Sequence record: MT446390.1
Strand: one strand, 5' to 3'
Source of the DNA: Escherichia phage TH12
DNA length: 64,000 nucleotides
The notes below the pieces were generated by a model. That model worked only from the letters and a program-made list of their open reading frames with translations, did no database searches and was not told where the DNA came from. Numbering within the stretch: position 1 is the stretch's first letter; each line of letters begins with the position of its first letter. Positions 1 through 64,000 of the stretch are shown piece after piece. The translations under genes were made by a program, and so were the position numbers.

Positions 1-1385
1 AAGCATTGTCATTTGATAAACGTACAGTAGCAAATATCCATAAACGCGTTGCAGAAATCGATGCTAAATTGTTTGCTGAAGATTCTAAGAAATGGATTGA
101 TTGTAAATACCCACGTCATGTGTTCCGTGAAATTGATTCTCTTGGCTATACCGCTCGTAAATACATGGAAAAGGCCGGGTCTAATATTGAATCACTGAAA
201 TACTCTAAAGAACAACTAACTTATTCTGAGTTGTACAAACGTTTTAAAATGGGGCCTGAGTGGTGTAATCTTGGCGTCGTATACGATATCGTTGAATCCC
301 CTCGTCTTCGTCGTATTCGTGAAAGTGGTAGCTCATCATCAACCATTTCAATTAACAGCCTGATTGGCATTAACATTAAAAACGTTGAAATTGTTATTGA
401 CGACGTTAAGGGACGCGTTCCATTAATGCGAGCTCTTAATTCAATTGAAATGTCTAAAGACGAGGTTAAATTAACTGGTAAAGTTCCACGCGGTTTTGGT
501 AAAAGCGTACTATTCGTTGACCCTACAGACGAAGATGCAATGAAACTTCTGGAACGCCTTAAAGTTATCTTTGATGGCGACAACATTAACATGTACAAGA
601 CTTCAGAGCTTTTACAAATCGTTAAGCCGTGGATTGAAGTCAGGAAACGGACTAATGAGCCTCGTCCTAAATCGCCAAGTGCTCATCGATTCTTTAAGAA
701 TGAAAACGATGTTTGGGTATCAGAAGACCTCTTTATTCCGGCAAGTGAAGCAGATGAAATCCAAGGTTATGCTATAGTTCGTAATCGTTCTAATGCTGAA
801 TGTCTTGACGCAGATAAAGGTTGGTTGAACTATGACTCTAATTTCTTGACCCGTATTGCTGATTTGTCAGGTATTAAAGAGTTCACTGTAGTCCGTCCAC
901 AGATTGCTAAGAAAGTTCGTAAACTTGGTGAAGTAGAATGCTTGTTCGAAAAATCAATTAATGACTATATTACGCTAATTGATAAAGTGGATTATGATGA
1001 GTATGTATCACCAAGTCGTAGAGCACAGCCTTATTTGAATCATATTACTCGTAATGAAGAGCTTAACTTCCTTAGTAAGTATTTTAGCTCTAAAAACAAA
1101 GAAATCAGTAAAGATTTTGCAAAACTCTCAACAGTAAATAATCGTTGGGGATGGAATCGATTCGCAGGTGCTGATAACAGAGACCTTAACAGGAAGTTAG
1201 AATTGTGTGCTAAAATTTTCGATAAGCTTAAAGATAATGCTTACGATAATGATGATAAAATGGTTATTGAATTCAAAACCAATTATCATATTGTGTCAGA
1301 ATACATGGGACGACGTGGTACTCTTTCCAAAGAACAGGTCGCTCAAATCGTTAAATTCATGAAGGCTGTGGAAGCAGCCAAATAA
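1..1385 (+). CDS. rIIA: rIIA protein, C-terminal part; 5' end lies outside the window
   Basis: Long ORF running off the window start, directly upstream of and co-oriented with a recognisable rIIB; called by synteny, sequence itself not recalled. Confidence 0.55.
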   Translation, partial: ALSFDKRTVANIHKRVAEIDAKLFAEDSKKWIDCKYPRHVFREIDSLGYTARKYMEKAGSNIESLKYSKEQLTYSELYKRFKMGPEWCNLGVVYDIVESPRLRRIRESGSSSSTISINSLIGINIKNVEIVIDDVKGRVPLMRALNSIEMSKDEVKLTGKVPRGFGKSVLFVDPTDEDAMKLLERLKVIFDGDNINMYKTSELLQIVKPWIEVRKRTNEPRPKSPSAHRFFKNENDVWVSEDLFIPASEADEIQGYAIVRNRSNAECLDADKGWLNYDSNFLTRIADLSGIKEFTVVRPQIAKKVRKLGEVECLFEKSINDYITLIDKVDYDEYVSPSRRAQPYLNHITRNEELNFLSKYFSSKNKEISKDFAKLSTVNNRWGWNRFAGADNRDLNRKLELCAKIFDKLKDNAYDNDDKMVIEFKTNYHIVSEYMGRRGTLSKEQVAQIVKFMKAVEAAK

Positions 1386-1394
1386 GGAAACATT

Positions 1395-2342
1395 ATGTAC
1401 AATATCAAATGCTTGTCCCAAGAAGAACAGTTAGAAGCTTACGGCCTGGTTGAATCAGGCAAATGGACTCGTAAAGAAATTGCCGATTACTTCGACATTT
1501 CAACAGATACTCTTCGTAAGATTGTTAAGAATTTTAAAGCAGAAGGCGTTGTCCCTGAAGCAAACGATGCCTCTTATGTAATCGAAGAAGTTCCAGAAAA
1601 TGATGAACCTATTATCGGCGGACATCGTCCTGAAATCGTATGGAACGCGTCATCTAAATTTATTTCAATCATTGAAGGACGCGTAGCATACAATGCGACC
1701 CCATCAAGTCATGCAAATTTTGAAGAAATTAAAGCTAATCTGGTCGCAGGAAACCTTAGTAAAGCTGTCGAACTTATTAACATCAAGAAAGCTATTAGTA
1801 AGTTTGTTGACGGTAATGTTGTTATTGAAGGTGGTAGTTTATTTTATCAAGGTATAGAAATTCGTTCAGGACTGGTTAATCGTATTATTGATTCCATGGA
1901 AAAAGGCGAAGACTTTAAATTCTATCTGCCGTTCCTTGAAAACCTGTTAGAAAACCCAAGCGAAAAAGCTGTACAACGTTTATTCGACTTCTTGGTTGCA
2001 AATGATATTGAAATCACTGAAGATGGGCATTTCTACGCGTGGAAAGTAGTTCGTAAAGATTATTTAGATTGCTATAGCGGTACATTTGATAACTCACCAG
2101 GTAAAGTTGTTTCAATGCCTCGTACTCGAGTTAACGACGATGATACTCAAACCTGTTCTCGCGGTCTCCACGTTTGTGCTAAATCTTATATTCGCCACTT
2201 TGGTTCAAGCTCAGATAAAGTTGTTAAGGTTAAAGTTCATCCACGTGATGTTGTATCCATCCCAGTTGACTATGGTGATGCTAAGATGCGTACTTGTCGT
2301 TATGAAGTAATTTCAGACGTTACTGAATTATTTGCAGAATAA
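1395..2342 (+). CDS. rIIB: rIIB protein
   Basis: 315 aa ORF starting MYNIKCL with C-terminal region matching recalled T4 rIIB (312 aa); RBS AGGAAAC upstream. Confidence 0.85.
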   Translation: MYNIKCLSQEEQLEAYGLVESGKWTRKEIADYFDISTDTLRKIVKNFKAEGVVPEANDASYVIEEVPENDEPIIGGHRPEIVWNASSKFISIIEGRVAYNATPSSHANFEEIKANLVAGNLSKAVELINIKKAISKFVDGNVVIEGGSLFYQGIEIRSGLVNRIIDSMEKGEDFKFYLPFLENLLENPSEKAVQRLFDFLVANDIEITEDGHFYAWKVVRKDYLDCYSGTFDNSPGKVVSMPRTRVNDDDTQTCSRGLHVCAKSYIRHFGSSSDKVVKVKVHPRDVVSIPVDYGDAKMRTCRYEVISDVTELFAE

Positions 2343-2347
2343 TAATT

Positions 2348-2368
2348 GGGGACTTCGGTCCCCTTTTT
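2348..2368 (+). terminator. rho-independent terminator (GGGGAC-TTCG-GTCCCC + T5)
   Basis: 6-bp GC stem with TTCG tetraloop followed by TTTTT, immediately after rIIB stop. Confidence 0.6.
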
Positions 2369-2382
2369 CTTTAGGGGTAATT

Positions 2383-2670
2383 ATGATTCATCCATTTGAC
2401 GTATCAGAATCCAAAATTGCTAATCTTCGTGGTCATCATAAGTGTAAATCAGTTTATTGTGCTAAATTGGTAAAACATCCTGGTGATGCACACTACGGCT
2501 GGTTAGAATGCGACGAAGTTGTTATTGAAATCCCACCGGTAGATGCTAACTATCTTGAAGAAGGAGACCGCATTTATTTTGGCGAACTACACATCAGAGG
2601 TATCTATGGTAAAGACGAACTTGGGACTGTTGAGACTGAAGAATCTTCCGACATTTATCCTGTCGAATGA
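2383..2670 (+). CDS. hypothetical protein (rIIB-proximal small ORF)
   Basis: ATG at 2383 with AGGGG RBS-like purine run; 95 codons; position of T4 rIIB.1-type ORF. Confidence 0.45.
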   Translation: MIHPFDVSESKIANLRGHHKCKSVYCAKLVKHPGDAHYGWLECDEVVIEIPPVDANYLEEGDRIYFGELHIRGIYGKDELGTVETEESSDIYPVE

Positions 2671-2686
2671 GTTTTTGACTAGTGAA

Positions 2687-3163
2687 ATGAAAGTGAAGAT
2701 TGCTGACACTGCTCGGTATTCACTAAGCCAAAATCCAGACCAAAACAAAGAAGATGTAGTTCGACGTTGTAAGGTTGCAGTCTTTGCAGAGTATGTAGTA
2801 GCAAATTGGCTAGACGGATATGTTAATAAAGGTATTGAAGATGTAGAAGACCCGTACACGTATGCATGGGACGTGTTAGCCCATCCCAAATATTGTGGAA
2901 TTCGTGTAGAAGTCAAGACACATCAGATGGATTCTAAATGGATTTCTGTTACCACAGGATACAGTGGTGATTATCCGGGTGGCAACGGAATCAACATAGG
3001 GCCCTTCCTTAATCATCGAGTCGCTGACTGTATTATTATATTGAATGTCAAAGAAACCTCACCTGACGTCTTCTCTTATTCTATAAAGTTCGTTGGAGAC
3101 CATGAAGACCTAAAGAAAATCGTCCGCAAGAGCAACTACAACGGGTGGTATCTTCATCTTTAA
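2687..3163 (+). CDS. hypothetical protein at the position occupied by denB (endonuclease IV) in T4
   Basis: ATG at 2687 (MKVKIADTARY...) in frame with ORF-track 2543..3163; identity to DenB not verified. Confidence 0.5.
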   Translation: MKVKIADTARYSLSQNPDQNKEDVVRRCKVAVFAEYVVANWLDGYVNKGIEDVEDPYTYAWDVLAHPKYCGIRVEVKTHQMDSKWISVTTGYSGDYPGGNGINIGPFLNHRVADCIIILNVKETSPDVFSYSIKFVGDHEDLKKIVRKSNYNGWYLHL

Positions 3164-3175
3164 TTTCATAAAAGT

Positions 3176-3212
3176 GTTTACAACTAAGTAGGACTATGAT
3201 ATAGTAGTCCTA
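3176..3212 (+). promoter_or_regulatory. early-type promoter (GTTTAC -35, TATGATATAGT -10 region) embedded in inverted repeat TAGGACTA/TAGTCCTA
   Basis: GTTTAC at 3176-3181, AT-rich -10-like element in loop of 8-bp inverted repeat 3189-3212; ~20 nt upstream of RBS/ATG 3232. Confidence 0.4.
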
Positions 3213-3231
3213 TCTAAAAGAGGATAACATC

Positions 3232-3495
3232 ATGAAATTTAAATTTTTCTACGCAAAACATAAAGTGACTGGTGAGTTTGTTTCAATGTACAACACTGCA
3301 GATGACGAAGGGATGATTTATACTCATTTAGGTCTATCTCATTGGGACTCGGACGTGCCTTATATGTCATCTGAAGCCGAAATAACTCGTCTGGTTAACG
3401 GGCATATGAACGACCATTTTAATGTTATTCTTTCTAAAGACCTTAAAGAGGTTATCAACAAAGGATATATGGAACTCGCGGAAGTTGAGATATGA
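3232..3495 (+). CDS. hypothetical protein (87 aa)
   Basis: ORF with RBS AAGAGGA upstream, preceded by promoter cassette. Confidence 0.6.
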   Translation: MKFKFFYAKHKVTGEFVSMYNTADDEGMIYTHLGLSHWDSDVPYMSSEAEITRLVNGHMNDHFNVILSKDLKEVINKGYMELAEVEI

Positions 3496-3683
3496 GCTCT
3501 AAAATGTGGATAGGAATATGGTTGCTTAGTATCCCAATGATTTGTATAATATTTTCAATTGTGTTGAGGTACTTATGAAAAATGCACTTCTTATTGTACT
3601 AAAAACAATTTGTGATACTGGTTTTTACATTGCATGTTCGTTCACTGGAACATGGCTGGCTTTAACATATTTTAATGTAATTT

Positions 3684-3725
3684 AATTGTTTACATCACGG
3701 TAGGATTATGGTATAGTAGTCCTAC
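3684..3725 (+). promoter_or_regulatory. early-type promoter with imperfect inverted repeat GTAGGATTA/TAGTCCTAC
   Basis: GTTTAC followed ~17 nt later by TATGGTATAGT; near-copy of cassette at 3176-3212. Confidence 0.4.
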
Positions 3726-3745
3726 TGAAACATGAGGAACACAAA

Positions 3746-3946
3746 ATGGCTAAGCTTTTTAAAGATGTTGAAATTGGTGAAAAATTTGTTCTGAATAATG
3801 GACAGCAGCTTATTCGTGTAGCTTCTATAGCCGGACAAACTCATAACTGTATCGCCCCAACGTGTTGGACTCGATTCTTTATTGAAGATGACACTGAATG
3901 TTTAACTGTTGAAGAGCTTTTTGAACGTTCTGATATGACCGAATAA
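3746..3946 (+). CDS. hypothetical protein (66 aa)
   Basis: ORF with RBS GAGGAA upstream, preceded by promoter cassette. Confidence 0.6.
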   Translation: MAKLFKDVEIGEKFVLNNGQQLIRVASIAGQTHNCIAPTCWTRFFIEDDTECLTVEELFERSDMTE

Positions 3947-3948
3947 AA

Positions 3949-3984
3949 TTGTACAAACTCTTGAGAGCAGAGTATAATGCTCTC
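3949..3984 (+). promoter_or_regulatory. promoter with TATAAT inside inverted repeat GAGAGCA/TGCTCTC
   Basis: GTACAAAC -35-like, TATAAT at 3973-3978 in loop of 7-bp inverted repeat; upstream of ndd. Confidence 0.4.
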
Positions 3985-4022
3985 ATGGATTACAAAAACA
4001 TTAATCAATTGAGGAAATTAGC

Positions 4023-4469
4023 ATGTCCAAATATTTAACTCGTAAAGACCTTCTGGCAGTTGGCGGTGAAGTTGTTGCAGTAGTTCGTAATGGCGAATAC
4101 GGTTCTGAAGTTTCTAAAGAGTTTCGTTCTCGTGAAGGTTTTTACTTCTTTGTTAAAGGTTCATCTGACTGGCGACAAGTAGCAGCACGATTCTTTGTAG
4201 GACGTCAACGTTCTAAACAAGGGTTGGATGCAATTCTTTCTCACATTCGTCAAGGCCGTTCGCAACTAGCCCGTACCATGGGCACTAATAATATTGAATA
4301 TGACGTAATCTTTGTTTCAGCCAAGAACATGAAACCCCTGACTACTGGTTATGGTAAAGGTCAATTGGCTCTAGCATTCACTCGCAACCATACATCAGAA
4401 TATCAAACACTCACTGAAATGAACCGTCTTCTGGCCGATAATTTCAAATTTATTCTGCAGAGTTACTAA
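4023..4469 (+). CDS. ndd: nucleoid disruption protein Ndd
   Basis: 148 aa; motifs [58 protein letters not shown] match recalled T4 Ndd (151 aa). Confidence 0.85.
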
Positions 4470-4476
4470 TTTATAC

Positions 4477-4503
4477 AGGCCTATTAAGTTAGGCCTTTAA
4501 TTT
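4477..4503 (+). terminator. stem-loop terminator (AGGCCTA-TTAAGT-TAGGCCT) after ndd
   Basis: 7-bp inverted repeat followed by T-rich tract. Confidence 0.5.
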
Positions 4504-4521
4504 ATTTGTGAGGTAATTAAA

Positions 4522-4668
4522 ATGGTATCATGGATTATTGCATTGTTGTGTTGGTCGTTTTTATTCGTTAACACTTTAGTTACAGGCGAAACAACGGTAT
4601 TTCAACAGGCCGTATCACAAGGTACCTTAGCGGTCTTAGCTCTTCTTAACGTGTTAAAAGGCGAGTAA
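4522..4668 (+). CDS. small hydrophobic membrane peptide (48 aa); not in ORF track
   Basis: ATG with GAGG RBS; translation MVSWIIALLCWSFLFVNTLVTGETTVFQQ... is predicted single TM; region where T4 carries ac/stp-type small genes. Confidence 0.45.
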   Translation: MVSWIIALLCWSFLFVNTLVTGETTVFQQAVSQGTLAVLALLNVLKGE

Positions 4669-4808
4669 TGATTAAGAAAATCTTAGCAGGAGCCTTCGGG
4701 CTCTTGTTGTTGTTTACGATTCTGTACTACGGTGTGATGTTTGGACTAATCCAAGTAGTGCTTTTCATTTCAGATGTTATAATGGTTATTCGTTCATTAA
4801 TATGGTGA
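4668..4808 (+). CDS. small hydrophobic membrane peptide (46 aa); not in ORF track
   Basis: ATG overlaps previous stop (TAATG); translation MIKKILAGAFGLLLLFTILYYGVMFGLIQVVLF... hydrophobic. Confidence 0.4.
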   Translation: MIKKILAGAFGLLLLFTILYYGVMFGLIQVVLFISDVIMVIRSLIW

Positions 4809-4812
4809 AAAT

Positions 4813-6138
4813 ATGCAATTGAATTCTCGTAATCTAAAAAGTATTATTGATAACGAAGCCTTAGCATATGCTATGTACACCGTTGAAAACCGTGCAATCC
4901 CAAACATGATTGATGGATTTAAGCCGGTTCAACGTTTTGTGGTTCATCGTGCATTAGATTTGGCTCGTGGTAATAAAGAAAAATTTCATAAACTTGCGTC
5001 AATTGCAGGCGGTGTTGCAGATTTAGGTTATCACCATGGTGAATCTTCTGCACAAGATGCAGGTGCATTGATGGCTAACACATGGAATAACAACTATCCA
5101 CTATTAGATGGTCAAGGCAACTTTGGTTCTCGAACAGTCCAAAAAGCTGCAGCATCTCGTTATATTTTTGCTCGTGTAAGCAAAAATTTCTATAATGTCT
5201 ATAAAGATACCGAATATGCTCCAGCTCATGAAGATAAAGAACACGTTCCACCAAAATTCTATCTTCCTATTATTCCGACAGTTCTTTTGAACGGTGTCTC
5301 TGGTATTGCAACCGGTTACGCAACAAATATTCTGCCTCATAGTTTTAAATCGGTCAAAAAGGCTGTATTACAAGCTCTTCAAGGTAAAAATGTCACTAAA
5401 CCAAAAGTTGAATTCCCGGAATTCCGCGGTGAAGTGCATGAAGTTGATGGGCGTTATGAGATTCACGGAACATATAAGTTCACATCTCGCACTCAAATGC
5501 AGATAACTGAAATCCCATATAAATTCGACCGTGAAACGTATGTGAGTAAGGTTCTTGACCCGTTGGAAGACAAAGGTCTAATCTCATGGGAAGATGATTG
5601 TGGTGAACACGGTTTTGGGTTTAAGGTGAAGTTCCGTAAAGAGTACTCGCTTCCTGATGATGAAGAGCTACGTCATGAAAAAATCATGAAAGATTTTAGT
5701 CTCATCGAACGTCGTTCACAAAACATCACAGTGATTAATGAAAAGGGTAAATTAACGGTCTACGATAACGTAGTGGACTTAATCAAAGATTTTGTTGAAG
5801 TCCGTAAGACTTACGTTCAGAAACGTATTGATAACAAAATCATTGAATCTGAAAAAGCATTTAAACTGGCTTTTGCTAAGGCACACTTCATCAAAAAAGT
5901 TATCAGTGGCGAAATTGTGATTCAAGGCAAGACTCGTAAAGCTTTGACTGAAGAGCTAGCACAAATCGAAATGTATAAAGAACATATCGATAAATTGGTA
6001 GGTCTTAACATCTTCCATATCACTTCTGACGAAGCACGTAAACTAGCAGAAGAAGCTAAAGCTAAGAAAGAAGAAAATGAGTATTGGAAGTCTACTGATG
6101 TTGTGACAGAGTACACTAAAGACTTGGAGGCACTTTGA
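4813..6138 (+). CDS. 52: DNA topoisomerase II medium subunit (gp52)
   Basis: 441 aa; N-terminus MQLNSRNLKSIIDNEALAYAMYTVENRAIPNMIDGFKPVQRF is GyrA/ParC-like and matches recalled T4 gp52 (442 aa). Confidence 0.9.
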   Translation: MQLNSRNLKSIIDNEALAYAMYTVENRAIPNMIDGFKPVQRFVVHRALDLARGNKEKFHKLASIAGGVADLGYHHGESSAQDAGALMANTWNNNYPLLDGQGNFGSRTVQKAAASRYIFARVSKNFYNVYKDTEYAPAHEDKEHVPPKFYLPIIPTVLLNGVSGIATGYATNILPHSFKSVKKAVLQALQGKNVTKPKVEFPEFRGEVHEVDGRYEIHGTYKFTSRTQMQITEIPYKFDRETYVSKVLDPLEDKGLISWEDDCGEHGFGFKVKFRKEYSLPDDEELRHEKIMKDFSLIERRSQNITVINEKGKLTVYDNVVDLIKDFVEVRKTYVQKRIDNKIIESEKAFKLAFAKAHFIKKVISGEIVIQGKTRKALTEELAQIEMYKEHIDKLVGLNIFHITSDEARKLAEEAKAKKEENEYWKSTDVVTEYTKDLEAL

Positions 6139-6214
6139 GTGCCCTAGCCTTAGGATTTCTCGGTGCAATAGCTGCACTAGTGATTTGGCTGTATTGGTTG
6201 GACAAACATGATTA

Positions 6215-6234
6215 GGGAGCTTCGGCTCCCTTTT
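6215..6234 (+). terminator. rho-independent terminator (GGGAGC-TTCG-GCTCCC + T4)
   Basis: GC hairpin with TTCG loop and T tract downstream of gene 52. Confidence 0.6.
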
Positions 6235-6257
6235 GTGCATTTTTTTCTCACAAAACA

Positions 6258-6298
6258 GTTTACATGTGCTTCAAACATGATATTATAGACCTATCAAA
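6258..6298 (+). promoter_or_regulatory. early/middle promoter cassette (GTTTAC ... TGCTTCA MotA-box-like ... TATTATAGACCTATCAA)
   Basis: Near-identical copy at 6579-6619; contains TGCTTCA resembling MotA box plus -10-like TATTAT. Confidence 0.45.
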
Positions 6299-6325
6299 AC
6301 AAAACAACCAAATTGGAGAAATAAA

Positions 6326-6541
6326 ATGTCTAAAATGAAATTAACCCAAAACACAACTACTCGTTTCGGTAAAGTTAAACCTGGTATGAATGCTCTCCGT
6401 AAAGCACTTGTTGAAGAATTAAATTTCTTAGAAGTTGAAATCAATTCTTTAGTGGTTCGCGGTTCAAATGGACATCATTTAGAAAAGCTTCGTTCTAAAA
6501 AGGCAAAACTTATTAGCCTTATTAAAGAAATGAGTTTGTAA
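6326..6541 (+). CDS. hypothetical protein (71 aa)
   Basis: ORF with RBS GGAGAA; leader and first codons (MSK) duplicated from the motA leader. Confidence 0.55.
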   Translation: MSKMKLTQNTTTRFGKVKPGMNALRKALVEELNFLEVEINSLVVRGSNGHHLEKLRSKKAKLISLIKEMSL

Positions 6542-6578
6542 ATTTTACCAGGGCTTTTGAAAAAGAGCCCAAAATAAA

Positions 6579-6619
6579 GTTTACTTTTGCTTCAAACATG
6601 ATATTATAGACCTATCAAA
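6579..6619 (+). promoter_or_regulatory. early/middle promoter cassette for motA (duplicate of 6258-6298)
   Basis: Shares the 31-bp string GCTTCAAACATGATATTATAGACCTATCAAA with the upstream copy. Confidence 0.45.
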
Positions 6620-6643
6620 CAAATACTAATTTGGAGAAATAAA

Positions 6644-7276
6644 ATGTCTAAAGTTACTTACATCATCAAAGCTTCTGAAAACGCTCTGAATGAAAAAACT
6701 GCTGCAATAATGGTTTATATCATTAAGAACAACTTCACCACTGCTGCCAATGTCCGTGAAGCTCTGAAAGCGGAATACAACGCATCAGTTGTTAACTCTA
6801 ACATTGGTGTATTGATTAAGAAAGGTTTAGTCGAAAAATCCGGTGATGGACTTGTAGCAACAGGCGAAGCAATGGATATTATCCAAAAAGCTGCAGACCT
6901 CTTTGCCCAAGAAAATGCTCCAGAACTTCTTCAGAAACGTAACACTAGAAAAGCACGTGGAGTTACTCCTGAAATGCATGAATTAGCAAACTTTGTTTTT
7001 GAAAATATTAAAGATAAAGTTGAAGTTAAAGAAATTGGTGAAAACCGTAGTAACTTAGAAGTTCGATTCGCTAAACGAGTTCTAGGTATTCGTCAGATCG
7101 AAATTCGTCGAGATGGCGCTCTTAGAATCTTTGCATACAACATGTCAGAAACTGAATCAAAGCTGTTTACTTCTCTTGAAAATGATGTTAAGATTAAGAT
7201 CGGTGGTAAATATACCTACATTGACTTCCCTAATGTGTCCAAAGAAATCATTACCCTTGTAACTAACGTACTGTGA
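6644..7276 (+). CDS. motA: middle-transcription activator MotA
   Basis: 210 aa; MSKVTYIIKAS..., NSNIGVLIKKGLVEKSGDGL matches recalled T4 MotA (211 aa). Confidence 0.9.
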   Translation: MSKVTYIIKASENALNEKTAAIMVYIIKNNFTTAANVREALKAEYNASVVNSNIGVLIKKGLVEKSGDGLVATGEAMDIIQKAADLFAQENAPELLQKRNTRKARGVTPEMHELANFVFENIKDKVEVKEIGENRSNLEVRFAKRVLGIRQIEIRRDGALRIFAYNMSETESKLFTSLENDVKIKIGGKYTYIDFPNVSKEIITLVTNVL

Positions 7277-7286
7277 GGAATACATA

Positions 7287-7616
7287 ATGAATAAGCTTAA
7301 TATTATTAACGAACTTCGTAAATGTGCAGAACCTACTCAGGAAGGATGGGATATTTGGTACCACGGGGCTTATTTAGGGACAATTGTAAAGATTAAAGCA
7401 GGCCAATATACGGTTATTCGTGAAAATAATGATGCGCCATTTGGCCTTCGTAAAAACTACATGGCAGCGATCAGTTCATTTGTTGATGCAGCTTACGAAA
7501 TCTATAAAGAAGATTATAAAGAATACCACCAATCACAACCTGTTATTCGTTCGATTGGTGTAAATAAACAAGCACAAAAATCTATTTGGCAACGTATTAA
7601 GGAATGGTTTAAATGA
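7287..7616 (+). CDS. hypothetical protein (109 aa)
   Basis: ORF with RBS; stop overlaps next start (ATGA). Confidence 0.6.
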
Positions 7617-8074
7617 AATCATTTAAAGAACGTTTAGAGCTATTAGATTTGGCCTTGTCTCGTGAGACTCCTGAAAGTCTAGCAGAAAAATTCCAGTCCT
7701 ATGGTTATAATTATTCTGCTGATGATATAATGAATGAAGTTCCTGAAATCTGTTGGCAAACGTGCTATTGGAATAATGACCAAAAAGTTCAACGTGTTAT
7801 AGTATGTGCAGCTAATAGGTTTAAATTGAAGAGCGGTGGAACTCTGATTATTCCTGGAGTTCGTCATTACTCTAAAGATATGGCTGAAGTACTTGATATA
7901 GTTGGTCCTCAATTAGTCTCTCAACAAGTTTGTGGTGACGACCAAGGCTTTATCGACCAATACTCTAATTACTGGACACGTGAAGAAGCAATGGTTATTG
8001 CAACTTATGCTGGACAGGTACGTATTGAACGTGGCGGAAGTGAGAAAGAACTTTATTCAGAGGACCTTTATTAA
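7613..8074 (+). CDS. hypothetical protein (153 aa)
   Basis: ORF translationally coupled to neighbours. Confidence 0.6.
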
Positions 8075-8355
8075 TGAATATTAAACAACTCCAGAAAGAT
8101 GCTATTGAATCACGTATCCAAGATATCAAACGTCTTAATCATATGATGGAAGAAAACTATGGTATGTATGCTAATCAGCCTGGTTGGGATGCTTTAGACC
8201 ATCCTTATTTGGTTAATTTATGTAAAGGTGATACGTTAGCAATTATTCGTGATGGGTTAAAACCTTTCTTGCGTGACATGTATATTAAAATGAACGAAGA
8301 AATTATTAGCTCGTTGCAATATCAATTAAGGAAATTAGATGATGAGAATAATTGA
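8074..8355 (+). CDS. hypothetical protein (93 aa); size and position compatible with Arn (anti-restriction nuclease) but not verified
   Basis: ORF between motA and asiA; T4 Arn is 92 aa in this interval. Confidence 0.5.
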   Translation: MNIKQLQKDAIESRIQDIKRLNHMMEENYGMYANQPGWDALDHPYLVNLCKGDTLAIIRDGLKPFLRDMYIKMNEEIISSLQYQLRKLDDENN

Positions 8356-8566
8356 TTCTAAAGCAGATTATTTTAATTCTGTTAATGATAAGAATAAAGC
8401 TTTAATTCGCCACTTTATTACTGAGATGGGTTATACTGACTCTAAAGATTTGAAAGAGCACATTATCGAATGTTCTGTGGCTAAAAAGTTTTCTTTCACA
8501 GACAAATGTTTAAACGAGGTTATAAATCATTATGAACAATCTTGTAGCAAAACACGATTTCAATAA
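8339..8566 (+). CDS. hypothetical protein (75 aa)
   Basis: ORF, start overlaps previous gene. Confidence 0.45.
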   Translation: MMRIIDSKADYFNSVNDKNKALIRHFITEMGYTDSKDLKEHIIECSVAKKFSFTDKCLNEVINHYEQSCSKTRFQ

Positions 8567-8640
8567 GGCTTCTGTCCATAAGGACAAGAAGAAATCAGAA
8601 CTTCAATCTAAACGCAAACAAAAACATAAGGGTAAAGACT

Positions 8641-8940
8641 ATGTTTACTAAAATCAAAGAAAATCCTGCCACTGAACTTGTTATTCGATGTGAAGAACTT
8701 GCAGAGCTTTATCAGGTTAACCGAGAAGTGTGTCGTAGTGTTATCGTAGATATGGCAGACGAAGTATGTTCTCGTATTCCTTTTAGTGTCGATTTCAATC
8801 ATATGAAGCCTGGTGAAATCACTATCGTCTTTGGTTCTGACTATACTGAAGAACGGGCTCTTAATGTCCTAGAATATGAAATGTCATTCTTCGACATACA
8901 GGACTACATTGATAGTTATAAGGAACAATATGAGTCATAA
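8641..8940 (+). CDS. hypothetical acidic protein (99 aa)
   Basis: ORF with RBS AAGGGTAAAG. Confidence 0.55.
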   Translation: MFTKIKENPATELVIRCEELAELYQVNREVCRSVIVDMADEVCSRIPFSVDFNHMKPGEITIVFGSDYTEERALNVLEYEMSFFDIQDYIDSYKEQYES

Positions 8941-9091
8941 TCTTCAGAACGTAGTAGAGGCCGAACGTGAGCGTGAGGCTTTAATCTATATTGAACTATT
9001 GGCCTCGTTCTTAGCCTTACACTCGTACGAACAGGAAGACTACATTGATTACGTTAAAAGCGTAGAAAAAGCCGTTTACAATCAACACTGA
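8930..9091 (+). CDS. hypothetical protein (53 aa)
   Basis: Internal ATG of ORF-track 8876..9091 overlapping the previous stop; weak. Confidence 0.35.
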   Translation: MSHNLQNVVEAEREREALIYIELLASFLALHSYEQEDYIDYVKSVEKAVYNQH

Positions 9092-9137
9092 TAATGGTAC
9101 TATACTCCTAACAATTAAGTGGAATGAATAAAACGTT

Positions 9138-9410
9138 ATGAATAAAGACATTGAAATCGTACGTGAAATTATTACTATTGCTTCTATTTTGATTAAATTC
9201 TCTAGGGAAGATATTGTTGAAGACCGAGCAAATTTCATCGGATTCTTGAATGAGATTGGAATTAAAAAAGATGGTCGGCAGCTAAATCAGAATTCGTTCA
9301 GAAAACTAATTACAAATTTAACTGCCGAAGAAAAGAAAACACTGATTAGTGAATTCAATGAAGGTTTTGAAAATATTTATCGCCATTTGACGATGTATTC
9401 TAACAACTAA
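9138..9410 (+). CDS. asiA: anti-sigma70 factor AsiA
   Basis: 90 aa; MNKDIEIVREIITIASILIKFSREDIVEDRANFIGFLNEIG matches recalled T4 AsiA (90 aa). Confidence 0.9.
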   Translation: MNKDIEIVREIITIASILIKFSREDIVEDRANFIGFLNEIGIKKDGRQLNQNSFRKLITNLTAEEKKTLISEFNEGFENIYRHLTMYSNN

Positions 9411-10082
9411 TTATTTAGCCCGCCCTAATATCCTTGCTGCTTGGTTGCATATTGCAGCCAAGCGTTCTTCATTTAGCACATCCGATCCCTTATACCAATA
9501 CATAGAAACAGTTCCCGCATATATGTTATCCAAATTGAAGTAAGGACAACTATACATATACGCCAGTTCCGGAGTTTTTGATTTGGTAGGTAAGAAAGCA
9601 AAATCTGTTTTAGAAGTAAAGTGAAGTCCACTTAAATGGACCGAATATTCTGCTGTCGTTTTATCAACAGGAAATCCTCCCATAGATTTTTCAGTTACTG
9701 TGCTAGGTAACTTACCTTCATACGCAATAAGGTCGACGAAATAATTTAGATTTTTAGGTCTGAAAGAATACACCGAACTAAAATCCGCCCTTGATGTGAC
9801 GTGGACTATTTGTAGTTGTTCTAAAGCCGCAGATTCAAATCGTGTATTTCTTTCTTTTTGAATTACTTCTGTGTAAGTATCATATTTCGACCTCACGTAA
9901 TAATCCATAAAAATATTCCCTTTGTACCATATTAGTGCCATTAGGAACAAAAGAACTACAACAGCAACTCTTGAAATAAGAATATTTCCAGAGGCGTTAT
10001 CTTTGAAAATGCGGTCTAGCAACCCAAATAAAATATCACTAGGCGAAAATGATACTTTTGGTGCTGCCATATTACCTCCCAT
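9411..10082 (-). CDS. t: holin T
   Basis: 223 aa; single N-terminal TM plus large periplasmic domain; matches recalled T4 T holin. Confidence 0.9.
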   Translation of the reverse strand: MGGNMAAPKVSFSPSDILFGLLDRIFKDNASGNILISRVAVVVLLFLMALIWYKGNIFMDYYVRSKYDTYTEVIQKERNTRFESAALEQLQIVHVTSRADFSSVYSFRPKNLNYFVDLIAYEGKLPSTVTEKSMGGFPVDKTTAEYSVHLSGLHFTSKTDFAFLPTKSKTPELAYMYSCPYFNLDNIYAGTVSMYWYKGSDVLNEERLAAICNQAARILGRAK

Positions 10083-10089
10083 TTATCAA

Positions 10090-10097
10090 TATTTATA
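10090..10097 (-). promoter_or_regulatory. late promoter TATAAATA for t
   Basis: Minus-strand TATAAATA about 10 nt upstream of the RBS GGGAGG/ATG of t. Confidence 0.5.
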
Positions 10098-10115
10098 ATT
10101 GAGAGGTATTATCGT

Positions 10116-10895
10116 TTAAATCCAGGAGCCGTAGATTGTGCCTGTAGCACCCCATGACGGTGAACTTCCGAATACTGCTCTGCCAGGAGCACCGCCGCCA
10201 GATCTAGATAAGTGATTACCCCATCCATCTCCGCCCCGACCTCCAGCATCCCCGCCATTACCACCGCCGAATTGGGAAGTGTAACCGGCGCCGCCCGGGG
10301 CGTCATAACTAGCATTACCACCAGGCCAATTAACGCCGCCTCCGCCGAGGCCAAATGGTCTACCACCACCGCCACCTGCTGTAGCATTTGGCGCCCAGCT
10401 ATTCTGTAATGACACTGCACCACCTCCGCCACCGCCTGATGCAATAACGCCATAGTTCCAAATACGAAGTCTTCCGCCGATATCATTTTGGATTACATCG
10501 CCACCATTAGTGCCTGGGTTTCCGTTTACAGTACCGTTACCACCTCGTCCCCACATATGAACTCCGCCATGAATATTCAAAGTAACATATTCATTTGGCG
10601 TATCGCCATACATAAAGAATAATGGAACATCTTTACTATATGATACCAAATTTCCGGTGATATTAAACACTATAGGTGCACTACCTGCCTCAAAACATCT
10701 ATCTCGGAACCATTGACCATTGAAGTTATGGTCTGCTCCAAGTGTGTGAATTATTTCTCTTGAACGGCCCGCGAATTGGGACATCCATGAAGGGTTTCCT
10801 AAACGAAGTTCCCTTGAAGCAGCCGTCATCCATCTTTGCCCCGTTTCAGCAACGGCTGAAGTCCCAATCCAACCAGGGATTCCTACTACTGCCAT
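10116..10895 (-). CDS. 38: long tail fiber adhesin gp38, T2/T6 type with glycine-rich motifs
   Basis: 259 aa; N-terminus [11 protein letters not shown]...RWM...[43 protein letters not shown] and poly-Gly blocks (GGGGGG, GGGGG, GGGG) typical of T2-like gp38 adhesins. Confidence 0.85.
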
Positions 10896-10925
10896 ATAAA
10901 CCTCCAGGGCCCGAAGGCCCTTTTA

Positions 10926-13900
10926 TTATTTTATCAATGATTTAATTAATGCTTTCAATTCGGCAATTTCAGATTTCAATTCCTTGATTTCATCTGTATG
11001 CTCGTTTATTGCAGCTGTATTTAAACCAACAATACCGTTATAGTTCAAACGAAGCAGTCCGGTCTCTTTATCTTCAGAAACAAGTTCAGGTAATACTTCT
11101 TGAACTTCCTGAGCAATTAAACCTGCGGACGGTTTAACTTCGTCTGTAACAGAGTTTTTAAGCAGATAAGTATAACCGCCCAATAGTTTAGATTTCTCTT
11201 GAGCGTTCTTAATAAGCTTAATTTCCGACTTACAACGAATATCAGAACGAATATAAACGTCGTTAACATCAATGTTATCACGAACATACATACCTGCATT
11301 ACAGTGGAAGTTAACATCACCGAATGTCTGAGCTAAACCAGGTCTAAAACTAAACACACCTTGGCCGTTTGCATATGCGTTGAAAATACCATCGTTTTCC
11401 CAAAGCAAACCGGTATCGTTATCTCCAAGTACAATACACGGCCCGCCCCATGCAGGGTCACCACCACCAGCTGATACTCTACTGCTCTTAAGTAAGCTTG
11501 GAGCATAAAAAGTGCCGTTATGATGGAATTCATATACAGCTTGTGGGTCGTAACCGTTTTCCTGATTACCTACACGAATAATACCTTGTGCCCATGTATT
11601 AGTAATGCGTCGCATACCAAAATCTACACCAGATATGTATCCTTCATTAGTAATACCGGATTTTCCTTTAATAATAGGATAATAACTATCATTACCAACA
11701 TTACCAAAATCTACAAATACCGGTGCTTCTTGATTCCATTGATTTCCCCAACCACCTCCCTGGTGTGCGGTCCATTGTGTACCGTTTATATGGAGGCGGT
11801 CTCTATTAAAATTAAATGTTCCTTGGCCTTGAGGAGAAAGTGATATTTCTCCGTTATTTGTTATATATACACCGCCTTGTGTAACATAACTGTAAAAACC
11901 TAGACCATTGTCGGCACCGCCTTTACCAATATACCAATTATTGACCCCGGCCGTATCGGAACGAATAAATGATGAATCACTGGCCAAAGGAGGATTAAGA
12001 ACTATTCCAGCAGCATCTTTATTAATCCAAAGAGTGCCGGTCATCGTATCACCTTCTTTGGCAACACGAGTAGCTATTGCATCGCGAATATTAGTTACGT
12101 CGCCTGCAGAAGTAAACGTTTTCCAAATATCCGAGAAAATATTACCATTACGAGCAATAGCAGCTTCACCACCACCGACCAGAACATTATCAGGGAAATT
12201 AACTGTACCATCCATATTAAATCTTGATGTATGGCCTTGTGAACCATCTTCTTTCAGATGATGAATAACGAATGTACCTGATTCAATTTCGGTACCTAAA
12301 GACCAAACAGATTTACCGTTTAAAAACTTCTGTTTAACAATAGGATAATATTTGCTTACAGCATCATCATCAATTTCCTGGAAAATAGGAGCCGCTTGAG
12401 CATATTGAATGTCATAACCGCCGGCACCCGCTCCATGACCAACAAATTTAATATAACCGTTAGCAGCGAACGTATTGTAACTTGATTGTAAATCTGGAAT
12501 AGTAACTTTACCAGTATCTAAAGCCATACTAAATGGGCGAAGTGGACCAATATCGCCATCTTTGCCTTCGCCATAAGCAGTTGGAATAATATGAAGACTT
12601 CCTTCTGAACGTCTAAAAATGGCTCCATAATCTGCGTTCCAAATACGAAGAGCATTCACTGCTCCAGATGAAATTTCACCTGTTGTGTGAACTCCTCTAT
12701 CTCCAGCAGTAACACCAGATGATTCAAATGAACCATTAACGTTCATTTCTACTTCGCCAGTAGTAAGTCTTTGAATATAGCTCATCCAGCTAGTTGCATC
12801 AGAAATTTCCATAATGTTTTTACGGATACCTCCGCTTGGATCAACAAACGTATTACCCCAAACTTTAATATCCATATTATCAACCGAGCTGTATCCTGTT
12901 GTGTTGCCTCTAAACATTAGTGTAGAAGAATTATTTCTACCATCTATATTAACAGAACCGCCAATAACATCAATATTACCTGGAGTAACTAACAAACCGC
13001 CGTGAGTATTAATGTTTGTAGTACCCTTACCGCGAAAATAATGATGATAGTTACCGCCTTGATAATATCCTAAAAGAGTTTGACCGTCACCGTATGCGTT
13101 ATTATCATGGTAAGTAACAACAGTAGCCAAAGCATAGTTTTCTGTCGGTGGCGTTGTCATAAGAAGCCCATCTGGAGAATAACCCATAACCATTTTTCTA
13201 AGGCTTTGTGTTTCTGCAGGGCCGTAGATGAAAGTTCTTGTTCCATTGTTTACTGTATGGAAATATCCATCCTGGTGCCATTTTAACCCGGTGTCATTAT
13301 CGCCAATAGCAATAGAACCTTTACCTAAGGCTGAATATGTCATAGGACTTGATTCCATACCTACTGCAATTGAATGGCCTGCTTGAAGCCCACCGGAATA
13401 AGAAAATGACAACATGTAATCAGTAGGGGTTGAACCAGAATACCAACTGATGCCGTTATTTTCACAAATTTCATGGAGCATTGCGGCCGCCGGGTCGGTA
13501 CGTACGACACGTAAATTATTTTTATCTGTGTTAGAATTATTATTTGCTAATGAATAGATGTCATAATCACCGGCCTTCTTCCCGTCTGTAATGACTTTGT
13601 CAGTCAAAATCTGAGGAGTTGACATAGATTTCCGTGCCGATACTTCAGGTGAAATAAATTGTCCATTGCCTGAAAATGCATAAATGCTTTCGCTACCAGC
13701 GGCGTAGTCTTGAACCCTGATATTAAGTACTTGTGTAGTTAATCCATCATTAGCCGGGGCATAAATGATTCCACGTTCGCGGCTATTGCCATCGAAAAAA
13801 CGAACATGTGCTGTATCTGAACTTTTTGTAATAAGTTCACCGCCTTCAGTCATAATCTGCCCAGCGGCAATAATATCACGAGTTACTCGAGCAATACCAG

Positions 13901-14165
13901 TTAAATTAAAATTACCTGTCTGAGTGAAGGTGCCATTTAAAGTATAATCGCCGGTTTGGTTATAATTACCTGTATGAATAACATTCCCGTCAATACTACC
14001 GCCTTTAGCAAAACCTAGATCAATAATATTTCCTTGGTCATCTTTAGTAAAAAGTACACGGTCTTTTAAGTTTATAGCCAATTCACCTTCGGCTAATACT
14101 GAAGCGGCAGGACGTGCTCCTGCAGTTTTGCTTCTTTTAAATTGTATTTGTTTTAAAGTAGCCAT
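10926..14165 (-). CDS. 37: long tail fiber distal subunit gp37 (with C-terminal intramolecular chaperone-like domain)
   Basis: 1079 aa beta-rich fiber protein at the gene 37 position; C-terminal ~106 aa resembles the self-cleaving chaperone domain of fibers/endosialidases. Confidence 0.9.
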   Translation of the reverse strand: MATLKQIQFKRSKTAGARPAASVLAEGELAINLKDRVLFTKDDQGNIIDLGFAKGGSIDGNVIHTGNYNQTGDYTLNGTFTQTGNFNLTGIARVTRDIIAAGQIMTEGGELITKSSDTAHVRFFDGNSRERGIIYAPANDGLTTQVLNIRVQDYAAGSESIYAFSGNGQFISPEVSARKSMSTPQILTDKVITDGKKAGDYDIYSLANNNSNTDKNNLRVVRTDPAAAMLHEICENNGISWYSGSTPTDYMLSFSYSGGLQAGHSIAVGMESSPMTYSALGKGSIAIGDNDTGLKWHQDGYFHTVNNGTRTFIYGPAETQSLRKMVMGYSPDGLLMTTPPTENYALATVVTYHDNNAYGDGQTLLGYYQGGNYHHYFRGKGTTNINTHGGLLVTPGNIDVIGGSVNIDGRNNSSTLMFRGNTTGYSSVDNMDIKVWGNTFVDPSGGIRKNIMEISDATSWMSYIQRLTTGEVEMNVNGSFESSGVTAGDRGVHTTGEISSGAVNALRIWNADYGAIFRRSEGSLHIIPTAYGEGKDGDIGPLRPFSMALDTGKVTIPDLQSSYNTFAANGYIKFVGHGAGAGGYDIQYAQAAPIFQEIDDDAVSKYYPIVKQKFLNGKSVWSLGTEIESGTFVIHHLKEDGSQGHTSRFNMDGTVNFPDNVLVGGGEAAIARNGNIFSDIWKTFTSAGDVTNIRDAIATRVAKEGDTMTGTLWINKDAAGIVLNPPLASDSSFIRSDTAGVNNWYIGKGGADNGLGFYSYVTQGGVYITNNGEISLSPQGQGTFNFNRDRLHINGTQWTAHQGGGWGNQWNQEAPVFVDFGNVGNDSYYPIIKGKSGITNEGYISGVDFGMRRITNTWAQGIIRVGNQENGYDPQAVYEFHHNGTFYAPSLLKSSRVSAGGGDPAWGGPCIVLGDNDTGLLWENDGIFNAYANGQGVFSFRPGLAQTFGDVNFHCNAGMYVRDNIDVNDVYIRSDIRCKSEIKLIKNAQEKSKLLGGYTYLLKNSVTDEVKPSAGLIAQEVQEVLPELVSEDKETGLLRLNYNGIVGLNTAAINEHTDEIKELKSEIAELKALIKSLIK

Positions 14166-14173
14166 AAGTCCTC

Positions 14174-14830
14174 TTAATAATAGCCGAAATCTTGAACAGA
14201 ATCCTTAATAACAATTTGGTCAAATCGTGGAACATGCGAGGGTTGAGATGCAGGATTCTGTGAGAAAAAGTTTGGGGCGGTCAGCGCGCCGGTCATCGTA
14301 TCTCCTGAACGGAGTACACGACTGTTTGCATTAGCATTAACTGTATTTATTTGACTATCAACATAATCTTTGCGAGTAAGGTCGTAATTATTTAAAGGTG
14401 CTAACGTTGTGGCTCTGAATTGAGATGCTTCAATAACGCCTTTAGAACTTATATTACCGGTGCGAGTATCAATTACAACAGTTCTTTCACCTGTACCTTG
14501 AGATGATTTAAACCCAATACCATACCACGAAACAATATCCATGTTTGTTTGGTCGAATGTCGCGGCGTCACCACCACCAGAAAAAATACCATTCGTTTGG
14601 TCATCTGCTGTTTTGACTGCAATACCTTCGTTAAAGATTACCTTTTTGAGATATGTCCCACCATTTGCTTTAGATACGAAATCGTTATCAGCCGCTTTTG
14701 GCTTGTTATATTCGGTGTATAATTTAAATGTTTTATATAGGATGTCATCGCCAGCTGGCATTAAAGGAAAATTGCCTTGATGCCATATGACGGAACCACC
14801 AACTGTACTTCCGGCTTTTAAATCGGCCAT
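14174..14830 (-). CDS. 36: long tail fiber distal connector gp36
   Basis: 218 aa at the gene 36 position (T4 gp36 221 aa). Confidence 0.85.
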   Translation of the reverse strand: MADLKAGSTVGGSVIWHQGNFPLMPAGDDILYKTFKLYTEYNKPKAADNDFVSKANGGTYLKKVIFNEGIAVKTADDQTNGIFSGGGDAATFDQTNMDIVSWYGIGFKSSQGTGERTVVIDTRTGNISSKGVIEASQFRATTLAPLNNYDLTRKDYVDSQINTVNANANSRVLRSGDTMTGALTAPNFFSQNPASQPSHVPRFDQIVIKDSVQDFGYY

Positions 14831-14856
14831 TTCGTGTCTCCTTATTAATATTAAAG

Positions 14857-14864
14857 TATTTATA
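14857..14864 (-). promoter_or_regulatory. late promoter TATAAATA for gene 36
   Basis: Minus-strand GTATAAATAC followed by RBS AAGGAGA and the gp36 ATG. Confidence 0.5.
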
Positions 14865-14868
14865 CGCG

Positions 14869-14894
14869 AAAAGGAGACCGAAGTCTCCTTTATT
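14869..14894 (-). terminator. hairpin terminator after gene 35 (GGAGAC-TTCG-GTCTCC + T tract on minus strand)
   Basis: GC stem with tetraloop flanked by A run on plus and T run on minus strand. Confidence 0.5.
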
Positions 14895-16014
14895 CTGTGT
14901 ACTCTTTAAATTCCTGCCCAAATACCTTACCTGTGTCGTTAGATAACTGAGTAGGCAAGTCCATTATATCATTACCGGTTAACGATTCATCAATATAATT
15001 AACACGAATACCATTTATACCAAACTCAGCGGGTTTTGCTATACTTCCGTTACATGATACTTCAGTGAAAATAACATTTCTTAGTCCACCTTGACCGACT
15101 GAGGCCGTACGGTAACAATATACTGTAAAGCCATCAGCTTCAGCTGGTATTTCAACGTATTCTTCATATAGCTTCCACTCCCCGGCAGTTCCATCAAAGT
15201 TTATATCTTTAGATGATATAGGAGAGCTAGATGGAGACTTAAAGAAACGAATTGAAAGTCTTGTGGTTCCTTCCTCTAATAATTCTTCATCAGCCATTAA
15301 TTGAAATTTCAAATAAAGAAAATCTGTAGGCTTTAATCCATAGTTTGCGATAGGAGTAACAAGGGATGACGTAGGCATCCTTTTTATTTCATTGTTAGTT
15401 CCTCCAACAGGAGATAAAAACGTTTCTAGAGCTTCATATGTACGTCTAGGATAGCCGGTAGCACCTATATCAGCAATAGAGTCATATACAATATCTAATG
15501 GAGTTGCGTAATCAGAAATTGTTTTCTTATTACTGTATTTTATGTGTTCTAATGCAATAGTATTTTTACCTGAAACATAAAACGCTGAATATGAAATATC
15601 AACAAGACTAGCAACTTCAATTGACGGTATAACTGAACTCCCAGCAGCTTTAAACCATTCAATTATTTCCGGTGGCAAATTAAATTTGTTATTAGAAATA
15701 AATGCGAAAATGAAATTATCTGCGTATGTATTAACAAACGAAATAAATGCAGCTGAAGTTGCATTATTTGTAGGCGCAAAATTGTATAATTTACTATCAA
15801 CTATAGTTCCATTTTCCGGATTTATCACCCTAACATTTAGTCCAATACCAAAAGTCTGCAACCCTAAAGGCTCGTTTTGGAACAAAATATACGGATTAGT
15901 TGTTGAAAGCGGGCATGAACCCGCTATACTTAGCTTAAATCTAACTGAATTGCTTTCCGATAAAAACGGCGTTTGGACGTATCCATGTCCAAACCTTGCC
16001 ATAAATTTTTCCAT
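14890..16014 (-). CDS. 35: long tail fiber proximal connector (hinge) gp35
   Basis: 374 aa at the gene 35 position (T4 gp35 372 aa). Confidence 0.85.
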   Translation of the reverse strand: MEKFMARFGHGYVQTPFLSESNSVRFKLSIAGSCPLSTTNPYILFQNEPLGLQTFGIGLNVRVINPENGTIVDSKLYNFAPTNNATSAAFISFVNTYADNFIFAFISNNKFNLPPEIIEWFKAAGSSVIPSIEVASLVDISYSAFYVSGKNTIALEHIKYSNKKTISDYATPLDIVYDSIADIGATGYPRRTYEALETFLSPVGGTNNEIKRMPTSSLVTPIANYGLKPTDFLYLKFQLMADEELLEEGTTRLSIRFFKSPSSSPISSKDINFDGTAGEWKLYEEYVEIPAEADGFTVYCYRTASVGQGGLRNVIFTEVSCNGSIAKPAEFGINGIRVNYIDESLTGNDIMDLPTQLSNDTGKVFGQEFKEYTE

Positions 16015-16022
16015 ATAACCTC

Positions 16023-19000
16023 TTATTCAACCCATATAAATTTAACTGTTTTGTTAACCGGGTCTGGAACAATTCTCACATTTCCTAATTGTAAGAAGTC
16101 TCGAATAGTAAGGTTTCCAATAACAGCATTATCAGATGGGATAGCACCGACATCGCTAGGTGAAGGTGGGTTGCCACTATCAAATACCATTGCAAATGAA
16201 GTCCAAGCATCTTTATTTTTCTGCCAGGTACGAGTATAACGAATACTACCACCATTTGCACCTGTAGGATAACAAATCCAATCCTGATAAAGCGAATCTA
16301 AGCTATTGCCGAATTGAGTCAAAGTACCAGGATATTTAATTTCTTGGTCACGGTTACCTTTGCTATCACGCGTCCAGTATCCAGGGAATTGGCTATATAC
16401 AGCAGAATCGTTAATGTCAATAGACCAAAAACCTACAGTAGAAGCTGTTGGTTTATCGGTATAAACAGTGGCTGTTTTAACGCCGTTAGAAATAATTCTG
16501 CTATTTACAGTTAACCCACCGGTAGTTATTGTTGCACCACTCGTGATTTGAACACCATTGTCAAGACGAACTAAGCCTGTGGCGTTGTTAATCGTGATCG
16601 GGCGTAAGTTATTAAACGTCCCGGTCTGGTCACCTGAGTTAGTTAATGCAATATAAGAACTGTTACCAGCATTATAAAGCATAACACCATAGTTACCATT
16701 AATAGCTCTGAATGCAATAGGAGAACTAGAAACAATTTCGCCTGTAGCACTAATAGGCCCTGTAAAGGTAGAAACACCTGTAACATTTAATCCATTTGTA
16801 GAAACAATACCTGTTGAATAAAGTGTTCCATTAATATTAAATGATACTCTATTATCAGCAGCGCGCTGAGAATAGAAATGGTATCCGGTTTCGTCACCCG
16901 CTTCAAATACTGTATCACGGGCACCATCTGTAGCGCTATTACCCCATGCTCTAACAACGAAATTCTCTTTATTACTAAGAGATTGGGTTCCTTTAGTGAA
17001 AATTATTTCAGAACCGCTAGAATCATTAAGAGTTAATCTACGAGTAACAGATGCTTCGGAACCAAAAGAAGCAGTGCTTGTAGATACTAAAGGAGCACTC
17101 AGGTTGGTCTGTTTAGTAAGACTTAAAGAACCATTAACCGTCTGGTCGATGTCTCTACGGATGAACTGAAGAGAATCTAGACCATCTAACAAATTACTAT
17201 CAGCTGCTTTAGCTTTCAACGGTAAGTAGTTAGCAAGTACACGGTTTAATTCATATGGTGATACCGCATAGCTATTTTTCTCATATGATTCTAAAGATTG
17301 TGTTGAACCAACTGTATCATTACCAACAAATGTAATAGAACCAGATGAAGTTTTAACGAATCCACGAATTGCCGTAGTAGCAGTCCATGATGGTTCTGAT
17401 TGAACAATCCATTTTAAATTCTTAGGTGATACAGCAGTATTAGCAGAAGTTCCTGTTACAGTTTCAGCCTGAGTAGCAACCTTAATTACGCCTTCAGACG
17501 TTTCAGTGGACTTAGTCCCTAAAAGCTTTTTAGGAGTAATAAGAACATCATCTAAAGTTCCTGCATTAGATTCTGCCTGGGTCGCTACGCGAAGTGTACC
17601 GCGTTGTGTTTCATTTGCTTTAGAAATATCAAGAGTATAATGGTTCCACAAGGTTCCTTCTTCAATAAGTCCGGAATCAGAATTAACACTGGTACGGTCA
17701 GAAGAATCAAAATGAGTTTTAATTTTCAGTGGAGACGAGATACGAGTATCATCAGTTCCAGTATCAAATTCAACTTGCGTAGCAATTTCAGCTATGCCAG
17801 ATAATCCTTCCGTAGCTTTCCTATCATTTAACGTCTTAGGCGTTACTGCTCTAGTATAATCAGTTCCAGTGTTAGTTTCTGCTTGCGTAGCAATTTCAAT
17901 TAAACCAATACGTCCATCAGTAGAAGTTTTCTTATGCAGAGTTTCAGGGGTCACTACAGCATTAGGCCAACCTGCTTGTGATTCGCCAGCGATAACTTCA
18001 CTTTCAATAGCAAGAATTACTGCACCTTGCTGAGTAGGGGTAGCTTTATATTGGTCAAGGGCCTTTGGAGAAATAGTTAAATTATCTACGGCTTTGTTAT
18101 AAACGTTAGTCCCAGCATTACCACGAATAGTAGCAGCTGTAGTACCAGTCGTAGATGTGTATTTTACAATACCAGATAAAACTTCAGAACCTTGACGGGC
18201 ATCCAATTTCTTAGGAGTAATAATAGTGGTGTCATCTGTTCCAGCATTAGTTTCAGCCTGAGTTGCAACTTCAGCAACACCTCTACGGGTTTCAGTTGCT
18301 GTACGTTCGTTCAATTTCTTAGGAGAAATAATCAAGTCGTCTTGGAATGCAAAATCGGTATTCTGGTTAACTTGTGCAGTTGTTGCAATACGAGCAATAC
18401 CACGACGAGTTTCAGTTGCTGTACGATTTGCTAATGTTTCCGGAGTAATAGCCAGTTCTTTACCAGGAGCATTTTCTAAATCGACATTTGCTTGCGCTTG
18501 AGAAGCAAGAGCAATAACACCTAAACGAGCTCGAGTGGTATTGCTCGATGCATCGACTCGTTCGACGGTTACAGTGTTTTGTTGAACTACCCAATATTTT
18601 GTTTCAGATGAATAATCTTCTATATAAGCTAACTCAAGTACAGGTACATACGAAGTATCGCCATTAAATTCCAGCTCACTAACAGAAACCCATTGTGCAT
18701 CAGGTGGATACTCTGAACGTTTTGGGAACTGTAATAAAGAAATACTGGTAGCAATTGTATCGCCTTCAGCAGCTTTAATTTTTACAGTTTGCCCTTTACG
18801 CATATAATTCAACGATATTTTAACAGTATCGCCAGACAAAATATCTGTAGGCAAAGTAAGATTTACCGTCGAGATTGTATCATTATTAGTTCCAAAAACA
18901 AGAACTTCTTCATTAGGGCGTAAATCAGTATCATTACGAACTATACGTAAACGAGATTTCTGGTCACCTTCCCAAACACGCCATAAGCTATTAGCAGAAT

Positions 19001-19856
19001 CATAAACAAAGAATGCTTCTGCAGTATTACGTCCTTCTGCTACATGAACACCGGCTTCTCGTATAGAAGTTGTATCATCGTAAGTTTTGACAATTGTGTG
19101 ATATAACGGGTTTAATTTGTCTAAATCAACTAAATTAATAATATCGCCATTATTAGCATTGCGAGGCAATGTAATATTAATAGGAGCGGCTGATGTAAAA
19201 CGTCGAATGATAAAATCGTTAGGTTGCGCCTGATACGGCTTAGCAGGAGTTACTGTGACTGCATTACGTTCGTAATCAGAAACATACATTTGCCATAGGC
19301 GGTTGCTAAAAATGAAGACCATTTTAGATTTTGGGTGCGTCATTAAAACTGAACGAACCTGCTGTCCTCTAAAGTTTACAATACTTTGAGCCTCTGCAGT
19401 AATTTGAACTTTTACATAGCCTACTCTACCGCCAATATCAGACAAAATAACTGTATCGCCATCTAAAGGATTTTGAGGCAAAGTGAAATTAATATCAGTG
19501 CCAGCTGAAGTATCAACCGCAATAGAGTTACCTACTGATAATTGGAAATCTCCGCCTTGAACTGTAGTCCATTCTGCATCTGTACGAGTTGCCTTCCATT
19601 TAGCCAAAGAGAAAGGGCCTGCCGGAGCTGGAATATCGTTTAAAGCTTGATAAAAACGATTATCATAAAGAACAATAAAATCTTTTGTATACGCGCGCGT
19701 ATCGTCATAATTCTGTACGGTGTTTTCTTGCACCAAAAAGTCAACGTTCACGCCATCGGTGCCAACTGTGCGGTCAGCAAGCGCAACGTTAACTATCTTA
19801 TCACCGCCTGCGTCAAGACCATCTTCGGCCCTGAACTTACGTTTGATGTCAACCAT
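16023..19856 (-). CDS. 34: long tail fiber proximal subunit gp34
   Basis: 1277 aa (T4 gp34 1289 aa); internal fiber repeats. Confidence 0.9.
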   Translation of the reverse strand: MVDIKRKFRAEDGLDAGGDKIVNVALADRTVGTDGVNVDFLVQENTVQNYDDTRAYTKDFIVLYDNRFYQALNDIPAPAGPFSLAKWKATRTDAEWTTVQGGDFQLSVGNSIAVDTSAGTDINFTLPQNPLDGDTVILSDIGGRVGYVKVQITAEAQSIVNFRGQQVRSVLMTHPKSKMVFIFSNRLWQMYVSDYERNAVTVTPAKPYQAQPNDFIIRRFTSAAPINITLPRNANNGDIINLVDLDKLNPLYHTIVKTYDDTTSIREAGVHVAEGRNTAEAFFVYDSANSLWRVWEGDQKSRLRIVRNDTDLRPNEEVLVFGTNNDTISTVNLTLPTDILSGDTVKISLNYMRKGQTVKIKAAEGDTIATSISLLQFPKRSEYPPDAQWVSVSELEFNGDTSYVPVLELAYIEDYSSETKYWVVQQNTVTVERVDASSNTTRARLGVIALASQAQANVDLENAPGKELAITPETLANRTATETRRGIARIATTAQVNQNTDFAFQDDLIISPKKLNERTATETRRGVAEVATQAETNAGTDDTTIITPKKLDARQGSEVLSGIVKYTSTTGTTAATIRGNAGTNVYNKAVDNLTISPKALDQYKATPTQQGAVILAIESEVIAGESQAGWPNAVVTPETLHKKTSTDGRIGLIEIATQAETNTGTDYTRAVTPKTLNDRKATEGLSGIAEIATQVEFDTGTDDTRISSPLKIKTHFDSSDRTSVNSDSGLIEEGTLWNHYTLDISKANETQRGTLRVATQAESNAGTLDDVLITPKKLLGTKSTETSEGVIKVATQAETVTGTSANTAVSPKNLKWIVQSEPSWTATTAIRGFVKTSSGSITFVGNDTVGSTQSLESYEKNSYAVSPYELNRVLANYLPLKAKAADSNLLDGLDSLQFIRRDIDQTVNGSLSLTKQTNLSAPLVSTSTASFGSEASVTRRLTLNDSSGSEIIFTKGTQSLSNKENFVVRAWGNSATDGARDTVFEAGDETGYHFYSQRAADNRVSFNINGTLYSTGIVSTNGLNVTGVSTFTGPISATGEIVSSSPIAFRAINGNYGVMLYNAGNSSYIALTNSGDQTGTFNNLRPITINNATGLVRLDNGVQITSGATITTGGLTVNSRIISNGVKTATVYTDKPTASTVGFWSIDINDSAVYSQFPGYWTRDSKGNRDQEIKYPGTLTQFGNSLDSLYQDWICYPTGANGGSIRYTRTWQKNKDAWTSFAMVFDSGNPPSPSDVGAIPSDNAVIGNLTIRDFLQLGNVRIVPDPVNKTVKFIWVE

Positions 19857-19890
19857 GGTAGTCCTCTTATCATTATGTGTTCTATTTTAC

Positions 19891-19898
19891 TATTTATA
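19891..19898 (-). promoter_or_regulatory. late promoter TATAAATA for gene 34
   Basis: Minus-strand TATAAATA ~35 nt upstream of the gene 34 ATG. Confidence 0.5.
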
Positions 19899-19976
19899 AA
19901 TGAGTAAAAGACTATTTACGCTTTCGAACTAGTATGTTACTATGGTCTAAGTTGACTAACTGAACAAGAGGTTCAT

Positions 19977-20894
19977 ATGGATTTAGAAATGATGTTGGAT
20001 GAAGATTACAAAGAAGGTATTGCGCTTGCAGACTTTAGTAACATTGCATTGGCAGCTGCATTAAACAACTTTGAAGATGGTGATAAAATTACTGTTCCGA
20101 TGGTTCGTCATGTAGTCTTGAATTCAATTCGTAAAAACGTAGTGATGTTCCGTAAGCAAGGTTATACAAAATTTGTATTGTGCATGGATAACGCTACTTC
20201 TGGATATTGGCGTCGTGACTTTGCTTACTATTATAAGAAAAATCGTAAAACCGATCGTGAAGCTTCAAAGTGGGATTGGGAAGGATATTTTACTGCACTT
20301 CATCAAGTTGTTGATGAGATTAAGAAATATATGCCATACGTTGTAATGGATATTGACAAATACGAAGCGGATGACCATATCGGTGTATTAACTAAATATT
20401 TGTCATTAGCTGGTCATAAGGTGTGTATTGTTGCATCAGATGGTGACTTTACACAATTACACAAGTACCCTAACGTTAAACAGTGGTCGCCACCGCAGAA
20501 AAAATGGGTTAAAATTAAGAATGGTTCTGCTGAAATTGATTGCATGACTAAAATTCTTAAAGGCGACCGTAAAGATGGTGTTGCGTCTGTTCGAGTTCGT
20601 GGTGACTTCTGGTTTACTCGAGTTGAAGGTGAACGAACTCCAAGCATGAAAACATCAATTATTGAAGCAATTGCTAACGACCGTTCTCAAGCTGAAGTAT
20701 TATTAAGTGCTGAAGAATATAAACGGTACCAAGAAAATTTGGTTCTAATTGATTTTGATTATATCCCTGATAATATTGCTTCAACCATTATAGAGTATTA
20801 TAACTCGTATAAACAACAACCTAAAGGCAAGATTTATTCATACTTTGTAAAATCAGGTCTTTCTAAATTAACAAGTGTAATTAACGAATTCTGA
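19977..20894 (+). CDS. rnh: RNase H (5'-3' exonuclease / flap endonuclease)
   Basis: 305 aa, same as T4 RNase H; FEN-family acidic motifs; position upstream of dsbA/33/59. Confidence 0.85.
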   Translation: MDLEMMLDEDYKEGIALADFSNIALAAALNNFEDGDKITVPMVRHVVLNSIRKNVVMFRKQGYTKFVLCMDNATSGYWRRDFAYYYKKNRKTDREASKWDWEGYFTALHQVVDEIKKYMPYVVMDIDKYEADDHIGVLTKYLSLAGHKVCIVASDGDFTQLHKYPNVKQWSPPQKKWVKIKNGSAEIDCMTKILKGDRKDGVASVRVRGDFWFTRVEGERTPSMKTSIIEAIANDRSQAEVLLSAEEYKRYQENLVLIDFDYIPDNIASTIIEYYNSYKQQPKGKIYSYFVKSGLSKLTSVINEF

Positions 20895-20901
20895 GGTAAA
20901 C

Positions 20902-21171
20902 ATGGCTAAGAAAGAAGCAGTTGAATTTAATCAAGATGTGCATGGTGAAGAACTGGCTAAACTAGTCAAGGAAGCTTCCGATAACAAACTTAAAATTTCT
21001 GGTTATAATGAACTGATTAAAGACATTCGTACTCGTGCTAAAGAAGAGCTTGGTGTCGATGGAAAAATGTTTAATCGTTTGTTAGCTCTTTATCATAAAG
21101 ACGCTCGTGACCAATTTGAAGCTGAAAATGAAGAGGTAGTCGAGCTTTATGACACAGTTTTCACTAAGTGA
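20902..21171 (+). CDS. dsbA: double-stranded DNA binding protein DsbA
   Basis: 89 aa (T4 DsbA 89 aa) between rnh and gene 33. Confidence 0.7.
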   Translation: MAKKEAVEFNQDVHGEELAKLVKEASDNKLKISGYNELIKDIRTRAKEELGVDGKMFNRLLALYHKDARDQFEAENEEVVELYDTVFTK

Positions 21172-21487
21172 TATTAAACCGGTTGATGAGGCCGGTTTAT
21201 CTGAACAAGAATTAGCAGTAAAACACGATAAAGATGATATCGCTAAATTGCTTGACCGCCAAGAAAACGGATTCATTATTGAATCCATGGTTGAACAATT
21301 TGGTATGTCTTATTTAGAAGCAACAACTGCTTTCTTGGAAGAAAATTCTATTCCAGAAACACAATTTGCTAAATTTATTCCTACAGGAATTGTTGAAAAA
21401 ATTACAAGCGAAGCAATTGACGAAAACATGCTTCGCCCATCAGTTGCTCGTGGTGAAAAAACTAATACGTTAGATTTCTTATTATGA
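21149..21487 (+). CDS. 33: late transcription accessory protein gp33
   Basis: 112 aa (T4 gp33 112 aa); MTQFSL... start and C-terminal DFLL recalled from T4. Confidence 0.75.
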   Translation: MTQFSLSDIKPVDEAGLSEQELAVKHDKDDIAKLLDRQENGFIIESMVEQFGMSYLEATTAFLEENSIPETQFAKFIPTGIVEKITSEAIDENMLRPSVARGEKTNTLDFLL

Positions 21488-22167
21488 AATACGTTGTGTA
21501 TAAAACTACCAATAAAATAAATGGTAAAATTTATATAGGCGTACACAAAAAACATAAAGAGAAAGATTGGTATATTGGATCAGGCCGCGCTATATTAGCG
21601 GCCAAAGCTAAATATGGACTAAAAAATTTTTATACCGAAATTCTTTATGAATATGATAATGACAAGGACGCCTATAAAAAAGAAGCAGAATTGGTTAACG
21701 AAGATTTTGTTTTGCGAGATGATACTTATAACTTAGTTCCCGGTGGTAAAGGTGGTCCTGGTAAAAAACAAAGTGATGAAGCTAAAAGGTCTATTTCACT
21801 TTCTAAATTAGGTAAACCTAGATCTGAAGAGACTAAGGCTAAAGTATCTAAAACAAGACTAGAAAGAAAAATACCGTCACCTAATAAGGGTAAGAAACTA
21901 TCTGAAGCTCACAAATTGGCCTTGAGTAAAGTCCGAAAAGGGCGAAAAACGAATAAGCCGATGCCTGATTCAACCAAAGAAGCTCTTAGAATAGCAAATT
22001 CAAAGCCGCATTCTAAAGAAAGAACTATTAAAAAACAAAAACCTATAATTATTGATGGTATAAAATACGCCTCGTGTAAAGAAGTTTCAAATGTTTTTAA
22101 TATTTCTGCGTCTTTAGTTACATATAGACTTAAATCTTCAAAATGGTCCGGATGGAAATATGATTAA
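21484..22167 (+). CDS. free-standing GIY-YIG homing endonuclease (Seg-like)
   Basis: 227 aa; N-terminal VVYKTTNKINGKIYIGVH...YIGSG GIY-YIG module, central repeated basic motifs (NUMOD-like) and C-terminal I-TevI-like DNA-binding segment; overlaps gene 33 stop and gene 59 start. Confidence 0.8.
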   Translation: MKYVVYKTTNKINGKIYIGVHKKHKEKDWYIGSGRAILAAKAKYGLKNFYTEILYEYDNDKDAYKKEAELVNEDFVLRDDTYNLVPGGKGGPGKKQSDEAKRSISLSKLGKPRSEETKAKVSKTRLERKIPSPNKGKKLSEAHKLALSKVRKGRKTNKPMPDSTKEALRIANSKPHSKERTIKKQKPIIIDGIKYASCKEVSNVFNISASLVTYRLKSSKWSGWKYD

Positions 22168-22813
22168 AATACGCATGCCTCCTGATGGAGAACGTTATAT
22201 TAATGGAAAATCGGTATATAAACTATACTTGATGTGCAAAAACCATTTTGGTGGTCGGTATGACGTAATCAAATATAACTGGTGCATGCGTGTTTCGGAT
22301 AATGCGTATCAAAAACGCCGAGATAAATATTTCTTTGAGAAACTAGCAGAGAAATATAAGTTAAAGGAACTCACCTTGATATTCATAAGCAACTTAGTTG
22401 CTAACCAAGATGCATGGATTGGTGAGATATCAGACGCTGATGCATTAGTTTTCTATAGGGAATATATTGGACGTCTCAAACAAGCCAAGGAGACGTTTGC
22501 TGAAGATGTACGTAACATCTACTATTTCAGCAAGAAAGTGGAAGTTGGTGCGCTTCAAGAGATATTTGATTATAATAATAAAGTTCAGTCGAGCTATATA
22601 TTTAAATTGCTACAAAGCAATATAATTTCATTTGAAACCTTCTTGTTGTTGGATTCATTCTTGAATATTATAGATAAGCACGACGAACTCACCGACAATT
22701 TAGTCTGGCAAAATTATTCTACCAAATTAAAGGCATATCGAAAAATACTCCAAATTGATGGAAATGCTGCTAAGAAATTGTTCATAGAAACAATCAAATC
22801 ATGTAAGTATTAA
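22160..22813 (+). CDS. 59: helicase loader gp59
   Basis: 217 aa; MIKIRMPPDGERYINGKSVYKLYLM...YDVIKYNWCMRVSD matches recalled T4 gp59. Confidence 0.9.
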   Translation: MIKIRMPPDGERYINGKSVYKLYLMCKNHFGGRYDVIKYNWCMRVSDNAYQKRRDKYFFEKLAEKYKLKELTLIFISNLVANQDAWIGEISDADALVFYREYIGRLKQAKETFAEDVRNIYYFSKKVEVGALQEIFDYNNKVQSSYIFKLLQSNIISFETFLLLDSFLNIIDKHDELTDNLVWQNYSTKLKAYRKILQIDGNAAKKLFIETIKSCKY

Positions 22814-22842
22814 GCTTTATTTCTTGTGTGTTAAAATTACTT

Positions 22843-22850
22843 TATAAATA
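22843..22850 (+). promoter_or_regulatory. late promoter TATAAATA upstream of gene 32
   Basis: Exact TATAAATA 80 nt upstream of gene 32 ATG. Confidence 0.5.
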
Positions 22851-22854
22851 AATC

Positions 22855-22929
22855 ATACCAGCTACGAGGTATAAGTGTCGTAGCAACCAACTGTAAATAA
22901 ATTAAATAATCTAAATAAAGGTAAATATA
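22855..22929 (+). promoter_or_regulatory. gene 32 translational operator (hairpin/pseudoknot plus unstructured UAAA-repeat leader)
   Basis: Hairpin GCTACGA...TCGTAGC (22861-22884) followed by AAATAAATTAAATAATCTAAATAAAGGTAAATATA before the ATG, as in the T4 gp32 autoregulatory site. Confidence 0.6.
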
Positions 22930-23832
22930 ATGTTTAAACGTAAATCTACTGCTGACCTCGCTGCTCAAATGGCTAAACTGAACGGTAACAAAGGTTTCTC
23001 TTCAGAAGATAAAGGCGAATGGAAGCTGAAGCTAGATGCATCAGGTAATGGTCAAGCGGTAATTCGTTTCTTGCCAGCAAAAACTGATGATGCACTACCA
23101 TTTGCAATTCTTGTTAACCACGGTTTCAAGAAAAATGGTAAATGGTATATTGAAAATTGCTCTTCTACACATGGTGATTACGACTCTTGTCCTGTATGTC
23201 AGTACATTAGTAAAAATGACCTGTACAATACCAACAAAACTGAATATTCTCAACTGAAACGTAAAACTTCTTATTGGGCTAATATTCTGGTTGTTAAAGA
23301 CCCTCAAGCTCCAGATAACGAAGGTAAAGTATTTAAATATCGTTTCGGTAAAAAGATTTGGGACAAAATCAATGCAATGATTGCAGTTGATACCGAAATG
23401 GGTGAAACTCCGGTTGATGTTACTTGCCCGTTTGAAGGTGCCAACTTCGTTCTGAAAGCTAAGCAGGTTTCTGGTTTTAGCAACTATGACGAATCTAAAT
23501 TCTTGGGACAATCTGAAATTCCTCGTATTAATGACGAAGCATTCCAGAAAGAACTATATGACCAGATGGTAGACCTTACTACTTTGACGGCTAAAGACCA
23601 GTTCAAGTCCTTTGAAAAATTAAATGAATCTTTCGCTAAGGTTCTTGGTACTGCCGCTCTTGGTGGTGCAGCAGCCGCAGCAGCTTCTGTTGCAGATAAA
23701 GTTGCTTCTGACCTTGACGATTTTGATAAAGACATGGAAGCCTTTAGTTCTTCAAAAACTGAAGATGACTTCATGAGCTCTACCTCATCCTCTGATGATG
23801 GCGACCTCGATGACCTGTTAGCTGGTCTATAA
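22930..23832 (+). CDS. 32: single-stranded DNA binding protein gp32
   Basis: 300 aa; [23 protein letters not shown]..., Zn-binding region [12 protein letters not shown], acidic C-terminus; matches recalled T4 gp32. Confidence 0.95.
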
Positions 23833-23838
23833 TAAATC

Positions 23839-23860
23839 GGGAGACTTCGGTCTCCCTTTT
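23839..23860 (+). terminator. rho-independent terminator (GGGAGAC-TTCG-GTCTCCC + T4)
   Basis: 7-bp GC stem, TTCG loop, T tract after gene 32. Confidence 0.65.
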
Positions 23861-23945
23861 GAGTATCTGTAAATTACTGAAAAAGTTGTTTACTTCTTCC
23901 ATGGATGTGTTAGTATAGACCTATCAACAACATGAGGAAATCAAA

Positions 23946-24338
23946 ATGGAAATCGGAAAATCTTATATCATTAACCCTTTATTTAAAGACGACTTTGTTC
24001 AAGAAGCACCACATAATAACGCTAAGATGTTAAAATTGATTGAACTCCATGGGCCTAGTTTTGTTGTAAACGGAATGGAACCTGATTATGATAGCGATAC
24101 GCCAAACGTAGTAAGTGTAACTATGGAAGATGGTACTGTATGTTCTGCCGGTGGTGAAATTGGAACTTATTTTGAGATTTATCCTGACGAGTTCAAATAC
24201 TTTACTGAGGTAGATTTAGTAAAGCCTCAAACTACTAACGAAGGTATAACTTTAGGTGTAACAAAAATCCATTGTATCGTAGATGAAACCAACGTCGACG
24301 AAATCATCGAACTTTTGCAAAAAACTTTTAAAAAGTAG
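23946..24338 (+). CDS. hypothetical protein (130 aa), frd-proximal ORF
   Basis: ORF with RBS GAGGAAA and upstream promoter cassette. Confidence 0.6.
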   Translation: MEIGKSYIINPLFKDDFVQEAPHNNAKMLKLIELHGPSFVVNGMEPDYDSDTPNVVSVTMEDGTVCSAGGEIGTYFEIYPDEFKYFTEVDLVKPQTTNEGITLGVTKIHCIVDETNVDEIIELLQKTFKK

Positions 24339-24376
24339 TGTACAATCAGATAGGGTTATGTTATAGTAGCCCTATC
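24336..24376 (+). promoter_or_regulatory. promoter cassette with -10-like TTATGTTATAGTAG inside inverted repeat GATAGGG/CCCTATC
   Basis: GTGTACAA -35-like followed by a 7-bp inverted repeat flanking an AT-rich -10 region; upstream of ORF 24401. Confidence 0.4.
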
Positions 24377-24400
24377 AAATCAAAAGTGAAGGAGAATAAA

Positions 24401-24649
24401 ATGAGATTGCAACGTCAGAGCATCAAAGATTCTGAAGTTAGAGGTAAATGGTACTTCAACATCGTCGGTAAAGACGCTGAACTCCTTGAACAAGCTGAAG
24501 AAGCTTTACGTGAAATGGGTTGGAACGAAGAATGTGATGGATGTCCACTCTATGAAGATGGTGAAAGTGCAGGATTCTGGATTTGCCACTCTGACGTTGA
24601 AATGTTCAAAGCTGATTGGAAGGTTGTTAAGAAAAATCTGAGGAAATAA
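24401..24649 (+). CDS. hypothetical protein (82 aa)
   Basis: Internal ATG of ORF-track 24338..24649 preceded by RBS AAGGAGA. Confidence 0.55.
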   Translation: MRLQRQSIKDSEVRGKWYFNIVGKDAELLEQAEEALREMGWNEECDGCPLYEDGESAGFWICHSDVEMFKADWKVVKKNLRK

Positions 24650-24651
24650 AA

Positions 24652-25239
24652 ATGCTTAAATTAGTATTCGCATGCGCACCATCTAAAACAGTTGATGATA
24701 AACTGGAATATGCTTTTGGATTAGGTGATGGGCTGCCATGGAAGCATATCAAACAAGATATGAGTAACTTTGCTGCTCGCACTAAAAACACTGTAATGGT
24801 TATGGGTGCTAAGACTTTTGCATCATTACCTCGTCTACTCCCAGATCGTACTCATGTGGTTGTCACTGATATGGCCAGAAAACTGCCTAGGACTAAAAGC
24901 GACGAACTTGCACGGTTCTATATCACCCAAGCAGAATTTATTACCCTGGTGACTGGTAGTGAAATTAACTTGTTCGGCCCTTCAACAGACGTACCGTTTA
25001 AACTTTCTACTGAACATGTTGATGTATCTGTTATCGGCGGTCCTGCTCTATTAAAACAAGCACTGCCTTATGCCGATGAAATTGTGATGACTAAAATCAT
25101 TAAGAAATGTCGTGTTAATTCAGACGTTCAACTTGATAAAGATTTCATCCAAGATATTATGCTTCAACGTTCTATGGTAGAATCTCATTACTACAGAATC
25201 GATGAACTCACCGAAATTACTGAGAGCGTATATAAATGA
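24652..25239 (+). CDS. frd: dihydrofolate reductase
   Basis: 195 aa; FGLGDGLPW, VMGAKTF, VIGGPALL motifs; T4 Frd-like; stop overlaps td start. Confidence 0.85.
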   Translation: MLKLVFACAPSKTVDDKLEYAFGLGDGLPWKHIKQDMSNFAARTKNTVMVMGAKTFASLPRLLPDRTHVVVTDMARKLPRTKSDELARFYITQAEFITLVTGSEINLFGPSTDVPFKLSTEHVDVSVIGGPALLKQALPYADEIVMTKIIKKCRVNSDVQLDKDFIQDIMLQRSMVESHYYRIDELTEITESVYK

Positions 25240-25784
25240 AACAATACCAATACCTGATTAATGATATCCTAGAAAATGGCTACGAAACAGACGACCGTAC
25301 AGGCACAGGAACAATTGCCCTGTTCGGAACTAAATTACGTTGGGACCTGACTAAAGGATTCCCTGCAGTAACAACTAAGAAATTAGCATGGAAAGCTTGT
25401 ATTGCCGAGTTACTGTGGTTCATGTCCGGTTCTACTAATGTTAATGAATTACGTCTTCGTACTCATGGTAGTCTAATTGAAGGTAAAACTATTTGGGACG
25501 ATAATTACGAAAATCAGGCAAAAGACCTTGGTTATCATAGTGGTGAACTTGGTCCTATATATGGTAAACAATGGCGTGATTTCGGTGGTGTGGACCAATT
25601 AGTTGAAACAATCGACCGTATTAAAAAATTACCAACTGATCGTCGTCAAATTGTTTCTGCCTGGAACCCTGCCGAAATTGACCAAATGGCTCTTCCTCCT
25701 TGCCATATGTTCTATCAGTTCAATGTGCGTAATGGTCATCTTGATTTACAATGGTATCAACGCAGTGTAGATGTTTTCTTAGGT
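25236..25784 (+). CDS. td: thymidylate synthase, exon 1
   Basis: ThyA N-terminal motifs; ORF ends in ...SVDVFLG immediately followed by TAA that begins the intron. Confidence 0.9.
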
Positions 25785-26800
25785 TAATTTAGGCCTAGGT
25801 ATAAGGTGACTTATACTTGTAATCTATCTAAACGGGGGACCTCTCTAGTAGACAATCCCGTGCTAAATTGTAGGACTACCCTTTAATAAATACTTCTATA
25901 TAAAAAGAGGTGTTTATGAAAAGCGGAATTTATCAGATTAAAAACACTTTAAACGGTAAAGTGTATGTTGGAAGTTCTAAAGATTTTGAGAAAAGATGGA
26001 AGAGACATTTTAAAGACCTTGAAAACGGTGTTCACTCTTCTATAAAATTTCAAAGGTCTTTTAATAAACATGGTAATGTTTTTGAATGCTCTGTACTGGA
26101 AGAAATTCCATATGAGAAAGATTTGATTATTGAACGAGAAAATTTTTGGATTAAAGAGCTAAATTCTAAAATTAATGGATATAATATTGCTGATGCGTCT
26201 TTTGGCGATGTGCTTTCAAATCATCCATTAAAAGAAGAAATTGCTAAGAAACGAGCTGAAACTGTTAAAGCTAAGATGCTTAAGCTTGGTCCTGATGGTC
26301 GGAAAGCTCTTTATGGTAAACACGGAAGTAAAAATGGCCGATGGAATCCAGAAAACCACAAGTTTTGTAAATGCGGTGTTCGCATACCATCTTCGGCTGA
26401 TACTTGTGGAAAGTGCCGAAAACGTTCAGGTGAAAATAACCCGTTCTTTAATCACAAACATTCAGAAAAAACTAAAACTAAACTATCCGAAAAGATGAAA
26501 GGCAAAAAGCCAGCTAACATCAAAAAGATTTCATGCGATGGGATTATTTTTGAATGTGCAGCCGATGCGGCTAGACATTTTGAAATTTCATCAGGATTAG
26601 TTACTTACCGTGTAAAATCTGATAAGTGGAATTGGTTCTACATAAATGCCTAACGACTATCCCTTTAGGGAGTAGGGTCAAGTGACTCGAAACGATAGAC
26701 AACTTGCTTTAACAAGTTGGAGATATAGTCTGCTCTGCATGGTGACATGCAGCTGGATATAATTCCGGGATAAGATTAACGACCTTATCTGAACATAATG
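25785..26800 (+). mobile_element. td group I self-splicing intron (1016 nt) carrying I-TevI
   Basis: Begins TAATTTAGGCCTAGGTATAAGGTG and ends ...GGATAAGATTAACGACCTTATCTGAACATAATG, very close to recalled T4 td intron ends; splits the conserved ThyA peptide DVFLG|LPFNIASYA. Confidence 0.9.
25916..26653 (+). CDS. intron-encoded GIY-YIG homing endonuclease I-TevI
   Basis: 245 aa from ATG 25916; MKSGIYQIKNTLNGKVYVGS... and C-terminal ISCDGIIFECAADAARHFEISSGLVTYRVKSDKWNWFYINA match recalled I-TevI. Confidence 0.9.
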   Translation: MKSGIYQIKNTLNGKVYVGSSKDFEKRWKRHFKDLENGVHSSIKFQRSFNKHGNVFECSVLEEIPYEKDLIIERENFWIKELNSKINGYNIADASFGDVLSNHPLKEEIAKKRAETVKAKMLKLGPDGRKALYGKHGSKNGRWNPENHKFCKCGVRIPSSADTCGKCRKRSGENNPFFNHKHSEKTKTKLSEKMKGKKPANIKKISCDGIIFECAADAARHFEISSGLVTYRVKSDKWNWFYINA

Positions 26801-27112
26801 CTACCGTTCAACATTGCCTCGTACGCTGCCTTGACGCATATTGTAGCGAAGATGTGTAACCTTATCCCGGGTGATTTAGTGTTCTCAGGCGGCAACACGC
26901 ATATCTACAGCAATCATGTAGAACAATGCAAAGAAGTTCTTCGTCGTGAGCCTAAAGAACTGTGTGAACTTAAAATTGATTGGCCTGAAGGATTCTCTGA
27001 TTGGAGCACGACATTACAGCTTCATTGGGTAACAGAGCATATGAATCCGAGTGATTTCATTCTTAAAAATTACGAATCACATCCAGTTATCAAAGCTAAA
27101 ATGGCGGTATAA
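26801..27112 (+). CDS. td: thymidylate synthase, exon 2
   Basis: Begins LPFNIASYA (ThyA active-site region continuation); exons sum to 286 aa as in T4. Confidence 0.9.
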   Translation, partial: LPFNIASYAALTHIVAKMCNLIPGDLVFSGGNTHIYSNHVEQCKEVLRREPKELCELKIDWPEGFSDWSTTLQLHWVTEHMNPSDFILKNYESHPVIKAKMAV

Positions 27113-27114
27113 AA

Positions 27115-27368
27115 TGATTTTACGTTTTATTAATTCATATGGCACCACAATTTTTGAAATGAAAAATCCAAGTGAACTGGATATCCCTTCACCGAATAGT
27201 GAAATCACAGTTAAAGGTGAACGATTCATTTGTCATTCACACGAACGAATTTATGAATATCGTGAATTTTGTGGTGGTTACGGTATGGAAAAAGAACCGT
27301 TGGTTTATTTCAATATCACAGTCTTGACACCTAAAGAATACAAAGAAATTATTGCTAAGAATAATTAA
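27115..27368 (+). CDS. hypothetical protein (84 aa) between td and nrdA
   Basis: ATG at 27115 in frame with ORF-track 27051..27368; the earlier part overlaps td exon 2. Confidence 0.5.
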
Positions 27369-27455
27369 CGCTTCAGTTTAAAAGTGTATAATAAATTAAC
27401 GGGATAAATACTATCCCGTTTGGAGTAATGTCTATCAACCTATACTGAGGAATAT

Positions 27456-29711
27456 ATGCAAGTAACTAAGAGCAGTGGGGTATCCCAAAATTTTGATGCA
27501 CAGAAAATTATTCAAGTCTTAACTTGGCAGTGTGAAGGAACACAAATCGACCCATACGAATTGTATGAAGAAATTAAGACTCATCTGGTTGATGGGATGA
27601 GCACCAAAGATATCCAGAAGATTTGTATTAAAGTTGCAGCTAACTTGATTTCTGTCGAAGAACCTGACTATCAATATGTTGCCGCTAAAGGATTAATGTT
27701 TGCACTTCGTAAAGATGTGTATGGGCAGTTTGAACCGCCTGCTTTTATCGACCATATTTCTTATTGTGTTAATGAAGGCAAATACGACCCTGAGCTGTTG
27801 TCTCAATATTCAGCAGAAGAAATCATTTATCTCGATTCACAGATTAAACATGAACGAGACTTTGACCTGACTTATGCTGGTGCTATGCAGCTTAAAGAAA
27901 AATATCTAGTTAAAGATAAAACAACTGGGAAGATTTATGAAACTCCACAGTTTGCTATCATGGCTATTGGCATGGCCTTACATCAAGACGAAACTCATGA
28001 CCGTTTGAAACATATTATTCGTTTTTATGATGCCGTTTCTACTCATCAAGTTTCATTGCCAACCCCAATTATGGCAGGTGCTCGTACTCCAACTCGCCAG
28101 TTCTCTAGTTGTGTAGTTATTGAAGCCGGTGATTCGTTAAAATCTATTAACAAAACTTCAGCATCAATTATTGAATATATTTCTAAACGAGCTGGTATCG
28201 GTATCAACGTTGGTATGCTTCGTGCAGAAGGTTCTAAGATTGGTATGGGTGAAGTTCGACATACGGGTGTTATTCCATTCTGGAAACATTTCCAAACTGC
28301 AGTAAAATCTTGTTCTCAAGGTGGTATTCGTGGTGGTGCTGCTACAGCGTATTATCCGATGTGGCACTTAGAAGTAGAGAACCTGTTGGTTCTGAAAAAT
28401 AACAAAGGCGTGGATGAAAACCGTATTAGACATATGGACTACGGAATTCAGATTAATGACCTTATGATGGAACGCCTTGGTAAAAATGATTATATTACTT
28501 TATTTAGCCCTCACGAAATGTCAGGCGAACTATACTACTCGTTCTTTGAAGATCAAGATAAATTCCGTGAGCTTTATGAGAAAGCTGAAAAAGACCCAAC
28601 AATCAGAAAGAAAAGAATCAAAGCACTAGAACTCTTTGAATTGTTCATGACTGAACGCTCTGGTACTGCTCGAATTTATCCACAATTCGTTGATAACACG
28701 AACAACTACACTCCATTTATTCGTGAAAAAGCTCCAATTCGACAGAGTAACTTATGTTGTGAAATCGCTATTCCAACTAATGATGTGAATGGTCCTGATG
28801 CTGAAATTGGTTTATGCACATTATCTGCATTCGTGTTAGATAAATTTGATTGGCAAGACCAAGATAAAATTAATGAACTTGCTGAAGTGCAAGTACGTGC
28901 ACTTGATAACTTGTTAGACTATCAAGACTATCCGGTTCCAGAAGCTTTAAAAGCTAAAAAGCGTCGAAACCTAGGTATTGGTGTTACTAACTATGCAGCC
29001 TGGTTGGCTTCTAACTTTGCTTCATACGAAGATGCTAACGATTTGACTCATGAATTGTTTGAGAGATTACAATATGGCCTTATCAAAGCGTCAATCAAAC
29101 TCGCCAAAGAAAAAGGACCTTGTGAGTATTATTCAGACACTAAATGGTCTAGAGGCGAATTACCTATCGACTGGTACAATAAAAAGATTGACCAAATCGC
29201 AGCCCCGAACTACGTCTGTGACTGGGAAGAACTTCGAGCTGAACTCAAAGAACATGGAATTCGTAACAGCACACTTAGTGCTCTCATGCCATGCGAATCA
29301 AGCAGTCAAGTCTCAAATAGCACAAACGGTATTGAACCACCTCGTGGCCCAGTAAGTATTAAAGAATCTAAAGAAGGTAATTTCCGTCAAGTAGTTCCTA
29401 ATATTGAACACAACATGGGTCTTTATGACTATGCGTGGAAACTCGCTAAGAAAGGTAATAAGCCTTATCTGACACAAGTTGTTATCATGTTAAAATGGGT
29501 GTGCCAATCTGCTTCTGCTAATACATACTACGACCCTTCAGTCTTTGAGAAAGGCAAAGTGCCAATGTCTGTAATGCTTGATGACTTGCTTTACTTCTGG
29601 TACTTTGGTGGTAAGAACCTTTACTATCATAACACTCGAGATGGTTCTGGTACAGATGACTATGAGTTAGAAACGCCTAAAGCTGAAGATTGCTCCGCTT
29701 GTAAGCTTTAA
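27456..29711 (+). CDS. nrdA: aerobic ribonucleotide reductase large subunit
   Basis: 751 aa with class Ia RNR large subunit features (ATP cone, active-site Cys motifs, C-terminal CxxC). Confidence 0.9.
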   Translation: MQVTKSSGVSQNFDAQKIIQVLTWQCEGTQIDPYELYEEIKTHLVDGMSTKDIQKICIKVAANLISVEEPDYQYVAAKGLMFALRKDVYGQFEPPAFIDHISYCVNEGKYDPELLSQYSAEEIIYLDSQIKHERDFDLTYAGAMQLKEKYLVKDKTTGKIYETPQFAIMAIGMALHQDETHDRLKHIIRFYDAVSTHQVSLPTPIMAGARTPTRQFSSCVVIEAGDSLKSINKTSASIIEYISKRAGIGINVGMLRAEGSKIGMGEVRHTGVIPFWKHFQTAVKSCSQGGIRGGAATAYYPMWHLEVENLLVLKNNKGVDENRIRHMDYGIQINDLMMERLGKNDYITLFSPHEMSGELYYSFFEDQDKFRELYEKAEKDPTIRKKRIKALELFELFMTERSGTARIYPQFVDNTNNYTPFIREKAPIRQSNLCCEIAIPTNDVNGPDAEIGLCTLSAFVLDKFDWQDQDKINELAEVQVRALDNLLDYQDYPVPEALKAKKRRNLGIGVTNYAAWLASNFASYEDANDLTHELFERLQYGLIKASIKLAKEKGPCEYYSDTKWSRGELPIDWYNKKIDQIAAPNYVCDWEELRAELKEHGIRNSTLSALMPCESSSQVSNSTNGIEPPRGPVSIKESKEGNFRQVVPNIEHNMGLYDYAWKLAKKGNKPYLTQVVIMLKWVCQSASANTYYDPSVFEKGKVPMSVMLDDLLYFWYFGGKNLYYHNTRDGSGTDDYELETPKAEDCSACKL

Positions 29712-29761
29712 GAATTTTGTTTATAATTGACTCATGGATGAGTCACTATTGAGAGAATATA

Positions 29762-30940
29762 ATGAGTACAGTTTTTAATACCCAAAAAGTTGATGTTTTG
29801 AATGAACCAATGTTCTTTGGTTCCGGTCTTGGCCTTGCGCGTTACGATATTCAACGCCATAAAGTTTTTGAAGAGCTTATTGAAAAGCAATTGTCGTTTT
29901 TTTGGCGCCCTGAAGAGGTAAACTTGATGTTGGACTCTGCGCAGTTCAATAAGCTTCCACAGTTCCAACAGAACATCTTTACGAACAACCTTAAGTATCA
30001 ATCATTATTGGATTCTATCCAAGGCAGGGCACCATCTGCGGTACTTATGGCATTGCTTTCCGACCCTTCATTAGATACATGGGTTGCTACATGGACATTC
30101 AGTGAAACCATTCACTCTCGTTCATATACTCATATCATGCGAAATCTTTATACTGATCCATCGAAGGTATTTGATGAGATTGTATTAGATGAAGCAATTA
30201 TGAAACGTGCGGAATCAATCGGCAAATATTATGATGATGTTCTAGTTAAAACACGTGAATGGGAAAATGCTAAAGAAATTTTTAAATGTTTTTCCGAAAA
30301 TGAATATGATTTGGATGCATATTCAAATAGTCTTATGCATGTGGAAGAATGTAAACGTGCATTAATGAAGTCTCTTTATCTCTGCTTACACGTTATCAAC
30401 GCCTTAGAAGCTATTCGTTTTTACGTATCATTTGCATGTACCTTTAACTTCCATAAAAATATGGAAATTATGGAAGGCAATGCAAAGATTATGAAGTTCA
30501 TTGCTCGTGACGAACAACTCCACCTCAAGGGTACTCAGTACATTATCCGTCAACTTCAATCTGGTACTGATGGGGATGAATGGGTTCAAATTGCTAAAGA
30601 GTGTGAGCAAGAAGCAGTAGATATCTTTATGGAAGTAAATAGTCAAGAGAAGGAATGGGCTGCACACCTCTTTAAAGATGGTACATGTCCAGGTATCAAT
30701 ACGCAGAGTATGTGTGCTTTTGTTGATTACTTGACTGTGTCTCGTATTAAACAGTGCGGTTTGCCATGCCCAATCACTGATGCTCCGACCAAGCATCCAT
30801 ATCCTTGGATTCGTGAATATCTGAACTCCGATTTAGTTCAAGCAGCTCCTCAGGAAGTTGAAATCAGTTCTTATCTTGTCGCACAAATTGATAATGATGT
30901 AGACCAAAATGTAATCAATTCATACAAAAAATATTTCTAA
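29762..30940 (+). CDS. nrdB: aerobic ribonucleotide reductase small subunit (uninterrupted, no intron)
   Basis: 392 aa continuous ORF with di-iron ligand motifs; T4 nrdB carries an intron that is absent here. Confidence 0.9.
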   Translation: MSTVFNTQKVDVLNEPMFFGSGLGLARYDIQRHKVFEELIEKQLSFFWRPEEVNLMLDSAQFNKLPQFQQNIFTNNLKYQSLLDSIQGRAPSAVLMALLSDPSLDTWVATWTFSETIHSRSYTHIMRNLYTDPSKVFDEIVLDEAIMKRAESIGKYYDDVLVKTREWENAKEIFKCFSENEYDLDAYSNSLMHVEECKRALMKSLYLCLHVINALEAIRFYVSFACTFNFHKNMEIMEGNAKIMKFIARDEQLHLKGTQYIIRQLQSGTDGDEWVQIAKECEQEAVDIFMEVNSQEKEWAAHLFKDGTCPGINTQSMCAFVDYLTVSRIKQCGLPCPITDAPTKHPYPWIREYLNSDLVQAAPQEVEISSYLVAQIDNDVDQNVINSYKKYF

Positions 30941-30944
30941 GGAC

Positions 30945-30966
30945 GGGACTTCGGTCCCACTTTATT
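30945..30966 (+). terminator. rho-independent terminator (GGGAC-TTCG-GTCCC) after nrdB
   Basis: GC hairpin with TTCG loop followed by TTTATT. Confidence 0.6.
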
Positions 30967-31377
30967 ATGAAAGATATTGCCGCCGAATATTCCTTTATTA
31001 AATATACAGAATTGGAGCTATTAGAAGATGCAACAATTAAAACAGTTGATGTCCCTAATAAGAAAAATGTCATATACGCTATTGCTATAGATGACGAACT
31101 TGTGTATATTGGTAAAACCAAGAATTTAAAGAAACGCATTAACTATTATCGAACAGCCATAAATCGAAAAGACCAGACTTCAGATTCAAGAAAATCACTT
31201 ATGATTTTGGATGCCTTAATGCAAGGCAAAAAGGTTGAATTCTGGGCCCGCCAATGTTTTGACCTTTCAGTCACCAACGAACTTGGTTCAATGACCATCG
31301 CAACAATGGACCTTGAAGAACCGCTTTTTATCAAAAAGTTCAACCCGCCTTGGAATATCCAACATAAGAAAAAGTAG
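30967..31377 (+). CDS. denA: endonuclease II (GIY-YIG family)
   Basis: 136 aa (same as T4 DenA); VIYAIAIDDELVYIGKT GIY-YIG-like motif; position between nrdB and rnlA. Confidence 0.8.
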   Translation: MKDIAAEYSFIKYTELELLEDATIKTVDVPNKKNVIYAIAIDDELVYIGKTKNLKKRINYYRTAINRKDQTSDSRKSLMILDALMQGKKVEFWARQCFDLSVTNELGSMTIATMDLEEPLFIKKFNPPWNIQHKKK

Positions 31378-31425
31378 TTTACACACCACAAGGATTGTGG
31401 TACAATTTAAAAAAAAACTAACTGA

Positions 31426-32559
<1,134 letters not shown>

Positions 32560-32621
32560 TGGTTTACAAACACCAAGGATGGTGTTACTATGGGTTTTAT
32601 CAACAACACGAGGAGAAAATT

Positions 32622-33122
32622 ATGAATATGCAATTGATTACTAACGATATGGTTGTGGCAGCATTTGGTGATTCTACAGATGGAATCCGGGTCTTTAAGA
32701 AAGGCCGTCCAGTTGGTTATCTTACGGACCTTCGTACTACTCTAGCGAAAAATGCTAAAAAGAAGTTAAAGCAAAAGGAATATTCCACCCGATACGCTGA
32801 AGAGAAACGTGAAGCAATGCCGGAAGCAGTTAATGCTATGGTAGAATTTCTTCAAAACAATTTGACTAAATATGACGCTAATGTGTTCATTAATATTAGT
32901 CAACCAAACGTACATATCGCAGGTATAAAATTCTACATTATTTGCGACCCTCTTACCGACAAATTCAACCGTCTCGGAATCTCAAGTCCATATCATACAG
33001 CAGAAGAGTTGTGTGTATTGTTTGAATCGTACAAAATCCAGTGTGATGGTTTGAAAACCGTTCTTATCAATGGATTATCCCGAGATGAAATCATTGAGAT
33101 TATTAAAACATGCTTAAAGTAA
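32622..33122 (+). CDS. alc: Alc (unfolding/termination on cytosine DNA)
   Basis: ATG at 32622 with RBS GAGGAG; 166 aa (T4 Alc 167 aa); position after rnlA. Confidence 0.7.
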   Translation: MNMQLITNDMVVAAFGDSTDGIRVFKKGRPVGYLTDLRTTLAKNAKKKLKQKEYSTRYAEEKREAMPEAVNAMVEFLQNNLTKYDANVFINISQPNVHIAGIKFYIICDPLTDKFNRLGISSPYHTAEELCVLFESYKIQCDGLKTVLINGLSRDEIIEIIKTCLK

Positions 33123-33466
33123 ATCCGATTTACGCTATAGTAGCAGCTTTTGCTCTAGTTTCTACGGTAACAATAGTTGTCTTAAACAACAAAGTTGATT
33201 CGTTGAATACTGAATTAGCTTCTGTTAAAGAGGCTGCTAAAAACAATGCTAAAGTATTAGACGACTTCAAAGTTCAATATCAGTCAATCGAAGAAATGAC
33301 TTATAAGAACCGTGTTTTAGTTGACCAACTTAAGGCCGAAAATGAAAAGCTCCGTAAGGATTCGAAGAAGAAGAACGTGGTGGCAAGTAAACCAGGATTG
33401 GTCGAAAAACAAATCAACAGGTCCTTCGATTCCTTTGCAGAAGACCTCAGGAAGCTCTCAGAATGA
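33110..33466 (+). CDS. i-spanin (Rz-like; T4 pseT.3 equivalent)
   Basis: 118 aa, N-terminal TM, coiled-coil periplasmic region; overlaps and precedes a lipoprotein gene. Confidence 0.7.
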   Translation: MLKVNPIYAIVAAFALVSTVTIVVLNNKVDSLNTELASVKEAAKNNAKVLDDFKVQYQSIEEMTYKNRVLVDQLKAENEKLRKDSKKKNVVASKPGLVEKQINRSFDSFAEDLRKLSE

Positions 33467-33753
33467 TTAAATTAATCGCAGTTGTATTATCTATTGGCAT
33501 TTTGGCTGGATGTGCCCAGGATGTGCCCTTAAGCCCTAAAGAAACTTTACATCCGCCATGGCCTGAATCTATTGTTGAATATAACCAGAAATGGCAAGTA
33601 AAGGTTATTGATGGTAATCCGTGGGTTGGAATGCCATTTGAAGACTCTCAAGAATTTCGTATCTGGTTAAACGACGTAAAAAGATATGTACATGACCAGA
33701 AGACTATGATATGTTATTATCGTAGTGGTTTAAAAGAGGAAAAATGCCAATGA
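33463..33753 (+). CDS. o-spanin outer-membrane lipoprotein (Rz1-like; T4 pseT.2 equivalent)
   Basis: 96 aa with signal peptide and lipobox ILAGC. Confidence 0.75.
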   Translation: MIKLIAVVLSIGILAGCAQDVPLSPKETLHPPWPESIVEYNQKWQVKVIDGNPWVGMPFEDSQEFRIWLNDVKRYVHDQKTMICYYRSGLKEEKCQ

Positions 33754-33968
33754 CTAAAGAACAGCATGAATACATTAAAGGGCTTATCTATGAATCTGAA
33801 ATGGCGGCTATGATTTATGGGCGCCAGATTCAACGATTAGAATCTTTGCCTCCGACTAATGACCGATTGTTAGTTCAGTCTCGTGCTAATCTGAAAAATG
33901 AATATCAGAATAAGTGGGCAGTAGCGACTAAAGCTCTTCATGAGTATATCGAATCTTTAGTAAAATAG
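33744..33968 (+). CDS. hypothetical protein (74 aa)
   Basis: ORF overlapping previous stop. Confidence 0.5.
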   Translation: MPMTKEQHEYIKGLIYESEMAAMIYGRQIQRLESLPPTNDRLLVQSRANLKNEYQNKWAVATKALHEYIESLVK

Positions 33969-34003
33969 TTTACAAACTCTCGGGAGCAGAGTATAATGCT
34001 CCT
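33969..34003 (+). promoter_or_regulatory. early promoter with TATAAT inside inverted repeat GGAGCA/TGCTCC
   Basis: GTTTAC at 33969-33974, TATAAT at 33992-33997 flanked by 6-bp inverted repeat. Confidence 0.45.
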
Positions 34004-34025
34004 ATGGATAATTGAGGAAATCTAA

Positions 34026-34324
34026 ATGAAAACATTACTAGAGAATTACATCAAACGGTCTGATGAGTATATTGATATCTGTCGTGGAATGTCACTTGGC
34101 AATTATGACAAAGATGCAGCAAAGGCACTAGATGAAGCAGGTAAAGCTCTTCGTAAAGCTGCTAAAGAAAAAGGGTTGGATTTGCAACAACTCAAAAGTC
34201 ATATGATTAAATTTATTTCTTCAAACGTTAGAAGTACGTCAATTAATAAAAACGTTGCTGAAATTAATAAAGACCGGCGCGAGCATAACATTCGTATTCT
34301 TGAAATTTTCTTAGGAATAAAATA

Positions 34325-34325
<1 letters not shown>
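34026..34325 (+). CDS. hypothetical protein (99 aa)
   Basis: ORF with RBS GAGGAAA. Confidence 0.55.
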
Positions 34326-35411
<1,086 letters not shown>

Positions 35412-35412
<1 letters not shown>

Positions 35413-35603
35413 TGAAACGATTATATGAAGTGATTGAGGCCATCGAACAGCATAAAGAATATTTGTTTGTAGCCTGGCCTTTAGTAAATGGACAGTTCGG
35501 TATTGATGTGCTGGACTATGAGCATGAAGAACGTTTGGACGGTGGTATATTTGATAACGTCGACCAGGCAATTGAATGGTTAAATGAAAACTATGTACGA
35601 TAA
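35412..35603 (+). CDS. hypothetical protein (63 aa)
   Basis: Coupled small ORF (cd-proximal). Confidence 0.5.
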
Positions 35604-35808
35604 ACATCATGAAATCGAAGATGAAGCATACAAAATGCTTCGTAAACTAGTGGGACTTAATATGAGTCCTACATTAATCAACAAACTCGCAGGAATTCGT
35701 AATGATCTGAATACTCGTTACAAAGGCGAATATCATGTAGAGTTTGTTCCTGTAGGTGAACCGACCGAGCGATTTGTTGTTCGAGTTAAAGTAAATACTG
35801 TACACTGA
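35584..35808 (+). CDS. hypothetical protein (74 aa)
   Basis: Coupled small ORF. Confidence 0.5.
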   Translation: MKTMYDKHHEIEDEAYKMLRKLVGLNMSPTLINKLAGIRNDLNTRYKGEYHVEFVPVGEPTERFVVRVKVNTVH

Positions 35809-35815
35809 GGTAATT

Positions 35816-36091
35816 ATGTTCCCAACTTATTCTGAAATTGTAAAGGTAGTCTTCAGTCAGATTATTGCTAATAATATGTTTGAAGTGCTTGATAATGCAG
35901 CCGAACTCAGAGTTCATGCTCAACTAACTCATGTACTCAATGCTTTGCTCCCAGACCAAGTAGATTCTATTGCTATTACTCTTCTCCCTGGGTCTGCACA
36001 CGTCATAGTGGTATTTGGTCTTGACGGCGATTTAGTTATCCAATGTGATATCAATTTCGGTACACAAAAAATTGAATGCAAAGCAATTTAA
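35816..36091 (+). CDS. hypothetical protein (91 aa)
   Basis: ORF, weak RBS. Confidence 0.45.
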   Translation: MFPTYSEIVKVVFSQIIANNMFEVLDNAAELRVHAQLTHVLNALLPDQVDSIAITLLPGSAHVIVVFGLDGDLVIQCDINFGTQKIECKAI

Positions 36092-36151
36092 TGGTTTACA
36101 ACATGGTGGAGTTGTGATACTATAACTCTACCAACAAATGAGGAAATAGAA

Positions 36152-36388
36152 ATGCTAAGTGAAAACCCAATCACAGTACACGAATTTCAGATTAAAGTAA
36201 AAGAATTTGCTCAAGCACTCATCAATAAAGTGTCTGAACGTTTCCAAGATGCAACATTACGAGTTATTCAAGAATCTCCACGTTCTTTTCTCATAATCGT
36301 TAATCCTAAAGATGGTGACCAAATTACTAATCTTAAATTAGGCAGTGACGGTCTTGTTGAAGCAACTCGAGTGTATGGAACACTATAA
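36152..36388 (+). CDS. hypothetical protein (78 aa)
   Basis: ORF with RBS GAGGAAA and promoter cassette upstream. Confidence 0.55.
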   Translation: MLSENPITVHEFQIKVKEFAQALINKVSERFQDATLRVIQESPRSFLIIVNPKDGDQITNLKLGSDGLVEATRVYGTL

Positions 36389-36508
36389 TGAGAGTTATCT
36401 CATTACTATCGAGAATGGTCATAAATCTGAGCACTACCAACTTAGCCTGTCTAATCCGGTTAAAGGTATTGTTGAATCAGAATCTGTTTATATCTCCTAA
36501 GGATTGTT

Positions 36509-37501
36509 ATGTTACCTGTCGTCGGAAAACTTATTTCTCCAAAAGAACTGGCTGAGATTATTCCTTTGTCGGAAGCTTACGCATCACAAGTGGCTTCTCA
36601 TCGCGAACAAGTTAATTCGATTATGAACGGTGAAGACCCACGCAAACTTATTGTTGTAGGTCCTTGTTCAATTCATGACCCTATTGCTGCTGTTGAATAC
36701 GGCAAACGTCTGGCTGAACTTCAAACTCGTCTTCCTAATGTTCTGTTAGTGATGCGCGTTTATTTTGAAAAGCCTCGAACTACCGTAGGTTGGAAAGGTC
36801 TTGTAAATGATCCATATCTTGACGGAAGTTTTGATATGAACCACGGTCTTATAGTTGCACGAACATTGTGTCGTAAACTTCTACGTATGGGACTTCCATT
36901 AGCAACTGAAGTATTAGACCCATTCACGATTAAGTATCTTTCTGGTATTTTCTCATGGGTTGCTATTGGCGCACGTACGACTGAAAGTCAGACACATCGT
37001 GAAATTGCTTCAGGTCTACCGATGTGCGTAGGCTTCAAGAACGCAACCAATGGTTCTATTAAAGTAGCTACAGACGCGATGTATAGTGCCGCCTGGCCTC
37101 ATCGGTATATGGGTATGGACGTCGATGGTACTGTAGGCATTGTTGAAGCTGAAGGTAATCAGAATACGCATATCGTATTGCGTGGCGGGACCAACGGCCC
37201 GAACTATCATTCTTCTGATATTCAAGAAGCTTCTAACAAAGCAAGGGCAGTAGGTCTGAATCATTATGTAATGGTTGACTGTAGCCATGCAAACGCTGAT
37301 GGGCATTATAGCAATCAAATTGATATTGGTAAAAATTTAGCAGCTAATGATTTGGTCAAAGGAATTATGATAGAATCGTTCCTACATGAAGGAAATCAAA
37401 AAATTTCTGATAATATGTCCTATGGCGTTTCCGTTACCGATGCGTGCATCAGTTGGGAACAAACTAAAGAGCTGTTAACTTATATTAATAAGGTTCAATA
37501 A
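36509..37501 (+). CDS. 3-deoxy-D-arabino-heptulosonate 7-phosphate (DAHP) synthase, class I (AroG/AroF/AroH-like)
   Basis: 330 aa; LIVVGPCSIHDP, MRVYFEKPRTTVGWKGL, IGARTTESQTHRE, GFKNATNGS, ILRGG and MIESFLHEGNQ segments align with recalled E. coli AroG. Confidence 0.85.
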   Translation: MLPVVGKLISPKELAEIIPLSEAYASQVASHREQVNSIMNGEDPRKLIVVGPCSIHDPIAAVEYGKRLAELQTRLPNVLLVMRVYFEKPRTTVGWKGLVNDPYLDGSFDMNHGLIVARTLCRKLLRMGLPLATEVLDPFTIKYLSGIFSWVAIGARTTESQTHREIASGLPMCVGFKNATNGSIKVATDAMYSAAWPHRYMGMDVDGTVGIVEAEGNQNTHIVLRGGTNGPNYHSSDIQEASNKARAVGLNHYVMVDCSHANADGHYSNQIDIGKNLAANDLVKGIMIESFLHEGNQKISDNMSYGVSVTDACISWEQTKELLTYINKVQ

Positions 37502-38082
37502 TGAAAGCTAGCACATACCTTCAGATTGCATATCTGATTTCTCAAGAATCAAAATGTTGTTCATGGAAAGTTGGTGCCGTCATTGAAAAAGATGGACGCA
37601 TTATTTCTACAGGTTATAATGGCTCTCCTTCAGGTGGTGTTAACTGTTGTGAACATGCATCCGAAAACGGTTGGTTGAAGAATAAACCAAGCCCGGTCAT
37701 CGTTGCTGGGCATAAAGAAGGCACTACAGCATTTGGACGGGTGGATAATTTTGTTTTGGCTAAAGAACATCGGGCTGCTCATAGTGCATGGTCCGCTAAT
37801 AACGAAATCCATGCGGAACTGAATGCAATTTTGTTTGCAGCTCGTAAAGGTAATTCTATTGAAGGTGCTACGTTATATACTACGCTTTCTCCGTGTCCTG
37901 ATTGCACTAAAGCTATTACACAGTCAGGTATTAAAAAGGTTGTATATGCAGAATTATATGACCGATCTCCTGAAAATTGGGCAGACATTCTTAAACAAGC
38001 CGGTATTGAAGTAATTCAGTACTCTCGTAATAATCTTCGTTCTCTGAATTGGGAACAAATCCGAAACTTTTGTGGTGAATAA
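37501..38082 (+). CDS. cd: dCMP deaminase
   Basis: 193 aa; cytidine/dCMP deaminase zinc motifs (HAELNAI, PCPDC). Confidence 0.9.
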   Translation: MKASTYLQIAYLISQESKCCSWKVGAVIEKDGRIISTGYNGSPSGGVNCCEHASENGWLKNKPSPVIVAGHKEGTTAFGRVDNFVLAKEHRAAHSAWSANNEIHAELNAILFAARKGNSIEGATLYTTLSPCPDCTKAITQSGIKKVVYAELYDRSPENWADILKQAGIEVIQYSRNNLRSLNWEQIRNFCGE

Positions 38083-38083
38083 T

Positions 38084-38380
38084 ATGATTTTAACTGAACA
38101 AGAAACTATGGTTCTTCGTGAACGTATTAAAACTATTCTGTCTGTAGGCGTTCATTGTGTTGTATTTGAAAAGGCTAACGGCGATGTTCGTACGATGTTT
38201 GCCTCCCGTGATGAACTTGAAGTCAAATACGAAAATAACAATCCGGCAACAGAAGTTCGTTCTGAACCTCGTGAATCAGTTCGAGCATTCGATACCAAGT
38301 TAGGTCAGTGGCGTTCTTTCCGCCTTGATAAAGTAATTTCGGTTGATGGTACTCCGGTAGAACGTTTGCTTCTTATGTAA
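38084..38380 (+). CDS. hypothetical protein (98 aa) between cd and gene 31
   Basis: ATG at 38084 (ORF track begins at an upstream GTG). Confidence 0.55.
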   Translation: MILTEQETMVLRERIKTILSVGVHCVVFEKANGDVRTMFASRDELEVKYENNNPATEVRSEPRESVRAFDTKLGQWRSFRLDKVISVDGTPVERLLLM

Positions 38381-38437
38381 TATGCTTTACGAATAGTATG
38401 GTATTATTAATCTATCGTCAAACAATAAGGAAATAAG

Positions 38438-38770
38438 ATGTCTGAAGTACAACTCCCAATTCGTGCTGTTGGTGAATATGTCATTCTGGTTTCTGAACCC
38501 GCTCAAGCAGGTGATGAAGAAGTTACCGAATCAGGACTTGTGATTGGTAAACGTATTCAAGGTGAAGTTCCTGAACTATGTGTAGTTCATTCTGTAGGTC
38601 CTGATGTTCCTAAAGGTTTTGTTGAAGTCGGTGATTTGACTCCACTACCAGTTGGACAAATTCGAAATGTTCCACATCCATTTGTGGCTTTGGGACTTAA
38701 ACAACCTAAAGAAATTAAACAGAAATTCGTAACATGCCACTATAAAGCTATTCCGTGTCTTTATAAGTGA
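38438..38770 (+). CDS. 31: co-chaperonin gp31 (GroES-like)
   Basis: 110 aa; [39 protein letters not shown] matches recalled T4 gp31. Confidence 0.9.
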
Positions 38771-38894
38771 TATAAATAACTATATGAAGAGAACACTCTT
38801 CTAAGCGGTAGCCTACAACTGAGAGACTTGTCGAAAGAAGGTGAAATTCAGACGAACGTGGCTACTAAATATTATCTCGAATTGAGAATTTAAA

Positions 38895-39143
38895 ATGATT
38901 AAACAATTACAACACGCTCTTGAACTGCAACGCAACGCATGGAATAACGGTCACGAAAACTACGGCGCGTCAATTGATGTTGAAGCCGAAGCACTGGAAA
39001 TCCTGCGTTATTTCAAACACCTGAATCCTGCTCAGGCTACTCTGGCTTCTGAACTGGAAGCTAAAGATGAATTGAAATATGCTAAGCCTCTGGCTTCTGC
39101 AGCACGCAAAGCAGTTCGTCATTTTGTTATTACTTTGAAATAA
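38895..39143 (+). CDS. rIII: lysis inhibition accessory protein rIII
   Basis: 82 aa; MIKQLQHALELQRNAWNNGHENYGASIDVEAEALEILRYF matches recalled T4 rIII. Confidence 0.85.
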   Translation: MIKQLQHALELQRNAWNNGHENYGASIDVEAEALEILRYFKHLNPAQATLASELEAKDELKYAKPLASAARKAVRHFVITLK

Positions 39144-39306
39144 TTGCTATCATGCGTCAGCAAAAGGTTAGCTGTGTAAGTCATGGTAGGTATGATGACG
39201 GGTTTATGGTTATCCTGTCGTTAAATACCCAAAACCTATGTTCCCCTTGAGGGCTTGCGCAGGCAATGTCAATAAGTCCTGCATTTTCATTTAAAGAGAA
39301 TTTATA

Positions 39307-39486
39307 ATGGCAAAACAAGCTAAAGCAAAGAAAGCAGTTGAAAAGAAAGTTGATGGTACCTCTAAACGCGCTGGATACAAGCGTGGGTCGAACTCTCGTA
39401 TTAATCAAACAGTTGAGAAGATCATGCGCAGAGCACGTGCAGTTCTTCGAGATGATGCTTCTCGTTTTGGAAAGGTTGTTGCATAA
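39307..39486 (+). CDS. small lysine/arginine-rich protein (59 aa); not in ORF track
   Basis: ATG-initiated ORF MAKQAKAKKAVEKKVDGTSKRAGYKRGSNSRINQTVEKIMRRARAVLRDDASRFGKVVA, followed 5 nt later by a strong terminator hairpin. Confidence 0.45.
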   Translation: MAKQAKAKKAVEKKVDGTSKRAGYKRGSNSRINQTVEKIMRRARAVLRDDASRFGKVVA

Positions 39487-39490
39487 TTTT

Positions 39491-39514
39491 AGGGAGACTT
39501 CGGTCTCCCTTTTG
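39491..39514 (+). terminator. rho-independent terminator (AGGGAGAC-TTCG-GTCTCCCT + T tract)
   Basis: 8-bp stem, TTCG loop, TTTGTG. Confidence 0.65.
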
Positions 39515-39616
39515 TGCGTTTAGGGCAGAAAAAGTTTAAAAAAGATGTTTACTCTCCTGTAGGATGTGTTACTATAGACTTGTACCACCTAATCAATAAA
39601 ACAACCGGAGAATAAA

Positions 39617-39985
39617 ATGAAAATCAATCTGAACTCATACATCAAATGTAAAGACCACGATGGTTATAAAGCTATCGAAATTAAAGAATTCCAGTGGATG
39701 TTATACAAAGAGCAATTTGAGTTCGTAGGTTGTATGACCCCTGAAGGTCCTTCTGATGATTTCTCTTGGAAAATTGTGTTAGCAAACTTTTTCACAGGTG
39801 ACACGTACGAATTAAAAACTATTATTACCGGTAAAATTCGTTCAGAAACATATGTTGACGAAGAAACTGGTTACTCTGAAGATGTTACATGGTATCAAAA
39901 TGGACGCATTACAGCAGATAACCTGATCGAAAAAATGAAAGCCAAAGGTGTTTTAAATTTAGACAATTGGATTAAAGTTGCATAA
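39617..39985 (+). CDS. hypothetical protein (122 aa)
   Basis: ORF with RBS GGAGAA and upstream promoter cassette. Confidence 0.6.
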   Translation: MKINLNSYIKCKDHDGYKAIEIKEFQWMLYKEQFEFVGCMTPEGPSDDFSWKIVLANFFTGDTYELKTIITGKIRSETYVDEETGYSEDVTWYQNGRITADNLIEKMKAKGVLNLDNWIKVA

Positions 39986-39989
39986 AACA

Positions 39990-40029
39990 GTTTACTTTGG
40001 TACAGGTTATGTTATTATAGACCTGTACC
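39990..40029 (+). promoter_or_regulatory. early promoter with -10 region inside 9-bp inverted repeat GGTACAGGT/ACCTGTACC
   Basis: GTTTAC at 39990-39995; loop TATGTTATTATAG; upstream of ORF 40060. Confidence 0.45.
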
Positions 40030-40059
40030 AATAAACAACTTAAACATCTGGAGAATAAA

Positions 40060-40425
40060 ATGAACTACATCAACTTCGAACGCAAATATGTTTCTAACGG
40101 TATTGCTGGTTCTTCTGAAGTTATTTGCTTATGGAAACACGAAAACGGTACAGTTTGTGAAATCGAACAGTGCATGACTCCTAATTACGTTTATATGCGA
40201 TTTGAAAATGGTATCACGGTTTCAATCACGATGGAAGGTTCAAATTTTAAAATTGCATTAGATGATGATTTCCGTCAGCGTGATTTAGGTACTCATCCTT
40301 GCTGGAATGGTGTTAATCGTAAACTTCTGGTTAAAACTTGGATTCGTCATATCCTGAGTAACCGAGCTAAACCTGAACATCTCGAAGCAATCTTTGATGT
40401 AGTTCTTAACGAATTTGATATCTAA
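40060..40425 (+). CDS. hypothetical protein (121 aa)
   Basis: ORF with RBS GGAGAA. Confidence 0.6.
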   Translation: MNYINFERKYVSNGIAGSSEVICLWKHENGTVCEIEQCMTPNYVYMRFENGITVSITMEGSNFKIALDDDFRQRDLGTHPCWNGVNRKLLVKTWIRHILSNRAKPEHLEAIFDVVLNEFDI

Positions 40426-40461
40426 ATTAATTGGGAGCCGAAGCTCCCTATTGAGGAAATT

Positions 40462-41076
40462 ATGTTTAAAGTTAATACTTTTTATAAAATGAATTTTAAA
40501 AACGGGGATATTACTCCACGCCTTAAAAACATGTTCTCATATGACCTTATCGAGCCTTTTGAAGTTTTAGAAGTTACTGATGCTGGCTCGGTTTGTGAAA
40601 TTAGAACTTCTGAAGGTAAAATTTATCAGGCAGGTATTGGTAAATTCAGTAATTGTTTTACTTTAATATTCTCGACTGATTTAGATGAGCATTTTATTGA
40701 ATGTCCTAACCATAAGGTCTACGAAGTTCCATGGAAAGAAACTAAGAAAAATGGACCGCATGAATACACGAAGGTTGAAACTCCTCACGGCGATATGTGG
40801 CGGCATAACTCTCCTTTCGGAAGTAAAGGAACATTTGCTCAACTGCCTAAACCTTATGACGATGAAAAATACATCGTCGCCTTTTTATCTGAACAGGGTA
40901 CTCAAGACCGTGGATGTCAACGAAGTGGTTTACTAAGTGAACTTGAAGCTCATAACCAAGCACGTGAATTCGTTGAGAAAAATCCTGGCTCTGAAGCTCT
41001 AGTCATGAAAGCAATTACTCAATATATCACTGCTCAACCTGTTGTTCATCCGGTAGAAATTAATTTCATTAAGTAG
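40462..41076 (+). CDS. hypothetical protein (204 aa)
   Basis: ORF with RBS GAGGAAA. Confidence 0.6.
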   Translation: MFKVNTFYKMNFKNGDITPRLKNMFSYDLIEPFEVLEVTDAGSVCEIRTSEGKIYQAGIGKFSNCFTLIFSTDLDEHFIECPNHKVYEVPWKETKKNGPHEYTKVETPHGDMWRHNSPFGSKGTFAQLPKPYDDEKYIVAFLSEQGTQDRGCQRSGLLSELEAHNQAREFVEKNPGSEALVMKAITQYITAQPVVHPVEINFIK

Positions 41077-41130
41077 TTTACATCCAAGGACGGATTAGAG
41101 TATAATGATTTCTTTAGTAAGTGGAAAAAT

Positions 41131-41328
41131 ATGAAATTTTTAATAGCACAAACAGTCCAATTAAAAGGTGTTGGAATTCCTGGGGTGATTTTTAAAGTTC
41201 TCCCTGAATTTAAAACCGCCGCTGGAATTATCAATGAAGCGTATGCTGTTCAATGGGTTGATTGGACTTCTGACATACGTATGGGTAAAGAGTTATCTCC
41301 TATTAAAGGGTTGAAACATGTTGAATAA
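41131..41328 (+). CDS. hypothetical protein (65 aa)
   Basis: Small ORF, coupled to next. Confidence 0.45.
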   Translation: MKFLIAQTVQLKGVGIPGVIFKVLPEFKTAAGIINEAYAVQWVDWTSDIRMGKELSPIKGLKHVE

Positions 41329-41530
41329 ATTAATCCAGAAATTGTTAGGTACAGAAATGGTTGAAGTTACGTATCGTGTGACTGATGTAAGCCCATGGGC
41401 CCGAAAAGTTGAACCATATACTAAAACAATTAAAATGCTGAAATATGACGGTGGATTATCTATCAAAGACCGTCTACCGGCTTATGGTCATTGGGCTGAT
41501 GTTGAAATTATAAGTGTTAAAGATGTCTGA
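41318..41530 (+). CDS. hypothetical protein (70 aa)
   Basis: Small ORF. Confidence 0.45.
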   Translation: MLNKLIQKLLGTEMVEVTYRVTDVSPWARKVEPYTKTIKMLKYDGGLSIKDRLPAYGHWADVEIISVKDV

Positions 41531-41981
41531 GTTAGAGATTAGAAGCAATTTTAGATGGCCGTCATGTGCATTAAGTAATTTTGCCCAGTGGCCTTTCGTT
41601 ATGGATGGTATTCAATTCGGAGGTCTTGAAGGATTTCTCCAAGGATGTAAGGTGAAAAATGTTGAACAACAAAGACGTATATTTGGGCTGTCAGGACTGG
41701 CCGCACAGCAAGCTGGAAGGTCTTATGCAAGAGCTCAGGACCATGGGACTCTCTTCTGGTTAGGAGTTCCATTTTCAAGATACTCTGAAGCATGGAAAGA
41801 ATTATATACAAATGCATATTTTGAAGCAGCGATCCAAAACAAGGGGTTTCGCGATGCCTTACAAGCCTCTAAAGGAAAAATTTTGAAGCACAGCATGGCC
41901 AGCCACCTAACAAAAGATGATACAATATTAACTGAAGCTGAATTTATTGATGTGTTAAACCTATTAAGAGACTCTTTATGA
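41523..41981 (+). CDS. hypothetical protein, tentatively NADAR/DUF1768-like (YbiA-like)
   Basis: Segment LSNFAQWPFVMDG...FGGLEGFLQ resembles the FSNF..WP...DG motif of NADAR-family proteins; tentative. Confidence 0.55.
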   Translation: MSELEIRSNFRWPSCALSNFAQWPFVMDGIQFGGLEGFLQGCKVKNVEQQRRIFGLSGLAAQQAGRSYARAQDHGTLFWLGVPFSRYSEAWKELYTNAYFEAAIQNKGFRDALQASKGKILKHSMASHLTKDDTILTEAEFIDVLNLLRDSL

Positions 41982-42802
41982 AGCCTACTATTTTGACTGA
42001 TATTGATGGTGTATGTTTAAGCTGGCAATCTGGACTTCCTTATTTTGCCCAAAAATATAATCTTCCATTAGAACATATTTTAAAAATGATTCAGGACGAA
42101 AAATTTATTTCTCCTGGTAAACTATTCAATACCGATGATAACCTCGGTAAACAATTAATAGAAAAATATAATCGCTCTGATTTTATTCGTTACTTAGCGC
42201 CTTATTCGGATGCTCTTCGAGTTATCAATAAACTAAAAGAAGACTATAATTTTGTAGCCGTGACGGCGCTAGGTGATTCAATTGATGCTCGATTGAATAG
42301 ACAATTTAATTTGAATGCTTTGTTCCCAGGCGCTTTCTCTGAAGTAATGATGTGTGGTCATGATTCTTCAAAGGAACAATTATTCGAACTAGCTAAAACA
42401 AAATACAACGTGATTTGTTACGTTGACGATTTAGCTCATCACTGTGACCATGCGGCAGAAATTCTTAATGTACCGATTTATTGGTTGGCTCGTGGTGAAC
42501 GTGATGATATTCCTCGCACTGCACAACGTGTACACACATGGGATGATATTGAATCTCGTTTGGTTCTGCCTAAGAATAATTCAGATTCAGATCGTGAAGA
42601 CCTTTTAAAACGATTGGCGGATTTGCTTAAAGAATCTGGTGCAACAAGTCCAGGTGCATGGCCTAATCAAATTGGTGGCCCCTCGACAACACGTACTCCA
42701 TATACCTGGCGAACCCCAGGACCAACTGATATGCAGCCGTGGTGGACGATTCAAAACTTTCCTTTAGATTCGTCCAAATGGACTTGGTCTATAAATTGTT
42801 AA
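41978..42802 (+). CDS. hypothetical protein with HAD-like N-terminal motif (ILTDIDGV)
   Basis: 274 aa; DxDGV-type motif at residues ~7-11 suggests a HAD-superfamily phosphatase fold; unverified. Confidence 0.6.
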   Translation: MKPTILTDIDGVCLSWQSGLPYFAQKYNLPLEHILKMIQDEKFISPGKLFNTDDNLGKQLIEKYNRSDFIRYLAPYSDALRVINKLKEDYNFVAVTALGDSIDARLNRQFNLNALFPGAFSEVMMCGHDSSKEQLFELAKTKYNVICYVDDLAHHCDHAAEILNVPIYWLARGERDDIPRTAQRVHTWDDIESRLVLPKNNSDSDREDLLKRLADLLKESGATSPGAWPNQIGGPSTTRTPYTWRTPGPTDMQPWWTIQNFPLDSSKWTWSINC

Positions 42803-42811
42803 GGGCTAATT

Positions 42812-43081
42812 ATGTTTGTAGTTCATGATATTACAGATGGCAAAAACACCACACGTGACTACGGTCATGTTAACATGTTCTTTCGAGACTGGCCGGTGTT
42901 TCGTTCAGTAAAAGACGCAGAAATATTTAAAGAGTGTGTTGAACAAGGGTTCATCTACATTTCAGAATATTATGTTGAAGGACTCGGTAAATGGATTACC
43001 ACTTATCAGAAAACGCTGAAATCGCTTCTAGATGAAGTGGCTTATAATAGAACCGTAACCAAAATCGAGGACATCAAATGA
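42812..43081 (+). CDS. hypothetical protein (89 aa)
   Basis: ORF immediately upstream of the ligase gene, overlapping start. Confidence 0.55.
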   Translation: MFVVHDITDGKNTTRDYGHVNMFFRDWPVFRSVKDAEIFKECVEQGFIYISEYYVEGLGKWITTYQKTLKSLLDEVAYNRTVTKIEDIK

Positions 43082-44571
43082 TTTTAGATATTTTAAACCA
43101 AATAGCTGCGATCGGTTCTACTAAAACAAAACAAGAAATCCTTAAGAAAAATAAGGACAACAAATTACTTGAACGTGTGTATCGTTTAACATATGCACGT
43201 GGTATCCAGTATTATATTAAGAAATGGCCAGGACCAGGTGAAAGGTCTCAAGCGTATGGTCTTCTTGAATTAGATGATATGTTGGATTTTATTGAGTTCA
43301 CATTAGCCACTCGTAAACTCACTGGTAATGCTGCAATTAAAGAGCTCATGGGTTATATCGCTGACGGTAAACCTGATGATGTAGAAGTCCTTCGTCGTGT
43401 AATGATGCGAGACCTTGAAGTAGGTGCTTCAGTGTCTATCGCGAATAAGGTGTGGCCTGGACTTATTCAATTGCAGCCACAGATGTTAGCATCTGCATAT
43501 GATGAGAAATTGATTACTAAAAATATTAAATGGCCTGCATTTGCCCAATTAAAGGCAGATGGTGCTCGTTGTTTCGCTGAAGTTCGCGATGATGGCGTTC
43601 AATTCTTTTCTCGTGCCGGTAACGAATACCATGGTCTTACTCTATTAGCAGATGAACTAATGGAAATGACTAAAGAAGCTCGTGAAAGACACCCTAATGG
43701 GGTTTTAATCGACGGTGAATTAGTTTATCATTCATTTGATATTAAAAAGGCTGTGAGCTCAGGAAATGACCTGTCGTTCTTATTTGGCGATAATGAAGAA
43801 TCCGAAGAAGTACAAGTTGCAGACCGTAGCACTTCAAATGGTTTAGCAAATAAATCTCTTCAAGGGACTATTTCTCCTAAAGAAGCGGAAGGTATGGTTC
43901 TTCAAGCCTGGGACTATGTTCCTTTAGATGAAGTCTACTCTGATGGCAAAATTAAAGGTCAGAAATACGATGTTCGTTTTGCTGCTCTTGAAAATATGGC
44001 TGAAGGCTTTAAGCGAATTGAGCCAATTGAAAATCAGTTAGTTCGTAATCTTGACGAAGCTAAAGTGGTTTATAAAAAATATGTTGACCAAGGTCTTGAA
44101 GGTATTATCCTTAAAAACCGTGATTCATATTGGGAAAACAAACGCTCTAAGAACCTAATTAAATTTAAAGAAGTTATTGATATCGCTTTAGAAGTTGTAG
44201 GATACTACGAACACTCTAAAGACCCTAACAAATTAGGTGGTGTCGAACTCGTATCACGTTGTCGTCGTATTACAACCGATTGTGGTTCAGGGTTTAAAGA
44301 CACAACTCATAAAACAGTTGATGGTGTAAAGGTTCTTATTCCTTTAGATGAGCGTCATGATTTAGACCGTGAACGATTAATGGCTGAAGCTCGTGAAGGT
44401 AAATTGATTGGACGTATTGCTGATTGCGAATGTAATGGTTGGGTTCATTCTAAAGGACGTGAAGGCACTGTAGGTATTTTCCTTCCAATTATTAAAGGGT
44501 TCCGTTTTGATAAAACAGAAGCGGATTCATTTGAAGACGTATTTGGACCGTGGTCCCAGACAGGTTTATAA
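43078..44571 (+). CDS. 30: ATP-dependent DNA ligase (gp30)
   Basis: 497 aa; MILDILNQIAAIGSTKTKQEILKKNKDNKLLERVYRLTY and KADGARCFAEVR (adenylation lysine motif) match recalled T4 ligase. Confidence 0.9.
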   Translation: MILDILNQIAAIGSTKTKQEILKKNKDNKLLERVYRLTYARGIQYYIKKWPGPGERSQAYGLLELDDMLDFIEFTLATRKLTGNAAIKELMGYIADGKPDDVEVLRRVMMRDLEVGASVSIANKVWPGLIQLQPQMLASAYDEKLITKNIKWPAFAQLKADGARCFAEVRDDGVQFFSRAGNEYHGLTLLADELMEMTKEARERHPNGVLIDGELVYHSFDIKKAVSSGNDLSFLFGDNEESEEVQVADRSTSNGLANKSLQGTISPKEAEGMVLQAWDYVPLDEVYSDGKIKGQKYDVRFAALENMAEGFKRIEPIENQLVRNLDEAKVVYKKYVDQGLEGIILKNRDSYWENKRSKNLIKFKEVIDIALEVVGYYEHSKDPNKLGGVELVSRCRRITTDCGSGFKDTTHKTVDGVKVLIPLDERHDLDRERLMAEAREGKLIGRIADCECNGWVHSKGREGTVGIFLPIIKGFRFDKTEADSFEDVFGPWSQTGL

Positions 44572-44759
44572 TGAAAGCTTATTTAGAAACAGTTATTGTA
44601 GCTAAGAAGGATGGTGGAGATGTTTCCACCTCTTGTTCCCAAATTGTATTAGATTTTCCTAATAACGATTCCTATCATATTTTTATGGATAATTTTGATA
44701 AGTACGAAAAAGGCCCTAATTTTGAAGTTTATCGTACTTTGCTTCCGATTGTGGATTAA
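44571..44759 (+). CDS. hypothetical protein (62 aa)
   Basis: ATG overlapping ligase stop (TAATG); followed by terminator. Confidence 0.5.
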   Translation: MKAYLETVIVAKKDGGDVSTSCSQIVLDFPNNDSYHIFMDNFDKYEKGPNFEVYRTLLPIVD

Positions 44760-44780
44760 GAGCCTTCGGGCTCTTTTTGG
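44760..44780 (+). terminator. rho-independent terminator (GAGCC-TTCG-GGCTC + T5)
   Basis: Hairpin plus TTTTT. Confidence 0.6.
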
Positions 44781-44814
44781 CATAAATATAAATTATTACT
44801 AAAAGGAAAACACT

Positions 44815-46902
44815 ATGTCTGAACAATTAAATGAAGTGTTTGAATCTGAAGGCAGTCTTCCTGTCGTCAATTTGAACCCTAAAGCTAAAGTTCCACAAGT
44901 CTGGAAAATTGGTGATATCGATACAAACATCGTAGTTCGTTTATTCTCTTACCTTTCCGAAGGCGACGCTGTAAAACAAGTTAAACTTGGCGACAAATAC
45001 GCTCATGTTGTTATTATGAGTCTGTCTGAAAAGGGTAATCTCGCTGAATTGAAAAATGGCCTTGGTCCTGCTCCTATTGATGCAATCAACACCATTTTCA
45101 ATACAGTGTATGAACAGGTTAAAGCTCTTCGTATGGATGCAGTTCTGTTCCGATTCCCTACCAAGAAATTGAAAGGACGTGGACAACAACTTCAAACTCT
45201 TCTTGCTCGTCTAGTTTCTACTAAAACCGGTGGTCGTTTTAAAGTATTGTCTGCAATGTATCAATTCACAGGTAAACACACCTATGTGATGATGGTTCGT
45301 AAAAATGCCAACATTGAAGATATTAAAGGCATCCCTAACATTAACACAGAGTTGTACACGAAAGTAGATTCTGATGTTGGCGAAGTTTATGTGAGTAAAA
45401 AGACCGGCGAAAAAGTCACCAAAGAAACGGCTATCGCTGGTTCTATTGCTGCTGTAGAAGAAAAACGTAAAGATAAGCCTGTTATTGCTCGTACTAAAAT
45501 TTCTCGTCGTGCTATTGCAGCAAGTCAATCTTTAGAAGCTGACCGCCAAGAAGGTGAGTTATTCCAGAAATACGAAAATTCTGCTAAAGAAGTTAGTGGC
45601 CCGGCTACAGCTGAATTACTTCCTGAAGCATATGAAATCGTACTAGCCCAAGCATCGTCTACAGCAAAAGGCACTTTAGTTGCTGATATCGAAAATAAGA
45701 TTTATAATCGTATTGATGAATCATTTAAATTTGCTGATGAAGTTTCTTATGGTAGCGTTATTAAGCCGACTTTAGAAAAGTTTGCTAAGAAAATTAAAAC
45801 TGAAAAAACAACATCTGTTAAAGCATTAGCTGCTTTTGTTGAAGCTGCAAACGAAATTGCAGACTCTATTAGAGACGAATGGTTTGAAGATTTTAGACGA
45901 GATAATTTCCAACTGGCTGACGACGTTTTAGCTGAAGTATCTGAAAAAACTTGGAAACAACGTAAATCGGCGTTCTTGTCTAATGTGATGTATACTTATG
46001 CACGAGAATCGGCTAGAGGCACCTTTAATATAACAATGAATCGGGACCCTAAACAATACTCTGTTGCTGAAAAACGAGCTATTCGTGAATATGCCTCTTC
46101 TGCGTATACCGATATCAATAATATGTTGTTAGGTCGTTATAAACCGGATTTTTATGATGTTGCAGATGAAGATGAAGTTAAACGCGCTATTGATGGTCTT
46201 GATTCGGCGTTTTTAAATGGAGACCGTTTACCTGAAGGACTAACGTTATATAGAGCTCAGTCTATCAGAATGCCTATTTATGAAGCAATGGTTAAAAATA
46301 AGGTATTCTACTTCAGAAACTATGTTTCCACTTCACTAGCTCCTATTATTTTTGGCGGGTTTAAAGAGAACGTTGCCCTTGGACTTGCTCCTGAAGAAGT
46401 TCGTAAAGAGCTTAACATTGACAATAATGACGAAGGTGTTACTATTTCTCCTAGTCAAGTAAGAACAGCTATGCACGCACCAGAACAAATCCGTGTTAAC
46501 GTTGGATGGGCTATTGATGGCGCCCATAAAGTTAACGTGATTTATCCAGGACAGTTGAGTAATCACCCTAATGAGCAAGAAATTATTTTGCCTAGAGGCA
46601 TTCTCTTGCAGATAAATAAAATTACAGATGCGTCATCTGACACTGGTGCAGGTTTAGAATCCAACCTTAAATTTATTCAAGCTGAAGTCATGTCCTCAGA
46701 CCAGTTGGATGAAGCGGTCATTTACGATGGTGATGTTCTCATGGAAACAGGCGAGGTGGTTGCTATGACGGGTGAAATCGAATCAGATGAGCCGGTATCA
46801 TTCTCCTCATTTGTAGAAAAAACTAGTGCTCCTAAAGGATTGAAACTGTTAGCATCTTTAATGGATTTGGAATCGGTTCCGTTTAAATTTGTTCAAGGAT
46901 AG
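44815..46902 (+). CDS. alt: ADP-ribosyltransferase Alt (packaged internal protein)
   Basis: 695 aa (T4 Alt 682 aa) at the alt position; candidate ART motifs: Arg-containing LYRAQ, STS (YVSTSLAP) and E-x-E-like EQEIILPRG. Confidence 0.8.
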   Translation: MSEQLNEVFESEGSLPVVNLNPKAKVPQVWKIGDIDTNIVVRLFSYLSEGDAVKQVKLGDKYAHVVIMSLSEKGNLAELKNGLGPAPIDAINTIFNTVYEQVKALRMDAVLFRFPTKKLKGRGQQLQTLLARLVSTKTGGRFKVLSAMYQFTGKHTYVMMVRKNANIEDIKGIPNINTELYTKVDSDVGEVYVSKKTGEKVTKETAIAGSIAAVEEKRKDKPVIARTKISRRAIAASQSLEADRQEGELFQKYENSAKEVSGPATAELLPEAYEIVLAQASSTAKGTLVADIENKIYNRIDESFKFADEVSYGSVIKPTLEKFAKKIKTEKTTSVKALAAFVEAANEIADSIRDEWFEDFRRDNFQLADDVLAEVSEKTWKQRKSAFLSNVMYTYARESARGTFNITMNRDPKQYSVAEKRAIREYASSAYTDINNMLLGRYKPDFYDVADEDEVKRAIDGLDSAFLNGDRLPEGLTLYRAQSIRMPIYEAMVKNKVFYFRNYVSTSLAPIIFGGFKENVALGLAPEEVRKELNIDNNDEGVTISPSQVRTAMHAPEQIRVNVGWAIDGAHKVNVIYPGQLSNHPNEQEIILPRGILLQINKITDASSDTGAGLESNLKFIQAEVMSSDQLDEAVIYDGDVLMETGEVVAMTGEIESDEPVSFSSFVEKTSAPKGLKLLASLMDLESVPFKFVQG

Positions 46903-46960
46903 TTTACAAACACATGGATGTGTGATACTATCATCCCATCAACAACATGAGGAAAACGTT

Positions 46961-47254
46961 ATGAAATCTATGCTTCGCTTTAATGGTCAAGAACTAGTAG
47001 TTGAAGATGCCATCCCAGCGGATGATGTTTTTAACGAAGCTGTGATTGACGAATTGAATCGAGTATTCCCAGGTGCATTCCATATTGCTATGGAACCTCT
47101 TAAAAACTTTCGTGACCCTGAACACACTGACCAAATTTTTATCGGTGTAGTGACAGGTCATTTAGAAACAGAGGTACCAATGGTCGTATTAGTTAAATAC
47201 TCTAAAGATGATACTCCATTCCGAGCACCAGCATTCCTTTCATTCCGTAAATAA
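46961..47254 (+). CDS. hypothetical protein (97 aa)
   Basis: ATG at 46961 with RBS GAGGAAA (ORF track starts further upstream). Confidence 0.55.
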   Translation: MKSMLRFNGQELVVEDAIPADDVFNEAVIDELNRVFPGAFHIAMEPLKNFRDPEHTDQIFIGVVTGHLETEVPMVVLVKYSKDDTPFRAPAFLSFRK

Positions 47255-47260
47255 ACCCCT

Positions 47261-47286
47261 AAAGGGAGACGTTGTCTCCCTTTTTT
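47261..47286. terminator. bidirectional terminator between convergent ORF 46961 and gene 54
   Basis: GGGAGAC-GTTG-TCTCCC flanked by A run upstream and T6 downstream. Confidence 0.6.
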
Positions 47287-47287
47287 C

Positions 47288-48250
47288 TTATAGTCCTAAA
47301 ACTCTTGACGCAGAATTCACCACACCTGTCAATGTGTTTATATTAGACACACCTCCAGCAGTCCCACCTAATCTAGAAAGTCTTGATACTGCACTTCCTA
47401 GACCAGAATCATTCTGATTATTTCCAAACATTCCTGAAACACTACTAATAAGTCCTGATTCCAGCCATTCTAAAGCAGCCTGTCTATTTACAGCACCTGA
47501 TTGCATAACGCGATAAGCAAATGTTACATCAAAAACTGTTATCTGATTATCACCATCATACGTTAACTCAGGAGAAGAGACGCTAACAGGAATACATCCA
47601 GTGAACATGACAGCGGTATGTGGTAAACCATTTCGCGCATGTAAATTAACCTGAATATCTGCTTCGACGTCTTGTGGTAAAGCGCGAAGTCCTGTTACAG
47701 GGTCTTGGACCGAGTTTACCCAGTCTTGCATTGCTCTAAAGTTAGATGCTTCGGAATCCATTCTAAAGCTTATTACTAATGGGTCCATTTCTCTGCCGGT
47801 AATTCGGATGTTCGGGGAGTTATAGTTGAAATCCGTTTCATAAGATAATCGGTTCTCAGGCATTTTTACAGAATAAATCATTAAACCTGTATTATTATAT
47901 GCCATATTGAAGAAGTCTATCAGATAAGATCCTACCGTGAACTCACCTAACAAGCTTTGTACCGTACGTTGGCTCATTGCTCCAATCAGATATTTACTTA
48001 TACCTGATTTTCGAATTAATTTCTGTGTTCCTGCTGTAATCAGGGTTGTTACGCCCTGATTGATATCACCTTGAGTTAATCCTAACCAATCAGAATCCAA
48101 CCCTAAGTTATTATAAGCAAAACTACCAATTGACGAAATTAGTGAAGATGATTTGGTCGATGGCGTAGTAGCAAATACACAACTAAACATATTGTTTCGT
48201 TGGAAATCTGCATTTATAGCTTGGTTATTAAATTCTTCTAAAGAGTACAT
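47288..48250 (-). CDS. 54: baseplate tail-tube initiator gp54
   Basis: 320 aa (T4 gp54 320 aa), synteny 54-48-29-28-27-51. Confidence 0.85.
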   Translation of the reverse strand: MYSLEEFNNQAINADFQRNNMFSCVFATTPSTKSSSLISSIGSFAYNNLGLDSDWLGLTQGDINQGVTTLITAGTQKLIRKSGISKYLIGAMSQRTVQSLLGEFTVGSYLIDFFNMAYNNTGLMIYSVKMPENRLSYETDFNYNSPNIRITGREMDPLVISFRMDSEASNFRAMQDWVNSVQDPVTGLRALPQDVEADIQVNLHARNGLPHTAVMFTGCIPVSVSSPELTYDGDNQITVFDVTFAYRVMQSGAVNRQAALEWLESGLISSVSGMFGNNQNDSGLGSAVSRLSRLGGTAGGVSNINTLTGVVNSASRVLGL

Positions 48251-49359
48251 TAGAAAGTCCCCGCATAAAGTGAAGAACGGTTTAATGTAATAATTTCTCG
48301 CATTGTTATCTCTAACGTAAATGTTGACGGTAAGTTAGGAGCAACAGCGAGACCATTAAATTGTCCATTTGGAGTTTTATCAAAACGTACGCTTTGAATT
48401 TGGCATGGACCAAATACGTCAGTTAATCCATCAAATTTAGACGTATACCCAAAGTTTTTAACCATCCAAATTGTAGGGTTGCTTACAACTAATACATTTG
48501 TTAATGACGCAGTAATCTTTTCAAACAATGTCTTATTTTTTACTGCATCATCTGGCGTCATAGGCTCAATAAACGTTGAACGGTACCATTCGTCTAAATA
48601 ACTTTTAATCTCTTGGGCGTACTGTGATTTACCGGTCTCACCATATGAGAAATAGTTAAAATACTGGTAAATGTTTATAATAGCCATAAGGTCTTCAGTT
48701 GAACGTGGAGTTAAATCCCATGTAAAGACTTTAGTACGGTTCTCAGCACCGCCATACATACTACGAGAAGTCGTATAAATCTGCTCGTTATTATCAGCCA
48801 TAAGCCCTTGAGTAATAGAATCTAATGCACCAAAAACTGCAGTAGAAGCAATGTTACTTAAAACACCTGTAGCAGTACCTCCACCTTTAGTAATAAGGCT
48901 ATCACCGATATCATTAAAACGATGTGAAGTTGTATCAACGTCAGATTTGGAACGTGGCAAAAGTATATTAGCAACAGGAGTTTTATTTATAGTAGACTTA
49001 TTAGCTCCGGCAGGAAGCAATCCATTTGAGAATTTAGTCACCGCATCTTTCACATTATCAGTTAAATCTGATATGATACCATTAGATGAAGTCCCGGCAT
49101 ACGCCGGACGTAAATTCCTGAGGGATCCTGAATCGCGTGCAGACATATTGTACGCGGTAAATAATAATCCATTCTTATAAAGGTCTGTTACCTGGAAGTC
49201 TCCTGTGGAGTCATTTCCGGCTGCTCTTCCTGTAGGAAATTGAGCAACATAAGTTTTAGTAGTTGTTTCGGTTTTAGTGCTTTGCCCAGCACTTTCTGAG
49301 ACTGGGATTGCTTTATTTAAATCCTTTGCATCTACTACTATTTCTTTTACACTAATCAT
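48250..49359 (-). CDS. 48: baseplate/tail tube junction protein gp48
   Basis: 369 aa at the gene 48 position. Confidence 0.85.
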   Translation of the reverse strand: MISVKEIVVDAKDLNKAIPVSESAGQSTKTETTTKTYVAQFPTGRAAGNDSTGDFQVTDLYKNGLLFTAYNMSARDSGSLRNLRPAYAGTSSNGIISDLTDNVKDAVTKFSNGLLPAGANKSTINKTPVANILLPRSKSDVDTTSHRFNDIGDSLITKGGGTATGVLSNIASTAVFGALDSITQGLMADNNEQIYTTSRSMYGGAENRTKVFTWDLTPRSTEDLMAIINIYQYFNYFSYGETGKSQYAQEIKSYLDEWYRSTFIEPMTPDDAVKNKTLFEKITASLTNVLVVSNPTIWMVKNFGYTSKFDGLTDVFGPCQIQSVRFDKTPNGQFNGLAVAPNLPSTFTLEITMREIITLNRSSLYAGTF

Positions 49360-49367
49360 AATAATCC

Positions 49368-51140
49368 TTAATTAACACCGGTGGCATGGAAAATTCCAGG
49401 AGCCGTTGTACTTGTTACAGGGGTCATATTCTGGACTACGGTATTCTTTTTGACGACATTATTTGTGTTACTAATCGCCGCTACCGGTTGCTGTTGTTTA
49501 GATTCAGAAGCACGTCCTTTCTCTATTGACTGAACTTGTTTTGCTTCCGGAGATTTAGTCGAAGATTCAGGCTTAACTGTTGTCTGAGCCTTTTTGGCTT
49601 CAGCCATTTTATTATTTAGCTTTTCAAATCTAGCATCTATTTCCTTTTTAACAACAGGAGTTTTATTAAGTTCAGGGTCTTTAATAAGTTTACTTAAATC
49701 AGCATAAGACTTCTCGACGTTTTTAGCATTTTCCGGATTAGTCATATCGATTTTATCGATATAATCCTCAAATCTAACCAGTGCAGCACGAGTTTCATTC
49801 GCTTTTATATACGCCTCTTTACGTTCCTCTTCAGGTAACTCTTTTAATTTTGCTGATTCCGCAGCGCGCTCATCACTTGTACTAAACTCTTCTTTATTGT
49901 CGTTACCACGAACCCAGTTAGTAACGAATGTTTTGCCGCGTTGTAACATATCAAGACCTTTAGAAACGGTTCCTAATTCCCCGTCGTCACGCTTCATTTG
50001 ATATTTAGCGACTTTCTCTTGGTCTTCTTTCTTTAATTTGTTCCCAGTAGTTTCTTGGAATCCTTCTAAAGCACGTCCTTCTATTTCGTCTGCGGTATCA
50101 CCAAAACCTATAGCACGCAATATAGACGCGGAGAGTTTAGCCATTCCTAATTGAATTAGTTCACCTAAGTTCATTAATGCTGTTCCTACACCTTTGACAA
50201 TAGCAACGGTTAAACCACCCCAGTCTCCGGCTTCCCACAATTGTTTTATCGAGTCAATAGAAGTGAATATATCACTTAAGAATTTACCCCACTCTTTAGC
50301 TTCATCGGAGAATTTAGTAAAGTTTTCATCAAATAAATCCCAGGCAGAAGTGAACTTGTCTGTCCAATATTTGAAATGGACTATCAATAAATCAATACCG
50401 ATAACAATACCAAGAATAAGTGCGGCCATTTTTGCTGCTTCAATAGCAGCCGTTATAGTGTATTTGAAAAGCATTCCAGCAATTCTGTCTGAAATTGATA
50501 TTGATTTATTAAACCCGGTTTGAACTGTTTTAGTGAGCATTGCAATTTTATCGCTCAATTTAAAGCTAATACCGCCTTTAGAATCGGAAGTAGAATTAGC
50601 ACTTTCTTGAACCGGTGCTGGGAAGAAATCTTCGTCTGGCTTATTATCAATCTTTTCAGGTGTAGGTAATGCTTTAAACAACTCATCAGAAGTTTCGTTC
50701 TCAACCACTTTAACAGGTATTGCGTTCTCAATTACTTCAAGAGAGGTGCCTCCTGTATTTTGAATAGCGGTAGATGTTTGTAATTTTTGCTCTAATAATG
50801 TAGCTAATCGGTCTAACTTAGAGCTTATTGCACTAGAAACTTCATTTATACTTTTAGTGACTTCAGTTTGTTTTTCAATAACTTCTGCGATAAGCTCTGT
50901 GCCTTCAGCAGTATTATCTGTCGAATTCTTTAAGTCTCCAATTGATTCAATAATTCCATTGCCTTTATCTTCTACACTTTGTGATGTGAGTTCAGACGCG
51001 GCTTGGACATCGTCTAGTTTTGATGAAATGTCATTCAATGCTTCTAACGAATCGGTAGCTGCTGTTGCAGCTACTTTTTGTGGTTTATTATCGGCAATGA
51101 CCTTATTTCTACGCATGGATTTCATTTCTTCAGGTTTCAT
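49368..51140 (-). CDS. 29: tail length tape measure / baseplate hub protein gp29
   Basis: 590 aa (T4 gp29 590 aa); extended alpha-helical, low-complexity segments. Confidence 0.85.
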   Translation of the reverse strand: MKPEEMKSMRRNKVIADNKPQKVAATAATDSLEALNDISSKLDDVQAASELTSQSVEDKGNGIIESIGDLKNSTDNTAEGTELIAEVIEKQTEVTKSINEVSSAISSKLDRLATLLEQKLQTSTAIQNTGGTSLEVIENAIPVKVVENETSDELFKALPTPEKIDNKPDEDFFPAPVQESANSTSDSKGGISFKLSDKIAMLTKTVQTGFNKSISISDRIAGMLFKYTITAAIEAAKMAALILGIVIGIDLLIVHFKYWTDKFTSAWDLFDENFTKFSDEAKEWGKFLSDIFTSIDSIKQLWEAGDWGGLTVAIVKGVGTALMNLGELIQLGMAKLSASILRAIGFGDTADEIEGRALEGFQETTGNKLKKEDQEKVAKYQMKRDDGELGTVSKGLDMLQRGKTFVTNWVRGNDNKEEFSTSDERAAESAKLKELPEEERKEAYIKANETRAALVRFEDYIDKIDMTNPENAKNVEKSYADLSKLIKDPELNKTPVVKKEIDARFEKLNNKMAEAKKAQTTVKPESSTKSPEAKQVQSIEKGRASESKQQQPVAAISNTNNVVKKNTVVQNMTPVTSTTAPGIFHATGVN

Positions 51141-51670
51141 TCAAGCAATCCAATAATTTCTGCTATACCCTTAATAGGGCCATTAGGGCCTGGAATAGCA
51201 ATGGTTGTCGAAAGGTCTTCTGCCCATTTGATTACAAAAGCAGGCATCTCAAGGAAAGAAATTTCTTTCTCTTCGTCATTAACTTTTATTAAGCAATTTG
51301 ATAGCATTTCACTGATTGTAGCGAATTGTTCAAATTTGCCTGGGGGTCTAAAATAAAAAGTATTACCTTGAAATTGGAATTCTGTTCGTTGGCATACATA
51401 GACGTCATCTAGTTTATAAGTGAATCCATCTTTTTCAACTTCAGACTTAAGTTTGTTATTAAATTCCAATATGTGTAGACATGCAAAATCAAAATCTGCC
51501 GGACTCATATTTTTACAAATAGAATCAGCTAAGATTTTCATGTTTTCGTCAGGACCTTTAACGTCCTTTAAAAGATTATAATGTTTGAGCCCTAATTTGG
51601 GAATCATTACCTTTTTATTAGACTGTGGTAGAATTATTTTCTTTAGAGGTAGAATCAGATTTAAGTTCAT
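51137..51670 (-). CDS. 28: baseplate distal hub subunit gp28
   Basis: 177 aa (T4 gp28 177 aa); 5' region overlaps gene 27 by 53 nt. Confidence 0.8.
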
Positions 51671-52790
51671 TTTTAACCTTAACTGGGTTAACAGGTTCTA
51701 ACACCATTGAGTTGGTAAACATGTACAGATGAGTTTGTGAGTTGTTATTTGATAACTCATGAATAACTTCATCCACGTAAAATTCGGATTTGAATTGGTT
51801 CTTTTGGTCAACAAATATAATTTTAGTAGCAGGCGTTATGTTAAAATTGCCTGTAGTAGTGCATTTAGCATAACCGTCGTATTGAGCCATTGTCTGAAGA
51901 CGACTTGCTTCTTCAAATCCATTACGATAGGTCATTTCAGAATATCCACCAGATCTTGACACAAGAATAGCATTATCACCATCACCTGTAACAATAACCG
52001 GAATAGATGTATCTAAAAATGAATGGGCGAATATTGTGGCGTTTTTAATAGGGTCTCTTGTAAATTGGTTGGCTTTAGTCATCCAGGTAAAATCCCATAC
52101 TAATGGATACTCAAGCTCTTGAATATACTGACCTACGGTATTTGGCTCACCTACAATCATCTTAATGCCTTCCTGACCAATAAGAGTATCATAGTCAATC
52201 ATGTTTACGCCTAAAATATCTTGCCATACGAATACGAACTTATCACTCGCTGTAGCAAGTCCTAATTCTCTGACATATGCCAAATAATCATCAAATGTGC
52301 TTGTCCAAGGAATATCAGGAACATAAGCATTAATAGTGTTTATTGGCGGAGTAATTAACGTACGGTCTTTGTATATGACACCTAGCATTTCACGTATAGA
52401 TTCGCCTGCGTCTGGGAAGAATGGTCGCCCAAATTTAAGGTTCTCTATAGAATGTATTGTTCCAAGCTCAATTGCAATAATATTGTCACCTTTTGAGTCC
52501 ACAGACACAGAATAATGTCTACATCCGTAAATTCGAGTTCTAACTTGGAGAGGTGTGTTTGAATTTGAAACAGAGATTTGGACTATCTGTCTACCATCCA
52601 TTTTAGTGTGGATGTTTTTAGTGTCATAAAATTGAAGAATCCCTTCATTTCTTCCATATAGTGAATCTCGCATGGTTAAAGTTGTTATTGTTGCCGCGAG
52701 TTCAACGTATCTATTTTCTTGCCAAGCCGAATAATCTTGATATAATTTAACGCTTAAGTTAGGATATCCTGGACGTTGGAATACTGTCAT
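51618..52790 (-). CDS. 27: baseplate hub subunit gp27
   Basis: 390 aa (T4 gp27 391 aa). Confidence 0.85.
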
Positions 52791-53539
52791 TTTTTATGGT
52801 CCTTTTCTACTAATGTTAAAGCAATACCACGTTCAACAGGAATCATTTGCATAATAGAATCCAATGTGTATTGACTCTTTACTAGTGAATGGTTTATCTG
52901 ATAGAATGTAAAAATCTCATCAGGGTTAACTAACAATTTAAAAACCTCTAAGATATCAGTATATGTTTTAACATGACGTTCACAACAACCTAATCTAAGG
53001 GTCAAATTAATAGGATTCATAGAAGCAATAACCTTCTCGAGCGAGTCAATGTCTATTGCTTCTATTACTTGGATTTGGTTCTCTTCAGTCAAATCATTCC
53101 ATGGGTACCATTCATCATTATAATATATTTCTTTTATGTTTTCACTTATCATTAATGCCTTGTTGTCATAAAACTTTTCAGGGAAAGAAAAACGTATTTT
53201 TATACCAGCAACATCGAGTTCAGGTTCGACTAGTTCTTTTTGATATATCTCAAATGGTGCAGTTTTTTCTTTAGAGCATTTAGGGCAAGTGAAAATAACG
53301 GGAATTTTTGTTTTGCCTATAGAGCCTGCAAAAACTTGCAGGAATATAAATGGTTGCCATGTTTTAGGGTACTCGCCAAAATAATCATCAATCAGATCGG
53401 CAATTATTTCTTTTTGTTCTTGCGGCGAACGATGTTCGATATCATTTCTAACTAGTAAAAAGTCTCTATAATCCGCCACAGTGAACGGCTTAAAACGATG
53501 AACACCATCCGGTAATTTACAACGAATTATATTAGCCAT
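52787..53539 (-). CDS. 51: baseplate hub assembly catalyst gp51
   Basis: 250 aa (T4 gp51 249 aa). Confidence 0.8.
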
Positions 53540-53555
53540 AATTACTCCTTTTCTA

Positions 53556-53567
53556 TTATTTATAAAT
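53556..53567. promoter_or_regulatory. palindromic divergent late promoter TATTTATAAATA (TATAAATA on both strands) for genes 51 and 26
   Basis: The 12-mer is its own reverse complement and sits between divergent late genes, ~20 nt from each RBS. Confidence 0.5.
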
Positions 53568-53586
53568 ACACAATAAAGGAGTTAAC

Positions 53587-54213
53587 ATGTACAAATATAC
53601 GTTTACCGTACGTTTAGGCGATAAAGAAGTGAATTGTAGAGCCTTTACTTTAAAAGAATATTTAGGGCTCATAGGTGCTCGGGCTACTGGTACTATTGAA
53701 TCAGCAGTGAACAATATTATCACTAATTGCTCTAATGCTAAAAACTTGACTAAACAAGAAGCCGAGCTATTGTTGGTAAATCTGTGGGCACATTCATTAG
53801 GTGAAGTGAATCAAGAACACACCTGGAATTGTTCCTGTGGGCATTCATTTCAAGTCTATATGAATTTATTGCACACTCAATTAGATGAACAGGCCGATCC
53901 CTGGTATTCGTTCAGCGGTATTAAAATTAAGTTCCGTCAACCTAAATTATTTGATGATAAAAATATCGCATTAATGATTGCTTCATGTATTGAGGCCGTT
54001 TTTGTCAATGGTGAGTCCATCCCTGTTGAAGATTTAACTGAAGCAGAAATAAACGACCTTTACGGCCTTATAACAGAAGATGACATGATCAATATTAAAA
54101 ATCTTTTGGTATCGCCATCAATTTATCTGGCAACCCCTATTAAATGTCCCAAATGTGGGGCGTCACACGTTCACACAATACGAGGCCTCAAAGAATTCTT
54201 TGAGTTACTATAA
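53587..54213 (+). CDS. 26: baseplate hub subunit gp26
   Basis: 208 aa (T4 gp26 208 aa). Confidence 0.8.
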   Translation: MYKYTFTVRLGDKEVNCRAFTLKEYLGLIGARATGTIESAVNNIITNCSNAKNLTKQEAELLLVNLWAHSLGEVNQEHTWNCSCGHSFQVYMNLLHTQLDEQADPWYSFSGIKIKFRQPKLFDDKNIALMIASCIEAVFVNGESIPVEDLTEAEINDLYGLITEDDMINIKNLLVSPSIYLATPIKCPKCGASHVHTIRGLKEFFELL

Positions 54214-54611
54214 TGTCTAATATCAATAAACTTTATTCAGATATCGACCCAGAAATGCGTATGGATTGGAACAAGGACGTTGCTCGTTCTGTAGGACTTC
54301 GTTCTATTAAAAATAGTCTTCTCGGCATAGTGACAACTAGAAAAGGCTCACGCCCCTTCGACCCTGAATTTGGATGCGATTTGGTTGATGAACTTTTCGA
54401 GAATATGACACCACTTACAGCCGATACGATTGAGCGTAATATCCAGGCAGCTGTTCGTAACTATGAGCCACGCATCGACAAACTTTCTGTAAGTGTAACG
54501 CCAGTATATGACGACTATACGGTTATAGTAGAGATTAGATTTTCGGTCGTAGACAACCCTGACGATATTGAACAAATTAAACTTCAGTTAGCGTCAAGCA
54601 ATAGAGTGTAA
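54213..54611 (+). CDS. 25: baseplate wedge subunit gp25
   Basis: 132 aa (T4 gp25 132 aa); GPW/gp25-family pattern. Confidence 0.85.
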   Translation: MSNINKLYSDIDPEMRMDWNKDVARSVGLRSIKNSLLGIVTTRKGSRPFDPEFGCDLVDELFENMTPLTADTIERNIQAAVRNYEPRIDKLSVSVTPVYDDYTVIVEIRFSVVDNPDDIEQIKLQLASSNRV

Positions 54612-54691
54612 TGCTTCAAGGCAACCTATGTATAATGGTTTTAGGTCCTTCCGATACAGCCGGGAGATTATTAGTTAAAAGAGAGAACATT

Positions 54692-55105
54692 ATGAAGCTG
54701 GAAGATTTACAGGAAGAGTTAGACGCAGACTTAGCTATTGATACGACAAAGTTGCAATATGAGACGGCGAATAATGTTAAGTTATACAGCAAATGGCTAC
54801 GTAAGCACTCATTTATTCGTAAAGAAATGTTGCGTATAGAGACTCAGAAGAAAACTGCTCTAAAAGCAAGATTAGACTACTACTCGGGACGAGGTGACGG
54901 TGATGAATTCAGTATGGACCGATACGAGAAATCTGAAATGAAAACTGTCTTGGCTGCAGATAAAGACGTGCTTAAAATAGAGACTACTTTACAATACTGG
55001 GGAATTTTACTTGAGTTCTGTAGTGGTGCACTTGACGCAGTTAAGTCTCGTAGTTTTGCACTTAAACATATCCAGGATATGCGAGAATTTGAAGCGGGGC
55101 AATAA
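54692..55105 (+). CDS. uvsY: recombination mediator UvsY
   Basis: 137 aa from ATG 54692 with RBS AAAGAGAG (ORF track starts at an upstream in-frame ATG); T4 UvsY is 137 aa. Confidence 0.85.
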   Translation: MKLEDLQEELDADLAIDTTKLQYETANNVKLYSKWLRKHSFIRKEMLRIETQKKTALKARLDYYSGRGDGDEFSMDRYEKSEMKTVLAADKDVLKIETTLQYWGILLEFCSGALDAVKSRSFALKHIQDMREFEAGQ

Positions 55106-55329
55106 TGCGTTATTCAATTGAAGATGCCTTTAATAATGATGAAGAATTTGAAACAGAAATTAAATTCTTAATGGAAAAGTATCGTCTACGACGTCAGGAT
55201 ATTCGTATCCTGGCAGACCACCCTTGTGGTGAAGACGTCCTTTATATTAAAGGGAAGTTTGCTGGGTATATCGACGAGTATTTTTATACAAAAGATATGG
55301 GTATCGATATGTGCATGCGAGTGGTATAA
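55105..55329 (+). CDS. hypothetical protein (74 aa), uvsY.-1 position
   Basis: Coupled ORF after uvsY. Confidence 0.55.
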   Translation: MRYSIEDAFNNDEEFETEIKFLMEKYRLRRQDIRILADHPCGEDVLYIKGKFAGYIDEYFYTKDMGIDMCMRVV

Positions 55330-55361
55330 ATAGATATGTAATTTCAACTTAGGAGGCAATC

Positions 55362-55529
55362 ATGTCAGATAAGATTTGTGTTGTCTGTAAAACTCCAATC
55401 GATTCTGCATTGGTTGTTGAAACAGACAAAGGTCCAGCACATCCTGGTCCTTGTTATAATTATGTCCAACAATTGCCGGTTTCAGAAAGTTCAGAAGAGC
55501 AATTGAACGAAACCCAACTTTTACTATAG
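55362..55529 (+). CDS. small Cys-containing protein (55 aa), uvsY.-2 position; not in ORF track
   Basis: Strong RBS AGGAGG 6 nt upstream of ATG; MSDKICVVCKTPIDS...; preferred over antisense ORF 55360..55566. Confidence 0.5.
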   Translation: MSDKICVVCKTPIDSALVVETDKGPAHPGPCYNYVQQLPVSESSEEQLNETQLLL

Positions 55530-55550
55530 TGTTACCTTTTTTGCCTATGG

Positions 55551-55585
55551 TTTTTGGCCCTTCCAAAAAGGTCGGGCCTTTTTTT
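55551..55585. terminator. bidirectional terminator between convergent uvsY.-2 and uvsW.1
   Basis: GGCCC...GGGCC hairpin flanked by T5 upstream and T7 downstream. Confidence 0.5.
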
Positions 55586-55587
55586 AA

Positions 55588-55821
55588 TTAGAAGTCTTCT
55601 TCCTCATCCTCATCATCGTCGCCTTCAAGTTCGGCGCGCTTACCTGCTAAGGCATCCCTGACAGAAATATCATCTGTATCTTTTAATTCCGTTTCTTTTA
55701 TACGTTTCTTATAATAAGCTTCCAATTCTTCAAGCCCTTCTAAGGTATGACAACTAGCAATTTTACCCATGAATTCGTCAATAGATGCTTCGTATAAAAA
55801 TTGTTTAAATTCAAGTACCAT
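55588..55821 (-). CDS. uvsW.1: UvsW.1 (small acidic partner of UvsW helicase)
   Basis: 77 aa acidic protein immediately downstream of uvsW on the minus strand. Confidence 0.7.
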   Translation of the reverse strand: MVLEFKQFLYEASIDEFMGKIASCHTLEGLEELEAYYKKRIKETELKDTDDISVRDALAGKRAELEGDDDEDEEEDF

Positions 55822-55846
55822 TTTTATCTCCTAAGGGCCGAAGCCC

Positions 55847-57361
55847 TTATAAATTAATTGTTTTCATTACATAGTTAAATTTCTCATCAGCGTAACGCTG
55901 GATACGATCAATACCGTGTTTTAACAAGTAATTAAGATGAGTATACTTCTTTTTAGTATTTAATGATTTAGGTTTTACACCTGCGTCATCGATGAGATCC
56001 CAAACTGTAGCAACGGCTTTAGAACCATGCTTACGAAGCACACGACCTACTGTTTGAAGTACGATAATTTTTGATTTAACACCATGGGCAAAAATAACAT
56101 GATGAAGATTCTTGACTGAAATACCGGTAGAGAATACTCCATATGATGCGACAATAATAATGCCTTTACCATTTTCTGCCATGACTTTAAGCGCGTTACG
56201 TGTTTCAGTATCAACTTCACCTGATACGTAATAAACTTTTTCGTATCTAAGCTCTTTAATAGCTTCAAATATTTCTTTACCATGTGTAACATGTTTAAAC
56301 ATTACAAAGGCGTTCTCGTCTTTCTTAGCCAATTTGACCGAAAGTTGAGCAATCCACTTTGTACGACGTTTTAGTCCAGTAATAATTTTAACTTCTTCTT
56401 GGTATGTTTTACCTTTTAATTTAACGGTGAATTCGTCCGGATAACGAAGGAAAATACTATTAATCTTAAGCTCAGTTACTTGACCGTCTTCCATTAATTT
56501 AGACGTGCTAACAGGACGGAAGATTTCACCGAACATTCCTACGTACTGCATTACATTGGCTTTTCCGTCTCTTAATGAGCCGGATAAACCGAATTTAAAC
56601 ATGCAATTATTTAATCCTGAGATGATTGAAGAAATACTTTTACCTGTTGCTAAGTGGCATTCATCGTTCATCATCATACCGAACTGAGAGAACCATTCTT
56701 TAGGCTGCTTAACTACCGTTTGCCATGTGCCAACAATAATTGGAGCGTCGTTTTTAGATTTGTCTGCTTTATCAGCACCACCGCCAATTTTCTTAATCAT
56801 CGAATGACTAAACAAGCGATAATCAACAAAATCATTAGCCATCTGGGTTGTCAATGCTGTTGTAGGGACGATAATGAGAATTTTACCTTCATAGTTCTCT
56901 AGATAATATCGAGCTAAAAGTGCTTGGATTAGTGATTTACCTGCTGATGTCGGAAGGTTTAAAATTCGACGACGATTAACTAGTCCTTCATATACTGCAT
57001 CTTTTTGATACCAATGTGGTTCGATTTTGGTGTTGCCCGAATAAATTTCTTGTTTAGAAAGCCATGCGTCAAAATCTTCCCTGGTAAGGTCTTCAGTCTC
57101 AAAGATTTTAGGGTCAATCCATACAGAATAACTCATATTGTTACAGAACTTTTTTATTTGACCTACAAGTCCATATGGTAACAAACGATTGTAATCTAAA
57201 AGTCTAATTCTACCATCCCATTGCCCATAGCGATATTTTGGGTTAAATTTATACCCGTCAGCTTCAAAGCTAAAAAAGTCACGAAGTTCGTAAAACGTAC
57301 TTTCGTCGCATTCAATGCGAACGTGACTAAAATCATGAAAATGTACTTTAATGTCAGTCAT
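55847..57361 (-). CDS. uvsW: UvsW RNA-DNA / DNA helicase (SF2)
   Basis: 504 aa; helicase motifs incl. Walker A (PTSAGKS) and DECH box. Confidence 0.9.
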   Translation of the reverse strand: MTDIKVHFHDFSHVRIECDESTFYELRDFFSFEADGYKFNPKYRYGQWDGRIRLLDYNRLLPYGLVGQIKKFCNNMSYSVWIDPKIFETEDLTREDFDAWLSKQEIYSGNTKIEPHWYQKDAVYEGLVNRRRILNLPTSAGKSLIQALLARYYLENYEGKILIIVPTTALTTQMANDFVDYRLFSHSMIKKIGGGADKADKSKNDAPIIVGTWQTVVKQPKEWFSQFGMMMNDECHLATGKSISSIISGLNNCMFKFGLSGSLRDGKANVMQYVGMFGEIFRPVSTSKLMEDGQVTELKINSIFLRYPDEFTVKLKGKTYQEEVKIITGLKRRTKWIAQLSVKLAKKDENAFVMFKHVTHGKEIFEAIKELRYEKVYYVSGEVDTETRNALKVMAENGKGIIIVASYGVFSTGISVKNLHHVIFAHGVKSKIIVLQTVGRVLRKHGSKAVATVWDLIDDAGVKPKSLNTKKKYTHLNYLLKHGIDRIQRYADEKFNYVMKTINL

Positions 57362-57390
57362 GTCAAATTACCATGTAATAAATATAGTTA

Positions 57391-57398
57391 TATTTATA
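57391..57398 (-). promoter_or_regulatory. late promoter TATAAATA upstream of uvsW
   Basis: Minus-strand TATAAATA 30 nt upstream of the uvsW ATG. Confidence 0.4.
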
Positions 57399-57411
57399 AT
57401 GAGGAAATACT

Positions 57412-58080
57412 ATGATCGATAAAGACTATATTGAAGAGTTACGTGCTCTTTCTGATAAAAAGGAAGCCAAAGCTAAACTGTTTGAATATGCGGAACAATT
57501 TGGCATTAGTGTTAAGAAAACAAAATCATTCGATAATATTGTTATTGATATCGAAGAAGCTCTTAACGCACTGGCTGATGAACCGTTACCTGAAACTGAT
57601 GGATTATCTATCACCGATTTAATTACTGCCGCAGATGATGTGGACGGTGTTAATTTCACCAACGAAGAGGTTAAAGAAGAAGCTATTCTGTTGTTTGATT
57701 CTCCAACAGAACAAGTTGAAGTATTAGAAGTTGTCGAACAAGAAAAAGAATTCGATCATGATAAATTCGAAGAAGCAATTACTCAGGTTGTTGAATCTGA
57801 AAAAGAGCCTGAGTCAGAGGTAAATAAAGAAGTAAAATTTGTTCTGCCTGAAAATTTTAGTCCTACACTCATTAAATTAGGCAAAGGCCCAGGGTATGTT
57901 ACTGTTCCTTGGTGGATTTATCAATGGATAGCCGAAACCCCAGATTGGAAATCTCGCCCAACTAGTTTTGTACATGCTTCTGCTCACCAAACATTATTTA
58001 GCTTAATTTATTATATTAATCGCGAGGGATCAGTTCTAATTCGTGAAACTCGTAATTCTTCTTTCATAACATTAAAATAA
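57412..58080 (+). CDS. hypothetical acidic protein at the position of T4 inh
   Basis: 222 aa, highly acidic, between uvsW and hoc; identity to Inh not verified. Confidence 0.55.
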   Translation: MIDKDYIEELRALSDKKEAKAKLFEYAEQFGISVKKTKSFDNIVIDIEEALNALADEPLPETDGLSITDLITAADDVDGVNFTNEEVKEEAILLFDSPTEQVEVLEVVEQEKEFDHDKFEEAITQVVESEKEPESEVNKEVKFVLPENFSPTLIKLGKGPGYVTVPWWIYQWIAETPDWKSRPTSFVHASAHQTLFSLIYYINREGSVLIRETRNSSFITLK

Positions 58081-58089
58081 GGATAACTT

Positions 58090-59220
58090 ATGGCTTTTAC
58101 AGTTAATATAACTCCTAAAACACCTACTGGAGTTATAGGACAGACTCAGCAGTTTACTGCCACACCTAGTGGTCAGGCTGAAGGTGGAACTATTACATAT
58201 GCTTGGACTGTGGATGGTGTTCCACAAGATGGAGCTGAAGCAACTTTTAGTTATGTACTAAAAGGACCTGCCGGTCAAAAGACTATTAAAGTAGTTGCAA
58301 CAAATACAGTTCCAGAAGCTGAAGTTGAAACAGCAGAAACTACTGCAACTATCACAGTTAAAAATAAAACTCAGACAACTACTCTGGCTATAACTCCTGA
58401 TAGCCCTGCTGCTGGAGTAATCGGAACAGCTGTTAAATTTACTGCGGCTTTAGCTTCTCAACCGTCAGGCGCATCTGCTACGTATCAATGGCACGTTGAC
58501 GGTTCTCCTGTGAGCGAAGCAACTTCTGCTACATTCAATTACACTCCTACCACAAGCGGAGTTAAAACAATTAAGTGTGTGGCTCAAGTATCCGCGACAG
58601 ATTATGATGCAAAGGAAGTTACTTCTAATGAAGTATCATTAACGGTTAATAAGAAGACAATGAATCCACAGGTTACATTGACTCCTCCTTCTATTAACGT
58701 TCAGCAAGATGCTTCAGCTACATTTACCGCTAATGTCACTGATGCTCCAGAAGAAGCGCAAATTGAATATTCATGGAAGAAAGATTCTTCTCCTGTAGAA
58801 GGGTCAACTAATGTATATACCGTTGATACTTCATCTGTTGGAAGTCAAACTATTGAAGTGACTGCCATCGTTACTGCAGATGACTATGATAGCAAAACTA
58901 TTACAGCAGAAGGTCAAGTTCAAGTGACTGATAAAGTTGCTCCGGAACCAGAAGGTGAATTACCTTATGTTCATCCTCTTCCACATCGTACTTCAGCTTA
59001 CATCTGGTGCGGTTGGTGGGTTATGGATGAAATCCAAAAAATGACTGAAGAAGGTAAAGATTGGAAAACTGAAGATCCAGATAGTAAATACTACCTGCAT
59101 CGTTACACTCTTCAGAAGATGATGGAAGACTATCCAGAAGTTGATGTTCAAGAATCACGTAATGGATACGTCATCCATAAAACTGCTTTGGAAACTGGTA
59201 TCATCTATACATATCCATAA
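58090..59220 (+). CDS. hoc: Hoc, highly immunogenic outer capsid protein (tandem Ig-like domains)
   Basis: 376 aa (T4 Hoc 376 aa); internally repeated Ig-like segments TPTGVIGQTQQFTATPSG / SPAAGVIGTAVKFTAAL / PPSINVQQDASATFTANV. Confidence 0.8.
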   Translation: MAFTVNITPKTPTGVIGQTQQFTATPSGQAEGGTITYAWTVDGVPQDGAEATFSYVLKGPAGQKTIKVVATNTVPEAEVETAETTATITVKNKTQTTTLAITPDSPAAGVIGTAVKFTAALASQPSGASATYQWHVDGSPVSEATSATFNYTPTTSGVKTIKCVAQVSATDYDAKEVTSNEVSLTVNKKTMNPQVTLTPPSINVQQDASATFTANVTDAPEEAQIEYSWKKDSSPVEGSTNVYTVDTSSVGSQTIEVTAIVTADDYDSKTITAEGQVQVTDKVAPEPEGELPYVHPLPHRTSAYIWCGWWVMDEIQKMTEEGKDWKTEDPDSKYYLHRYTLQKMMEDYPEVDVQESRNGYVIHKTALETGIIYTYP

Positions 59221-59224
59221 TCGT

Positions 59225-59246
59225 AAGGGGCCTAAGCCCCTTTCTT
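59225..59246 (+). terminator. rho-independent terminator (GGGGC-CTAA-GCCCC + T-rich) after hoc
   Basis: GC hairpin followed by TTTCTT. Confidence 0.55.
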
Positions 59247-59315
59247 CGTTTTTAAAGCATACAAAACACAACTTGAGATTGATGTATATAATGGCACAAA
59301 CCAAATAATACGGGA

Positions 59316-59516
59316 TTGATTATGAGAGCTGAAGTTGAAGTTTATACATTACATGAGGCGGGATTTTCATTCGTAGAAATTGCTCAAAAAATTGGTTTAC
59401 AACCTAAAGAAGTTGGATTACTATGGACTAAAGCCGAGACAGCTCGGTCAAAGTTTAAAGCAAAAGAAAAAGTTGTATACCGTAAACGTTTGATTAACAA
59501 AAAGGTGAAGAAATGA
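59316..59516 (+). CDS. hypothetical protein (66 aa)
   Basis: Small ORF. Confidence 0.5.
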   Translation: MIMRAEVEVYTLHEAGFSFVEIAQKIGLQPKEVGLLWTKAETARSKFKAKEKVVYRKRLINKKVKK

Positions 59517-59764
59517 GTTTTGCACAGGAATTAAGAGAAAGGGCACTGGCCACTAAAGCTAATTTGTTGAGTGATTTTATTACTAACTTCTCTGTGATGG
59601 CAGAGAAAGCCGCTGATAAAGGCCAGACACAATTCACGTACTACCCGTCAAAGAACGATTTAACTATAACTGAACAAGTCGGTCAATGGCTTCGTGATAA
59701 CGGCTTTCAGTATAAAATTAATCACGACCAACGTGATGGGCACTGGATAGAAATCAAGTTCTAA
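59513..59764 (+). CDS. hypothetical protein (83 aa)
   Basis: Coupled ORF. Confidence 0.55.
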   Translation: MSFAQELRERALATKANLLSDFITNFSVMAEKAADKGQTQFTYYPSKNDLTITEQVGQWLRDNGFQYKINHDQRDGHWIEIKF

Positions 59765-59883
59765 TATGCTTTACATTTTTTGATGGTATAATGAATCTAG
59801 GTTCTATCCATTCAAATTAAACATCCGGCCAGAGACAGAGTCTCTGCTAATTATTTTGATATTATTATTTATAATGGTGATTT

Positions 59884-60891
59884 ATGTTTAAGAAATACAG
59901 CAGTCTTGAAAACCACTACAACTCTAAGTTTATTGAAAAACTCTACACTAATGGTTTGACTACTGGTGTTTGGGTAGCACGTGAGAAAATCCATGGGACT
60001 AACTTCTCGTTAATAATTGAAAGTGACAACGTCACATGCGCCAAGCGCACAGGCCCTATTCTTCCAGCAGAAGATTTTTATGGTTATGAAATCGTACTCA
60101 AGAAGTATGATAAAGCTATTAAAGCCGTTCAAGAAGTCATGGACAGTATTTCAACTTCAGTGCCGGTGTCATATCAAGTCTTTGGTGAATTCGCTGGTGG
60201 TGGAATCCAGAAAGGTGTTGACTATGGTGAAAAAGATTTCTATGTATTCGATATCATCATAAACACAGAAAGTGCTGATACTTATTACATGAGTGATTAC
60301 GAAATGCAAGATTTCTGTAATGAATTCGGTTTTAAAATGGCACCAATGCTTGGTCGTGGAACATTTGATTCTCTTATCATGATTCCAAATGACCTTGATT
60401 CCGTCTTAGCCGCTTATAACACTACGGCATCGGAAGACCTTGTCGAAGCAAATAATTGTGTATTTGATGCTAATGTTATTGGTGATAATACTGCAGAAGG
60501 TTATGTTCTGAAGCCTTGTTTCCCTAAATGGCTGCCAAACGGTACTCGTGTAGCGATTAAGTGCAAGAACTCTAAATTCAGTGAAAAGAAAAAGTCTGAT
60601 AAGCCTATTAAAACTCAGGTTCCATTAACCGAAATTGACAAAAACTTGCTTGATGTTCTAGCTTGTTATGTTACATTAAATCGTGTTAACAATGTGATTT
60701 CTAAGATTGGGGCTGTAACGCCAAAAGATTTTGGCAAAGTGATGGGACTAACTGTTCAAGATATTTTGGAAGAAACTTCTCGTGAAGGTATTGTATTAAC
60801 ATCATCTGATAATCCGAATCTTGTTAAGAAAGAATTAGTCCGAATGGTGCAAGATGTTCTGCGTCCTGCATGGATTGAATTAATATCATAA
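59884..60891 (+). CDS. rnlB: RNA ligase 2
   Basis: 335 aa; [21 protein letters not shown]...[16 protein letters not shown] (adenylation lysine motif KIHG) matches recalled T4 Rnl2. Confidence 0.9.
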
Positions 60892-60893
60892 CG

Positions 60894-60919
60894 AAAAAGG
60901 GACCTTACGGTCCCTTTTT
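60894..60919. terminator. bidirectional terminator between convergent rnlB and gene 24
   Basis: A5-GGGACC-TTAC-GGTCCC-T5. Confidence 0.65.
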
Positions 60920-60922
60920 CGT

Positions 60923-62206
60923 TTATTCATCTATAATAATTTTAGGCAATTTAACACCGAGTAAAACAGACAAGTCTGAACGTCCTGCCATTTTATCCAT
61001 GTCCCCGCCATCAATTATTCTCGCTTCTTTTTCGTCTTTTGCTACTGTGTAAGGATTTGCTGATAAAGCGTATCTAACTAATAAACCGATAGACGGTTGC
61101 AAGCTTTCCGGGTCAACTACAACTTTAAATGCACCAACATGTTCCGGGTCATCTAAGTCGAGACCTTCTGTATACGGAGCATAGAAAATTGATCCAACAA
61201 TTTCTTTTTCACCGATATTTTCTACTACGCCAACGATCACATAATCTAATGGACTGTTAGTATCGCAGTAAAGAGGTAATCCATTTGCCAAGAATCCATA
61301 AGCATTTTGTGAAAGATACTTATCATCTTCTGGTTTATGTTTTAACCAACCTGAAGCAGCAAGAATAGCAGCTGCACGAGCTGAAGCTACGCAAAACGTT
61401 GCAGTATAAGTTGACTCTTTTTGAATGTGTGATACCATTTCACACACCATTCGATATAACGAACGACCTGCTTCTGGAGCGGAAGCATAGCTCAAGTCAA
61501 TAAATCCAGTGTCAGTAATTCCAGTAACTTTATAACGTTTCGATACAGTAATTAAAGACTGAAGAATATCTTTATTAATTTCATCAGCCATTTCAGTAGC
61601 AAGCAAATCTTCTAAGAAGTTAGGGGCATCAAATCCATTCGCTTCTAAATCTTGCGCTAATTCAACCGTGAGGCCGGTTTTAAGTTTACGAGATTTGACT
61701 GAAGTTTGCCATTTATTAATCTGGAATCTTGCATCAGAAATTTCGCTACCGGAGCTTTCAAATTTGCTTGTCACCGCTGCATCTGAAAATAACCGTACCT
61801 TTAAATGAACGACCGCAATCTGAAGAGCTAATTCTAGATCACTTTCTTGAATATCTGCAAATGGTGTATCTTCTAGCACTTTATAGACGATATTATTATA
61901 TTTGAAAAAATCGCCTTTATTTAGTGTGACTTTTGATTCTTCTGTGAGCTCGGTAATTTTTTCTCGGTCTACATATCCAGCTTCACCTGCATAAGTAGCA
62001 CCAGTTTTAAACGTTAATTCGTTGTCTGGGTTAAGATATTTGATACCATAAAAAGCAGCAACAGGTTGATTAGTTCTTTGTGTTGCTACAATGTCAGAAT
62101 ATATTAATTTAGTCGTAGCGCGAGTCAAAGCAACGAGATTTGGGCGACCAATTGAGTTGCTAGTAGACGTTGTAGATTCACGCAATAATTTTTGGATTTT
62201 ACTCAT
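60923..62206 (-). CDS. 24: head vertex protein gp24
   Basis: 427 aa (T4 gp24 427 aa); paralogous to gp23 encoded next. Confidence 0.85.
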   Translation of the reverse strand: MSKIQKLLRESTTSTSNSIGRPNLVALTRATTKLIYSDIVATQRTNQPVAAFYGIKYLNPDNELTFKTGATYAGEAGYVDREKITELTEESKVTLNKGDFFKYNNIVYKVLEDTPFADIQESDLELALQIAVVHLKVRLFSDAAVTSKFESSGSEISDARFQINKWQTSVKSRKLKTGLTVELAQDLEANGFDAPNFLEDLLATEMADEINKDILQSLITVSKRYKVTGITDTGFIDLSYASAPEAGRSLYRMVCEMVSHIQKESTYTATFCVASARAAAILAASGWLKHKPEDDKYLSQNAYGFLANGLPLYCDTNSPLDYVIVGVVENIGEKEIVGSIFYAPYTEGLDLDDPEHVGAFKVVVDPESLQPSIGLLVRYALSANPYTVAKDEKEARIIDGGDMDKMAGRSDLSVLLGVKLPKIIIDE

Positions 62207-62232
62207 TGCATTTTTCCTTATGTGATATAGAT

Positions 62233-62240
62233 TATTTATA
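62233..62240 (-). promoter_or_regulatory. late promoter TATAAATA for gene 24
   Basis: Minus-strand TATAAATA ~27 nt upstream of the gene 24 ATG. Confidence 0.5.
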
Positions 62241-62306
62241 AAGATTGTTTACAACGTATTTGGTATGTGATACTATAGACTTATCAACTACAGAGGAGTA
62301 AACAAA

Positions 62307-62576
62307 ATGACTAAAGCACGTTTCTTACGAGATACTTTAAAAGTTCTGGAAGCTGAAGCAGTTAAGTTAGTAGAAAAATATGGTGCAAAAGTTAATGGTA
62401 ATGCCTTCAACAAAGTATGGATGAAAGTTGATTCTGAAGCTCGAGCTAAAGGTTATTGGGCTACTGATAAACTTGCATCATTCAAAAACAAAGACGGTTC
62501 TCCAGCATATGTCCAAGAAGGTATGCCTAATTGGCAAAATATTTTGAAAACTTACATCGAAATTGCACAGAAATAA
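62307..62576 (+). CDS. hypothetical protein (89 aa) between genes 24 and 23
   Basis: ORF with RBS GAGGAG and early-type promoter upstream; sits where T4 has segD. Confidence 0.55.
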   Translation: MTKARFLRDTLKVLEAEAVKLVEKYGAKVNGNAFNKVWMKVDSEARAKGYWATDKLASFKNKDGSPAYVQEGMPNWQNILKTYIEIAQK

Positions 62577-62577
62577 A

Positions 62578-62606
62578 ACCAAAAATGGGAGACCGAAGTC
62601 TCCCAA
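62578..62606 (-). terminator. hairpin terminator after gene 23 (also closes plus-strand ORF 62307)
   Basis: GGGAGAC-CGAA-GTCTCCC with T tract on the minus strand. Confidence 0.5.
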
Positions 62607-62628
62607 AATAAGATTTAATCAATTAAGA

Positions 62629-64000
62629 TTAGATGCCTTTTACATATACACGGCGGAAGTAAGCGTTCTTACCAAGGCTGTTCAGGATAGACGGCATACC
62701 GGACTGGATGCGAGCACCTGGAGCCTGCAGGGAACTTTCAGCAAACGGGTTAACACCGATACCGTAACGAGTTTTAAAGCCCATTACCGGCTGGAAGTTC
62801 TTAGGATCGGAACCACGCAGTGGGGTAAGTGCAACGTAAGGAGCATAGTAGATACCTGCATCCATTTCGTTAGCGCCTTTGTAACCAACGGTGAAGTAAT
62901 CCTGTTTAGCATACTGGTCGATGTATACGCGGTATTTACCACCAAGTACACCGGCAAATACAGACTTAGTAGTGTCGGTATTAAAACCAGAAGCCAGACC
63001 CTGTGCAGCGTAAGAAATACCAGTATCAACTGAAGCCAGTACGTTAACTACGTTACGGGAAGCGATAATGAAGTTACCTTCACCACGACCGGTTTGACGA
63101 GCAATTTCAACTGCTTCTTTATCAATCTGGAACAACAGAGATTTAAAGCTTTCACCAGCCCAACGAGCACCACGGATATCAATCGGGTCCTGGAAGTCAA
63201 ATACACCAGCTTTAGAACCAGGAGTCAGGGTCATACCAGATTTACCGACCTGTGCTGAGTAGTTAATCCAATCAACAACTTCACGGTTGATTTCTAGCAT
63301 AATTTCTGTAGCCAGAATACCGCTCAGTTCAGCATCAGCATCCATACCGTGTACTGCACGGAGGTCTTGTGCTAATTCGATAGAGTAAGCAGCTTTCAGC
63401 TGGCGAGATTTAGCTTCGATAACTTGTTTATCGATACGGAAGCCCATTTCATTCCATGGGTTATCGGTAGAACCGTTGAAACCTTCCTGGAGTTCAGCGA
63501 TAGAAGTAGCCATACCTTCAGCGATTTCTACCAGGGCACCAGCTTCCATTTGTTTCTTAACTTCTGCATCTAATTTAGCTGCATCAGTTGCACCAGAATC
63601 AAGTGTTACGATAGCAGAAGCTTGCAGATATACAGTACCAGTTTCTTGGAAGAAGTGAGTATAGATATCACCTACAACGGTGGTAGTGTCAGCAGCCAGA
63701 GCTGGGAATTTCTTAGCAGCACCCTGACCAGAGAACATCGCGTCTGGGGCATACATCGGATGGAAAGCTTCTTTAGCGCCAGCAGCGATAGGGTCTTTAC
63801 CATATACTGCACGGAGAGCAAATACCTGACCGGTCGGGCTGTTCATAGGCTGAACACCACAAATATCAAAAGCGATCAGATTAGGAATAGCACGACGAAC
63901 CATACCCATAACTGCCGGCCCAATTTGGGTTACTGCACCAGAGGTTTGACCTGCTGCAATATTCTGAGCATTATAACCGTGGTCACCACCAATTTCAGCT
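62629..64000 (-). CDS. 23: major capsid protein gp23, C-terminal ~457 codons; 5' end beyond window
   Basis: Translation matches recalled T4 gp23 (e.g. ...GKNAYFRRVYVKGI C-terminus); reading frame stays open to the window edge. Confidence 0.85.
   Translation of the reverse strand, partial: AEIGGDHGYNAQNIAAGQTSGAVTQIGPAVMGMVRRAIPNLIAFDICGVQPMNSPTGQVFALRAVYGKDPIAAGAKEAFHPMYAPDAMFSGQGAAKKFPALAADTTTVVGDIYTHFFQETGTVYLQASAIVTLDSGATDAAKLDAEVKKQMEAGALVEIAEGMATSIAELQEGFNGSTDNPWNEMGFRIDKQVIEAKSRQLKAAYSIELAQDLRAVHGMDADAELSGILATEIMLEINREVVDWINYSAQVGKSGMTLTPGSKAGVFDFQDPIDIRGARWAGESFKSLLFQIDKEAVEIARQTGRGEGNFIIASRNVVNVLASVDTGISYAAQGLASGFNTDTTKSVFAGVLGGKYRVYIDQYAKQDYFTVGYKGANEMDAGIYYAPYVALTPLRGSDPKNFQPVMGFKTRYGIGVNPFAESSLQAPGARIQSGMPSILNSLGKNAYFRRVYVKGI

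Follow-up and report, generated by a model that had tools for sequence, protein, structure and literature searches.

Stem-loops that enclose the -10 element of early promoters in an RB69-like phage: covarying PeSL cassettes that may mark cistron boundaries in read-through RNA

The 64,000-nt stretch of Escherichia phage TH12 analysed here (MT446390.1; the window) is a segment of a Mosigvirus, an RB69-like T-even phage, with 99.9% identity to phage CCU7 and 99.2% to Shf125875. It carries the gene order rIIA-rIIB-denB-ndd-ac-52-motA, with the early genes on the + strand. A -35/-10 weight matrix with a cut-off of at least 16 bits detects 16 early promoters on the + strand of the window and 0 on the - strand; the same matrix at 16 bits gives 49 early-strand promoters versus 0 on the opposite strand in the whole Shf125875 genome. 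An apparent 154-bp indel relative to Shf125875 in a similarity search was an artefact of joined pieces, as local BLAST is colinear there.

Seven + strand cassettes in the window place the -10 element between the arms of an inverted repeat. Six of them had been listed in an earlier note, and all six arm pairs are found where it placed them, except that GGAGCA/TGCTCC ends at 34002, one base from the end it gave; its count of at least six stands, although it overlooked a seventh at 36104-36133. The first cassette (3176-3234), upstream of an ORF270c-like gene, has its -35 GTTTAC at 3176-3181 and TGn plus the -10 TATAGT at 3197-3205, with arms TAGGACTA (3189-3196) and TAGTCCTA (3205-3212) that pair over 3188-3197/3204-3213 in the RNA fold (-13.2 kcal/mol, z -4.3), a predicted start near 3212, an SD at 3218-3224 and an ATG at 3232. 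The second (3688-3748), upstream of ndd.1, has its -35 at 3688-3693, its -10 TATAGT at 3712-3717 and arms at 3698-3709/3716-3727, the core of which is GTAGGATTA (3700-3708) and TAGTCCTAC (3717-3725) with one T.G pair; its predicted start is near 3724 and its ATG at 3746 (-16.1 kcal/mol, z -4.4). The third (3949-4025), upstream of ndd, combines the -35 TTGTAC (3949-3954) and the -10 TATAAT (3973-3978) with arms GAGAGCA (3963-3969) and TGCTCTC (3978-3984), a predicted start near 3985, an SD at 4011-4017 and an ATG at 4023 (-13.9 kcal/mol, z -4.3).

The remaining cassettes follow the same plan. At 24338-24403, the -35 GTGTAC (24338-24343) overlaps the upstream stop codon, the -10 TATAGT lies at 24362-24367, and the arms GATAGGG (24349-24355) and CCCTATC (24370-24376) extend to 10 bp with one T.G pair (24349-24358/24367-24376); the arms as a whole are placed at 24349-24359/24366-24376 (-16.3 kcal/mol, z -6.3), the predicted start is near 24374 and the ATG is at 24401. 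The cassette at 33968-34028, upstream of a gene of the pseT.1 region, has its -35 at 33968-33973, its -10 TATAAT at 33992-33997, arms GGAGCA (33983-33988) and TGCTCC (33997-34002), extended to 33982-33988/33997-34003, a predicted start near 34004 and an ATG at 34026 (-12.2 kcal/mol, z -2.8). The overlooked cassette (36094-36154), upstream of cd.3 and orthologous to T4 promoter Pe133295, has its -35 at 36094-36099, its -10 TACTAT at 36118-36123, arms GGTGGAGTT (36104-36115) and AACTCTACC (36122-36133) with one G.T pair, a predicted start near 36130 and an ATG at 36152 (-16.9 kcal/mol, z -5.7). Finally, upstream of gene 30.7, the cassette at 39990-40062 has its -35 at 39990-39995 and its -10 TATTAT at 40013-40018, and its arms GGTACAGGT (39999-40007) and ACCTGTACC (40021-40029) are part of a perfect 11-bp stem (39997-40007/40021-40031); its predicted start is near 40025 and its ATG at 40060 (-18.0 kcal/mol, z -4.7). 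Folded as RNA, the seven hairpins thus span -12 to -18 kcal/mol, with z from -4.3 to -6.3 in six and -2.8 at 33968.

Common to the cassettes are a -35 of GTTTAC, GTGTAC or TTGTAC, a spacer of 16-17 bp (counted from TTTACN), and TGn plus TAnnnT. The GTTTAC proposed for every cassette holds in four of the six originally listed, the exceptions being GTGTAC at 24338 and TTGTAC at 3949; likewise, the listed arms of 6-9 bp are all present, but several stems are longer (11 bp at 39997-40031, 10 bp at 24349-24376). The 24 nt upstream of the cassettes, an UP-like stretch, have an A+T content of 67-92%, against 62% for the window, and the stop codon of the upstream gene lies 0-13 nt before the -35. Downstream, an SD of the GAGGA/GGAG type and an ATG follow as described, with the ATG 20-39 nt past the 3′ arm instead of about 20 nt. 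The hairpin cassettes cluster at 3.1-4.0, 24.3 and 33.9-40.1 kb, beside ORFs without Pfam hits. An Rfam scan of the whole window gave no match at the gathering score.

Other early promoters in the window, also on the + strand, lack a hairpin around the -10. The cassette at 6258-6334, preceded by a canonical terminator with a T-run (6215-6230), belongs to a promoter-to-ATG unit of about 75 bp that is duplicated around an ORF at 6326-6541. It is the first of the two copies; the second, at 6579-6653, is the motA promoter and has a hairpin upstream (6551-6570). UUCG-tetraloop terminators of the same sequence lie upstream of the cassettes at 23888-23948 (terminator at 23839-23856) and 39547-39619 (39492-39509). 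Small hairpins are found in the spacer at 31377-31437 (31386-31400, CCACAaggatTGTGG), entirely within it and not around the -10, and at 32562-32624 (32570-32585, ACACCaaggatGGTGT). The promoter at 62247-62309 follows a gene on the opposite strand and has no -10 hairpin, which is what an action of the hairpin on RNA coming from a same-strand gene upstream would predict.

Several lines of evidence bear on whether the stems have a function. First, they are far more frequent than in shuffled sequence, the comparison that the earlier note had proposed. Among the 49 early promoters of Shf125875, perfect stems of at least 7 bp enclose the -10 in 17, or 35%, against 0.96 expected from arm shuffles (maximum 4 in 200), 3.6% for arm-swapped chimeras and 1.9% for random genome positions, and a -10-enclosing RNA hairpin is present on 26. 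The T4 genome has -10-enclosing stems at 11 of 45 early promoters, 14-bp stems among them, where about one is expected. Of 22 MotA-type middle promoters, none has the hairpin. Roughly one-third to one-half of early promoters in this RB69-like phage are of the hairpin type. That the dyad is merely a by-product of a part-palindromic consensus, or of the copying of one ancestral cassette, and has no function would account for the self-complementarity of the consensus at the -10 (expected pairing at 4.4 of about 12 positions, against about 3.1 elsewhere) and for several evident paralogues, such as the TAGGACTA...TAGTCCTA set. Column by column, with a fixed centre, complementarity over the 49 promoters is 4.86 versus 4.43 from column composition, a small excess. 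Stem register varies slightly between promoters, and the consensus has some palindromy of its own, so we relied on the best-stem and arm-swap tests instead. The arm-swapped chimeras, however, keep the consensus and lose the stems, at least ten unrelated arm sequences occur, compensatory double substitutions are found inside otherwise conserved promoters, and in the T4 orthologues of the 36094 and 39990 cassettes the helix survives with wobble pairs at other positions. On the arm-swap test and covariation we rejected chance or a consensus by-product, which we regard as highly improbable.

Second, the arms covary. Alignments were assembled from DNA-pattern scans of IMG/VR in which the arms were left as N, and comprise two promoter families, A1, to which the 3949 cassette belongs, and A2, which includes the 3176 cassette; a search with the Ndd protein gave three related loci, near-identical and so of no use for covariation. 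In A1, 99.2% of cells are paired and five of seven pairs show compensatory changes, a result matched by 0 of 500 shuffles, and slid alignments pair at 40-49%. In A2, 92% of cells are paired, with compensatory changes in five of ten pairs. Double-changed cells number 19, where shuffles give 6.3 ± 2.4, and changes on one side only yield G.U. Within the window, the 33968 cassette is a paralogue of the 3949 cassette with a compensatory change from A-T to G-C, and the T4 orthologue of the 39990 cassette retains GGTACAGG/CCTGTACC.

Third, the pairing follows the sense strand. The helix cores of the two families contain no A.C, internal mismatches on the sense strand are eight G.T and zero A.C, and over all 88 promoters the sense RNA is 1.8 kcal/mol stabler than the antisense (p ~1e-4), compared with -0.3 at random positions. 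Together, these comparisons of sequences argue that the pairing is under selection and not inherited from the promoter consensus, and pairing kept by selection on the sense strand would mean that the element acts as RNA. The GC skew of the sense strand is +0.09, and strand-biased C-to-T mutation pressure could contribute part of the G.T excess.

A device acting at the DNA level has been suggested for such elements, both as a protein-binding site and as a cruciform. The dyad could be an operator for a dimeric phage or host protein, used for example in the unexplained shut-off of early promoters, which in T4 is said to be incompletely understood (PMC3014915), or it could form a cruciform or single-strand hairpin, which on extrusion might modulate promoter opening or attract recombination enzymes such as endonuclease VII. 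Arbiol et al. (PMC2839356) raised, as a speculation, recognition of the stem-loop by a DNA-binding protein. Such a role would fit the centre of symmetry, which in the majority of cases is fixed at base 1 or 2 of the -10 hexamer, and a hairpin in non-template single-stranded DNA would leave a signature identical to that of RNA and indistinguishable from it by sequence alone. As a binding site, however, the dyad is poorly suited: arms are unrelated between families (TAGGACTA, GAGAGCA, GGTACAGGT, GGTGGAGTT, GATAGGG, GGTCTAT) and covary via G.U intermediates, which fits pairing and not base-specific protein contacts, and no conserved operator half-site is shared among the promoters compared. As a cruciform, it would carry A.C on the other strand wherever the sense strand has G.T, the only mismatch found there, and loops of 8-13 nt with arms of 7-11 bp form cruciforms poorly. 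Half of the early promoters, moreover, have no such dyad. We consider a DNA-level device improbable.

Which RNA would contain the hairpin depends on where transcription starts. We predicted start sites by the T4 rule, hexamer start + 12, with which the T4 promoter name Pe133295 agrees (this promoter is orthologous to the 36094 cassette, and the coordinate in its name equals hexamer start + 12), as does the register of the RB69 promoter logo (PMC1524935); a literature search for T4 3′-end or start-site maps gave nothing usable. The predicted start falls within or just past the 3′ arm, so the 5′ arm would not be transcribed from that promoter and the hairpin would form only in read-through RNA. 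This prediction speaks against the earlier suggestion of a 5′ hairpin on the promoter's own transcript. In the proposed geometry, the 5′ arm would fill the free spacer (about -24 to -15) and the 3′ arm about -8 to about +4, with the -10 in the loop; mRNA initiated at the cassette would have its leader open; RNA reading through the boundary from an upstream promoter would contain both arms and fold at the -12 to -18 kcal/mol calculated above.

In read-through RNA the hairpins would lie at the cistron boundary, 11-26 nt past the upstream stop codon and 6-27 nt ahead of the next SD. By a test that rests on crude ORF calling, promoters whose upstream stop codon is at most 15 nt from the -35 have the hairpin in 34 of 50 cases and a strong upstream hairpin in 3 of 50, whereas at gaps of 30 nt or more the -10 hairpin is present in 10 of 29 and a strong upstream hairpin in 15 of 29 (Fisher p = 0.005). 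No significant mutual exclusion was seen between -10 hairpins and upstream hairpins that bear a T-run. The genome's canonical intrinsic terminators (for example 2348-2363, 6215-6230, 23839-23856 and 39492-39509) are, like the -10 hairpins, RNA hairpins at the end of an early cistron ahead of the next early promoter, and the two are distributed in a complementary way according to the spacing between stop codon and promoter. They differ in construction: the terminators have a G/C-rich stem, a UUCG tetraloop and a T-run, whereas the -10 hairpins have mixed stems, loops of 6-13 nt and an A-rich tail (TCTAAAAG, CTGAAACA, AAATCAAA and similar). No T-run follows any of them, and a terminator scan of the + strand flagged none of the seven and detected true terminators nearby. 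We accordingly rejected a reading as intrinsic (Rho-independent) terminators; with the T-run missing and canonical UUCG terminators used elsewhere, they are unlikely to bring about efficient intrinsic termination.

Since the hairpin occurs mainly where the stop codon abuts the -35, and a terminator where there is room, we read it as a cistron-boundary RNA element laid over a promoter. The cassettes are on this evidence probably T-even-type PeSLs in which the overlaid stem-loop acts in read-through RNA, most plausibly as a mark of the cistron boundary. In polycistronic early RNA the hairpin may define where the upstream cistron ends, and may there block 3′ exonucleases, limit read-through by pausing or attenuating transcription, or both; it would thereby fill the role of the canonical terminators where intergenic space is too short for one.

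The same placement would also suit promoter-dependent control of translation, in which the hairpin in read-through RNA damps or couples translation of the downstream gene and the leader of own-promoter RNA is free, with the corollary that the gene would be expressed chiefly during firing of its early promoter, or only if translation of the upstream gene brings in a terminating ribosome that opens the 5′ arm. Of the seven window cassettes, five have the hairpin 6-11 nt upstream of the SD, and the 5′ arm, at its distance of 11-26 nt from the stop codon, begins near the leading edge of the terminating ribosome. In a second class of longer hairpins (-18 to -24 kcal/mol), the spacer pairs directly with the SD of the next gene, as in Shf125875 at 61550 (14 bp), 7431 (13 bp) and 64760 and in T4 at 62797 (regB), 8218, 136336 and 123093; with pairing of at least 8 bp, this class numbers 3 versus 0.54 in arm swaps for Shf125875 and 2 versus 0.13 for T4. 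The T4 genes e, soc, 49 and I-TevI reportedly have a promoter inside a hairpin that sequesters the RBS, which is free in RNA from that promoter, and 7 of 48 late TATAAATA sites have stems of at least 7 bp, consistent with those cases. As in the window, the promoter would lie between or within the arms and the promoter used would set the structure of the transcript; there, however, the promoters are said to be late or middle and the 3′ arm to cover the SD or AUG, whereas those of the window are early and the arm stops short of the SD. All seven window cassettes have a 3′ arm that ends before the SD, with SD and AUG single-stranded in the predicted folds, and the SD-pairing class is a minority that is absent or weak in the window. 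As the main role of the stem, translational control is therefore unlikely, and we retain the boundary mark as the preferred reading.

A broader proposal is that about half of T-even early promoters lie inside covarying RNA hairpins that together form a genome-wide promoter-of-origin switch, with two RNA forms per cistron. We put this forward tentatively and with more doubt than belief. If it is correct, the read-through form would carry a structured boundary, sequestering the SD in some genes, and the own-promoter form would be open; after shut-off of their own promoters had left read-through RNA as the sole form, the switch would determine how stable early genes' RNA is and how it is translated.

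The element is real, but it is the already described PeSL (promoter-early stem-loop) cassette and no new kind of system. The resemblance to PeSLs that had been pointed out is supported: A/T-rich region, GTTTAC-type -35, extended -10, stem-loop, SD and ATG recur intergenically. Among about seven differences between the window and RB69, two have junctions in promoter/5′UTR cassettes and none in hairpin cassettes, the remaining indels being homing endonucleases or lying outside promoters. One is the duplicated unit around motA, where RB69 has one copy, matched by window positions 6251-6334 and 6570-6653 alike, and lacks the ORF between; the other is an extra ORF of RB69 (ORF245c), with its junction in the 5′UTR of the 23888 cassette (23923-23948). 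Both indels involve cassettes that lack a -10 hairpin, and so do not identify the inverted repeat as the place of recombination. ELT1, a Tequatrovirus, has another promoter core between a denB end and an ORF270c ATG that are both conserved. At the DNA level, promoter-to-ATG stretches of 50-85 bp that are nearly identical may offer dispersed homology for the gain, loss or re-promotion of genes; T4 recombination also occurs at homologies of 2-10 bp without promoter cassettes (PMC9391042).

The architecture known as PeSL thus extends to the RB69 genus, Mosigvirus, and, by our scan of 45 early promoters, to T4, for which T-even analogues have been reported together with PST (PMC4122927). Three points were not found in the PeSL literature examined: compensatory evolution on the sense strand, a stem that, by the predicted start, cannot form in the promoter's own transcript, and a terminator-space rule by which most stems occur where the gap after the upstream stop codon is too short to hold a terminator as well. 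With these points a descriptive motif becomes a testable RNA element, and annotation gains a simple rule for marking early transcription units, and likely joints of recombination, in T-even genomes. In the PST/T4 papers, no Mosigvirus is analysed, and covariation, strand asymmetry and start-site geometry are not reported. Those papers (Comeau, Arbiol and Krisch 2014, PMC4122927) give a promoter type, TTTACW-N17-TAYWAT, in common with the window, and a stem consensus, AGNA-loop-TCNT, that fits the tAGGActa...tagTCCTa of the window; they also describe the plastic denB-ndd region as a site of gene exchange between PeSLs of T4 and PST. The PST stems lie just upstream of the promoter according to a figure legend of that paper, whereas those of the window and of our T4 scan enclose the -10. 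The IP-locus elements (Repoila et al. 1994, as cited in PMC2839356) are grouped with the T-even PeSLs of PST/T4, and our scan places stems of 10 bp and 14 bp around the -10 of the T4 promoters that precede ipI and ipII.

The PeSLs of RB49 and phi1 (Arbiol, Comeau, Kutateladze, Adamia and Krisch 2010; PMC2839356), share with the window cassettes the A/T-rich region, early sigma-70-type promoter, stem-loop, SD and ATG. Both sets occur in many copies, mostly in plastic early regions beside small uncharacterised ORFs; close relatives can be distinguished by genes gained or lost between two cassettes, the two cassette-bounded indels seen here involving cassettes that lack the -10 hairpin; and the stem-loop is similarly positioned, in RB49/phi1 mostly between -35 and -10 or overlapping the -10 (PMC2839356). 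The RB49/phi1 promoters are near-perfect TTGACA-N17-TATAAT with stems of G-runs and C-runs, whereas the window has the T-even GTTTAC -35 and A/T-richer, varied stems. The window cassettes are described from sequence; for RB49/phi1, promoter and terminator activity and mini-circles were shown experimentally, the RB49 stem-loop lowering downstream lacZ about as much as the rrnB T1 terminator (PMC2839356).

Across window positions 2500–6500, nucleotide identity is 99.9% with Escherichia phage CCU7, 99.2% with Shigella phage Shf125875 and 97–98% with many further RB69-like phages of the genus Mosigvirus. By the Shf125875 annotation, the + strand of the window is the early-gene strand, with the order rIIA, rIIB, denB, an ORF270c-like gene, ndd.1, ndd, ac, 52.1, gene 52, motA, on to alt and beyond; denB is at 2543–3163, the ORF270c-like gene at 3232–3495, ndd.1 at 3746–3946 and ndd at 4023–4469. 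Seven early-promoter cassettes, with −35 elements starting at 3176, 3688, 3949, 24338, 33968, 36094 and 39990, carry a −10 hairpin, that is, an inverted repeat with the −10 hexamer in its loop, its 5′ arm in the spacer and its 3′ arm around +1. Six of them had been picked out in the earlier note, and a sequence check finds all six arm pairs in place, with the end of the fifth repeat corrected to 34002; the seventh, of like design, was overlooked and lies at 36104–36133, upstream of cd.3. The −35 described as GTTTAC holds for four of the six, the exceptions being 24338 (GTGTAC) and 3949 (TTGTAC). Several stems are longer than first listed, such as 39997–40007/40021–40031 (11 bp, perfect) and 24349–24358/24367–24376 (10 bp, including one T·G), and the ATG, put at about 20 nt downstream in the note, is 20–39 nt from the 3′ arm. 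The seven RNA folds range from −12 to −18 kcal/mol, with z-scores against dinucleotide shuffles of −4.3 to −6.3 for six hairpins and −2.8 for 33968, and in all seven cassettes the stop codon of the upstream gene is 0–13 nt from the −35.

The recurrence of these inverted repeats is real and strongly non-random. Using a promoter weight matrix restricted to the −35 block and the TGn/−10 block, with the arm-forming flanks excluded, we find, at a threshold of 16 bits, 16 sites on the window's + strand and 0 on its − strand, and 49 versus 0 on the opposite strand in the complete genome of Shf125875, giving a clean promoter set. When each promoter is scored by its longest perfect stem with the core of the −10 enclosed in the loop, 17 of the 49 Shf125875 promoters have a stem of at least 7 bp (22 of 49 at 6 bp or more). 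Arm-region shuffles yield 0.96 expected promoters with such a 7-bp stem (maximum 4 in 200 trials), confirming enrichment over shuffled sequence. Chimeras in which two different Shf125875 promoters supply the left and the right half retain the consensus; 3.6% of them have a stem of this length, as do 1.9% of random genome positions. At least 10 different, unrelated arm sequences are represented, nearly always with the symmetry centre between hexamer bases 1 and 2. T4 has a −10-enclosing stem at 11 of 45 promoters versus approximately 1 expected. Among these are stems of 14 bp at 57990 and, preceding ipII, at 65799, and stems of 10 bp at 6630, 20612 and, preceding ipI, at 73939.

Several lines of evidence indicate selection on the pairing itself. 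First, we gathered two promoter families by scanning IMG/VR with patterns that had N in place of the arms. Family A1 (ACAAACTCT-N9-AGTATAAT; 18 distinct T-even sequences, among them window cassettes 3949 and 33968 and T4 7215) has 99.2% of cells paired versus 85.8 ± 1.9% in shuffles (0/500), and 40–49% in slid controls; both sides change in 5 of 7 pairs, and one position shows G-C, C-G, U-A, G·U and U·G. Family A2 (GTTTAC-N15-TGNTATAGTAG, picked by its 3′ arm only; 25 distinct sequences, including window cassettes 3176 and 3688) has 92% of cells paired and compensatory changes in 5 of 10 pairs, with 19 double-changed cells versus 6.3 ± 2.4 in shuffles (0/500); its one-sided changes are G·U or U·G. 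Second, when the stems of Shf125875 and T4 are extended across single mismatches, these comprise 8 G·T and 0 A·C; a slight compositional asymmetry between the strands (GC skew +0.09) could contribute to this G·T excess but cannot yield double substitutions. Third, over all 88 promoters, unselected for folding, the sense RNA has a stability advantage of 1.8 kcal/mol over the antisense RNA (Wilcoxon p ~ 1e-4), versus −0.3 at random positions. Together, these data point to a helix that would form within a single strand, in the sense orientation. That strand would be RNA, with displaced non-template DNA as the less plausible candidate. A cruciform and a protein-binding (operator) site at the −10 repeat, both raised earlier, are unsupported.

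Which RNA could fold depends on the start site. The promoter between cd.2 and cd.3 is named Pe133295 in the T4 GenBank record. Our matrix scan locates the −35 of this promoter at 133331 and the hexamer at 133307; the name therefore corresponds to hexamer start + 12, a register shared by the RB69 promoter logo in the literature, where the hexamer spans −12 to −7 (PMC1524935). The starts predicted by this rule, approximately 3212, 3724, 3985, 24374, 34004, 36130 and 40025, each fall inside or just past the 3′ arm. The promoter's own transcript would therefore lack the 5′ arm, which lies upstream of all seven predicted starts, leaving the previously suggested 5′ hairpin on that transcript unsupported and confining folding to read-through RNA initiated upstream. 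In such RNA a hairpin might control translation of the downstream gene, and a minority of promoters in related genomes do have a long hairpin (−18 to −24 kcal/mol) in which the next gene's SD is base-paired to sequence just past the −35 (ttCTCCTC...), with sequestration predicted only in read-through RNA (Shf125875 61550, 7431, 64760 and 44055; T4 62797 (regB), 8218, 136336, 123093 and 166807). SD-pairing stems of at least 8 bp are in modest excess over arm swaps (3 versus 0.5 in Shf125875, 2 versus 0.1 in T4). The hairpins of the window cassettes, however, leave the SD unpaired.

Nor do the hairpins resemble terminators: a T-run is absent after all seven, and a + strand terminator scan reported none of them, though it detected nearby true terminators, including 2348–2363, 4477–4496 and 9438–9464. 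Among MotA-type middle promoters of Shf125875 and T4, 0 of 22 have a stem of at least 7 bp, and among late-promoter motifs (TATAAATA) in the same genomes 7 of 48 do, versus a background of roughly 2%, in agreement with the placement of some T4 late promoters inside hairpins. What does track the −10 hairpin is the gap from the upstream ORF's stop codon to the −35 in Shf125875 and T4. With gaps of at most 15 nt, 34 of 50 promoters have a −10-enclosing hairpin and 3 of 50 a strong hairpin further upstream; at 30 nt or more the counts are 10 of 29 and 15 of 29 (Fisher p = 0.005), the strong upstream hairpins typically being UUCG-tetraloop terminators with a T-run. The window shows the same split: cassettes 6258, 23888 and 39547, without a −10 hairpin, have such terminators upstream at 6215–6230, 23839–23856 and 39492–39509, respectively; cassette 6579, also without one, has an upstream hairpin lacking a T-run (6551–6570); and promoter 62247, downstream of an opposite-strand gene, has no −10 hairpin. 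An identical 18-nt terminator hairpin, GGGAGACTTCGGTCTCCC followed by TTTT, occurs at 23839–23856 and 39492–39509, each time directly preceding an early promoter without a −10 hairpin; these terminators, too, look like repeated modules.

On the basis of this spacing split, in the genomes and in the window, we read the −10 hairpin as a putative cistron-boundary element. It would be overlaid on the promoter for want of room, with free sequence left only in the spacer and around +1, which would place the −10 in the loop and fix the register. Most likely, we infer, it would protect the 3′ end of the upstream cistron and/or pause or attenuate read-through. Such an action agrees with a single literature experiment, in which the stem-loop of an RB49 promoter-early stem-loop (PeSL) cassette lowered the expression of lacZ placed downstream to an extent similar to that of the rrnB T1 terminator (PMC2839356).

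The cassettes had also been proposed as points of gene exchange. Junctions with RB69 do fall at promoter cassettes, but all cassettes at these junctions lack the −10 hairpin. Window 6251–6334 and 6570–6653 both align to a single RB69 copy (local BLAST), so that ORF 6326–6541 (71 aa, no Pfam match) is flanked by two ~75-bp promoter-to-ATG copies of the motA promoter cassette; the ORF opens with the first three codons of motA (ATG TCT AAA), and RB69 has one cassette there and no such ORF. The arrangement at 6251–6653 clearly bears the mark of a gene gained or lost via recombination between promoter cassettes. Additionally, the extra RB69 ORF245c joins window sequence within the 5′ UTR of the 23888 cassette. 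In Tequatrovirus ELT1 (1540–1600 versus window 3176–3231), the ORF270c orthologue stands behind a different promoter core, flanked by the denB 3′ end and the ORF270c ATG, both of them conserved. Exchange of promoter cores seems to be independent of the genes served. These sequence comparisons support exchange at the level of the cassette rather than of the inverted repeat, and make the promoter cassette a plausible recombination joint; T4 recombination also occurs at 2–10-bp homologies (PMC9391042).

The remaining differences from RB69 either consist of homing endonucleases or map away from promoters. Segment 25783–26801, missing from RB69 and Shf125875, holds an ORF (25910–26653) with I-TevI-type GIY-YIG, zinc-finger and DNA-binding domains, between ORFs 25236–25787 and 26798–27112. 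It lies where both relatives have an uninterrupted td gene and so resembles a group I intron of td that carries its own homing endonuclease; an Rfam scan at gathering score gave no intron match. A SegH-like GIY-YIG homing endonuclease gene (21484–22167, between genes 33 and 59) and an inserted DAHP synthase (AroG-like) gene, an auxiliary metabolic gene (36509–37501, in segment 36403–37498), are both absent from RB69 and present in Shf125875. At 40468–41315, ORFs of 204 aa and 65 aa, neither with a Pfam match, together with an early promoter (41076), take the place that gene 30.6 has in RB69 and Shf125875.

Finally, the earlier PeSL reading of the cassettes stands: the unit architecture corresponds to descriptions from RB49/phi1 and from PST/T4. 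PeSLs of RB49/phi1 have five stem-loop positions; most commonly the stem-loop lies in the −35/−10 spacer or overlaps the −10 itself (PMC2839356). To the former subclass belong spacer-only hairpins at two window early promoters, 31386–31400 (CCACAaggatTGTGG) and 32570–32585 (ACACCaaggatGGTGT), a motif also present upstream of other genes in T4 and ELT1. T-even PeSLs of PST/T4 have stems of the form AGNA-loop-TCNT (PMC4122927), which the window's tAGGActa/tagTCCTa fits, and the flagged cassette lies in the denB–ndd region, for which a T4/PST exchange has been published. The RB69 promoter paper of Nolan et al. lists 57 early promoters, and a word search of it turned up no stem, hairpin or palindrome (PMC1524935); T-even IP-locus elements with A/T-rich stems were noted earlier by the PeSL authors (PMC2839356). 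The Mosigvirus hairpin cassettes are a further case of this known kind, to which our analysis adds evidence for selection on the stem as a sense-strand RNA helix, predicted to be confined to read-through RNA and associated with closely spaced genes.

Follow-up and report, generated by a model that had tools for sequence, protein, structure and literature searches.

Promoter-early stem-loop (PeSL) cassettes are known in T4-like phages from RB49/phi1 (Arbiol et al. 2010, PMC2839356) and also from T4/PST and KVP40/nt-1 (Comeau et al. 2014, PMC4122927). ORFans enclosed by PeSL motifs, mini-circles, and crossovers whose positions fall between the -10 and the SD were reported (PMC2839356), and the PeSL promoter of the T4/PST type is TTTACW...TAYWAT, with N~17 and a stem-loop just upstream (PMC4122927). 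Shuffling of accessory genes via PeSL is already known in T4-like phages, and the locus described here adds a case. It lies between gene 52 and motA in a stretch of 64,000 nucleotides from Escherichia phage TH12 (MT446390.1; the window), whose source is a Mosigvirus, an RB69-like T-even phage. We consider it quite probable that the region is a PeSL-type cassette, in which the repeats serve as recombination handles for the loss or swap of a small gene of 71 codons (ORF71).

In the published cassettes as here, a stem-loop, an A/T-rich region, a sigma-70-type early promoter, an SD and an ATG follow each other, conserved over about 100 bp; the promoters here are intergenic, face the downstream ORF and fit the T4/PST variant TTTACW...TAYWAT; two such motifs stand around a small ORFan, with a single chimeric motif in a sister genome; the -10 to SD stretch or the sequence upstream is where crossovers lie; and unrelated cargo is exchanged between the same motifs. 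However, the 52-motA locus, Mosigvirus and Dhakavirus are absent from both papers (PMC2839356 and PMC4122927), the right-hand gene here is an essential core regulator and not an ORFan, the repeat extends through the first three codons, and the downstream hairpin is without a U-run. Mini-circles are known from the published systems, while the present locus is known from sequence alone. Lambdoid morons are also comparable, being autonomous and dispensable promoter-ORF-hairpin units between two conserved genes. However, morons, which differ in GC content from their phage, presumably come in by illegitimate recombination, whereas the unit here is bounded by homologous repeats that would mediate gain and loss. 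The GC content of novel ORFs of T4-like phages is not different (Nolan et al. 2006, PMC1524935).

All features of the slot are on the + strand. The conserved left flank is gene 52 (4813..6138), a 441-aa ORF for the DNA topoisomerase II medium subunit, which is annotated as DNA topoisomerase II or gp52 in all close relatives. A tiny hydrophobic ORF of 26 codons with a TTG start (6135..6215; (M)SALALGFLGAIAALVIWLYWLDKHD) overlaps the stop of gene 52 and stands upstream of the first hairpin, outside the repeat. This ORF is the positional counterpart of T4 motA.1, and T4-type PP01 has motA.1 at the matching position; homologues with an ATG start occur in ESCO47, and a 34-aa version in Dhakavirus. 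The first-pass annotation of the window placed no gene between 52 and motA in T4, which is wrong, as motA.1 (49 aa) is there; it is ORF71 that is missing from T4. The right flank is motA (6644..7276; MSKVTY..., 210 aa), the activator of middle transcription, with matches to Pfam MotA_activ (2.4e-39) and MotCF and to phrog_1345 (7e-90).

The cassette cargo, ORF71 (6326..6541; MSKMKL..., 71 aa), matches PHROG phrog_6200 at 1.1e-39, a family of unknown function, and nothing above threshold was found in Pfam. Its relatives form 8 clusters in 5.8 billion proteins, each at least 72% identical, and dN/dS is 0.20-0.23 between genera (Mosigvirus vs Dhakavirus). In an AF2 model (pLDDT 76) with helices at 23-44 and 50-70, a disordered basic N-terminus followed by a helical hairpin is predicted. 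Using Foldseek against PDB and BFVD, this model retrieved only designed helical bundles, WHEP domains and its own ortholog; a weak BFVD match to a protein of Klebsiella phage P545 was set aside, as the small ORF adjoining P545 motA is unlike ORF71. ORF71 is most likely a dispensable early factor of host takeover or anti-defence, by prediction.

Before each gene stand a hairpin, an early promoter of the T4 type and a leader with GGAG, which runs into ATG-TCT-AAA. Repeat copy 1 (6249..6334) comprises an A-rich upstream element, early promoter, leader, SD and the ATG TCT AAA of ORF71, and repeat copy 2 (6570..6652) comprises an A-rich element, early promoter, leader, SD and the ATG TCT AAA of motA. 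By exact-string search, the 31-mer GCTTCAAACATGATATTATAGACCTATCAAA occurs in the window at 6268 and 6589 only and lengthens to a 32-mer (TGCTTC...) at 6267/6588, and the 22-mer TTGGAGAAATAAAATGTCTAAA occurs at 6313 and 6631 only. The repeat search returned 6249-6305 / 6570-6626 (57 nt, 86%, spacing 321 nt) and 6307-6334 / 6625-6652 (28 nt, 93%, spacing 318 nt). In a gapped alignment of the whole units (86 and 83 nt), 75 of 83 aligned positions are identical, with 3 gapped bases. The duplicated strings and leader noticed in the first-pass annotation are thus real, and so is its statement that ORF71 and motA share a nearly identical promoter, RBS and first three codons (MSK).

The early promoter of copy 1 (6258..6286) consists of a -35 GTTTAC (6258-6263) and an extended -10 TGA-TATTAT (6278-6286), with TGCTTCA (6267-6273) in the spacer; it scores 10/12, with TG, in a consensus scan, its start is predicted near 6293, and the SD GGAG is at 6315-6318. 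That of copy 2 (6579..6607) consists of GTTTAC (6579-6584), TTTTGCTTCA (6585-6594) and TGA-TATTAT (6599-6607), followed by GGAG at 6633-6636. Both can be written as TTTACA/TTTACT, 16 nt and TATTAT with the TG extension, at 6259-6286 and 6580-6607 (GTTTAC-N17-TATTAT). A/T-rich stretches, TTTTTTTCTCACAAAACA and CAAAATAAA, precede GTTTAC in the two copies, and in both the ATG comes 7 nt after GGAG. A promoter of the copy-2 type precedes motA also in Dhakavirus, Marfavirus and Moonvirus. From these motifs we infer that both copies would function as promoters.

Upstream of each promoter, 8-27 nt 5' of the respective -35, is a predicted hairpin. SL1 (6214..6246; GGGAGC-UUCG-GCUCCC, then UUUUGUGCAUUUUUUU), of the upstream PeSL, is intrinsic-terminator-like; by RNA folding the hairpin at 6214-6231 has -15.5 kcal/mol (z = -3.7). 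Its counterpart in ATK47 is annotated as a Rho-independent terminator, and stem variants in relatives remain complementary (GGAACC/GGTTCC, GGAGCC/GGCTCC). SL2 (6551..6570; GGGCUUUU-GAAA-AAGAGCCC), the stem-loop of the downstream PeSL, has -12.3 kcal/mol (z = -3.5). Because no U-run follows, SL2 is predicted to be an attenuator or RNA-end hairpin and not a canonical terminator. It is kept in Mosigvirus, Dhakavirus, IME281 and HP3 with 97.5% of cells paired, and its covariation, a single compensatory pair, falls short of significance (99/500 shuffles). An apparent compensation in an inverted repeat of the copy-1 spacer (CATGT..ACATG vs CACGT..ACGTG in ATK47) was dropped, as phiC120 and p000v have mixed combinations. 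Rfam, at E <= 1, finds no known RNA family in 5800-7400, only a chance STnc150 match of 17 bits. Neither leader folds into a stable structure (-2.2 and -2.6 kcal/mol, z about 0). A strong RegB site is GG*AGRAYARAA, and the motA mRNA of T4 is a known RegB target; the leader GGAGAAATAAAA of both copies agrees with this site at 9/11 positions, or at all with a 1-nt insertion, which makes both leaders putative RegB targets.

The TGCTTCA in the spacer had been compared to a MotA box in the first-pass annotation, and the comparison holds for the sequence and fails for the spacing. TGCTTCA fits the MotA-box consensus in both copies: in copy 2, TTTTGCTTCA fits the full 10-mer WWWTGCTTYA, and in copy 1, ATGTGCTTCA matches the core. 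T4 middle promoters have the box (a/t)3TGCTTtA, which must stand 12±1 bp upstream of the -10 (PMC2988021), and its GCTT core is normally at -30..-27 (PMC1524935); centred at -30, the box takes the place of a -35. Here MotA itself is encoded alongside, but only 7 bp separate the box from the -10, GCTT is at about -25..-22, there is no TAnnnT at 11-13 bp downstream of the box in either copy, and both copies are missing from the window's set of nine MotA-box promoters with correct spacing (TGCTTYA-N11-13-TANNNT). A MotA-dependent middle-promoter reading was therefore rejected; with this spacing and a good -35 GTTTAC, the copies are read as early promoters. Mosigvirus, Dhakavirus and Marfavirus keep TGCTT[C/T]A in their motA promoters, and Moonvirus has CGCTTTA. 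It is an unlikely but conceivable reading that TTTTGCTTCA, a MotA box that matches perfectly but is misplaced about 5-6 bp too near the -10, is a negative autoregulatory operator, so that accumulated MotA would bind its own early promoter and help shut-off. If true, promoter duplication would put each new cargo, such as ORF71, under MotA-dependent shut-off, and this would bear on the abrupt, still unexplained shut-down of T4 early promoters.

ORF71 was found in 93 phage records (76 Mosigvirus-like and 17 Dhakavirus), and about 150 Mosigvirus records carry the interval. About half of the Mosigvirus genomes, RB69 among them, are without ORF71; these lack exactly the interval of ~320 bp and have one hybrid repeat instead. 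When the 52-motA interval was compared, relatives did not all carry the gene between non-repeated flanks, the pattern that the first-pass annotation had named as speaking against cassette acquisition. Direct repeats of this kind can delete or duplicate the gene between them: the losses of ~320 bp with a single hybrid repeat agree with deletion, while a variant with two ORF71 copies is seen in none of the 93 records. Judged from the sequences, the presence of ORF71 is patchy: ORF-less RPN187 and a20 (immediate flanks 99.3/98.4% and 98.7/98.4% identical to the window) are as close to the window as ORF-bearing ATK47 (98.7/97.2%). The IMG/VR scan for MotA loci gave two loci only, both ORF-less, and is of little use for counts. 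An assembly artefact behind the ORF-less genomes was ruled out, as there are more than 70 independent records, including the Sanger-era RB69, with several distinct junctions. Elsewhere in the window, at a tandem promoter pair (39547/39990), relatives are mosaic and there is no simple indel.

The hybrid repeats fall into 4 junction types, at least 2 places in Mosigvirus and 2 further types in Dhakavirus. O157tp3, RPN187, phiC120 and p000v keep copy 1 as far as the leader of the ORF71 type, and the join to motA falls in the 22-nt block; the same junction is found in G2285, ESCO47, a20, phiE142 and one IMG/VR contig; it could go back to one old deletion spread by recombination instead of many events. 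In RB69 and pEK20, the copy-1 upstream region and spacer are joined to the copy-2 (motA-type) leader, which places the crossover in the 32-nt core. Dhakavirus QL01 has the copy-1 upstream region joined to the copy-2 leader, and in Dhakavirus LQ5 the ORF71-type leader is joined to motA at AAAATG. The junction homology of LQ5 is only about 6 nt, so ordinary homologous recombination is not behind every event.

The slot also holds other cargo. In IME281, an unrelated 75-aa ORF (ORF75) lies between the same promoter, SL2 and promoter, replacing ORF71, and the 168 records that contain ORF75, most of them T4-type, have it in this slot too. Between IME281 and HP3, SL2 and the promoter are 91% identical and the flanks only about 70%, but ORF75 is 98.7% identical although the two belong to different genera, which indicates that it was probably transferred between them recently as a cassette. 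In HP3, the resident T4-type motA promoter precedes ORF75, and a Dhakavirus-type SL2 and promoter precede motA; each is the predicted driver of the gene that follows. In Salmonella phage S16, the ORF75 family occupies the nrdC.10/.11 slot, where the cargo is flanked by a hairpin-promoter and a near-identical promoter-leader repeat. Exchange of cargo could also proceed without the repeats, if co-infecting phages crossed over twice, in gene 52 and in motA.

The direction of these events was considered next to a rival account, in which the ORF-less state is ancestral in Mosigvirus and ORF71 was gained recently as a cassette via the repeat. We regard it as unlikely. T4-type phages do have one hairpin-promoter before motA, with an upstream element as in copy 1 (TTTTTTTCACAAAACGGTTTAC); RB69-type genomes have motA's own leader and could be pristine, in principle ancestral genomes that never held the cassette; and other cargo was inserted by the same route in HP3 and IME281. 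However, the identity of ORF71 between Mosigvirus and Dhakavirus is 75.8% at the nucleotide level, and that of the flanks is 72.3% and 75.1%. Because its inter-genus divergence equals that of the flanks, ORF71 is old and not newly acquired, and recent transfer is not indicated. Copy-1 and copy-2 markers are moreover orthologous in the two genera. Most ORF-less genomes, and LQ5 as well, retain the ORF71-type leader before motA, a scar explicable only by deletion, and on this ground they are read as deletions. The suggestion of the first-pass annotation that ORF71 was acquired through the repeat is therefore sustained as to the cassette site, where an unrelated ORF is present in IME281 and T4-type phages, and is contradicted by the divergence and the leader scars as to recent acquisition. 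The polymorphism of ORF71 seems to be mainly recurrent loss, and the cassette appears to be ancestral to Mosigvirus and Dhakavirus and to have been lost repeatedly since, a direction of events that we infer from the leaders and the divergence.

Quite improbable is the account that the two units are alike through regulatory convergence or constraint only, as strong early promoters with a RegB-sensitive RBS, and had no role in rearrangement. The repeat identity is partly the generic early promoter/leader consensus of the phage: GTTTAC...TGnTAyTATAGACyTATCAA...GGAGAAnnAAAATG is common to other early promoters in the window, and the leader is near the RegB consensus common to many early genes. However, among the 19 GTTTAC-N16-18-TAnnnT sites of the window, these two form the most similar pair (81% over 58 anchored positions), with the next-best pair at 69% (mean 47%, sd 10%), and the spacer TGCTTCAAACATGA is an element of this pair, absent from the other sites. 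A degenerate pattern of the promoter core matched twice, in the two copies, against an expectation of 0.00 in 100 shuffles. Also against it are the single hybrid copies with breakpoints inside the repeat and the interval exactly missing, and the genus-specific core substitutions (TGCTT[C/T]A, TA[T/C]TAT), which within a genus the two copies share, although homogenisation of the copies is argued from these two sites only. Very unlikely indeed is the account that the 5' region of motA was duplicated in tandem and gave ORF71, or that the cassette is a site-specific mobile element with target duplications: ORF71 and MotA both start with MSK and direct repeats surround one small gene, but the likeness of the two proteins ends at MSK, Dhakavirus ORF71 starts with MNK and has a different RBS, so that MSK came in by secondary replacement, neither the cassette nor the sequence next to it contains an endonuclease, integrase or transposase, the breakpoints vary between genomes, unlike in site-specific recombination, and each repeat is a putative promoter unit of about 85 bp and not a short target-site duplication.

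For the PeSL-type cassette, the following mechanism is proposed. SL1 with the early promoter and leader of copy 1, ORF71, SL2 with the early promoter and leader of copy 2, and motA would form a series in which each copy is self-contained, with an A-rich element, GTTTAC -35, extended -10 TGnTATTAT, unstructured leader, RegB-type GGAG SD and start codon. ORF71 and motA would each be transcribed immediately post-infection from their own strong sigma-70 promoter, and their shut-off is predicted to be alike, by RegB cutting in GGAG. A crossover anywhere within the direct repeats (about 85 bp; 32 + 22 bp exact), by the very active homologous recombination of the phage, would excise about 320 bp, comprising ORF71, SL2 and one of the repeats, and the product could in principle be a mini-circle; any crossover position would restore an intact promoter-leader-ATG before the essential motA. 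Cargo may be inserted or exchanged by the reverse reaction or, in co-infection, by two crossovers in the conserved motifs.

One slot beside an essential regulator thus presents an empty state, two unrelated cargos and four deletion junctions, and it also records an inter-genus transfer that replaced the motA promoter, together with a leader "scar" that would give the direction of events. The locus is an unusually clean natural record of gain, loss and swap of a small early gene in T4-like phages, and extends the PeSL model to RB69-like and JS98-like coliphages, which are widely used in phage therapy collections. With PCR-scorable states of a 320-bp interval, it may serve as a compact system for repeat-mediated deletion and mini-circle formation. 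ORF71 and ORF75, as predicted dispensable early proteins under purifying selection, are candidates for roles in host takeover or anti-defence.

Many genomes of Mosigvirus (RB69-like Tevenvirinae), e.g. CCU7, Shf125875 and ATK47, share 97.6-99.1% identity with the interval between gene 52 (4813-6138) and motA (6644-7276). First in this interval comes a tiny TTG-start hydrophobic ORF of 26 codons (6135-6215, + strand), overlapping gene 52 at the stop codon of the latter (TTGA) and followed by hairpin SL1 (6214-6246; GGGAGC-UUCG-GCUCCC and then a U-run; -15.5 kcal/mol, z = -3.7), the first repeat unit (copy 1, 6249-6334), the 71-codon ORF71 (6326-6541, + strand), hairpin SL2 (6551-6570; GGGCUUUU-GAAA-AAGAGCCC without a U-run; -12.3 kcal/mol, z = -3.5) and the second unit (copy 2, 6570-6652). 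Copy 2 runs into motA, whose product carries the Pfam MotA activation domain and C-terminal domain. The first-pass annotation had placed both ORFs correctly; its statement that T4 has no gene between 52 and motA was mistaken, since T4-type phages have motA.1 there. The positional counterpart of motA.1 is the tiny ORF, which most Mosigvirus records leave unannotated, and not ORF71. In RB69, the terminator hairpin (about 270-290 of its locus, L007) is GGGAGC-CGAA-GCTCCC. Compared with GGGAGC-TTCG-GCTCCC at 6215-6230 of the window, this is the exact reverse complement, so that the whole hairpin, and hence its loop, is flipped.

An exact-string search of the 64-kb window gave just two positions for GCTTCAAACATGATATTATAGACCTATCAAA, 6268 and 6589, and just two for TTGGAGAAATAAAATGTCTAAA, 6313 and 6631; the repeat strings quoted initially lie exactly where they had been reported. 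The repeat search paired 6249-6305 with 6570-6626 (57 nt, 86%) and 6307-6334 with 6625-6652 (28 nt, 93%); in a gapped alignment, the full units of 86 and 83 nt are identical at 75 of 83 positions, with a 3-nt gap in the leader. Each copy consists of an A-rich upstream stretch, a -35 element GTTTAC, a 17-nt spacer and an extended -10 element TGA-TATTAT, and then an unstructured leader, GGAG, 7 nt and ATG TCT AAA. Part of this identity is generic, because the early promoters of this phage have a long common consensus (GTTTAC, TGnTAyTAT, TATAGACyTATCAA, GGAGAAnnAAAATG). However, among 19 promoter-like sites the two copies are a clear outlier, with 81% identity over 58 anchored positions, while the next-best pair reaches 69% (mean 47%, sd 10%). 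The spacer TGCTTCAAACATGA is found in these two copies alone, and a degenerate promoter-core pattern matches only them in 64 kb, where shuffled sequences predict no match.

The TGCTTCA element of the repeat had been likened to a MotA box. It does match the consensus, with the full 10-mer in copy 2, but its spacing is wrong: 7 bp separate it from the -10 element, and GCTT falls at about -25 to -22, whereas a MotA box requires 12±1 bp (PMC2988021) and GCTT at -30 to -27 (PMC1524935). On the + strand of the window, nine correctly spaced box/-10 pairs (TGCTTYA-N11-13-TANNNT; 1.8 expected) are candidate middle promoters, at 17616, 20777, 25160, 26705, 35105, 38383, 50436, 54612 and 59767, and neither copy is among them. 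Speculatively, the misplaced box could be an operator through which MotA represses its own gene, and the motif does recur in motA promoters of four genera. We regard this as improbable. The motif is degraded in ESCO47 (CGCGTCA) and O157tp3 (CGCTTCA) and also precedes other genes in Merlin and PhiKpNIH-6.

The repeat is probably a pair of promoter-early stem-loop (PeSL) units serving both expression and recombination, because in structure and behaviour it agrees with the PeSL elements known from RB49/phi1, T4/PST and KVP40/nt-1. These elements comprise a stem-loop, an A/T-rich stretch, an early promoter, SD and ATG, with about 100 bp conserved, and they border ORFans in one genome where a sister genome has one chimeric motif (PMC2839356; PMC4122927). 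Adjacent motifs recombine to give mini-circles, with crossovers e.g. between -10 and SD, and small homology patches of less than 50 bp suffice for recombination in T4-type phages (Arbiol et al. 2010; PMC2839356). In TH12, each unit would act as an autonomous strong early promoter for its own gene, and would supply a GGAG ribosome-binding site whose sequence resembles the strong RegB cleavage consensus (GG*AGRAYARAA); T4 motA mRNA is an established RegB target (PMC3014915; PMC2988021). Any crossover inside the repeat would remove or exchange the cargo and at the same time rebuild a complete promoter-leader-ATG in front of the essential motA. That the promoters are active, the hairpins functional, the mRNA cut by RegB and mini-circles formed is our inference for this locus.

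A tblastn search detected ORF71 in 93 records of phages, as a single copy in each (76 Mosigvirus-like with at least 87% identity and 17 Dhakavirus with 72-76%). About half of the roughly 150 Mosigvirus records with the 52-motA interval, including the reference phage RB69, lack exactly this interval of ~320 bp with ORF71. In the fetched loci, every genome without ORF71 aligns with a single hybrid repeat, and the point where copy-1 markers give way to copy-2 markers varies. In O157tp3, RPN187, phiC120, p000v, G2285, ESCO47, a20, phiE142 and one IMG/VR contig, the copy-1 upstream part, spacer and leader precede motA (junction in the 22-nt block). RB69 and pEK20 join the copy-1 upstream part and spacer to the copy-2 leader (junction in the 32-nt core), Dhakavirus QL01 joins the copy-1 upstream part to the copy-2 leader near -35 or the core, and in Dhakavirus LQ5 the copy-1 leader meets motA at AAAATG (~6 nt homology). 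RPN187 and a20, both without ORF71, match the window in the immediate flanks as closely as the ORF-bearing ATK47 does, or more closely; presence and absence are therefore patchy relative to flank relatedness.

ORF71 had been proposed as a cassette acquired through the repeat, yet its nucleotide identity between Mosigvirus and Dhakavirus (75.8%) is like that of the adjoining parts of gene 52 (72.3%) and motA (75.1%), and the gene is old in the lineage, not newly acquired. The copy-specific markers are orthologous in the two genera: the copy-1 leader starts with AAAACAAmA in both, and copy 2 likewise has the upstream element CAAAATAAA and the leader start AAAyAAAT in both. The copy-2 leader is taken as motA's own because it is similar to the motA leader of a Marfavirus. 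The ORF71-type leader precedes motA in the commonest ORF-less type and in LQ5, a scar that only deletion from an ancestor with the cassette explains. Together, the divergence, the markers and the scar indicate that the cassette is old and the polymorphism mostly loss. The initial reading as a recombination cassette therefore holds in substance, with the direction of events and two details corrected. T4-type phages have one hairpin-promoter before motA, with an upstream element matching copy 1 (TTTTTTTCACAAAACGGTTTAC), which suggests a still older state without the cassette. Genus-specific core substitutions (TGCTTC vs TGCTTT, TATTAT vs TACTAT) occur in both copies of each genus, which fits gene conversion between copies, with only two informative sites. 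Dhakavirus ORF71 starts with ATGAATAAG after a different SD region, so the extension of the Mosigvirus repeat through ATG TCT AAA is best read as a conversion tract from the motA leader.

ORF71 is a real gene with purifying selection acting on it (dN/dS = 0.20-0.23). Between the window (6326-6541) and ATK47 (3014-3226) there are three nonsynonymous (L24P, H50R, S64G) and no synonymous differences, too few to interpret beside a dN/dS of ~0.2 between genera. ORF71 belongs to PHROG 6200 ("unknown function") and is confined to Mosigvirus and Dhakavirus, with 8 clusters among 5.8 billion proteins. In the structure prediction (pLDDT 76), a basic, disordered N-terminus that includes the invariant motif RFGKVKPGMN leads into a helical hairpin, and structure searches with this model returned no informative neighbour. 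About half of the phages that are otherwise near-identical do without ORF71, which is therefore dispensable; our guess is an accessory early host-takeover or anti-defence factor.

The slot also holds other cargo. In Dhakavirus IME281, an unrelated 75-aa ORF (ORF75) is enclosed by the same elements, the promoter on one side and SL2 plus promoter on the other. One exchange boundary is at CTATCAAA, close to the predicted start of transcription, and the other just past the stop codon, before SL2. ORF75 is present in 168 phage records, for the most part T4-type (97-99% identity), and lies between motA.1 and motA in HP3, G4498, L14 and others. Between IME281 and HP3, ORF75 is 98.7% and SL2 plus promoter 91% identical, against only 70% for gene 52 and motA on either side; ORF75, hairpin and promoter were recently transferred together between genera. 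In HP3, the cargo is now behind the resident T4-type motA promoter, and motA is behind a Dhakavirus-type hairpin and TGCTTTAAACATGA promoter. The HP3 record (NC_041919) carries the taxonomy line Rosemountvirus, although the phage is T4-type by sequence and shares 96.9-98.7% identity with PP01 in 52 and motA; the record also labels motA.1 "flagellar motor protein MotA". Both entries seem to be errors of annotation. In Salmonella phage S16 (L024, 760-1210), the ORF75 homolog gp55.1 occupies a different slot, between the nrdC.11-like and nrdC.10-like genes, with a hairpin and early promoter before it and a near-identical promoter-leader repeat (TACTATTACyTCATACCAAATAAATGGTAAAACAAAA..TAACTTGGAGAATAAAATG) after it. 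In the Mosigviruses G2285 and pEK20, the tiny ORF is the 34-aa Dhakavirus version and the SL1 stem is also that of Dhakavirus; Mosigvirus sequence resumes at the hairpin and T-run, therefore the hairpin is also a mosaic boundary. In Citrobacter phage Merlin (L018, 100-1400), the 52-motA interval contains three small ORFs, one an ORF75 homolog, with an early promoter before at least two of them and before motA; two of these promoters have the GTTTAC-nnn-yGCTTTAA spacer type. The slot can therefore hold a multi-cassette array.

Many early promoters have short inverted repeats around the -10 hexamer, in the window at 3176, 3688, 33968, 36094 and 46902 (+ strand), for example TAGGACTA..TATAGT..TAGTCCTA at 3176 and GGAGCA..TATAAT..TGCTCC at 33968, resembling the PeSL subclass whose stem-loop overlaps -10. 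Further tandem early-promoter/leader pairs, 66-69% alike, surround small ORFs at 39547/39990 and 3176/3688 (+ strand), e.g. a 122-aa ORF (39617-39985) in the T4 30.7-30.9 region. The 39547/39990 pair showed no simple indel among relatives, which are mosaic there (53-100% coverage).

In summary, the locus is a further PeSL-flanked ORFan cassette, of a class already known. It is instructive in that the slot adjoins an essential regulator, the junctions fall into four classes, a scar remains in the leader, and cargo transfer has replaced the motA promoter.

Follow-up and report, generated by a model that had tools for sequence, protein, structure and literature searches.

An RB69-type arn cluster with a remote Arn homolog lies between motA and asiA of Escherichia phage TH12

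Which genes separate motA from asiA in Escherichia phage TH12, and does any of them act against host restriction? A first-pass annotation of the 64,000-nucleotide stretch of MT446390.1 analysed here (the window) described positions 7287-9091 as an early island of six unknown ORFs, of a kind that typically encodes host-takeover or anti-restriction functions, at a place where T4 was said to have only motA.1 and arn. All six can be confirmed on the + strand at the lengths given there, tightly packed or overlapping, and Pfam matches confirm motA and asiA as the flanks. A seventh conserved ORF of 39 aa was omitted from that list. The features of the locus are as follows.

6644-7276, + strand: motA, the upstream boundary (Pfam MotA_activ, E 2e-39)
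7287-7616, + strand: arn.4 ortholog, 109 aa (RB69 arn.4, T4 Arn.4, phrog_1594)
7613-8074, + strand: arn.3 ortholog, 153 aa (RB69 arn.3; T4_Y16D, PF26092)
8074-8355, + strand: arn.2 ortholog, 93 aa (RB69 arn.2, T4 Arn.2, phrog_1844)
8339-8566, + strand: arn.1 ortholog, 75 aa (RB69 arn.1, T4 Arn.1, phrog_4452)
8532-8651, + strand: seventh gene, 39 aa (Pfam DUF7230, phrog_1359)
8641-8940, + strand: divergent Arn homolog, 99 aa (RB69ORF259c, annotated as hypothetical)
8930-9091, + strand: AsiA.1-like acidic protein, 53 aa (RB69ORF258c, phrog_5245)
9138-9410, + strand: asiA, the downstream boundary (Pfam AsiA, E 7e-33)

Nucleotide identity to RB69 is 97.5% across the region, identifying the phage as an RB69-like Mosigvirus. 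The GenBank record of RB69 (2003) annotates the interval 7287-9091 as arn.4, arn.3, arn.2, arn.1, ORF259c and ORF258c. Between asiA and motA, T4 carries asiA.1, arn, arn.1, arn.2, arn.3 and arn.4, and not only the two genes named in the first-pass annotation. Each of the six ORFs matches a PHROG family (E 1e-29 to 1e-70) and all six are conserved at the protein level in other T-even phage loci, indicating that they are real genes rather than chance ORFs. Overlaps between adjacent ORFs are 4, 1, 17 and 11 nt. The window and T4 agree in flanking genes, strand, gene order and compact overlapping layout, and four of the genes are orthologous, with 41-79% amino acid identity. The order is arn.1, 39-aa ORF, arn, asiA.1 and asiA in T4, and arn.1, 39-aa ORF, 99-aa ORF, an ORF beginning MSHNL and asiA in the window. 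The two clusters differ in that the arn slot of the window holds a 14%-identical homolog and the asiA.1 slot a weakly similar 53-aa protein. In addition, arn.2 and arn.1 overlap by 17 nt in the window but are separated by a 70-nt spacer in T4, and arn.4 and arn.1 are full length in the window (109 and 75 aa), whereas their T4 annotations are truncated (68 and 43 aa). Across T-even phages, the segment from the DUF7230 gene to asiA is a hypervariable cassette. We consider it highly probable that 7287-9091 holds the RB69/Mosigvirus form of the T-even arn cluster, including a remote Arn homolog that is probably a DNA mimic. The cluster comprises seven co-oriented genes between motA and asiA, with starts and stops that overlap or nearly abut.

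Four of the genes show significant full-length similarity to T4 arn.1-arn.4 in the same order, concordant with the RB69 annotation, and sequence comparison thereby establishes them as orthologs. Arn.4 shares 73% identity with T4 Arn.4, and 77% when all 109 codons of T4 DNA are compared (blastp/tblastn, E 1e-59). It is basic (pI 9.2), matches phrog_1594 at E 5e-52, has no Pfam match by hmmscan and was found in all 34 comparison loci. Arn.3 is 76% identical to its T4 counterpart (blastp/tblastn, E 7e-90). The 93-aa ORF at 8074, which had been singled out as an Arn-sized candidate, turned out to be Arn.2, with 41% identity to T4 Arn.2 (blastp, E 3e-21) and a phrog_1844 match at E 1e-40; it is missing in some of the 34 loci. 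Arn.1 shares 79% identity with the annotated 43-aa T4 Arn.1 and 70% with T4 DNA over 74 codons (E 2e-33), and is patchily distributed across the same loci. Family profiles of Arn.4, Arn.2 and Arn.1 searched against PDB sequences gave no match below E 0.1, and an NCBIfam search of the cluster ORFs gave no match. The genes arn.1-arn.4 widely carry the label 'anti-restriction nuclease', from gene names alone, and the public label of Arn.1 derives from its gene name only.

The 99-aa ORF is only 14% identical to T4 Arn (PDB 3WX4; Pfam PF22134), and it has the three-dimensional fold of Arn. When two profiles free of Arn sequences were searched against PDB sequences, the top match of each was 3WX4_A (E 9.6e-4 and E 3.4e-5). 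Comparison with the Arn group by hhalign gave P 7e-4 at a probability of 26%, a sequence relationship with weak support. The single 99-aa sequence by itself gave no Arn match, and hmmscan assigned it to no Pfam family at E<=0.1, PF22134 included. Precomputed Pfam assignments are likewise blank for the listed proteins P0121-P0128, whereas T4-type Arn proteins carry PF22134. As judged by these models, the 99-aa protein is outside the current PF22134 boundary, a remote homolog and not a model-defined member. It is small and acidic like T4 Arn (92 aa, pI 4.55), with 21 D+E against 9 K+R, a net charge of -12 and a pI of 4.29. The gene is located in the motA-asiA cluster directly upstream of the asiA.1-like ORF, and no second arn copy was found in the whole window with a T4-Arn HMM and tblastn. 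A match to the PP7 coat protein (E 5e-4 for the tandem dimer, E 0.8 for a single copy) was attributed to chance and superseded by the Arn match. Collectively, these results show the 99-aa protein to be remotely homologous to T4 Arn, whose fold and genomic slot it shares. The proposed link between the island and anti-restriction thus holds for this one gene, while the specifics of that proposal were wrong. Phages of the RB69 type are listed as being without arn, the 99-aa gene that they carry being called hypothetical.

T4 Arn is an acidic DNA mimic, a dimer with surface charges resembling those of DNA, that inhibits McrBC and also binds H-NS and PUA-Cal-HAD. The 99-aa protein would probably work in a similar way, as an acidic decoy that imitates DNA and captures DNA-binding proteins of the host's defence or nucleoid. 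The prime candidate target would be modification-dependent restriction of the McrBC type, so that new hydroxymethylcytosine DNA would be protected. RB69-type phages also make hmC DNA, and protection from McrBC should therefore still be useful to them. Our literature search found nothing on RB69 with arn and McrBC. Since identity to T4 Arn is so low, the target range of the 99-aa protein probably differs from that of T4 Arn. The protein has an extra acidic C-terminal tail (SYKEQYES) compared to T4 Arn, and in the HMM alignment its Thr69 is placed opposite T4 Arn N70, the residue that decides inhibition of PUA-Cal-HAD. A single N70S change abolishes this inhibition by T4 Arn, and T2 Arn differs from T4 Arn in this regard (PMC12871103). 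A true Arn homolog that has been retargeted from McrBC to H-NS, a PUA-Cal-HAD-type system or another host factor or defence would be in keeping with the multi-target nature of T4 Arn, the Thr69 alignment, the low overall identity and the very fast evolution of the arn slot. Weighed against the continued use of McrBC protection, we regard such retargeting as possible but doubtful.

Alternatively, arn could have been displaced by an unrelated ORFan specific to this lineage, and the resemblance of the 99-aa ORF to Arn would then be convergent (a small acidic alpha/beta protein with a similar acidic-aromatic tail). The low identity, the hhalign probability and the lack of a PF22134 match would all fit this suggestion, as would a negative reverse HMM search. 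Close homologs of the 99-aa protein occur only in Mosigvirus-like phages, and the hypervariable slot holds clearly different proteins in other phages. We nonetheless judge displacement by an ORFan to be very unlikely and retain the remote Arn homolog as the preferred reading. The protein adds a very divergent natural variant to a family of multi-target anti-defence DNA mimics. One substitution in the Arn family is already known to change which defence system is inhibited (PMC12871103). The variant is of use in tracing how Arn specificity evolves.

The seventh gene begins within the 75-aa ORF and ends within the 99-aa ORF. Its 39-aa product is lysine-rich (pI 10.1), matches phrog_1359 and belongs to Pfam DUF7230 (PF23876; E 5e-13, 49.3 bits against a gathering cutoff of 27), a match that was obtained for all nine family variants tested. 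T4 has an unannotated ORF between arn.1 and arn to which the product is 79% identical, and the gene is without annotation in both the T4 and RB69 reference records. Every one of the 34 comparison loci gave a match to the ORF, which is intact in 32 of them; six of these 32 use a GTG or TTG start. In most of these loci the peptide is more conserved than MotA or AsiA. A single copy of the gene is present in each of 1,211 phage records, nearly all of them T-even-like. Over 34 codons, 14, 9 and 33 sites are variable at the first, second and third positions, respectively. These comparative data show the 39-aa ORF to be a real, strongly conserved coding gene. Its overlap with both neighbours, its absence from the two reference annotations, its location exactly at the boundary of the hypervariable segment and its long Shine-Dalgarno spacing in the window (~12 nt) could instead suggest that 8532-8651 is conserved as an RNA or translational-coupling element, or as a recombination anchor that borders the variable cassette. 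The concentration of variation at third codon positions, the frame kept open in 32 of the 34 loci, the ATG, GTG or TTG starts with Shine-Dalgarno sequences in the loci read, the membership of a Pfam protein family and the lack of an Rfam match at 8532-8651 make a non-coding element extremely unlikely.

As a coding gene, the window copy is an ordinary DUF7230 member that nothing sets apart. Its product could be a factor that binds nucleic acid or the ribosome. ArfA-like ribosome rescue (PF03889), suggested by eye from the K-rich tail, was rejected, DUF7230 being the sole meaningful Pfam match. The family profile had no match at E<=10 among PDB sequences, ArfA chains included.

Arn.3 consists of an N-terminal helical extension and a C-terminal T4_Y16D domain (PF26092). 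Of the 120 homologs listed, all except P0079 carry PF26092, a 97%-identical one among them, and the invariant AANR..RH..QGFxD..R..A..Q..LxSE..Y residues are present in the window protein. Nothing sets the window copy apart from other T4_Y16D members. The family has more than 6,300 cluster representatives from many phage types. T-even Arn.3 has a ~45-aa extra N-terminal helical extension compared to the minimal members of 85-100 aa, which lack it; no significant second Pfam domain was found in 20 long family members. The minimal homologs come from siphovirus-like contigs, in early or replication regions of an ordinary kind, where no conserved gene partner was found nearby and the ~140-aa genes upstream are unrelated to each other and to Arn.4. 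The confident structural model of Arn.3 resembles no solved structure. The invariant residues are of enzyme-like types (Arg, His, Asp, Gln, Ser and Glu). These invariant polar residues and the very large family single out Arn.3 among the five other products as the strongest candidate to be an enzyme or a ligand-binding module; it could be a new-fold enzyme or a signal-molecule sponge. That the T4_Y16D domain of Arn.3 and the DUF7230 peptide, the two best-conserved uncharacterised products of the cluster, are both undescribed host-takeover or anti-defence effectors seems rather unlikely. A literature search on PF26092 and DUF7230 found no publications.

The six listed ORFs are not new, since they have been annotated in RB69 since 2003 and have T4 counterparts. 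The lack of a Pfam or NCBIfam function name for five of the six is all that would favour a novel island without T4 counterparts, and this idea can be dismissed given the RB69 annotation, the four clear T4 orthologs, the remote Arn homolog and the AsiA.1-like ORF, and the 279 phage records with a DNA-level match to 6600-9450, 147 of which span 80% or more of that interval at a single place. The first-pass annotation would have regarded the island as ordinary if all six ORFs had conserved T4 orthologs of known housekeeping function; all six have T4 counterparts, but the function is known only for Arn. The island is an ordinary known cluster, and it adds one divergent new member to an established anti-restriction family. 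New relative to public annotation are the identification of the 'hypothetical' 99-aa gene as a very divergent copy of T4 Arn and the missed 39-aa gene; the placement of Arn.3 in T4_Y16D, with a confident model unlike any solved structure, also extends that annotation. The Arn assignment corrects misleading labels, by which arn.1-arn.4 are called 'anti-restriction nuclease' by name and the real Arn homolog 'hypothetical', and flags a short gene absent from the T4 and RB69 reference annotations. The overall picture of a known, conserved, mostly uncharacterised accessory cluster is unchanged.

A sigma-70-like site is located upstream of motA (6580-6607), and asiA has its own at 9075-9103. On the + strand of 7287-9050 we found no interrupting promoter-like or convincing terminator-like site, and for this reason the seven genes would most likely be carried on one early/middle transcript continuing from motA, the cluster being probably co-transcribed with that gene. 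A search of 6000-9500 gave no match to the MotA-box middle-promoter pattern, and Rfam returned one chance-level miRNA match, outside the island. The arn operon of phage T2 is stabilised by ArcZ, and the 70-nt intergenic region of the T2-type operon is said to carry an RNase E site (bioRxiv 10.64898/2026.06.19.733364). The window cluster belongs to the same operon family and contains arn.2. In contrast, the 10-nt ArcZ complement CCAGGGAAAT at arn.2 +285..+294 in T4 is not in the window; this pairing site at the 3' end of arn.2 is a feature of T4/T2. As an RNAduplex scan with ArcZ was non-discriminating (shuffled mean -19.9 against -20.5 observed), an exact-complement search was used instead. 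It found no Watson-Crick complement of at least 8 nt to the ArcZ seed in 7287-9091, the longest being 7 nt. The 70-nt intergenic region is also absent, because arn.1 starts inside arn.2. These sequence differences suggest that the RB69-type lineage probably lacks the ArcZ-dependent control described for the arn operon of T2.

The 53-aa ORF occupies the position of T4 AsiA.1, directly upstream of asiA. Its N-terminus, MSHNLQNVVEAERE, resembles that of T4 AsiA.1, MSHNLEKVIEHNVAQE (E 0.003 in a nine-protein T4 database). The two proteins have an N-terminal MSHNL(E/Q)xV.E in common, and similarity is poor past the first ~20 residues. An iterative local search connected the ORF both with T4 AsiA.1 and with longer MSHNLE.. 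proteins that occupy this slot. The maximal ORF starts at 8876 and encodes 71 aa, while the ATG at 8930, with the Shine-Dalgarno sequence AAGGA upstream, gives 53 aa. The start at 8930 is supported by the phrog_5245 match, which spans residues 19-71 of the 71-aa ORF.

An ORF list of 5500-11000 contains all six small plus-strand ORFs that the first-pass annotation had reported between motA and asiA, together with a seventh gene of 39 codons:

6644-7276, motA, flank of the island (Pfam MotA_activ, E 2e-39)
7287-7616, +, 109 aa, arn.4; 73% identical to T4 Arn.4 (77% over all 109 codons of the T4 DNA)
7613-8074, +, 153 aa, arn.3; 76% identical to T4 Arn.3
8074-8355, +, 93 aa, arn.2; 41% identical to T4 Arn.2
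8339-8566, +, 75 aa, arn.1; 70-79% identical to T4 Arn.1
8532-8651, 39-aa lysine-rich ORF (DUF7230), overlapping the 3' end of arn.1 and the 5' end of the 99-aa ORF
8641-8940, +, 99 aa; no T4 counterpart detected by BLAST
8930-9091, +, 53 aa (maximal form 8876-9091, 71 aa); weak N-terminal match only to AsiA.1
9138-9410, asiA, flank of the island (Pfam AsiA, E 7e-33)

All six ORFs matched PHROGs families (E 1e-29 to 1e-70) and are therefore real genes, not chance ORFs. By megablast, 279 phage records matched 6600-9450, the best being Mosigvirus genomes at 97-98% identity; RB69 matched over the full length at 97.5%, and its GenBank labels for the interval are arn.4, arn.3, arn.2, arn.1, RB69ORF259c and RB69ORF258c. 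As a whole, the island was known and annotated before. The first-pass annotation gave T4 only motA.1 and arn here, but the T4 reference lists asiA.1, arn, arn.1, arn.2, arn.3 and arn.4 from asiA to motA, and motA.1 lies on the opposite side of motA. The 93-aa ORF, described as Arn-sized, is Arn.2. In T2 these genes have been named one arn operon, with the functions of arn.1-arn.4 stated to be unknown (bioRxiv 10.64898/2026.06.19.733364).

Gene maps of the fetched loci revealed that the segment from the 39-aa gene to asiA is hypervariable. Most versions encode an acidic protein of ~90 aa with a common C-terminal motif: ..HDYEIEDYFE in T4 Arn, ..FFDIQDYIDSY.. in the 99-aa protein of the window, ..DDFGLEDYID in the IME341 type, ..VCDFEDYL in the EcS1 type, ..EDYGLEDY in the PEi20 type and ..ENYGLEDYF in the Moon type. 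Database homologs of the 99-aa protein were close ones only, and the IME341 type was 32-34% identical to it over the full length. With all of those types as seeds, a profile search retrieved 27 clusters. T4-type Arn (Pfam family PF22134) was among them, as were the proteins of the Moon and PEi20 types, for which NCBI already uses the name "inhibitor of MrcBC restriction". To avoid circularity, two alignments were built without any PF22134 sequence: A3, comprising the window protein and the IME341 type, and A6, which adds the EcS1, Moon and PEi20 types. Against all PDB sequences, the best match of A3 was 3WX4_A, the T4 Arn crystal structure, at E 9.6e-4 (runner-up, E 0.22), and A6 again ranked 3WX4_A first, at E 3.4e-5 with an end-to-end alignment. 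Using hhalign, A3 matched the intermediates at 87% probability and the T4-Arn group directly at only 26% (P 7e-4). The Pfam Arn model did not recognise the 99-aa protein, and a narrow T4-Arn HMM did not find it in the window. With the caveat for the same-fold claim that 3WX4 lies within the AlphaFold training data, RB69ORF259c and its ortholog in the window, which occupy the arn slot, are very probably remote homologs of Arn that share its fold. An Arn assignment of the RB69-type gene was not found in records or searchable literature.

From this homology we infer an Arn-type function for the 99-aa protein. According to a review (PMC12707154), T4 Arn is an inhibitor of McrBC that also binds H-NS; it further blocks a PUA-Cal-HAD defence, an inhibition abolished by a single N70S change (PMC12871103). 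Since the HMM alignment pairs T4 N70 with Thr69 of the 99-aa protein, it is plausible that its target spectrum differs from that of T4 Arn.

The label "anti-restriction nuclease" is widespread on Arn.1-Arn.4 (PHROG 4452, UniRef, many GenBank records), and no similarity of these proteins to Arn or to any nuclease was found to back it; it is a transfer of gene name, not evidence. The adjoining 99-aa protein, the very probable Arn homolog, is meanwhile labelled "hypothetical protein". Family profiles of Arn.4, Arn.2 and Arn.1 gave nothing significant against PDB sequences, and the three proteins had no match in Pfam or NCBIfam. PF26092 (T4_Y16D, named for the T4 protein) was present in all but one of the 120 Arn.3 homologs listed. 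The Arn.3 core of ~90 aa has invariant A66, A67, R84, H85, Q111, G112, F113, D115, R123, A126, Q135, L147, S149 and E150 in the alignment, and an almost invariant C-terminal end, ..LYSE.LY. A whole-library HMM search returned 6,321 cluster representatives at E<=1e-3 (1,971 at E<=1e-10), and among the 150 hits listed the domain end was nearly always the protein C-terminus. Judged from these searches, the Arn.3 domain is widely distributed among phages and conserved in the manner of an enzyme, with no recognised fold.

The 39-aa ORF scored 49.3 bits against Pfam DUF7230 (cutoff 27; E 5e-13), and an unannotated T4 ORF at the same position is 79% identical. It was matched at 68-97% identity in all 34 comparison loci (31 IMG/VR loci surrounding Arn.3 homologs, together with those of RB69, ATK47 and T4), exceeding in most loci the identities of MotA (40-70%, near-identical RB69-like loci excluded) and AsiA (51-74%). 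The ORF is intact in 32 of the 34; six of these 32 use a GTG or TTG start, each preceded by a Shine-Dalgarno-like sequence. Among 27 distinct sequences, variable sites by codon position numbered 14, 9 and 33 of 34 codons, the pattern that marks a translated gene. By tblastn, 1,211 phage records contain one copy apiece, and T-even-like phages of Enterobacteriaceae make up nearly all of them. Some records label it hypothetical; it was not found among the reference annotations of T4 and RB69. An ArfA-like role was unsupported by profile searches of PDB sequences and Pfam. That Arn.3/T4_Y16D or the DUF7230 peptide represents an effector of a new type, acting in host takeover or against defences, seems unlikely.

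The N-terminus of the 53-aa ORF, MSHNLQNVVEAERE, is similar to that of T4 AsiA.1, MSHNLEKVIEHNVAQE, and an iterative local search joined the ORF both with AsiA.1 and with longer MSHNLE.. proteins that other phages carry in this slot. Two observations support the 53-aa form: residue 19 of the 71-aa ORF is where the PHROG match starts, and a Shine-Dalgarno sequence lies upstream of 8930. On this sequence similarity, the ORF is regarded as AsiA.1-like. In other T-even lineages, additional cassette genes occur in the arn.4-arn.3 gap (loci L011, L018, L007) or between the 39-aa gene and asiA (L019, L023, L025, L028, L032). One cassette protein of 112-115 aa (MIPMELNWDGEG..) has an N-terminal motif that also starts some longer Arn.3 homologs; another family (101-122 aa) ends in ..GFTFTL, some members having the MSHNLE N-terminus of AsiA.1. 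The cluster is also mosaic. In the IMG/VR locus L004, motA and arn.3 are RB69-like (98-99%) but arn.2, arn.1, arn, asiA.1 and asiA are T4-like, and in L006, also from IMG/VR, the genes are RB69-like save arn.3 (80%) and arn.4 (87%), indicating recombination breakpoints inside the cluster.

Sigma-70-like sites were found at 6259-6286, ahead of motA (6580-6607) and ahead of asiA (9075-9103), and none upstream of any island gene. Within 7287-9050 the plus strand held only two weak 9-of-12 matches, both in coding sequence (7776-7803, 8257-8286), the only plus-strand terminator-like hit in the island was a weak 6-bp stem inside arn.2, and the MotA-box pattern had no match in 6000-9500. Together with island ORF junctions that overlap or abut by 4, 1, 17 and 11 nt, this suggests that the island is co-transcribed with motA and translationally coupled.

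For T2, pairing of the host sRNA ArcZ with positions +285..+294 of arn.2 is reported to shield the transcript against RNase E, which would otherwise cut it in a 70-nt spacer preceding arn.1 (bioRxiv 10.64898/2026.06.19.733364). T4 arn.2 has the perfect 10-nt complement, CCAGGGAAAT, exactly at +285..+294. In contrast, this site is absent from 8310-8360 of the window, where GGAAAT alone is left and doubles as the arn.1 Shine-Dalgarno; across the whole island the ArcZ seed had no Watson-Crick complement >7 nt. Moreover, arn.1 starts 17 nt inside arn.2, leaving no spacer or RNase E site. The T2 mechanism is thus unlikely to operate in this lineage; no statement that the lineage lacks the ArcZ module was found in records or searchable literature. 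In the T4 reference locus (L003, NC_000866 159500-165500), arn.4 and arn.1 (reverse-complement 2545-2874 and 3603-3827) are annotated short, at 68 and 43 aa, because ATA replaces the ATG of full-length arn.4 and the full-length arn.1 frame lacks an ATG. The T4 frame upstream of arn.1 is open and conserved relative to the window (23 codons: 11 identical, 7 synonymous, 5 non-synonymous), so the T2/T4 "70-nt intergenic region" corresponds by homology to the 5' end of the arn.1 coding sequence in other phages.

Upstream of motA, a basic 71-aa ORF (6326-6541, +; phrog_6200, E 1e-39) with its own sigma-70-like promoter at 6259-6286 occupies the position of T4 motA.1, to which it is unrelated; among the comparison loci it was found only in L002, L015 and L022, and it is unannotated in the RB69 record. 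Beyond asiA, GC content rises to 0.56-0.58 at 10100-10550 (minus strand, gene 38 region) against ~0.36 around it. This spike lies within a 259-aa glycine-rich gp38 ORF (10116-10895) and probably reflects its GGC/GGT-rich glycine repeats.

Follow-up and report, generated by a model that had tools for sequence, protein, structure and literature searches.

Organisation of the gene 38 locus

The window analysed here is a 64,000-nt stretch of DNA from Escherichia phage TH12 (MT446390.1). Genes 37, 38 and t follow one another on its minus strand, gene t being the holin gene (Pfam Phage_holin_T, 5.6e-89), and the same order, 37-38-t, is found in PECP20, T2, T6 and S16. The coordinates of the features are collected in Table 1. 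The closest genomes are those of PECP20, Shf125875 and AlbertHofmann, which are 95-97.5% identical across 92-97% of the window's first 25 kb. The G+C content of the window is 37.8%, the corresponding values being 0.377 for Mosigvirus (BASEL table) and 0.354 for Tequatrovirus such as T2 and T6; a Mosigvirus-like phage rather than a Tequatrovirus would fit.

The open reading frame of gene 38 agrees in coordinates and in length with the 259-aa gp38 given in a preliminary description of this DNA. The protein becomes rich in glycine in its C-terminal part, glycine making up 35% of residues 111-259 versus 11% of residues 1-110. Three polyglycine blocks had been singled out in the preliminary description and all of them are present, GGGGGG at residues 154-159 (10419-10436), GGGGG at residues 174-178 (10362-10376) and GGGG at residues 184-187 (10335-10346). 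However, three blocks understate the pattern, as there are eleven additional GG or GGG runs and about ten glycine motifs, in a region that begins at about residue 116. The DNA is also locally GC-rich, as had been remarked, with a G+C fraction of 0.575-0.605 over 10100-10400 (200-nt windows) versus 0.32-0.40 in the flanks and 0.378 in the window as a whole. This rise is due to the glycine codons of gene 38, which are mostly a mixture of GGC, GGT and GGA, and no homopolymer of G or C is longer than 4 nt.

Repeats of GGN are free of stop codons in all six frames, which explains the spurious open reading frames lying over gene 38 on the same strand as well as those on the opposite strand. The spurious frames had been described as antisense. 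Two of them are, but the largest in the interval, of 125 aa, shares the strand of gene 38 and is read in a different frame. Real overlapping genes were considered for the frames on either strand, and the 125-aa frame was rejected as spurious because it is not kept open in T2, T6 and S16, in which the longest open stretches are 53, 89 and 47 codons, respectively.

Table 1. Features of the gene 38 region. Positions are those of the window.
Feature	Position	Strand	Basis
Gene 38, putative long-tail-fibre tip adhesin	10116..10895	-	259-aa ORF, ATG start, stop codon 10116-10118
N-terminal attachment domain of gp38, residues 1-42, with W9, W22 and W37	10770..10895	-	Pfam Gp38_N
Glycine-rich specificity region, residues 116-238	10182..10550	-	Entropy profile, AlphaFold2 model, Foldseek
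Predicted receptor loop A, residues 122-127, TVNGNP	10515..10532	-	PP01 mapping; high entropy at 122-130
Variable segment, residues 160-173, containing predicted loop B (163-172)	10377..10418	-	Entropy, PP01 mapping
Predicted loop C, residues 186-190, GGVNW	10326..10340	-	Entropy, PP01 mapping
Predicted loop D, residues 205-209, YTSQF	10269..10283	-	Entropy, PP01 mapping
Predicted loop E, residues 223-231, DGWGNHLSR	10203..10229	-	Entropy, PP01 mapping
g37-g38 spacer	10896..10925	-	Hairpin AGGGCC-UUCG-GGCCCU (10906-10921), Shine-Dalgarno GGAGG (10901-10905)
Gene 37, distal half-fibre subunit, 1079 aa, putative docking partner of gp38	10926..14165	-	PHROG 1699, E = 0
C-terminal intramolecular chaperone of gp37, residues 974-1079, 106 aa	10929..11246	-	Peptidase_S74, DVYIR/SD motif
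Overlapping ORF, 125 aa, largest in the interval	10109-10486	- (other frame than gene 38)	ORF list
Antisense ORFs over gene 38	10212-10409 and 10742-10945	antisense	ORF list

Family membership and predicted fold of gp38

Gp38 matched Pfam GP38 (PF05268) with 2.5e-83 and 279.7 bits, residues 47-259 aligning with the profile from end to end (1-218/218), and Pfam Gp38_N (PF21721) with 8.2e-21 and 74.2 bits over residues 1-42. The curated Pfam cut-off is 25 bits for each of these families and is exceeded in both cases. PHROG 2056, annotated as 'tail fiber protein; host specificity', was matched at 1e-109, this and the GP38 match being far beyond chance, while NCBIfam gave no match either to gp38 here or to gp38 of T4. 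A protein search found 174 homologues of gp38 and PF05268 was present in every one of the best 120 of the 174 (120/120). The only solved structures matched by sequence were 9v85 (1.4e-73), a GFP fusion with the receptor-binding domain from gp38 of PP01, and chain D of 6f45 (2e-48, full length), which is S16 gp38 complexed with gp37. The exact 259-aa sequence is present on 10 contigs in NCBI, ENA and Logan, and the 90% cluster to which it belongs counts 123 members, RB51, RB68, phiC120 and FL31 among them.

An AlphaFold2 model of gp38, built on 111 sequences (110 homologues plus gp38), had a mean pLDDT of 86.6 and a pTM of 0.80. Confidence was lower in the first 20 residues and in loop B, where the mean pLDDT was 63 over residues 161-170. 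A Foldseek search of the PDB with the model found 9v85_C (E 6.6e-26, target-normalised TM 0.91, rmsd 1.5 Å, 217 columns) and 6f45_D (E 1e-21, TM 0.82), and no other PDB chain gave E <1, the next match being at E = 2.5. The predicted fold of gp38 is a beta-helix plus a polyglycine-II sandwich, like that of 6F45 chain D and 9V85.

The labels carried by the homologues of gp38 are inconsistent and include 'long tail fiber assembly chaperone/catalyst', 'tail protein and peptidase' and 'hypothetical protein'. One representative of a homologue cluster (P0026) is assigned to Bacillus cereus. Another homologue (P0079, 303 aa) has a Peptidase_S74 segment fused to GP38, probably a gene-calling error across the g37-g38 junction.

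Conserved scaffold and variable loops

The three tryptophans of the attachment domain are invariant across 12 reference adhesins including that of S16, and at least 90% of the 111 sequences retain W9 and W22. In S16, three conserved attachment-domain tryptophans fill hydrophobic pockets on the gp37 tip (PMC6851490).

Residues 116-238 had a pLDDT mostly above 90 in the AlphaFold2 model and contained no DSSP helix or strand. This region is predicted to consist of about ten glycine motifs forming a polyglycine-II sandwich that bears the variable loops. The motifs GRGGNG at 116-121, GG at 131-132, G154-G159, GGGGGRPFG at 174-182, G212-G221 and G235-G243 are invariant or present in at least 90% of the 111 sequences. 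Column entropy in the same sequences peaks between the glycine motifs, at residues 122-130, 160-173, 186-191, 203-211 and 223-234, and the most variable 10-residue block of gp38 is 161-170 with a mean entropy of 2.46 bits. The preliminary description of variable segments separated by glycine blocks is borne out, the 110 homologues varying mainly in five loops between the motifs.

Loops A to E were placed by carrying the loops of the PP01 crystal structure (PMC12892980) through the alignment. The study of that structure makes loop E the chief determinant of specificity in PP01, and it reports that models of the PP01-OmpC complex computed without restraints placed gp38 at wrong sites (PMC12892980). 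The arrangement seen here is the one already published for gp38, first as five GRMs and four HVSs (PMC3157838) and later, from S16, as ten PGII helices with five loops at the distal end (PMC6851490).

The partner protein gp37 and the g37-g38 junction

Gp37 matched Pfam Gp34_trimer and Peptidase_S74 (residues 974-1029) and has no Collar domain. Its sequence DVYIR/SD at 969-975 (the slash marking the cleavage position) aligns with NVYIR/SD in T2, DVYIR/SD in T6 and NVS/SD in S16. The cleavage site has been proven in S16 (NVS/SD) and has also been given for the fPS phages (PMC7917993). T4 gp37, in contrast, has Collar and Phage_fiber but no Peptidase_S74 and ends in a His-rich needle. Judging by its Peptidase_S74 domain, which T4 gp37 lacks, and by the DVYIR/SD motif, the partner protein is likewise of adhesin-type design. 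Its chaperone is predicted to be cut off after DVYIR973, exposing the face on which gp38 would dock.

The end of gene 37 (10926) is separated from the start codon of gene 38 by 30 nt. This spacer contains a hairpin with a 6-bp GC stem and a UUCG tetraloop, and GGAGG and then the ATG of gene 38 follow directly. Folding of the 60-nt junction gave a z-score of -1.21, thus the hairpin is not singled out by thermodynamics alone. Equivalent hairpins are found at the same place in T2, T4, T6 and S16, with different stems and with loops of UUCG, UUUG or UACG, and it is this conservation with compensating changes which supports the hairpin. Read on the plus strand, it resembles an intrinsic terminator facing the converging early genes.

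Gp38 as a probable tip adhesin

[quoted passage not shown] Gp37 would trimerise and its 106-residue C-terminal intramolecular chaperone would be removed after DVYIR973. One gp38 would dock on the exposed tip of the gp37 trimer via its N-terminal helical attachment domain with the conserved tryptophans. A small beta-helix would be built from the middle of gp38 together with its extreme C-terminus, and from this beta-helix about ten glycine-rich motifs would project and pack as polyglycine-II helices to give a three-layer sandwich. Contact with the receptor would be made by five short loops at the sandwich's distal end, and the OmpF-class loop set would make OmpF the primary receptor. Docking, cleavage of gp37 and receptor binding are carried over from the homologues in this scheme, and none of the results speaks against an adhesin. 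The gp38 family, its fold, the design of glycine motifs and loops, and the OmpF specificity of this binding domain are already published.

The preliminary description had called gp38 a T2/T6-type adhesin and not a T4-type chaperone. The adhesin type stands on the matches to Pfam GP38 and PHROG 2056. The alignment with T2 and T6 which had been suggested as a check gave 49% identity to T2 gp38 across the full length (BLASTP, 2e-49) and 66% identity to T6 gp38 in the reference alignment, in which PP01 gp38 is 66% and S16 gp38 49% identical. The opposing idea is that gp38 is an assembly chaperone of T4 type, like lambda Tfa, which serves the folding of gp37 and is absent from the virion. Its gene name, its location between 37 and t as in T4, and the many GenBank homologues labelled 'long tail fiber assembly chaperone/catalyst' all point that way. 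However, gene number and place between 37 and t are the only things that T4 gp38 (NP_049864) has in common with gp38 here. Similarity to T4 gp38, named beforehand as the finding that would tell against an adhesin, was looked for with BLASTP and the best match to T4 gp38 (183 aa, NC_000866) had E 0.94 over 14 residues, which is no real alignment. T4 gp38 is not glycine-rich and has no match to Pfam GP38. It falls in PHROG 105, 'tail fiber assembly', with further matches to PHROG 7290 and 1807, a list disjoint from that of gp38 here. The partner proteins differ too, in that gp37 here has an intramolecular chaperone whereas T4 gp37, with its Collar domain and His-rich needle, itself bears the receptor-binding tip. 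A T4-type chaperone can thus be given almost no credence. The evidence from gp37 also bears on a milder version, in which gp38 first helps the gp37 tip to fold or to trimerise and later remains bound as the adhesin, and in this respect the words 'not a chaperone' are somewhat too sharp. T2-type gp38 has been described as a chaperone prior to staying at the fibre tip (PMC7917993). Given that gp37 here has an intramolecular chaperone of its own, lessening the need for another, and that amber mutants in T6 gene 38 gave morphologically normal virions which were unable to adsorb (PMC3157838), such a dual role is possible but on the whole unlikely.

The N-terminal part of gp38, considered by itself, would also suit a short adhesin of RB43 type, a fusion of the attachment domain with an unrelated domain for specificity. 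Residues 1-87 of gp38 match PHROG 1121, 'tail fiber adhesin' (1e-23), and the tblastn matches in Pseudotevenvirus, Klebsiella and Cronobacter phages span just the first 55-71 residues. The C-terminal 213 residues, on the other hand, fit the Pfam GP38 profile over its whole length and fit the solved adhesins, and an RB43-type protein is therefore scarcely believable.

Predicted receptor

T6 gp38 is of the same family, with the same gene position and glycine scaffold, and is identical at 35/46 N-terminal residues and 61/69 residues of the beta-helix. T2 gp38 shares family, gene position and scaffold as well but its beta-helix part is far more distant (25/69 identical). The specificity loops of both T2 (FadL/OmpF) and T6 (Tsx) are unlike those of gp38 here. 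PP01 and S16 gp38 share its three-part architecture, in which an attachment domain and a beta-helix are combined with a polyglycine-II sandwich bearing five loops at its distal end, but they bind OmpC, and only 2-9 residues per loop-containing segment match PP01 and 0-6 match S16. As judged from its sequence, gp38 is in the RB51/Bas46-type OmpF class and is not near T2 (FadL) or T6 (Tsx) in its specificity loops.

Within that class the likeness is very close. Gp38 of the OmpF-dependent ChristianSchoenbein/Bas46 (BASEL supplementary table) agrees at every one of residues 37-259. Residues 116-259 are identical in fPS-2 save for one ambiguous base in the fPS-2 record, and they contain one difference in each of AlbertHofmann/Bas47, AugustSocin/Bas38, fPS-90 and RB51 and four differences in FL33. 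Bas47 and Bas38 are OmpF-dependent (BASEL table), with complementation by ompF shown for Bas47. The receptor of fPS-2 and fPS-90 is OmpF plus the LPS core (PMC7917993), RB51 requires OmpF, FhuA and the complete LPS core (PMC3157838), and FL31, FL33 and FL34 are OmpF-dependent (PMC12032242). It has also been found that the receptor is predictable from gp38 phylogeny (PMC12032242). Because the binding domain is identical or nearly identical to that of gp38 from OmpF-dependent phages, OmpF is predicted as the primary receptor, which we consider very probable if gp38 is indeed an adhesin. Besides OmpF there is probably some reliance on the LPS core. The co-requirements reported for OmpF-class phages vary among studies and comprise FhuA, TolC and the LPS core.

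The gp38 family as a whole uses Tsx, OmpA, OmpC, FadL and LPS, and one of these, or LPS alone, might be bound instead of OmpF. One to three substitutions can alter or widen specificity (PMC3157838), close relatives have been isolated on O157:H7, Shigella and Yersinia, and some OmpF-class phages additionally need FhuA, TolC or LPS core. Against this, the beta-helix and loops (37-259) are identical to those of the OmpF-dependent Bas46, residues 116-259 are 0-1 residue away from five other OmpF-dependent phages, and the loop-segment identity to T6 (Tsx), PP01 and S16 (OmpC) and T2 (FadL) is mostly below 50%. The per-segment identities include gap columns in their denominators and the explicit lists of substitutions were relied on instead. 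A receptor other than OmpF is accordingly improbable. The reach of the OmpF prediction is a separate matter. The relatives with this binding domain were isolated on K-12, O157:H7, Shigella and Yersinia, and single-residue changes in gp38 loops shift specificity, as between PST and T6 or between SV76 and T2 (PMC3157838). Identity to Bas46 therefore predicts the OmpF of K-12-type E. coli and not host range across strains.

For annotators the practical value lies in recognising that this gene specifies a separate tip adhesin and that OmpF is most likely needed; many database homologues still carry the mislabel 'assembly chaperone/catalyst' derived from T4. The OmpF prediction helps to foresee host range and resistance by loss of ompF, and to pick complementary phages for cocktails. 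Gp38 raises no new biological question, the useful by-products of the analysis being the specific receptor prediction and the caution over the labels.

Sequence conservation and mosaicism

The nearest gp38 in the phage collection is that of PECP20 (WKM80873.1, 'receptor-recognizing protein'), which is 99.6% identical with the single difference L183I. Bas38 gp38 differs by two residues and Bas47 gp38 by three. The proteins of PECP20, Bas38, Bas46 and Bas47 all have 259 aa and their genes are in the same order. Compared with PECP20, Bas38 and Bas47, gene 38 shows synonymous changes and one to three substitutions (at A54, S72, L183 and R220), whereas Bas46 gp38 carries different, T6-like first 36 residues.

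Over codons 116-259, comparison with six relatives gave 10-22 synonymous and 0-1 non-synonymous differences, and comparison with FL33 gave four non-synonymous ones. Such an excess of synonymous changes indicates strong purifying selection on gene 38 within the OmpF class, the 'hypervariable' loops included. In the sequences compared, the variation of the gp38 loops thus lies between receptor classes and not within the OmpF class.

Position 183, which is L here but I in PECP20 and RB51, and position 220, which is R here but W in Bas38 and Bas47, might conceivably tune which OmpF variant is accepted (K-12, O157, Shigella or Yersinia) or which co-receptor is used (LPS core, FhuA or TolC), although we regard this as a rather doubtful suggestion. 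If true, one near-invariant module would serve two genera with different host ranges set by single residues, and those residues would belong to none of the five distal loops placed from the PP01 structure.

A sharp mosaic boundary is seen near the start of the gene. Nucleotides 61-120 (codons 21-40, 10776-10835 in the window) are only 55-58% identical to ChristianSchoenbein, fPS-2, fPS-90 and FL33, whereas most of the remaining gene 38 sequence is 88-99% identical to the same phages. To go by these alignments, the helix of the attachment domain has evidently been swapped on its own, separately from the receptor-binding part, and modular exchange of such a kind has been described (PMC3157838). 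The binding module is common to Mosigvirus (Bas46 and Bas47) and Tequatrovirus (Bas38, fPS-2, fPS-90, FL33 and RB51).

Transcription signals and the holin gene

A scan for sigma-70 promoters, which have no bearing on late transcription of T4 type, found 4 sites versus 4.8 in shuffled sequence. At 10090-10097 on the minus strand, 19 nt past the stop codon of gene 38 and before the holin gene t, there is a late-promoter box of T4 type, TATAAATA. The list of open reading frames starts holin t at 10082 (223 aa). Because the ATG at 10082 falls inside the Shine-Dalgarno region, the start is likely to be at 10070 (219 aa, MAAPKVSF...), as in the annotation of PECP20. At its other end the holin gene, on the minus strand, finishes at 9411, and an AsiA-like open reading frame on the plus strand (9138-9410, 90 aa) ends exactly there. 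The early and late transcription units thus converge without a spacer at the ends of these two genes, as in T4, T2 and T6.
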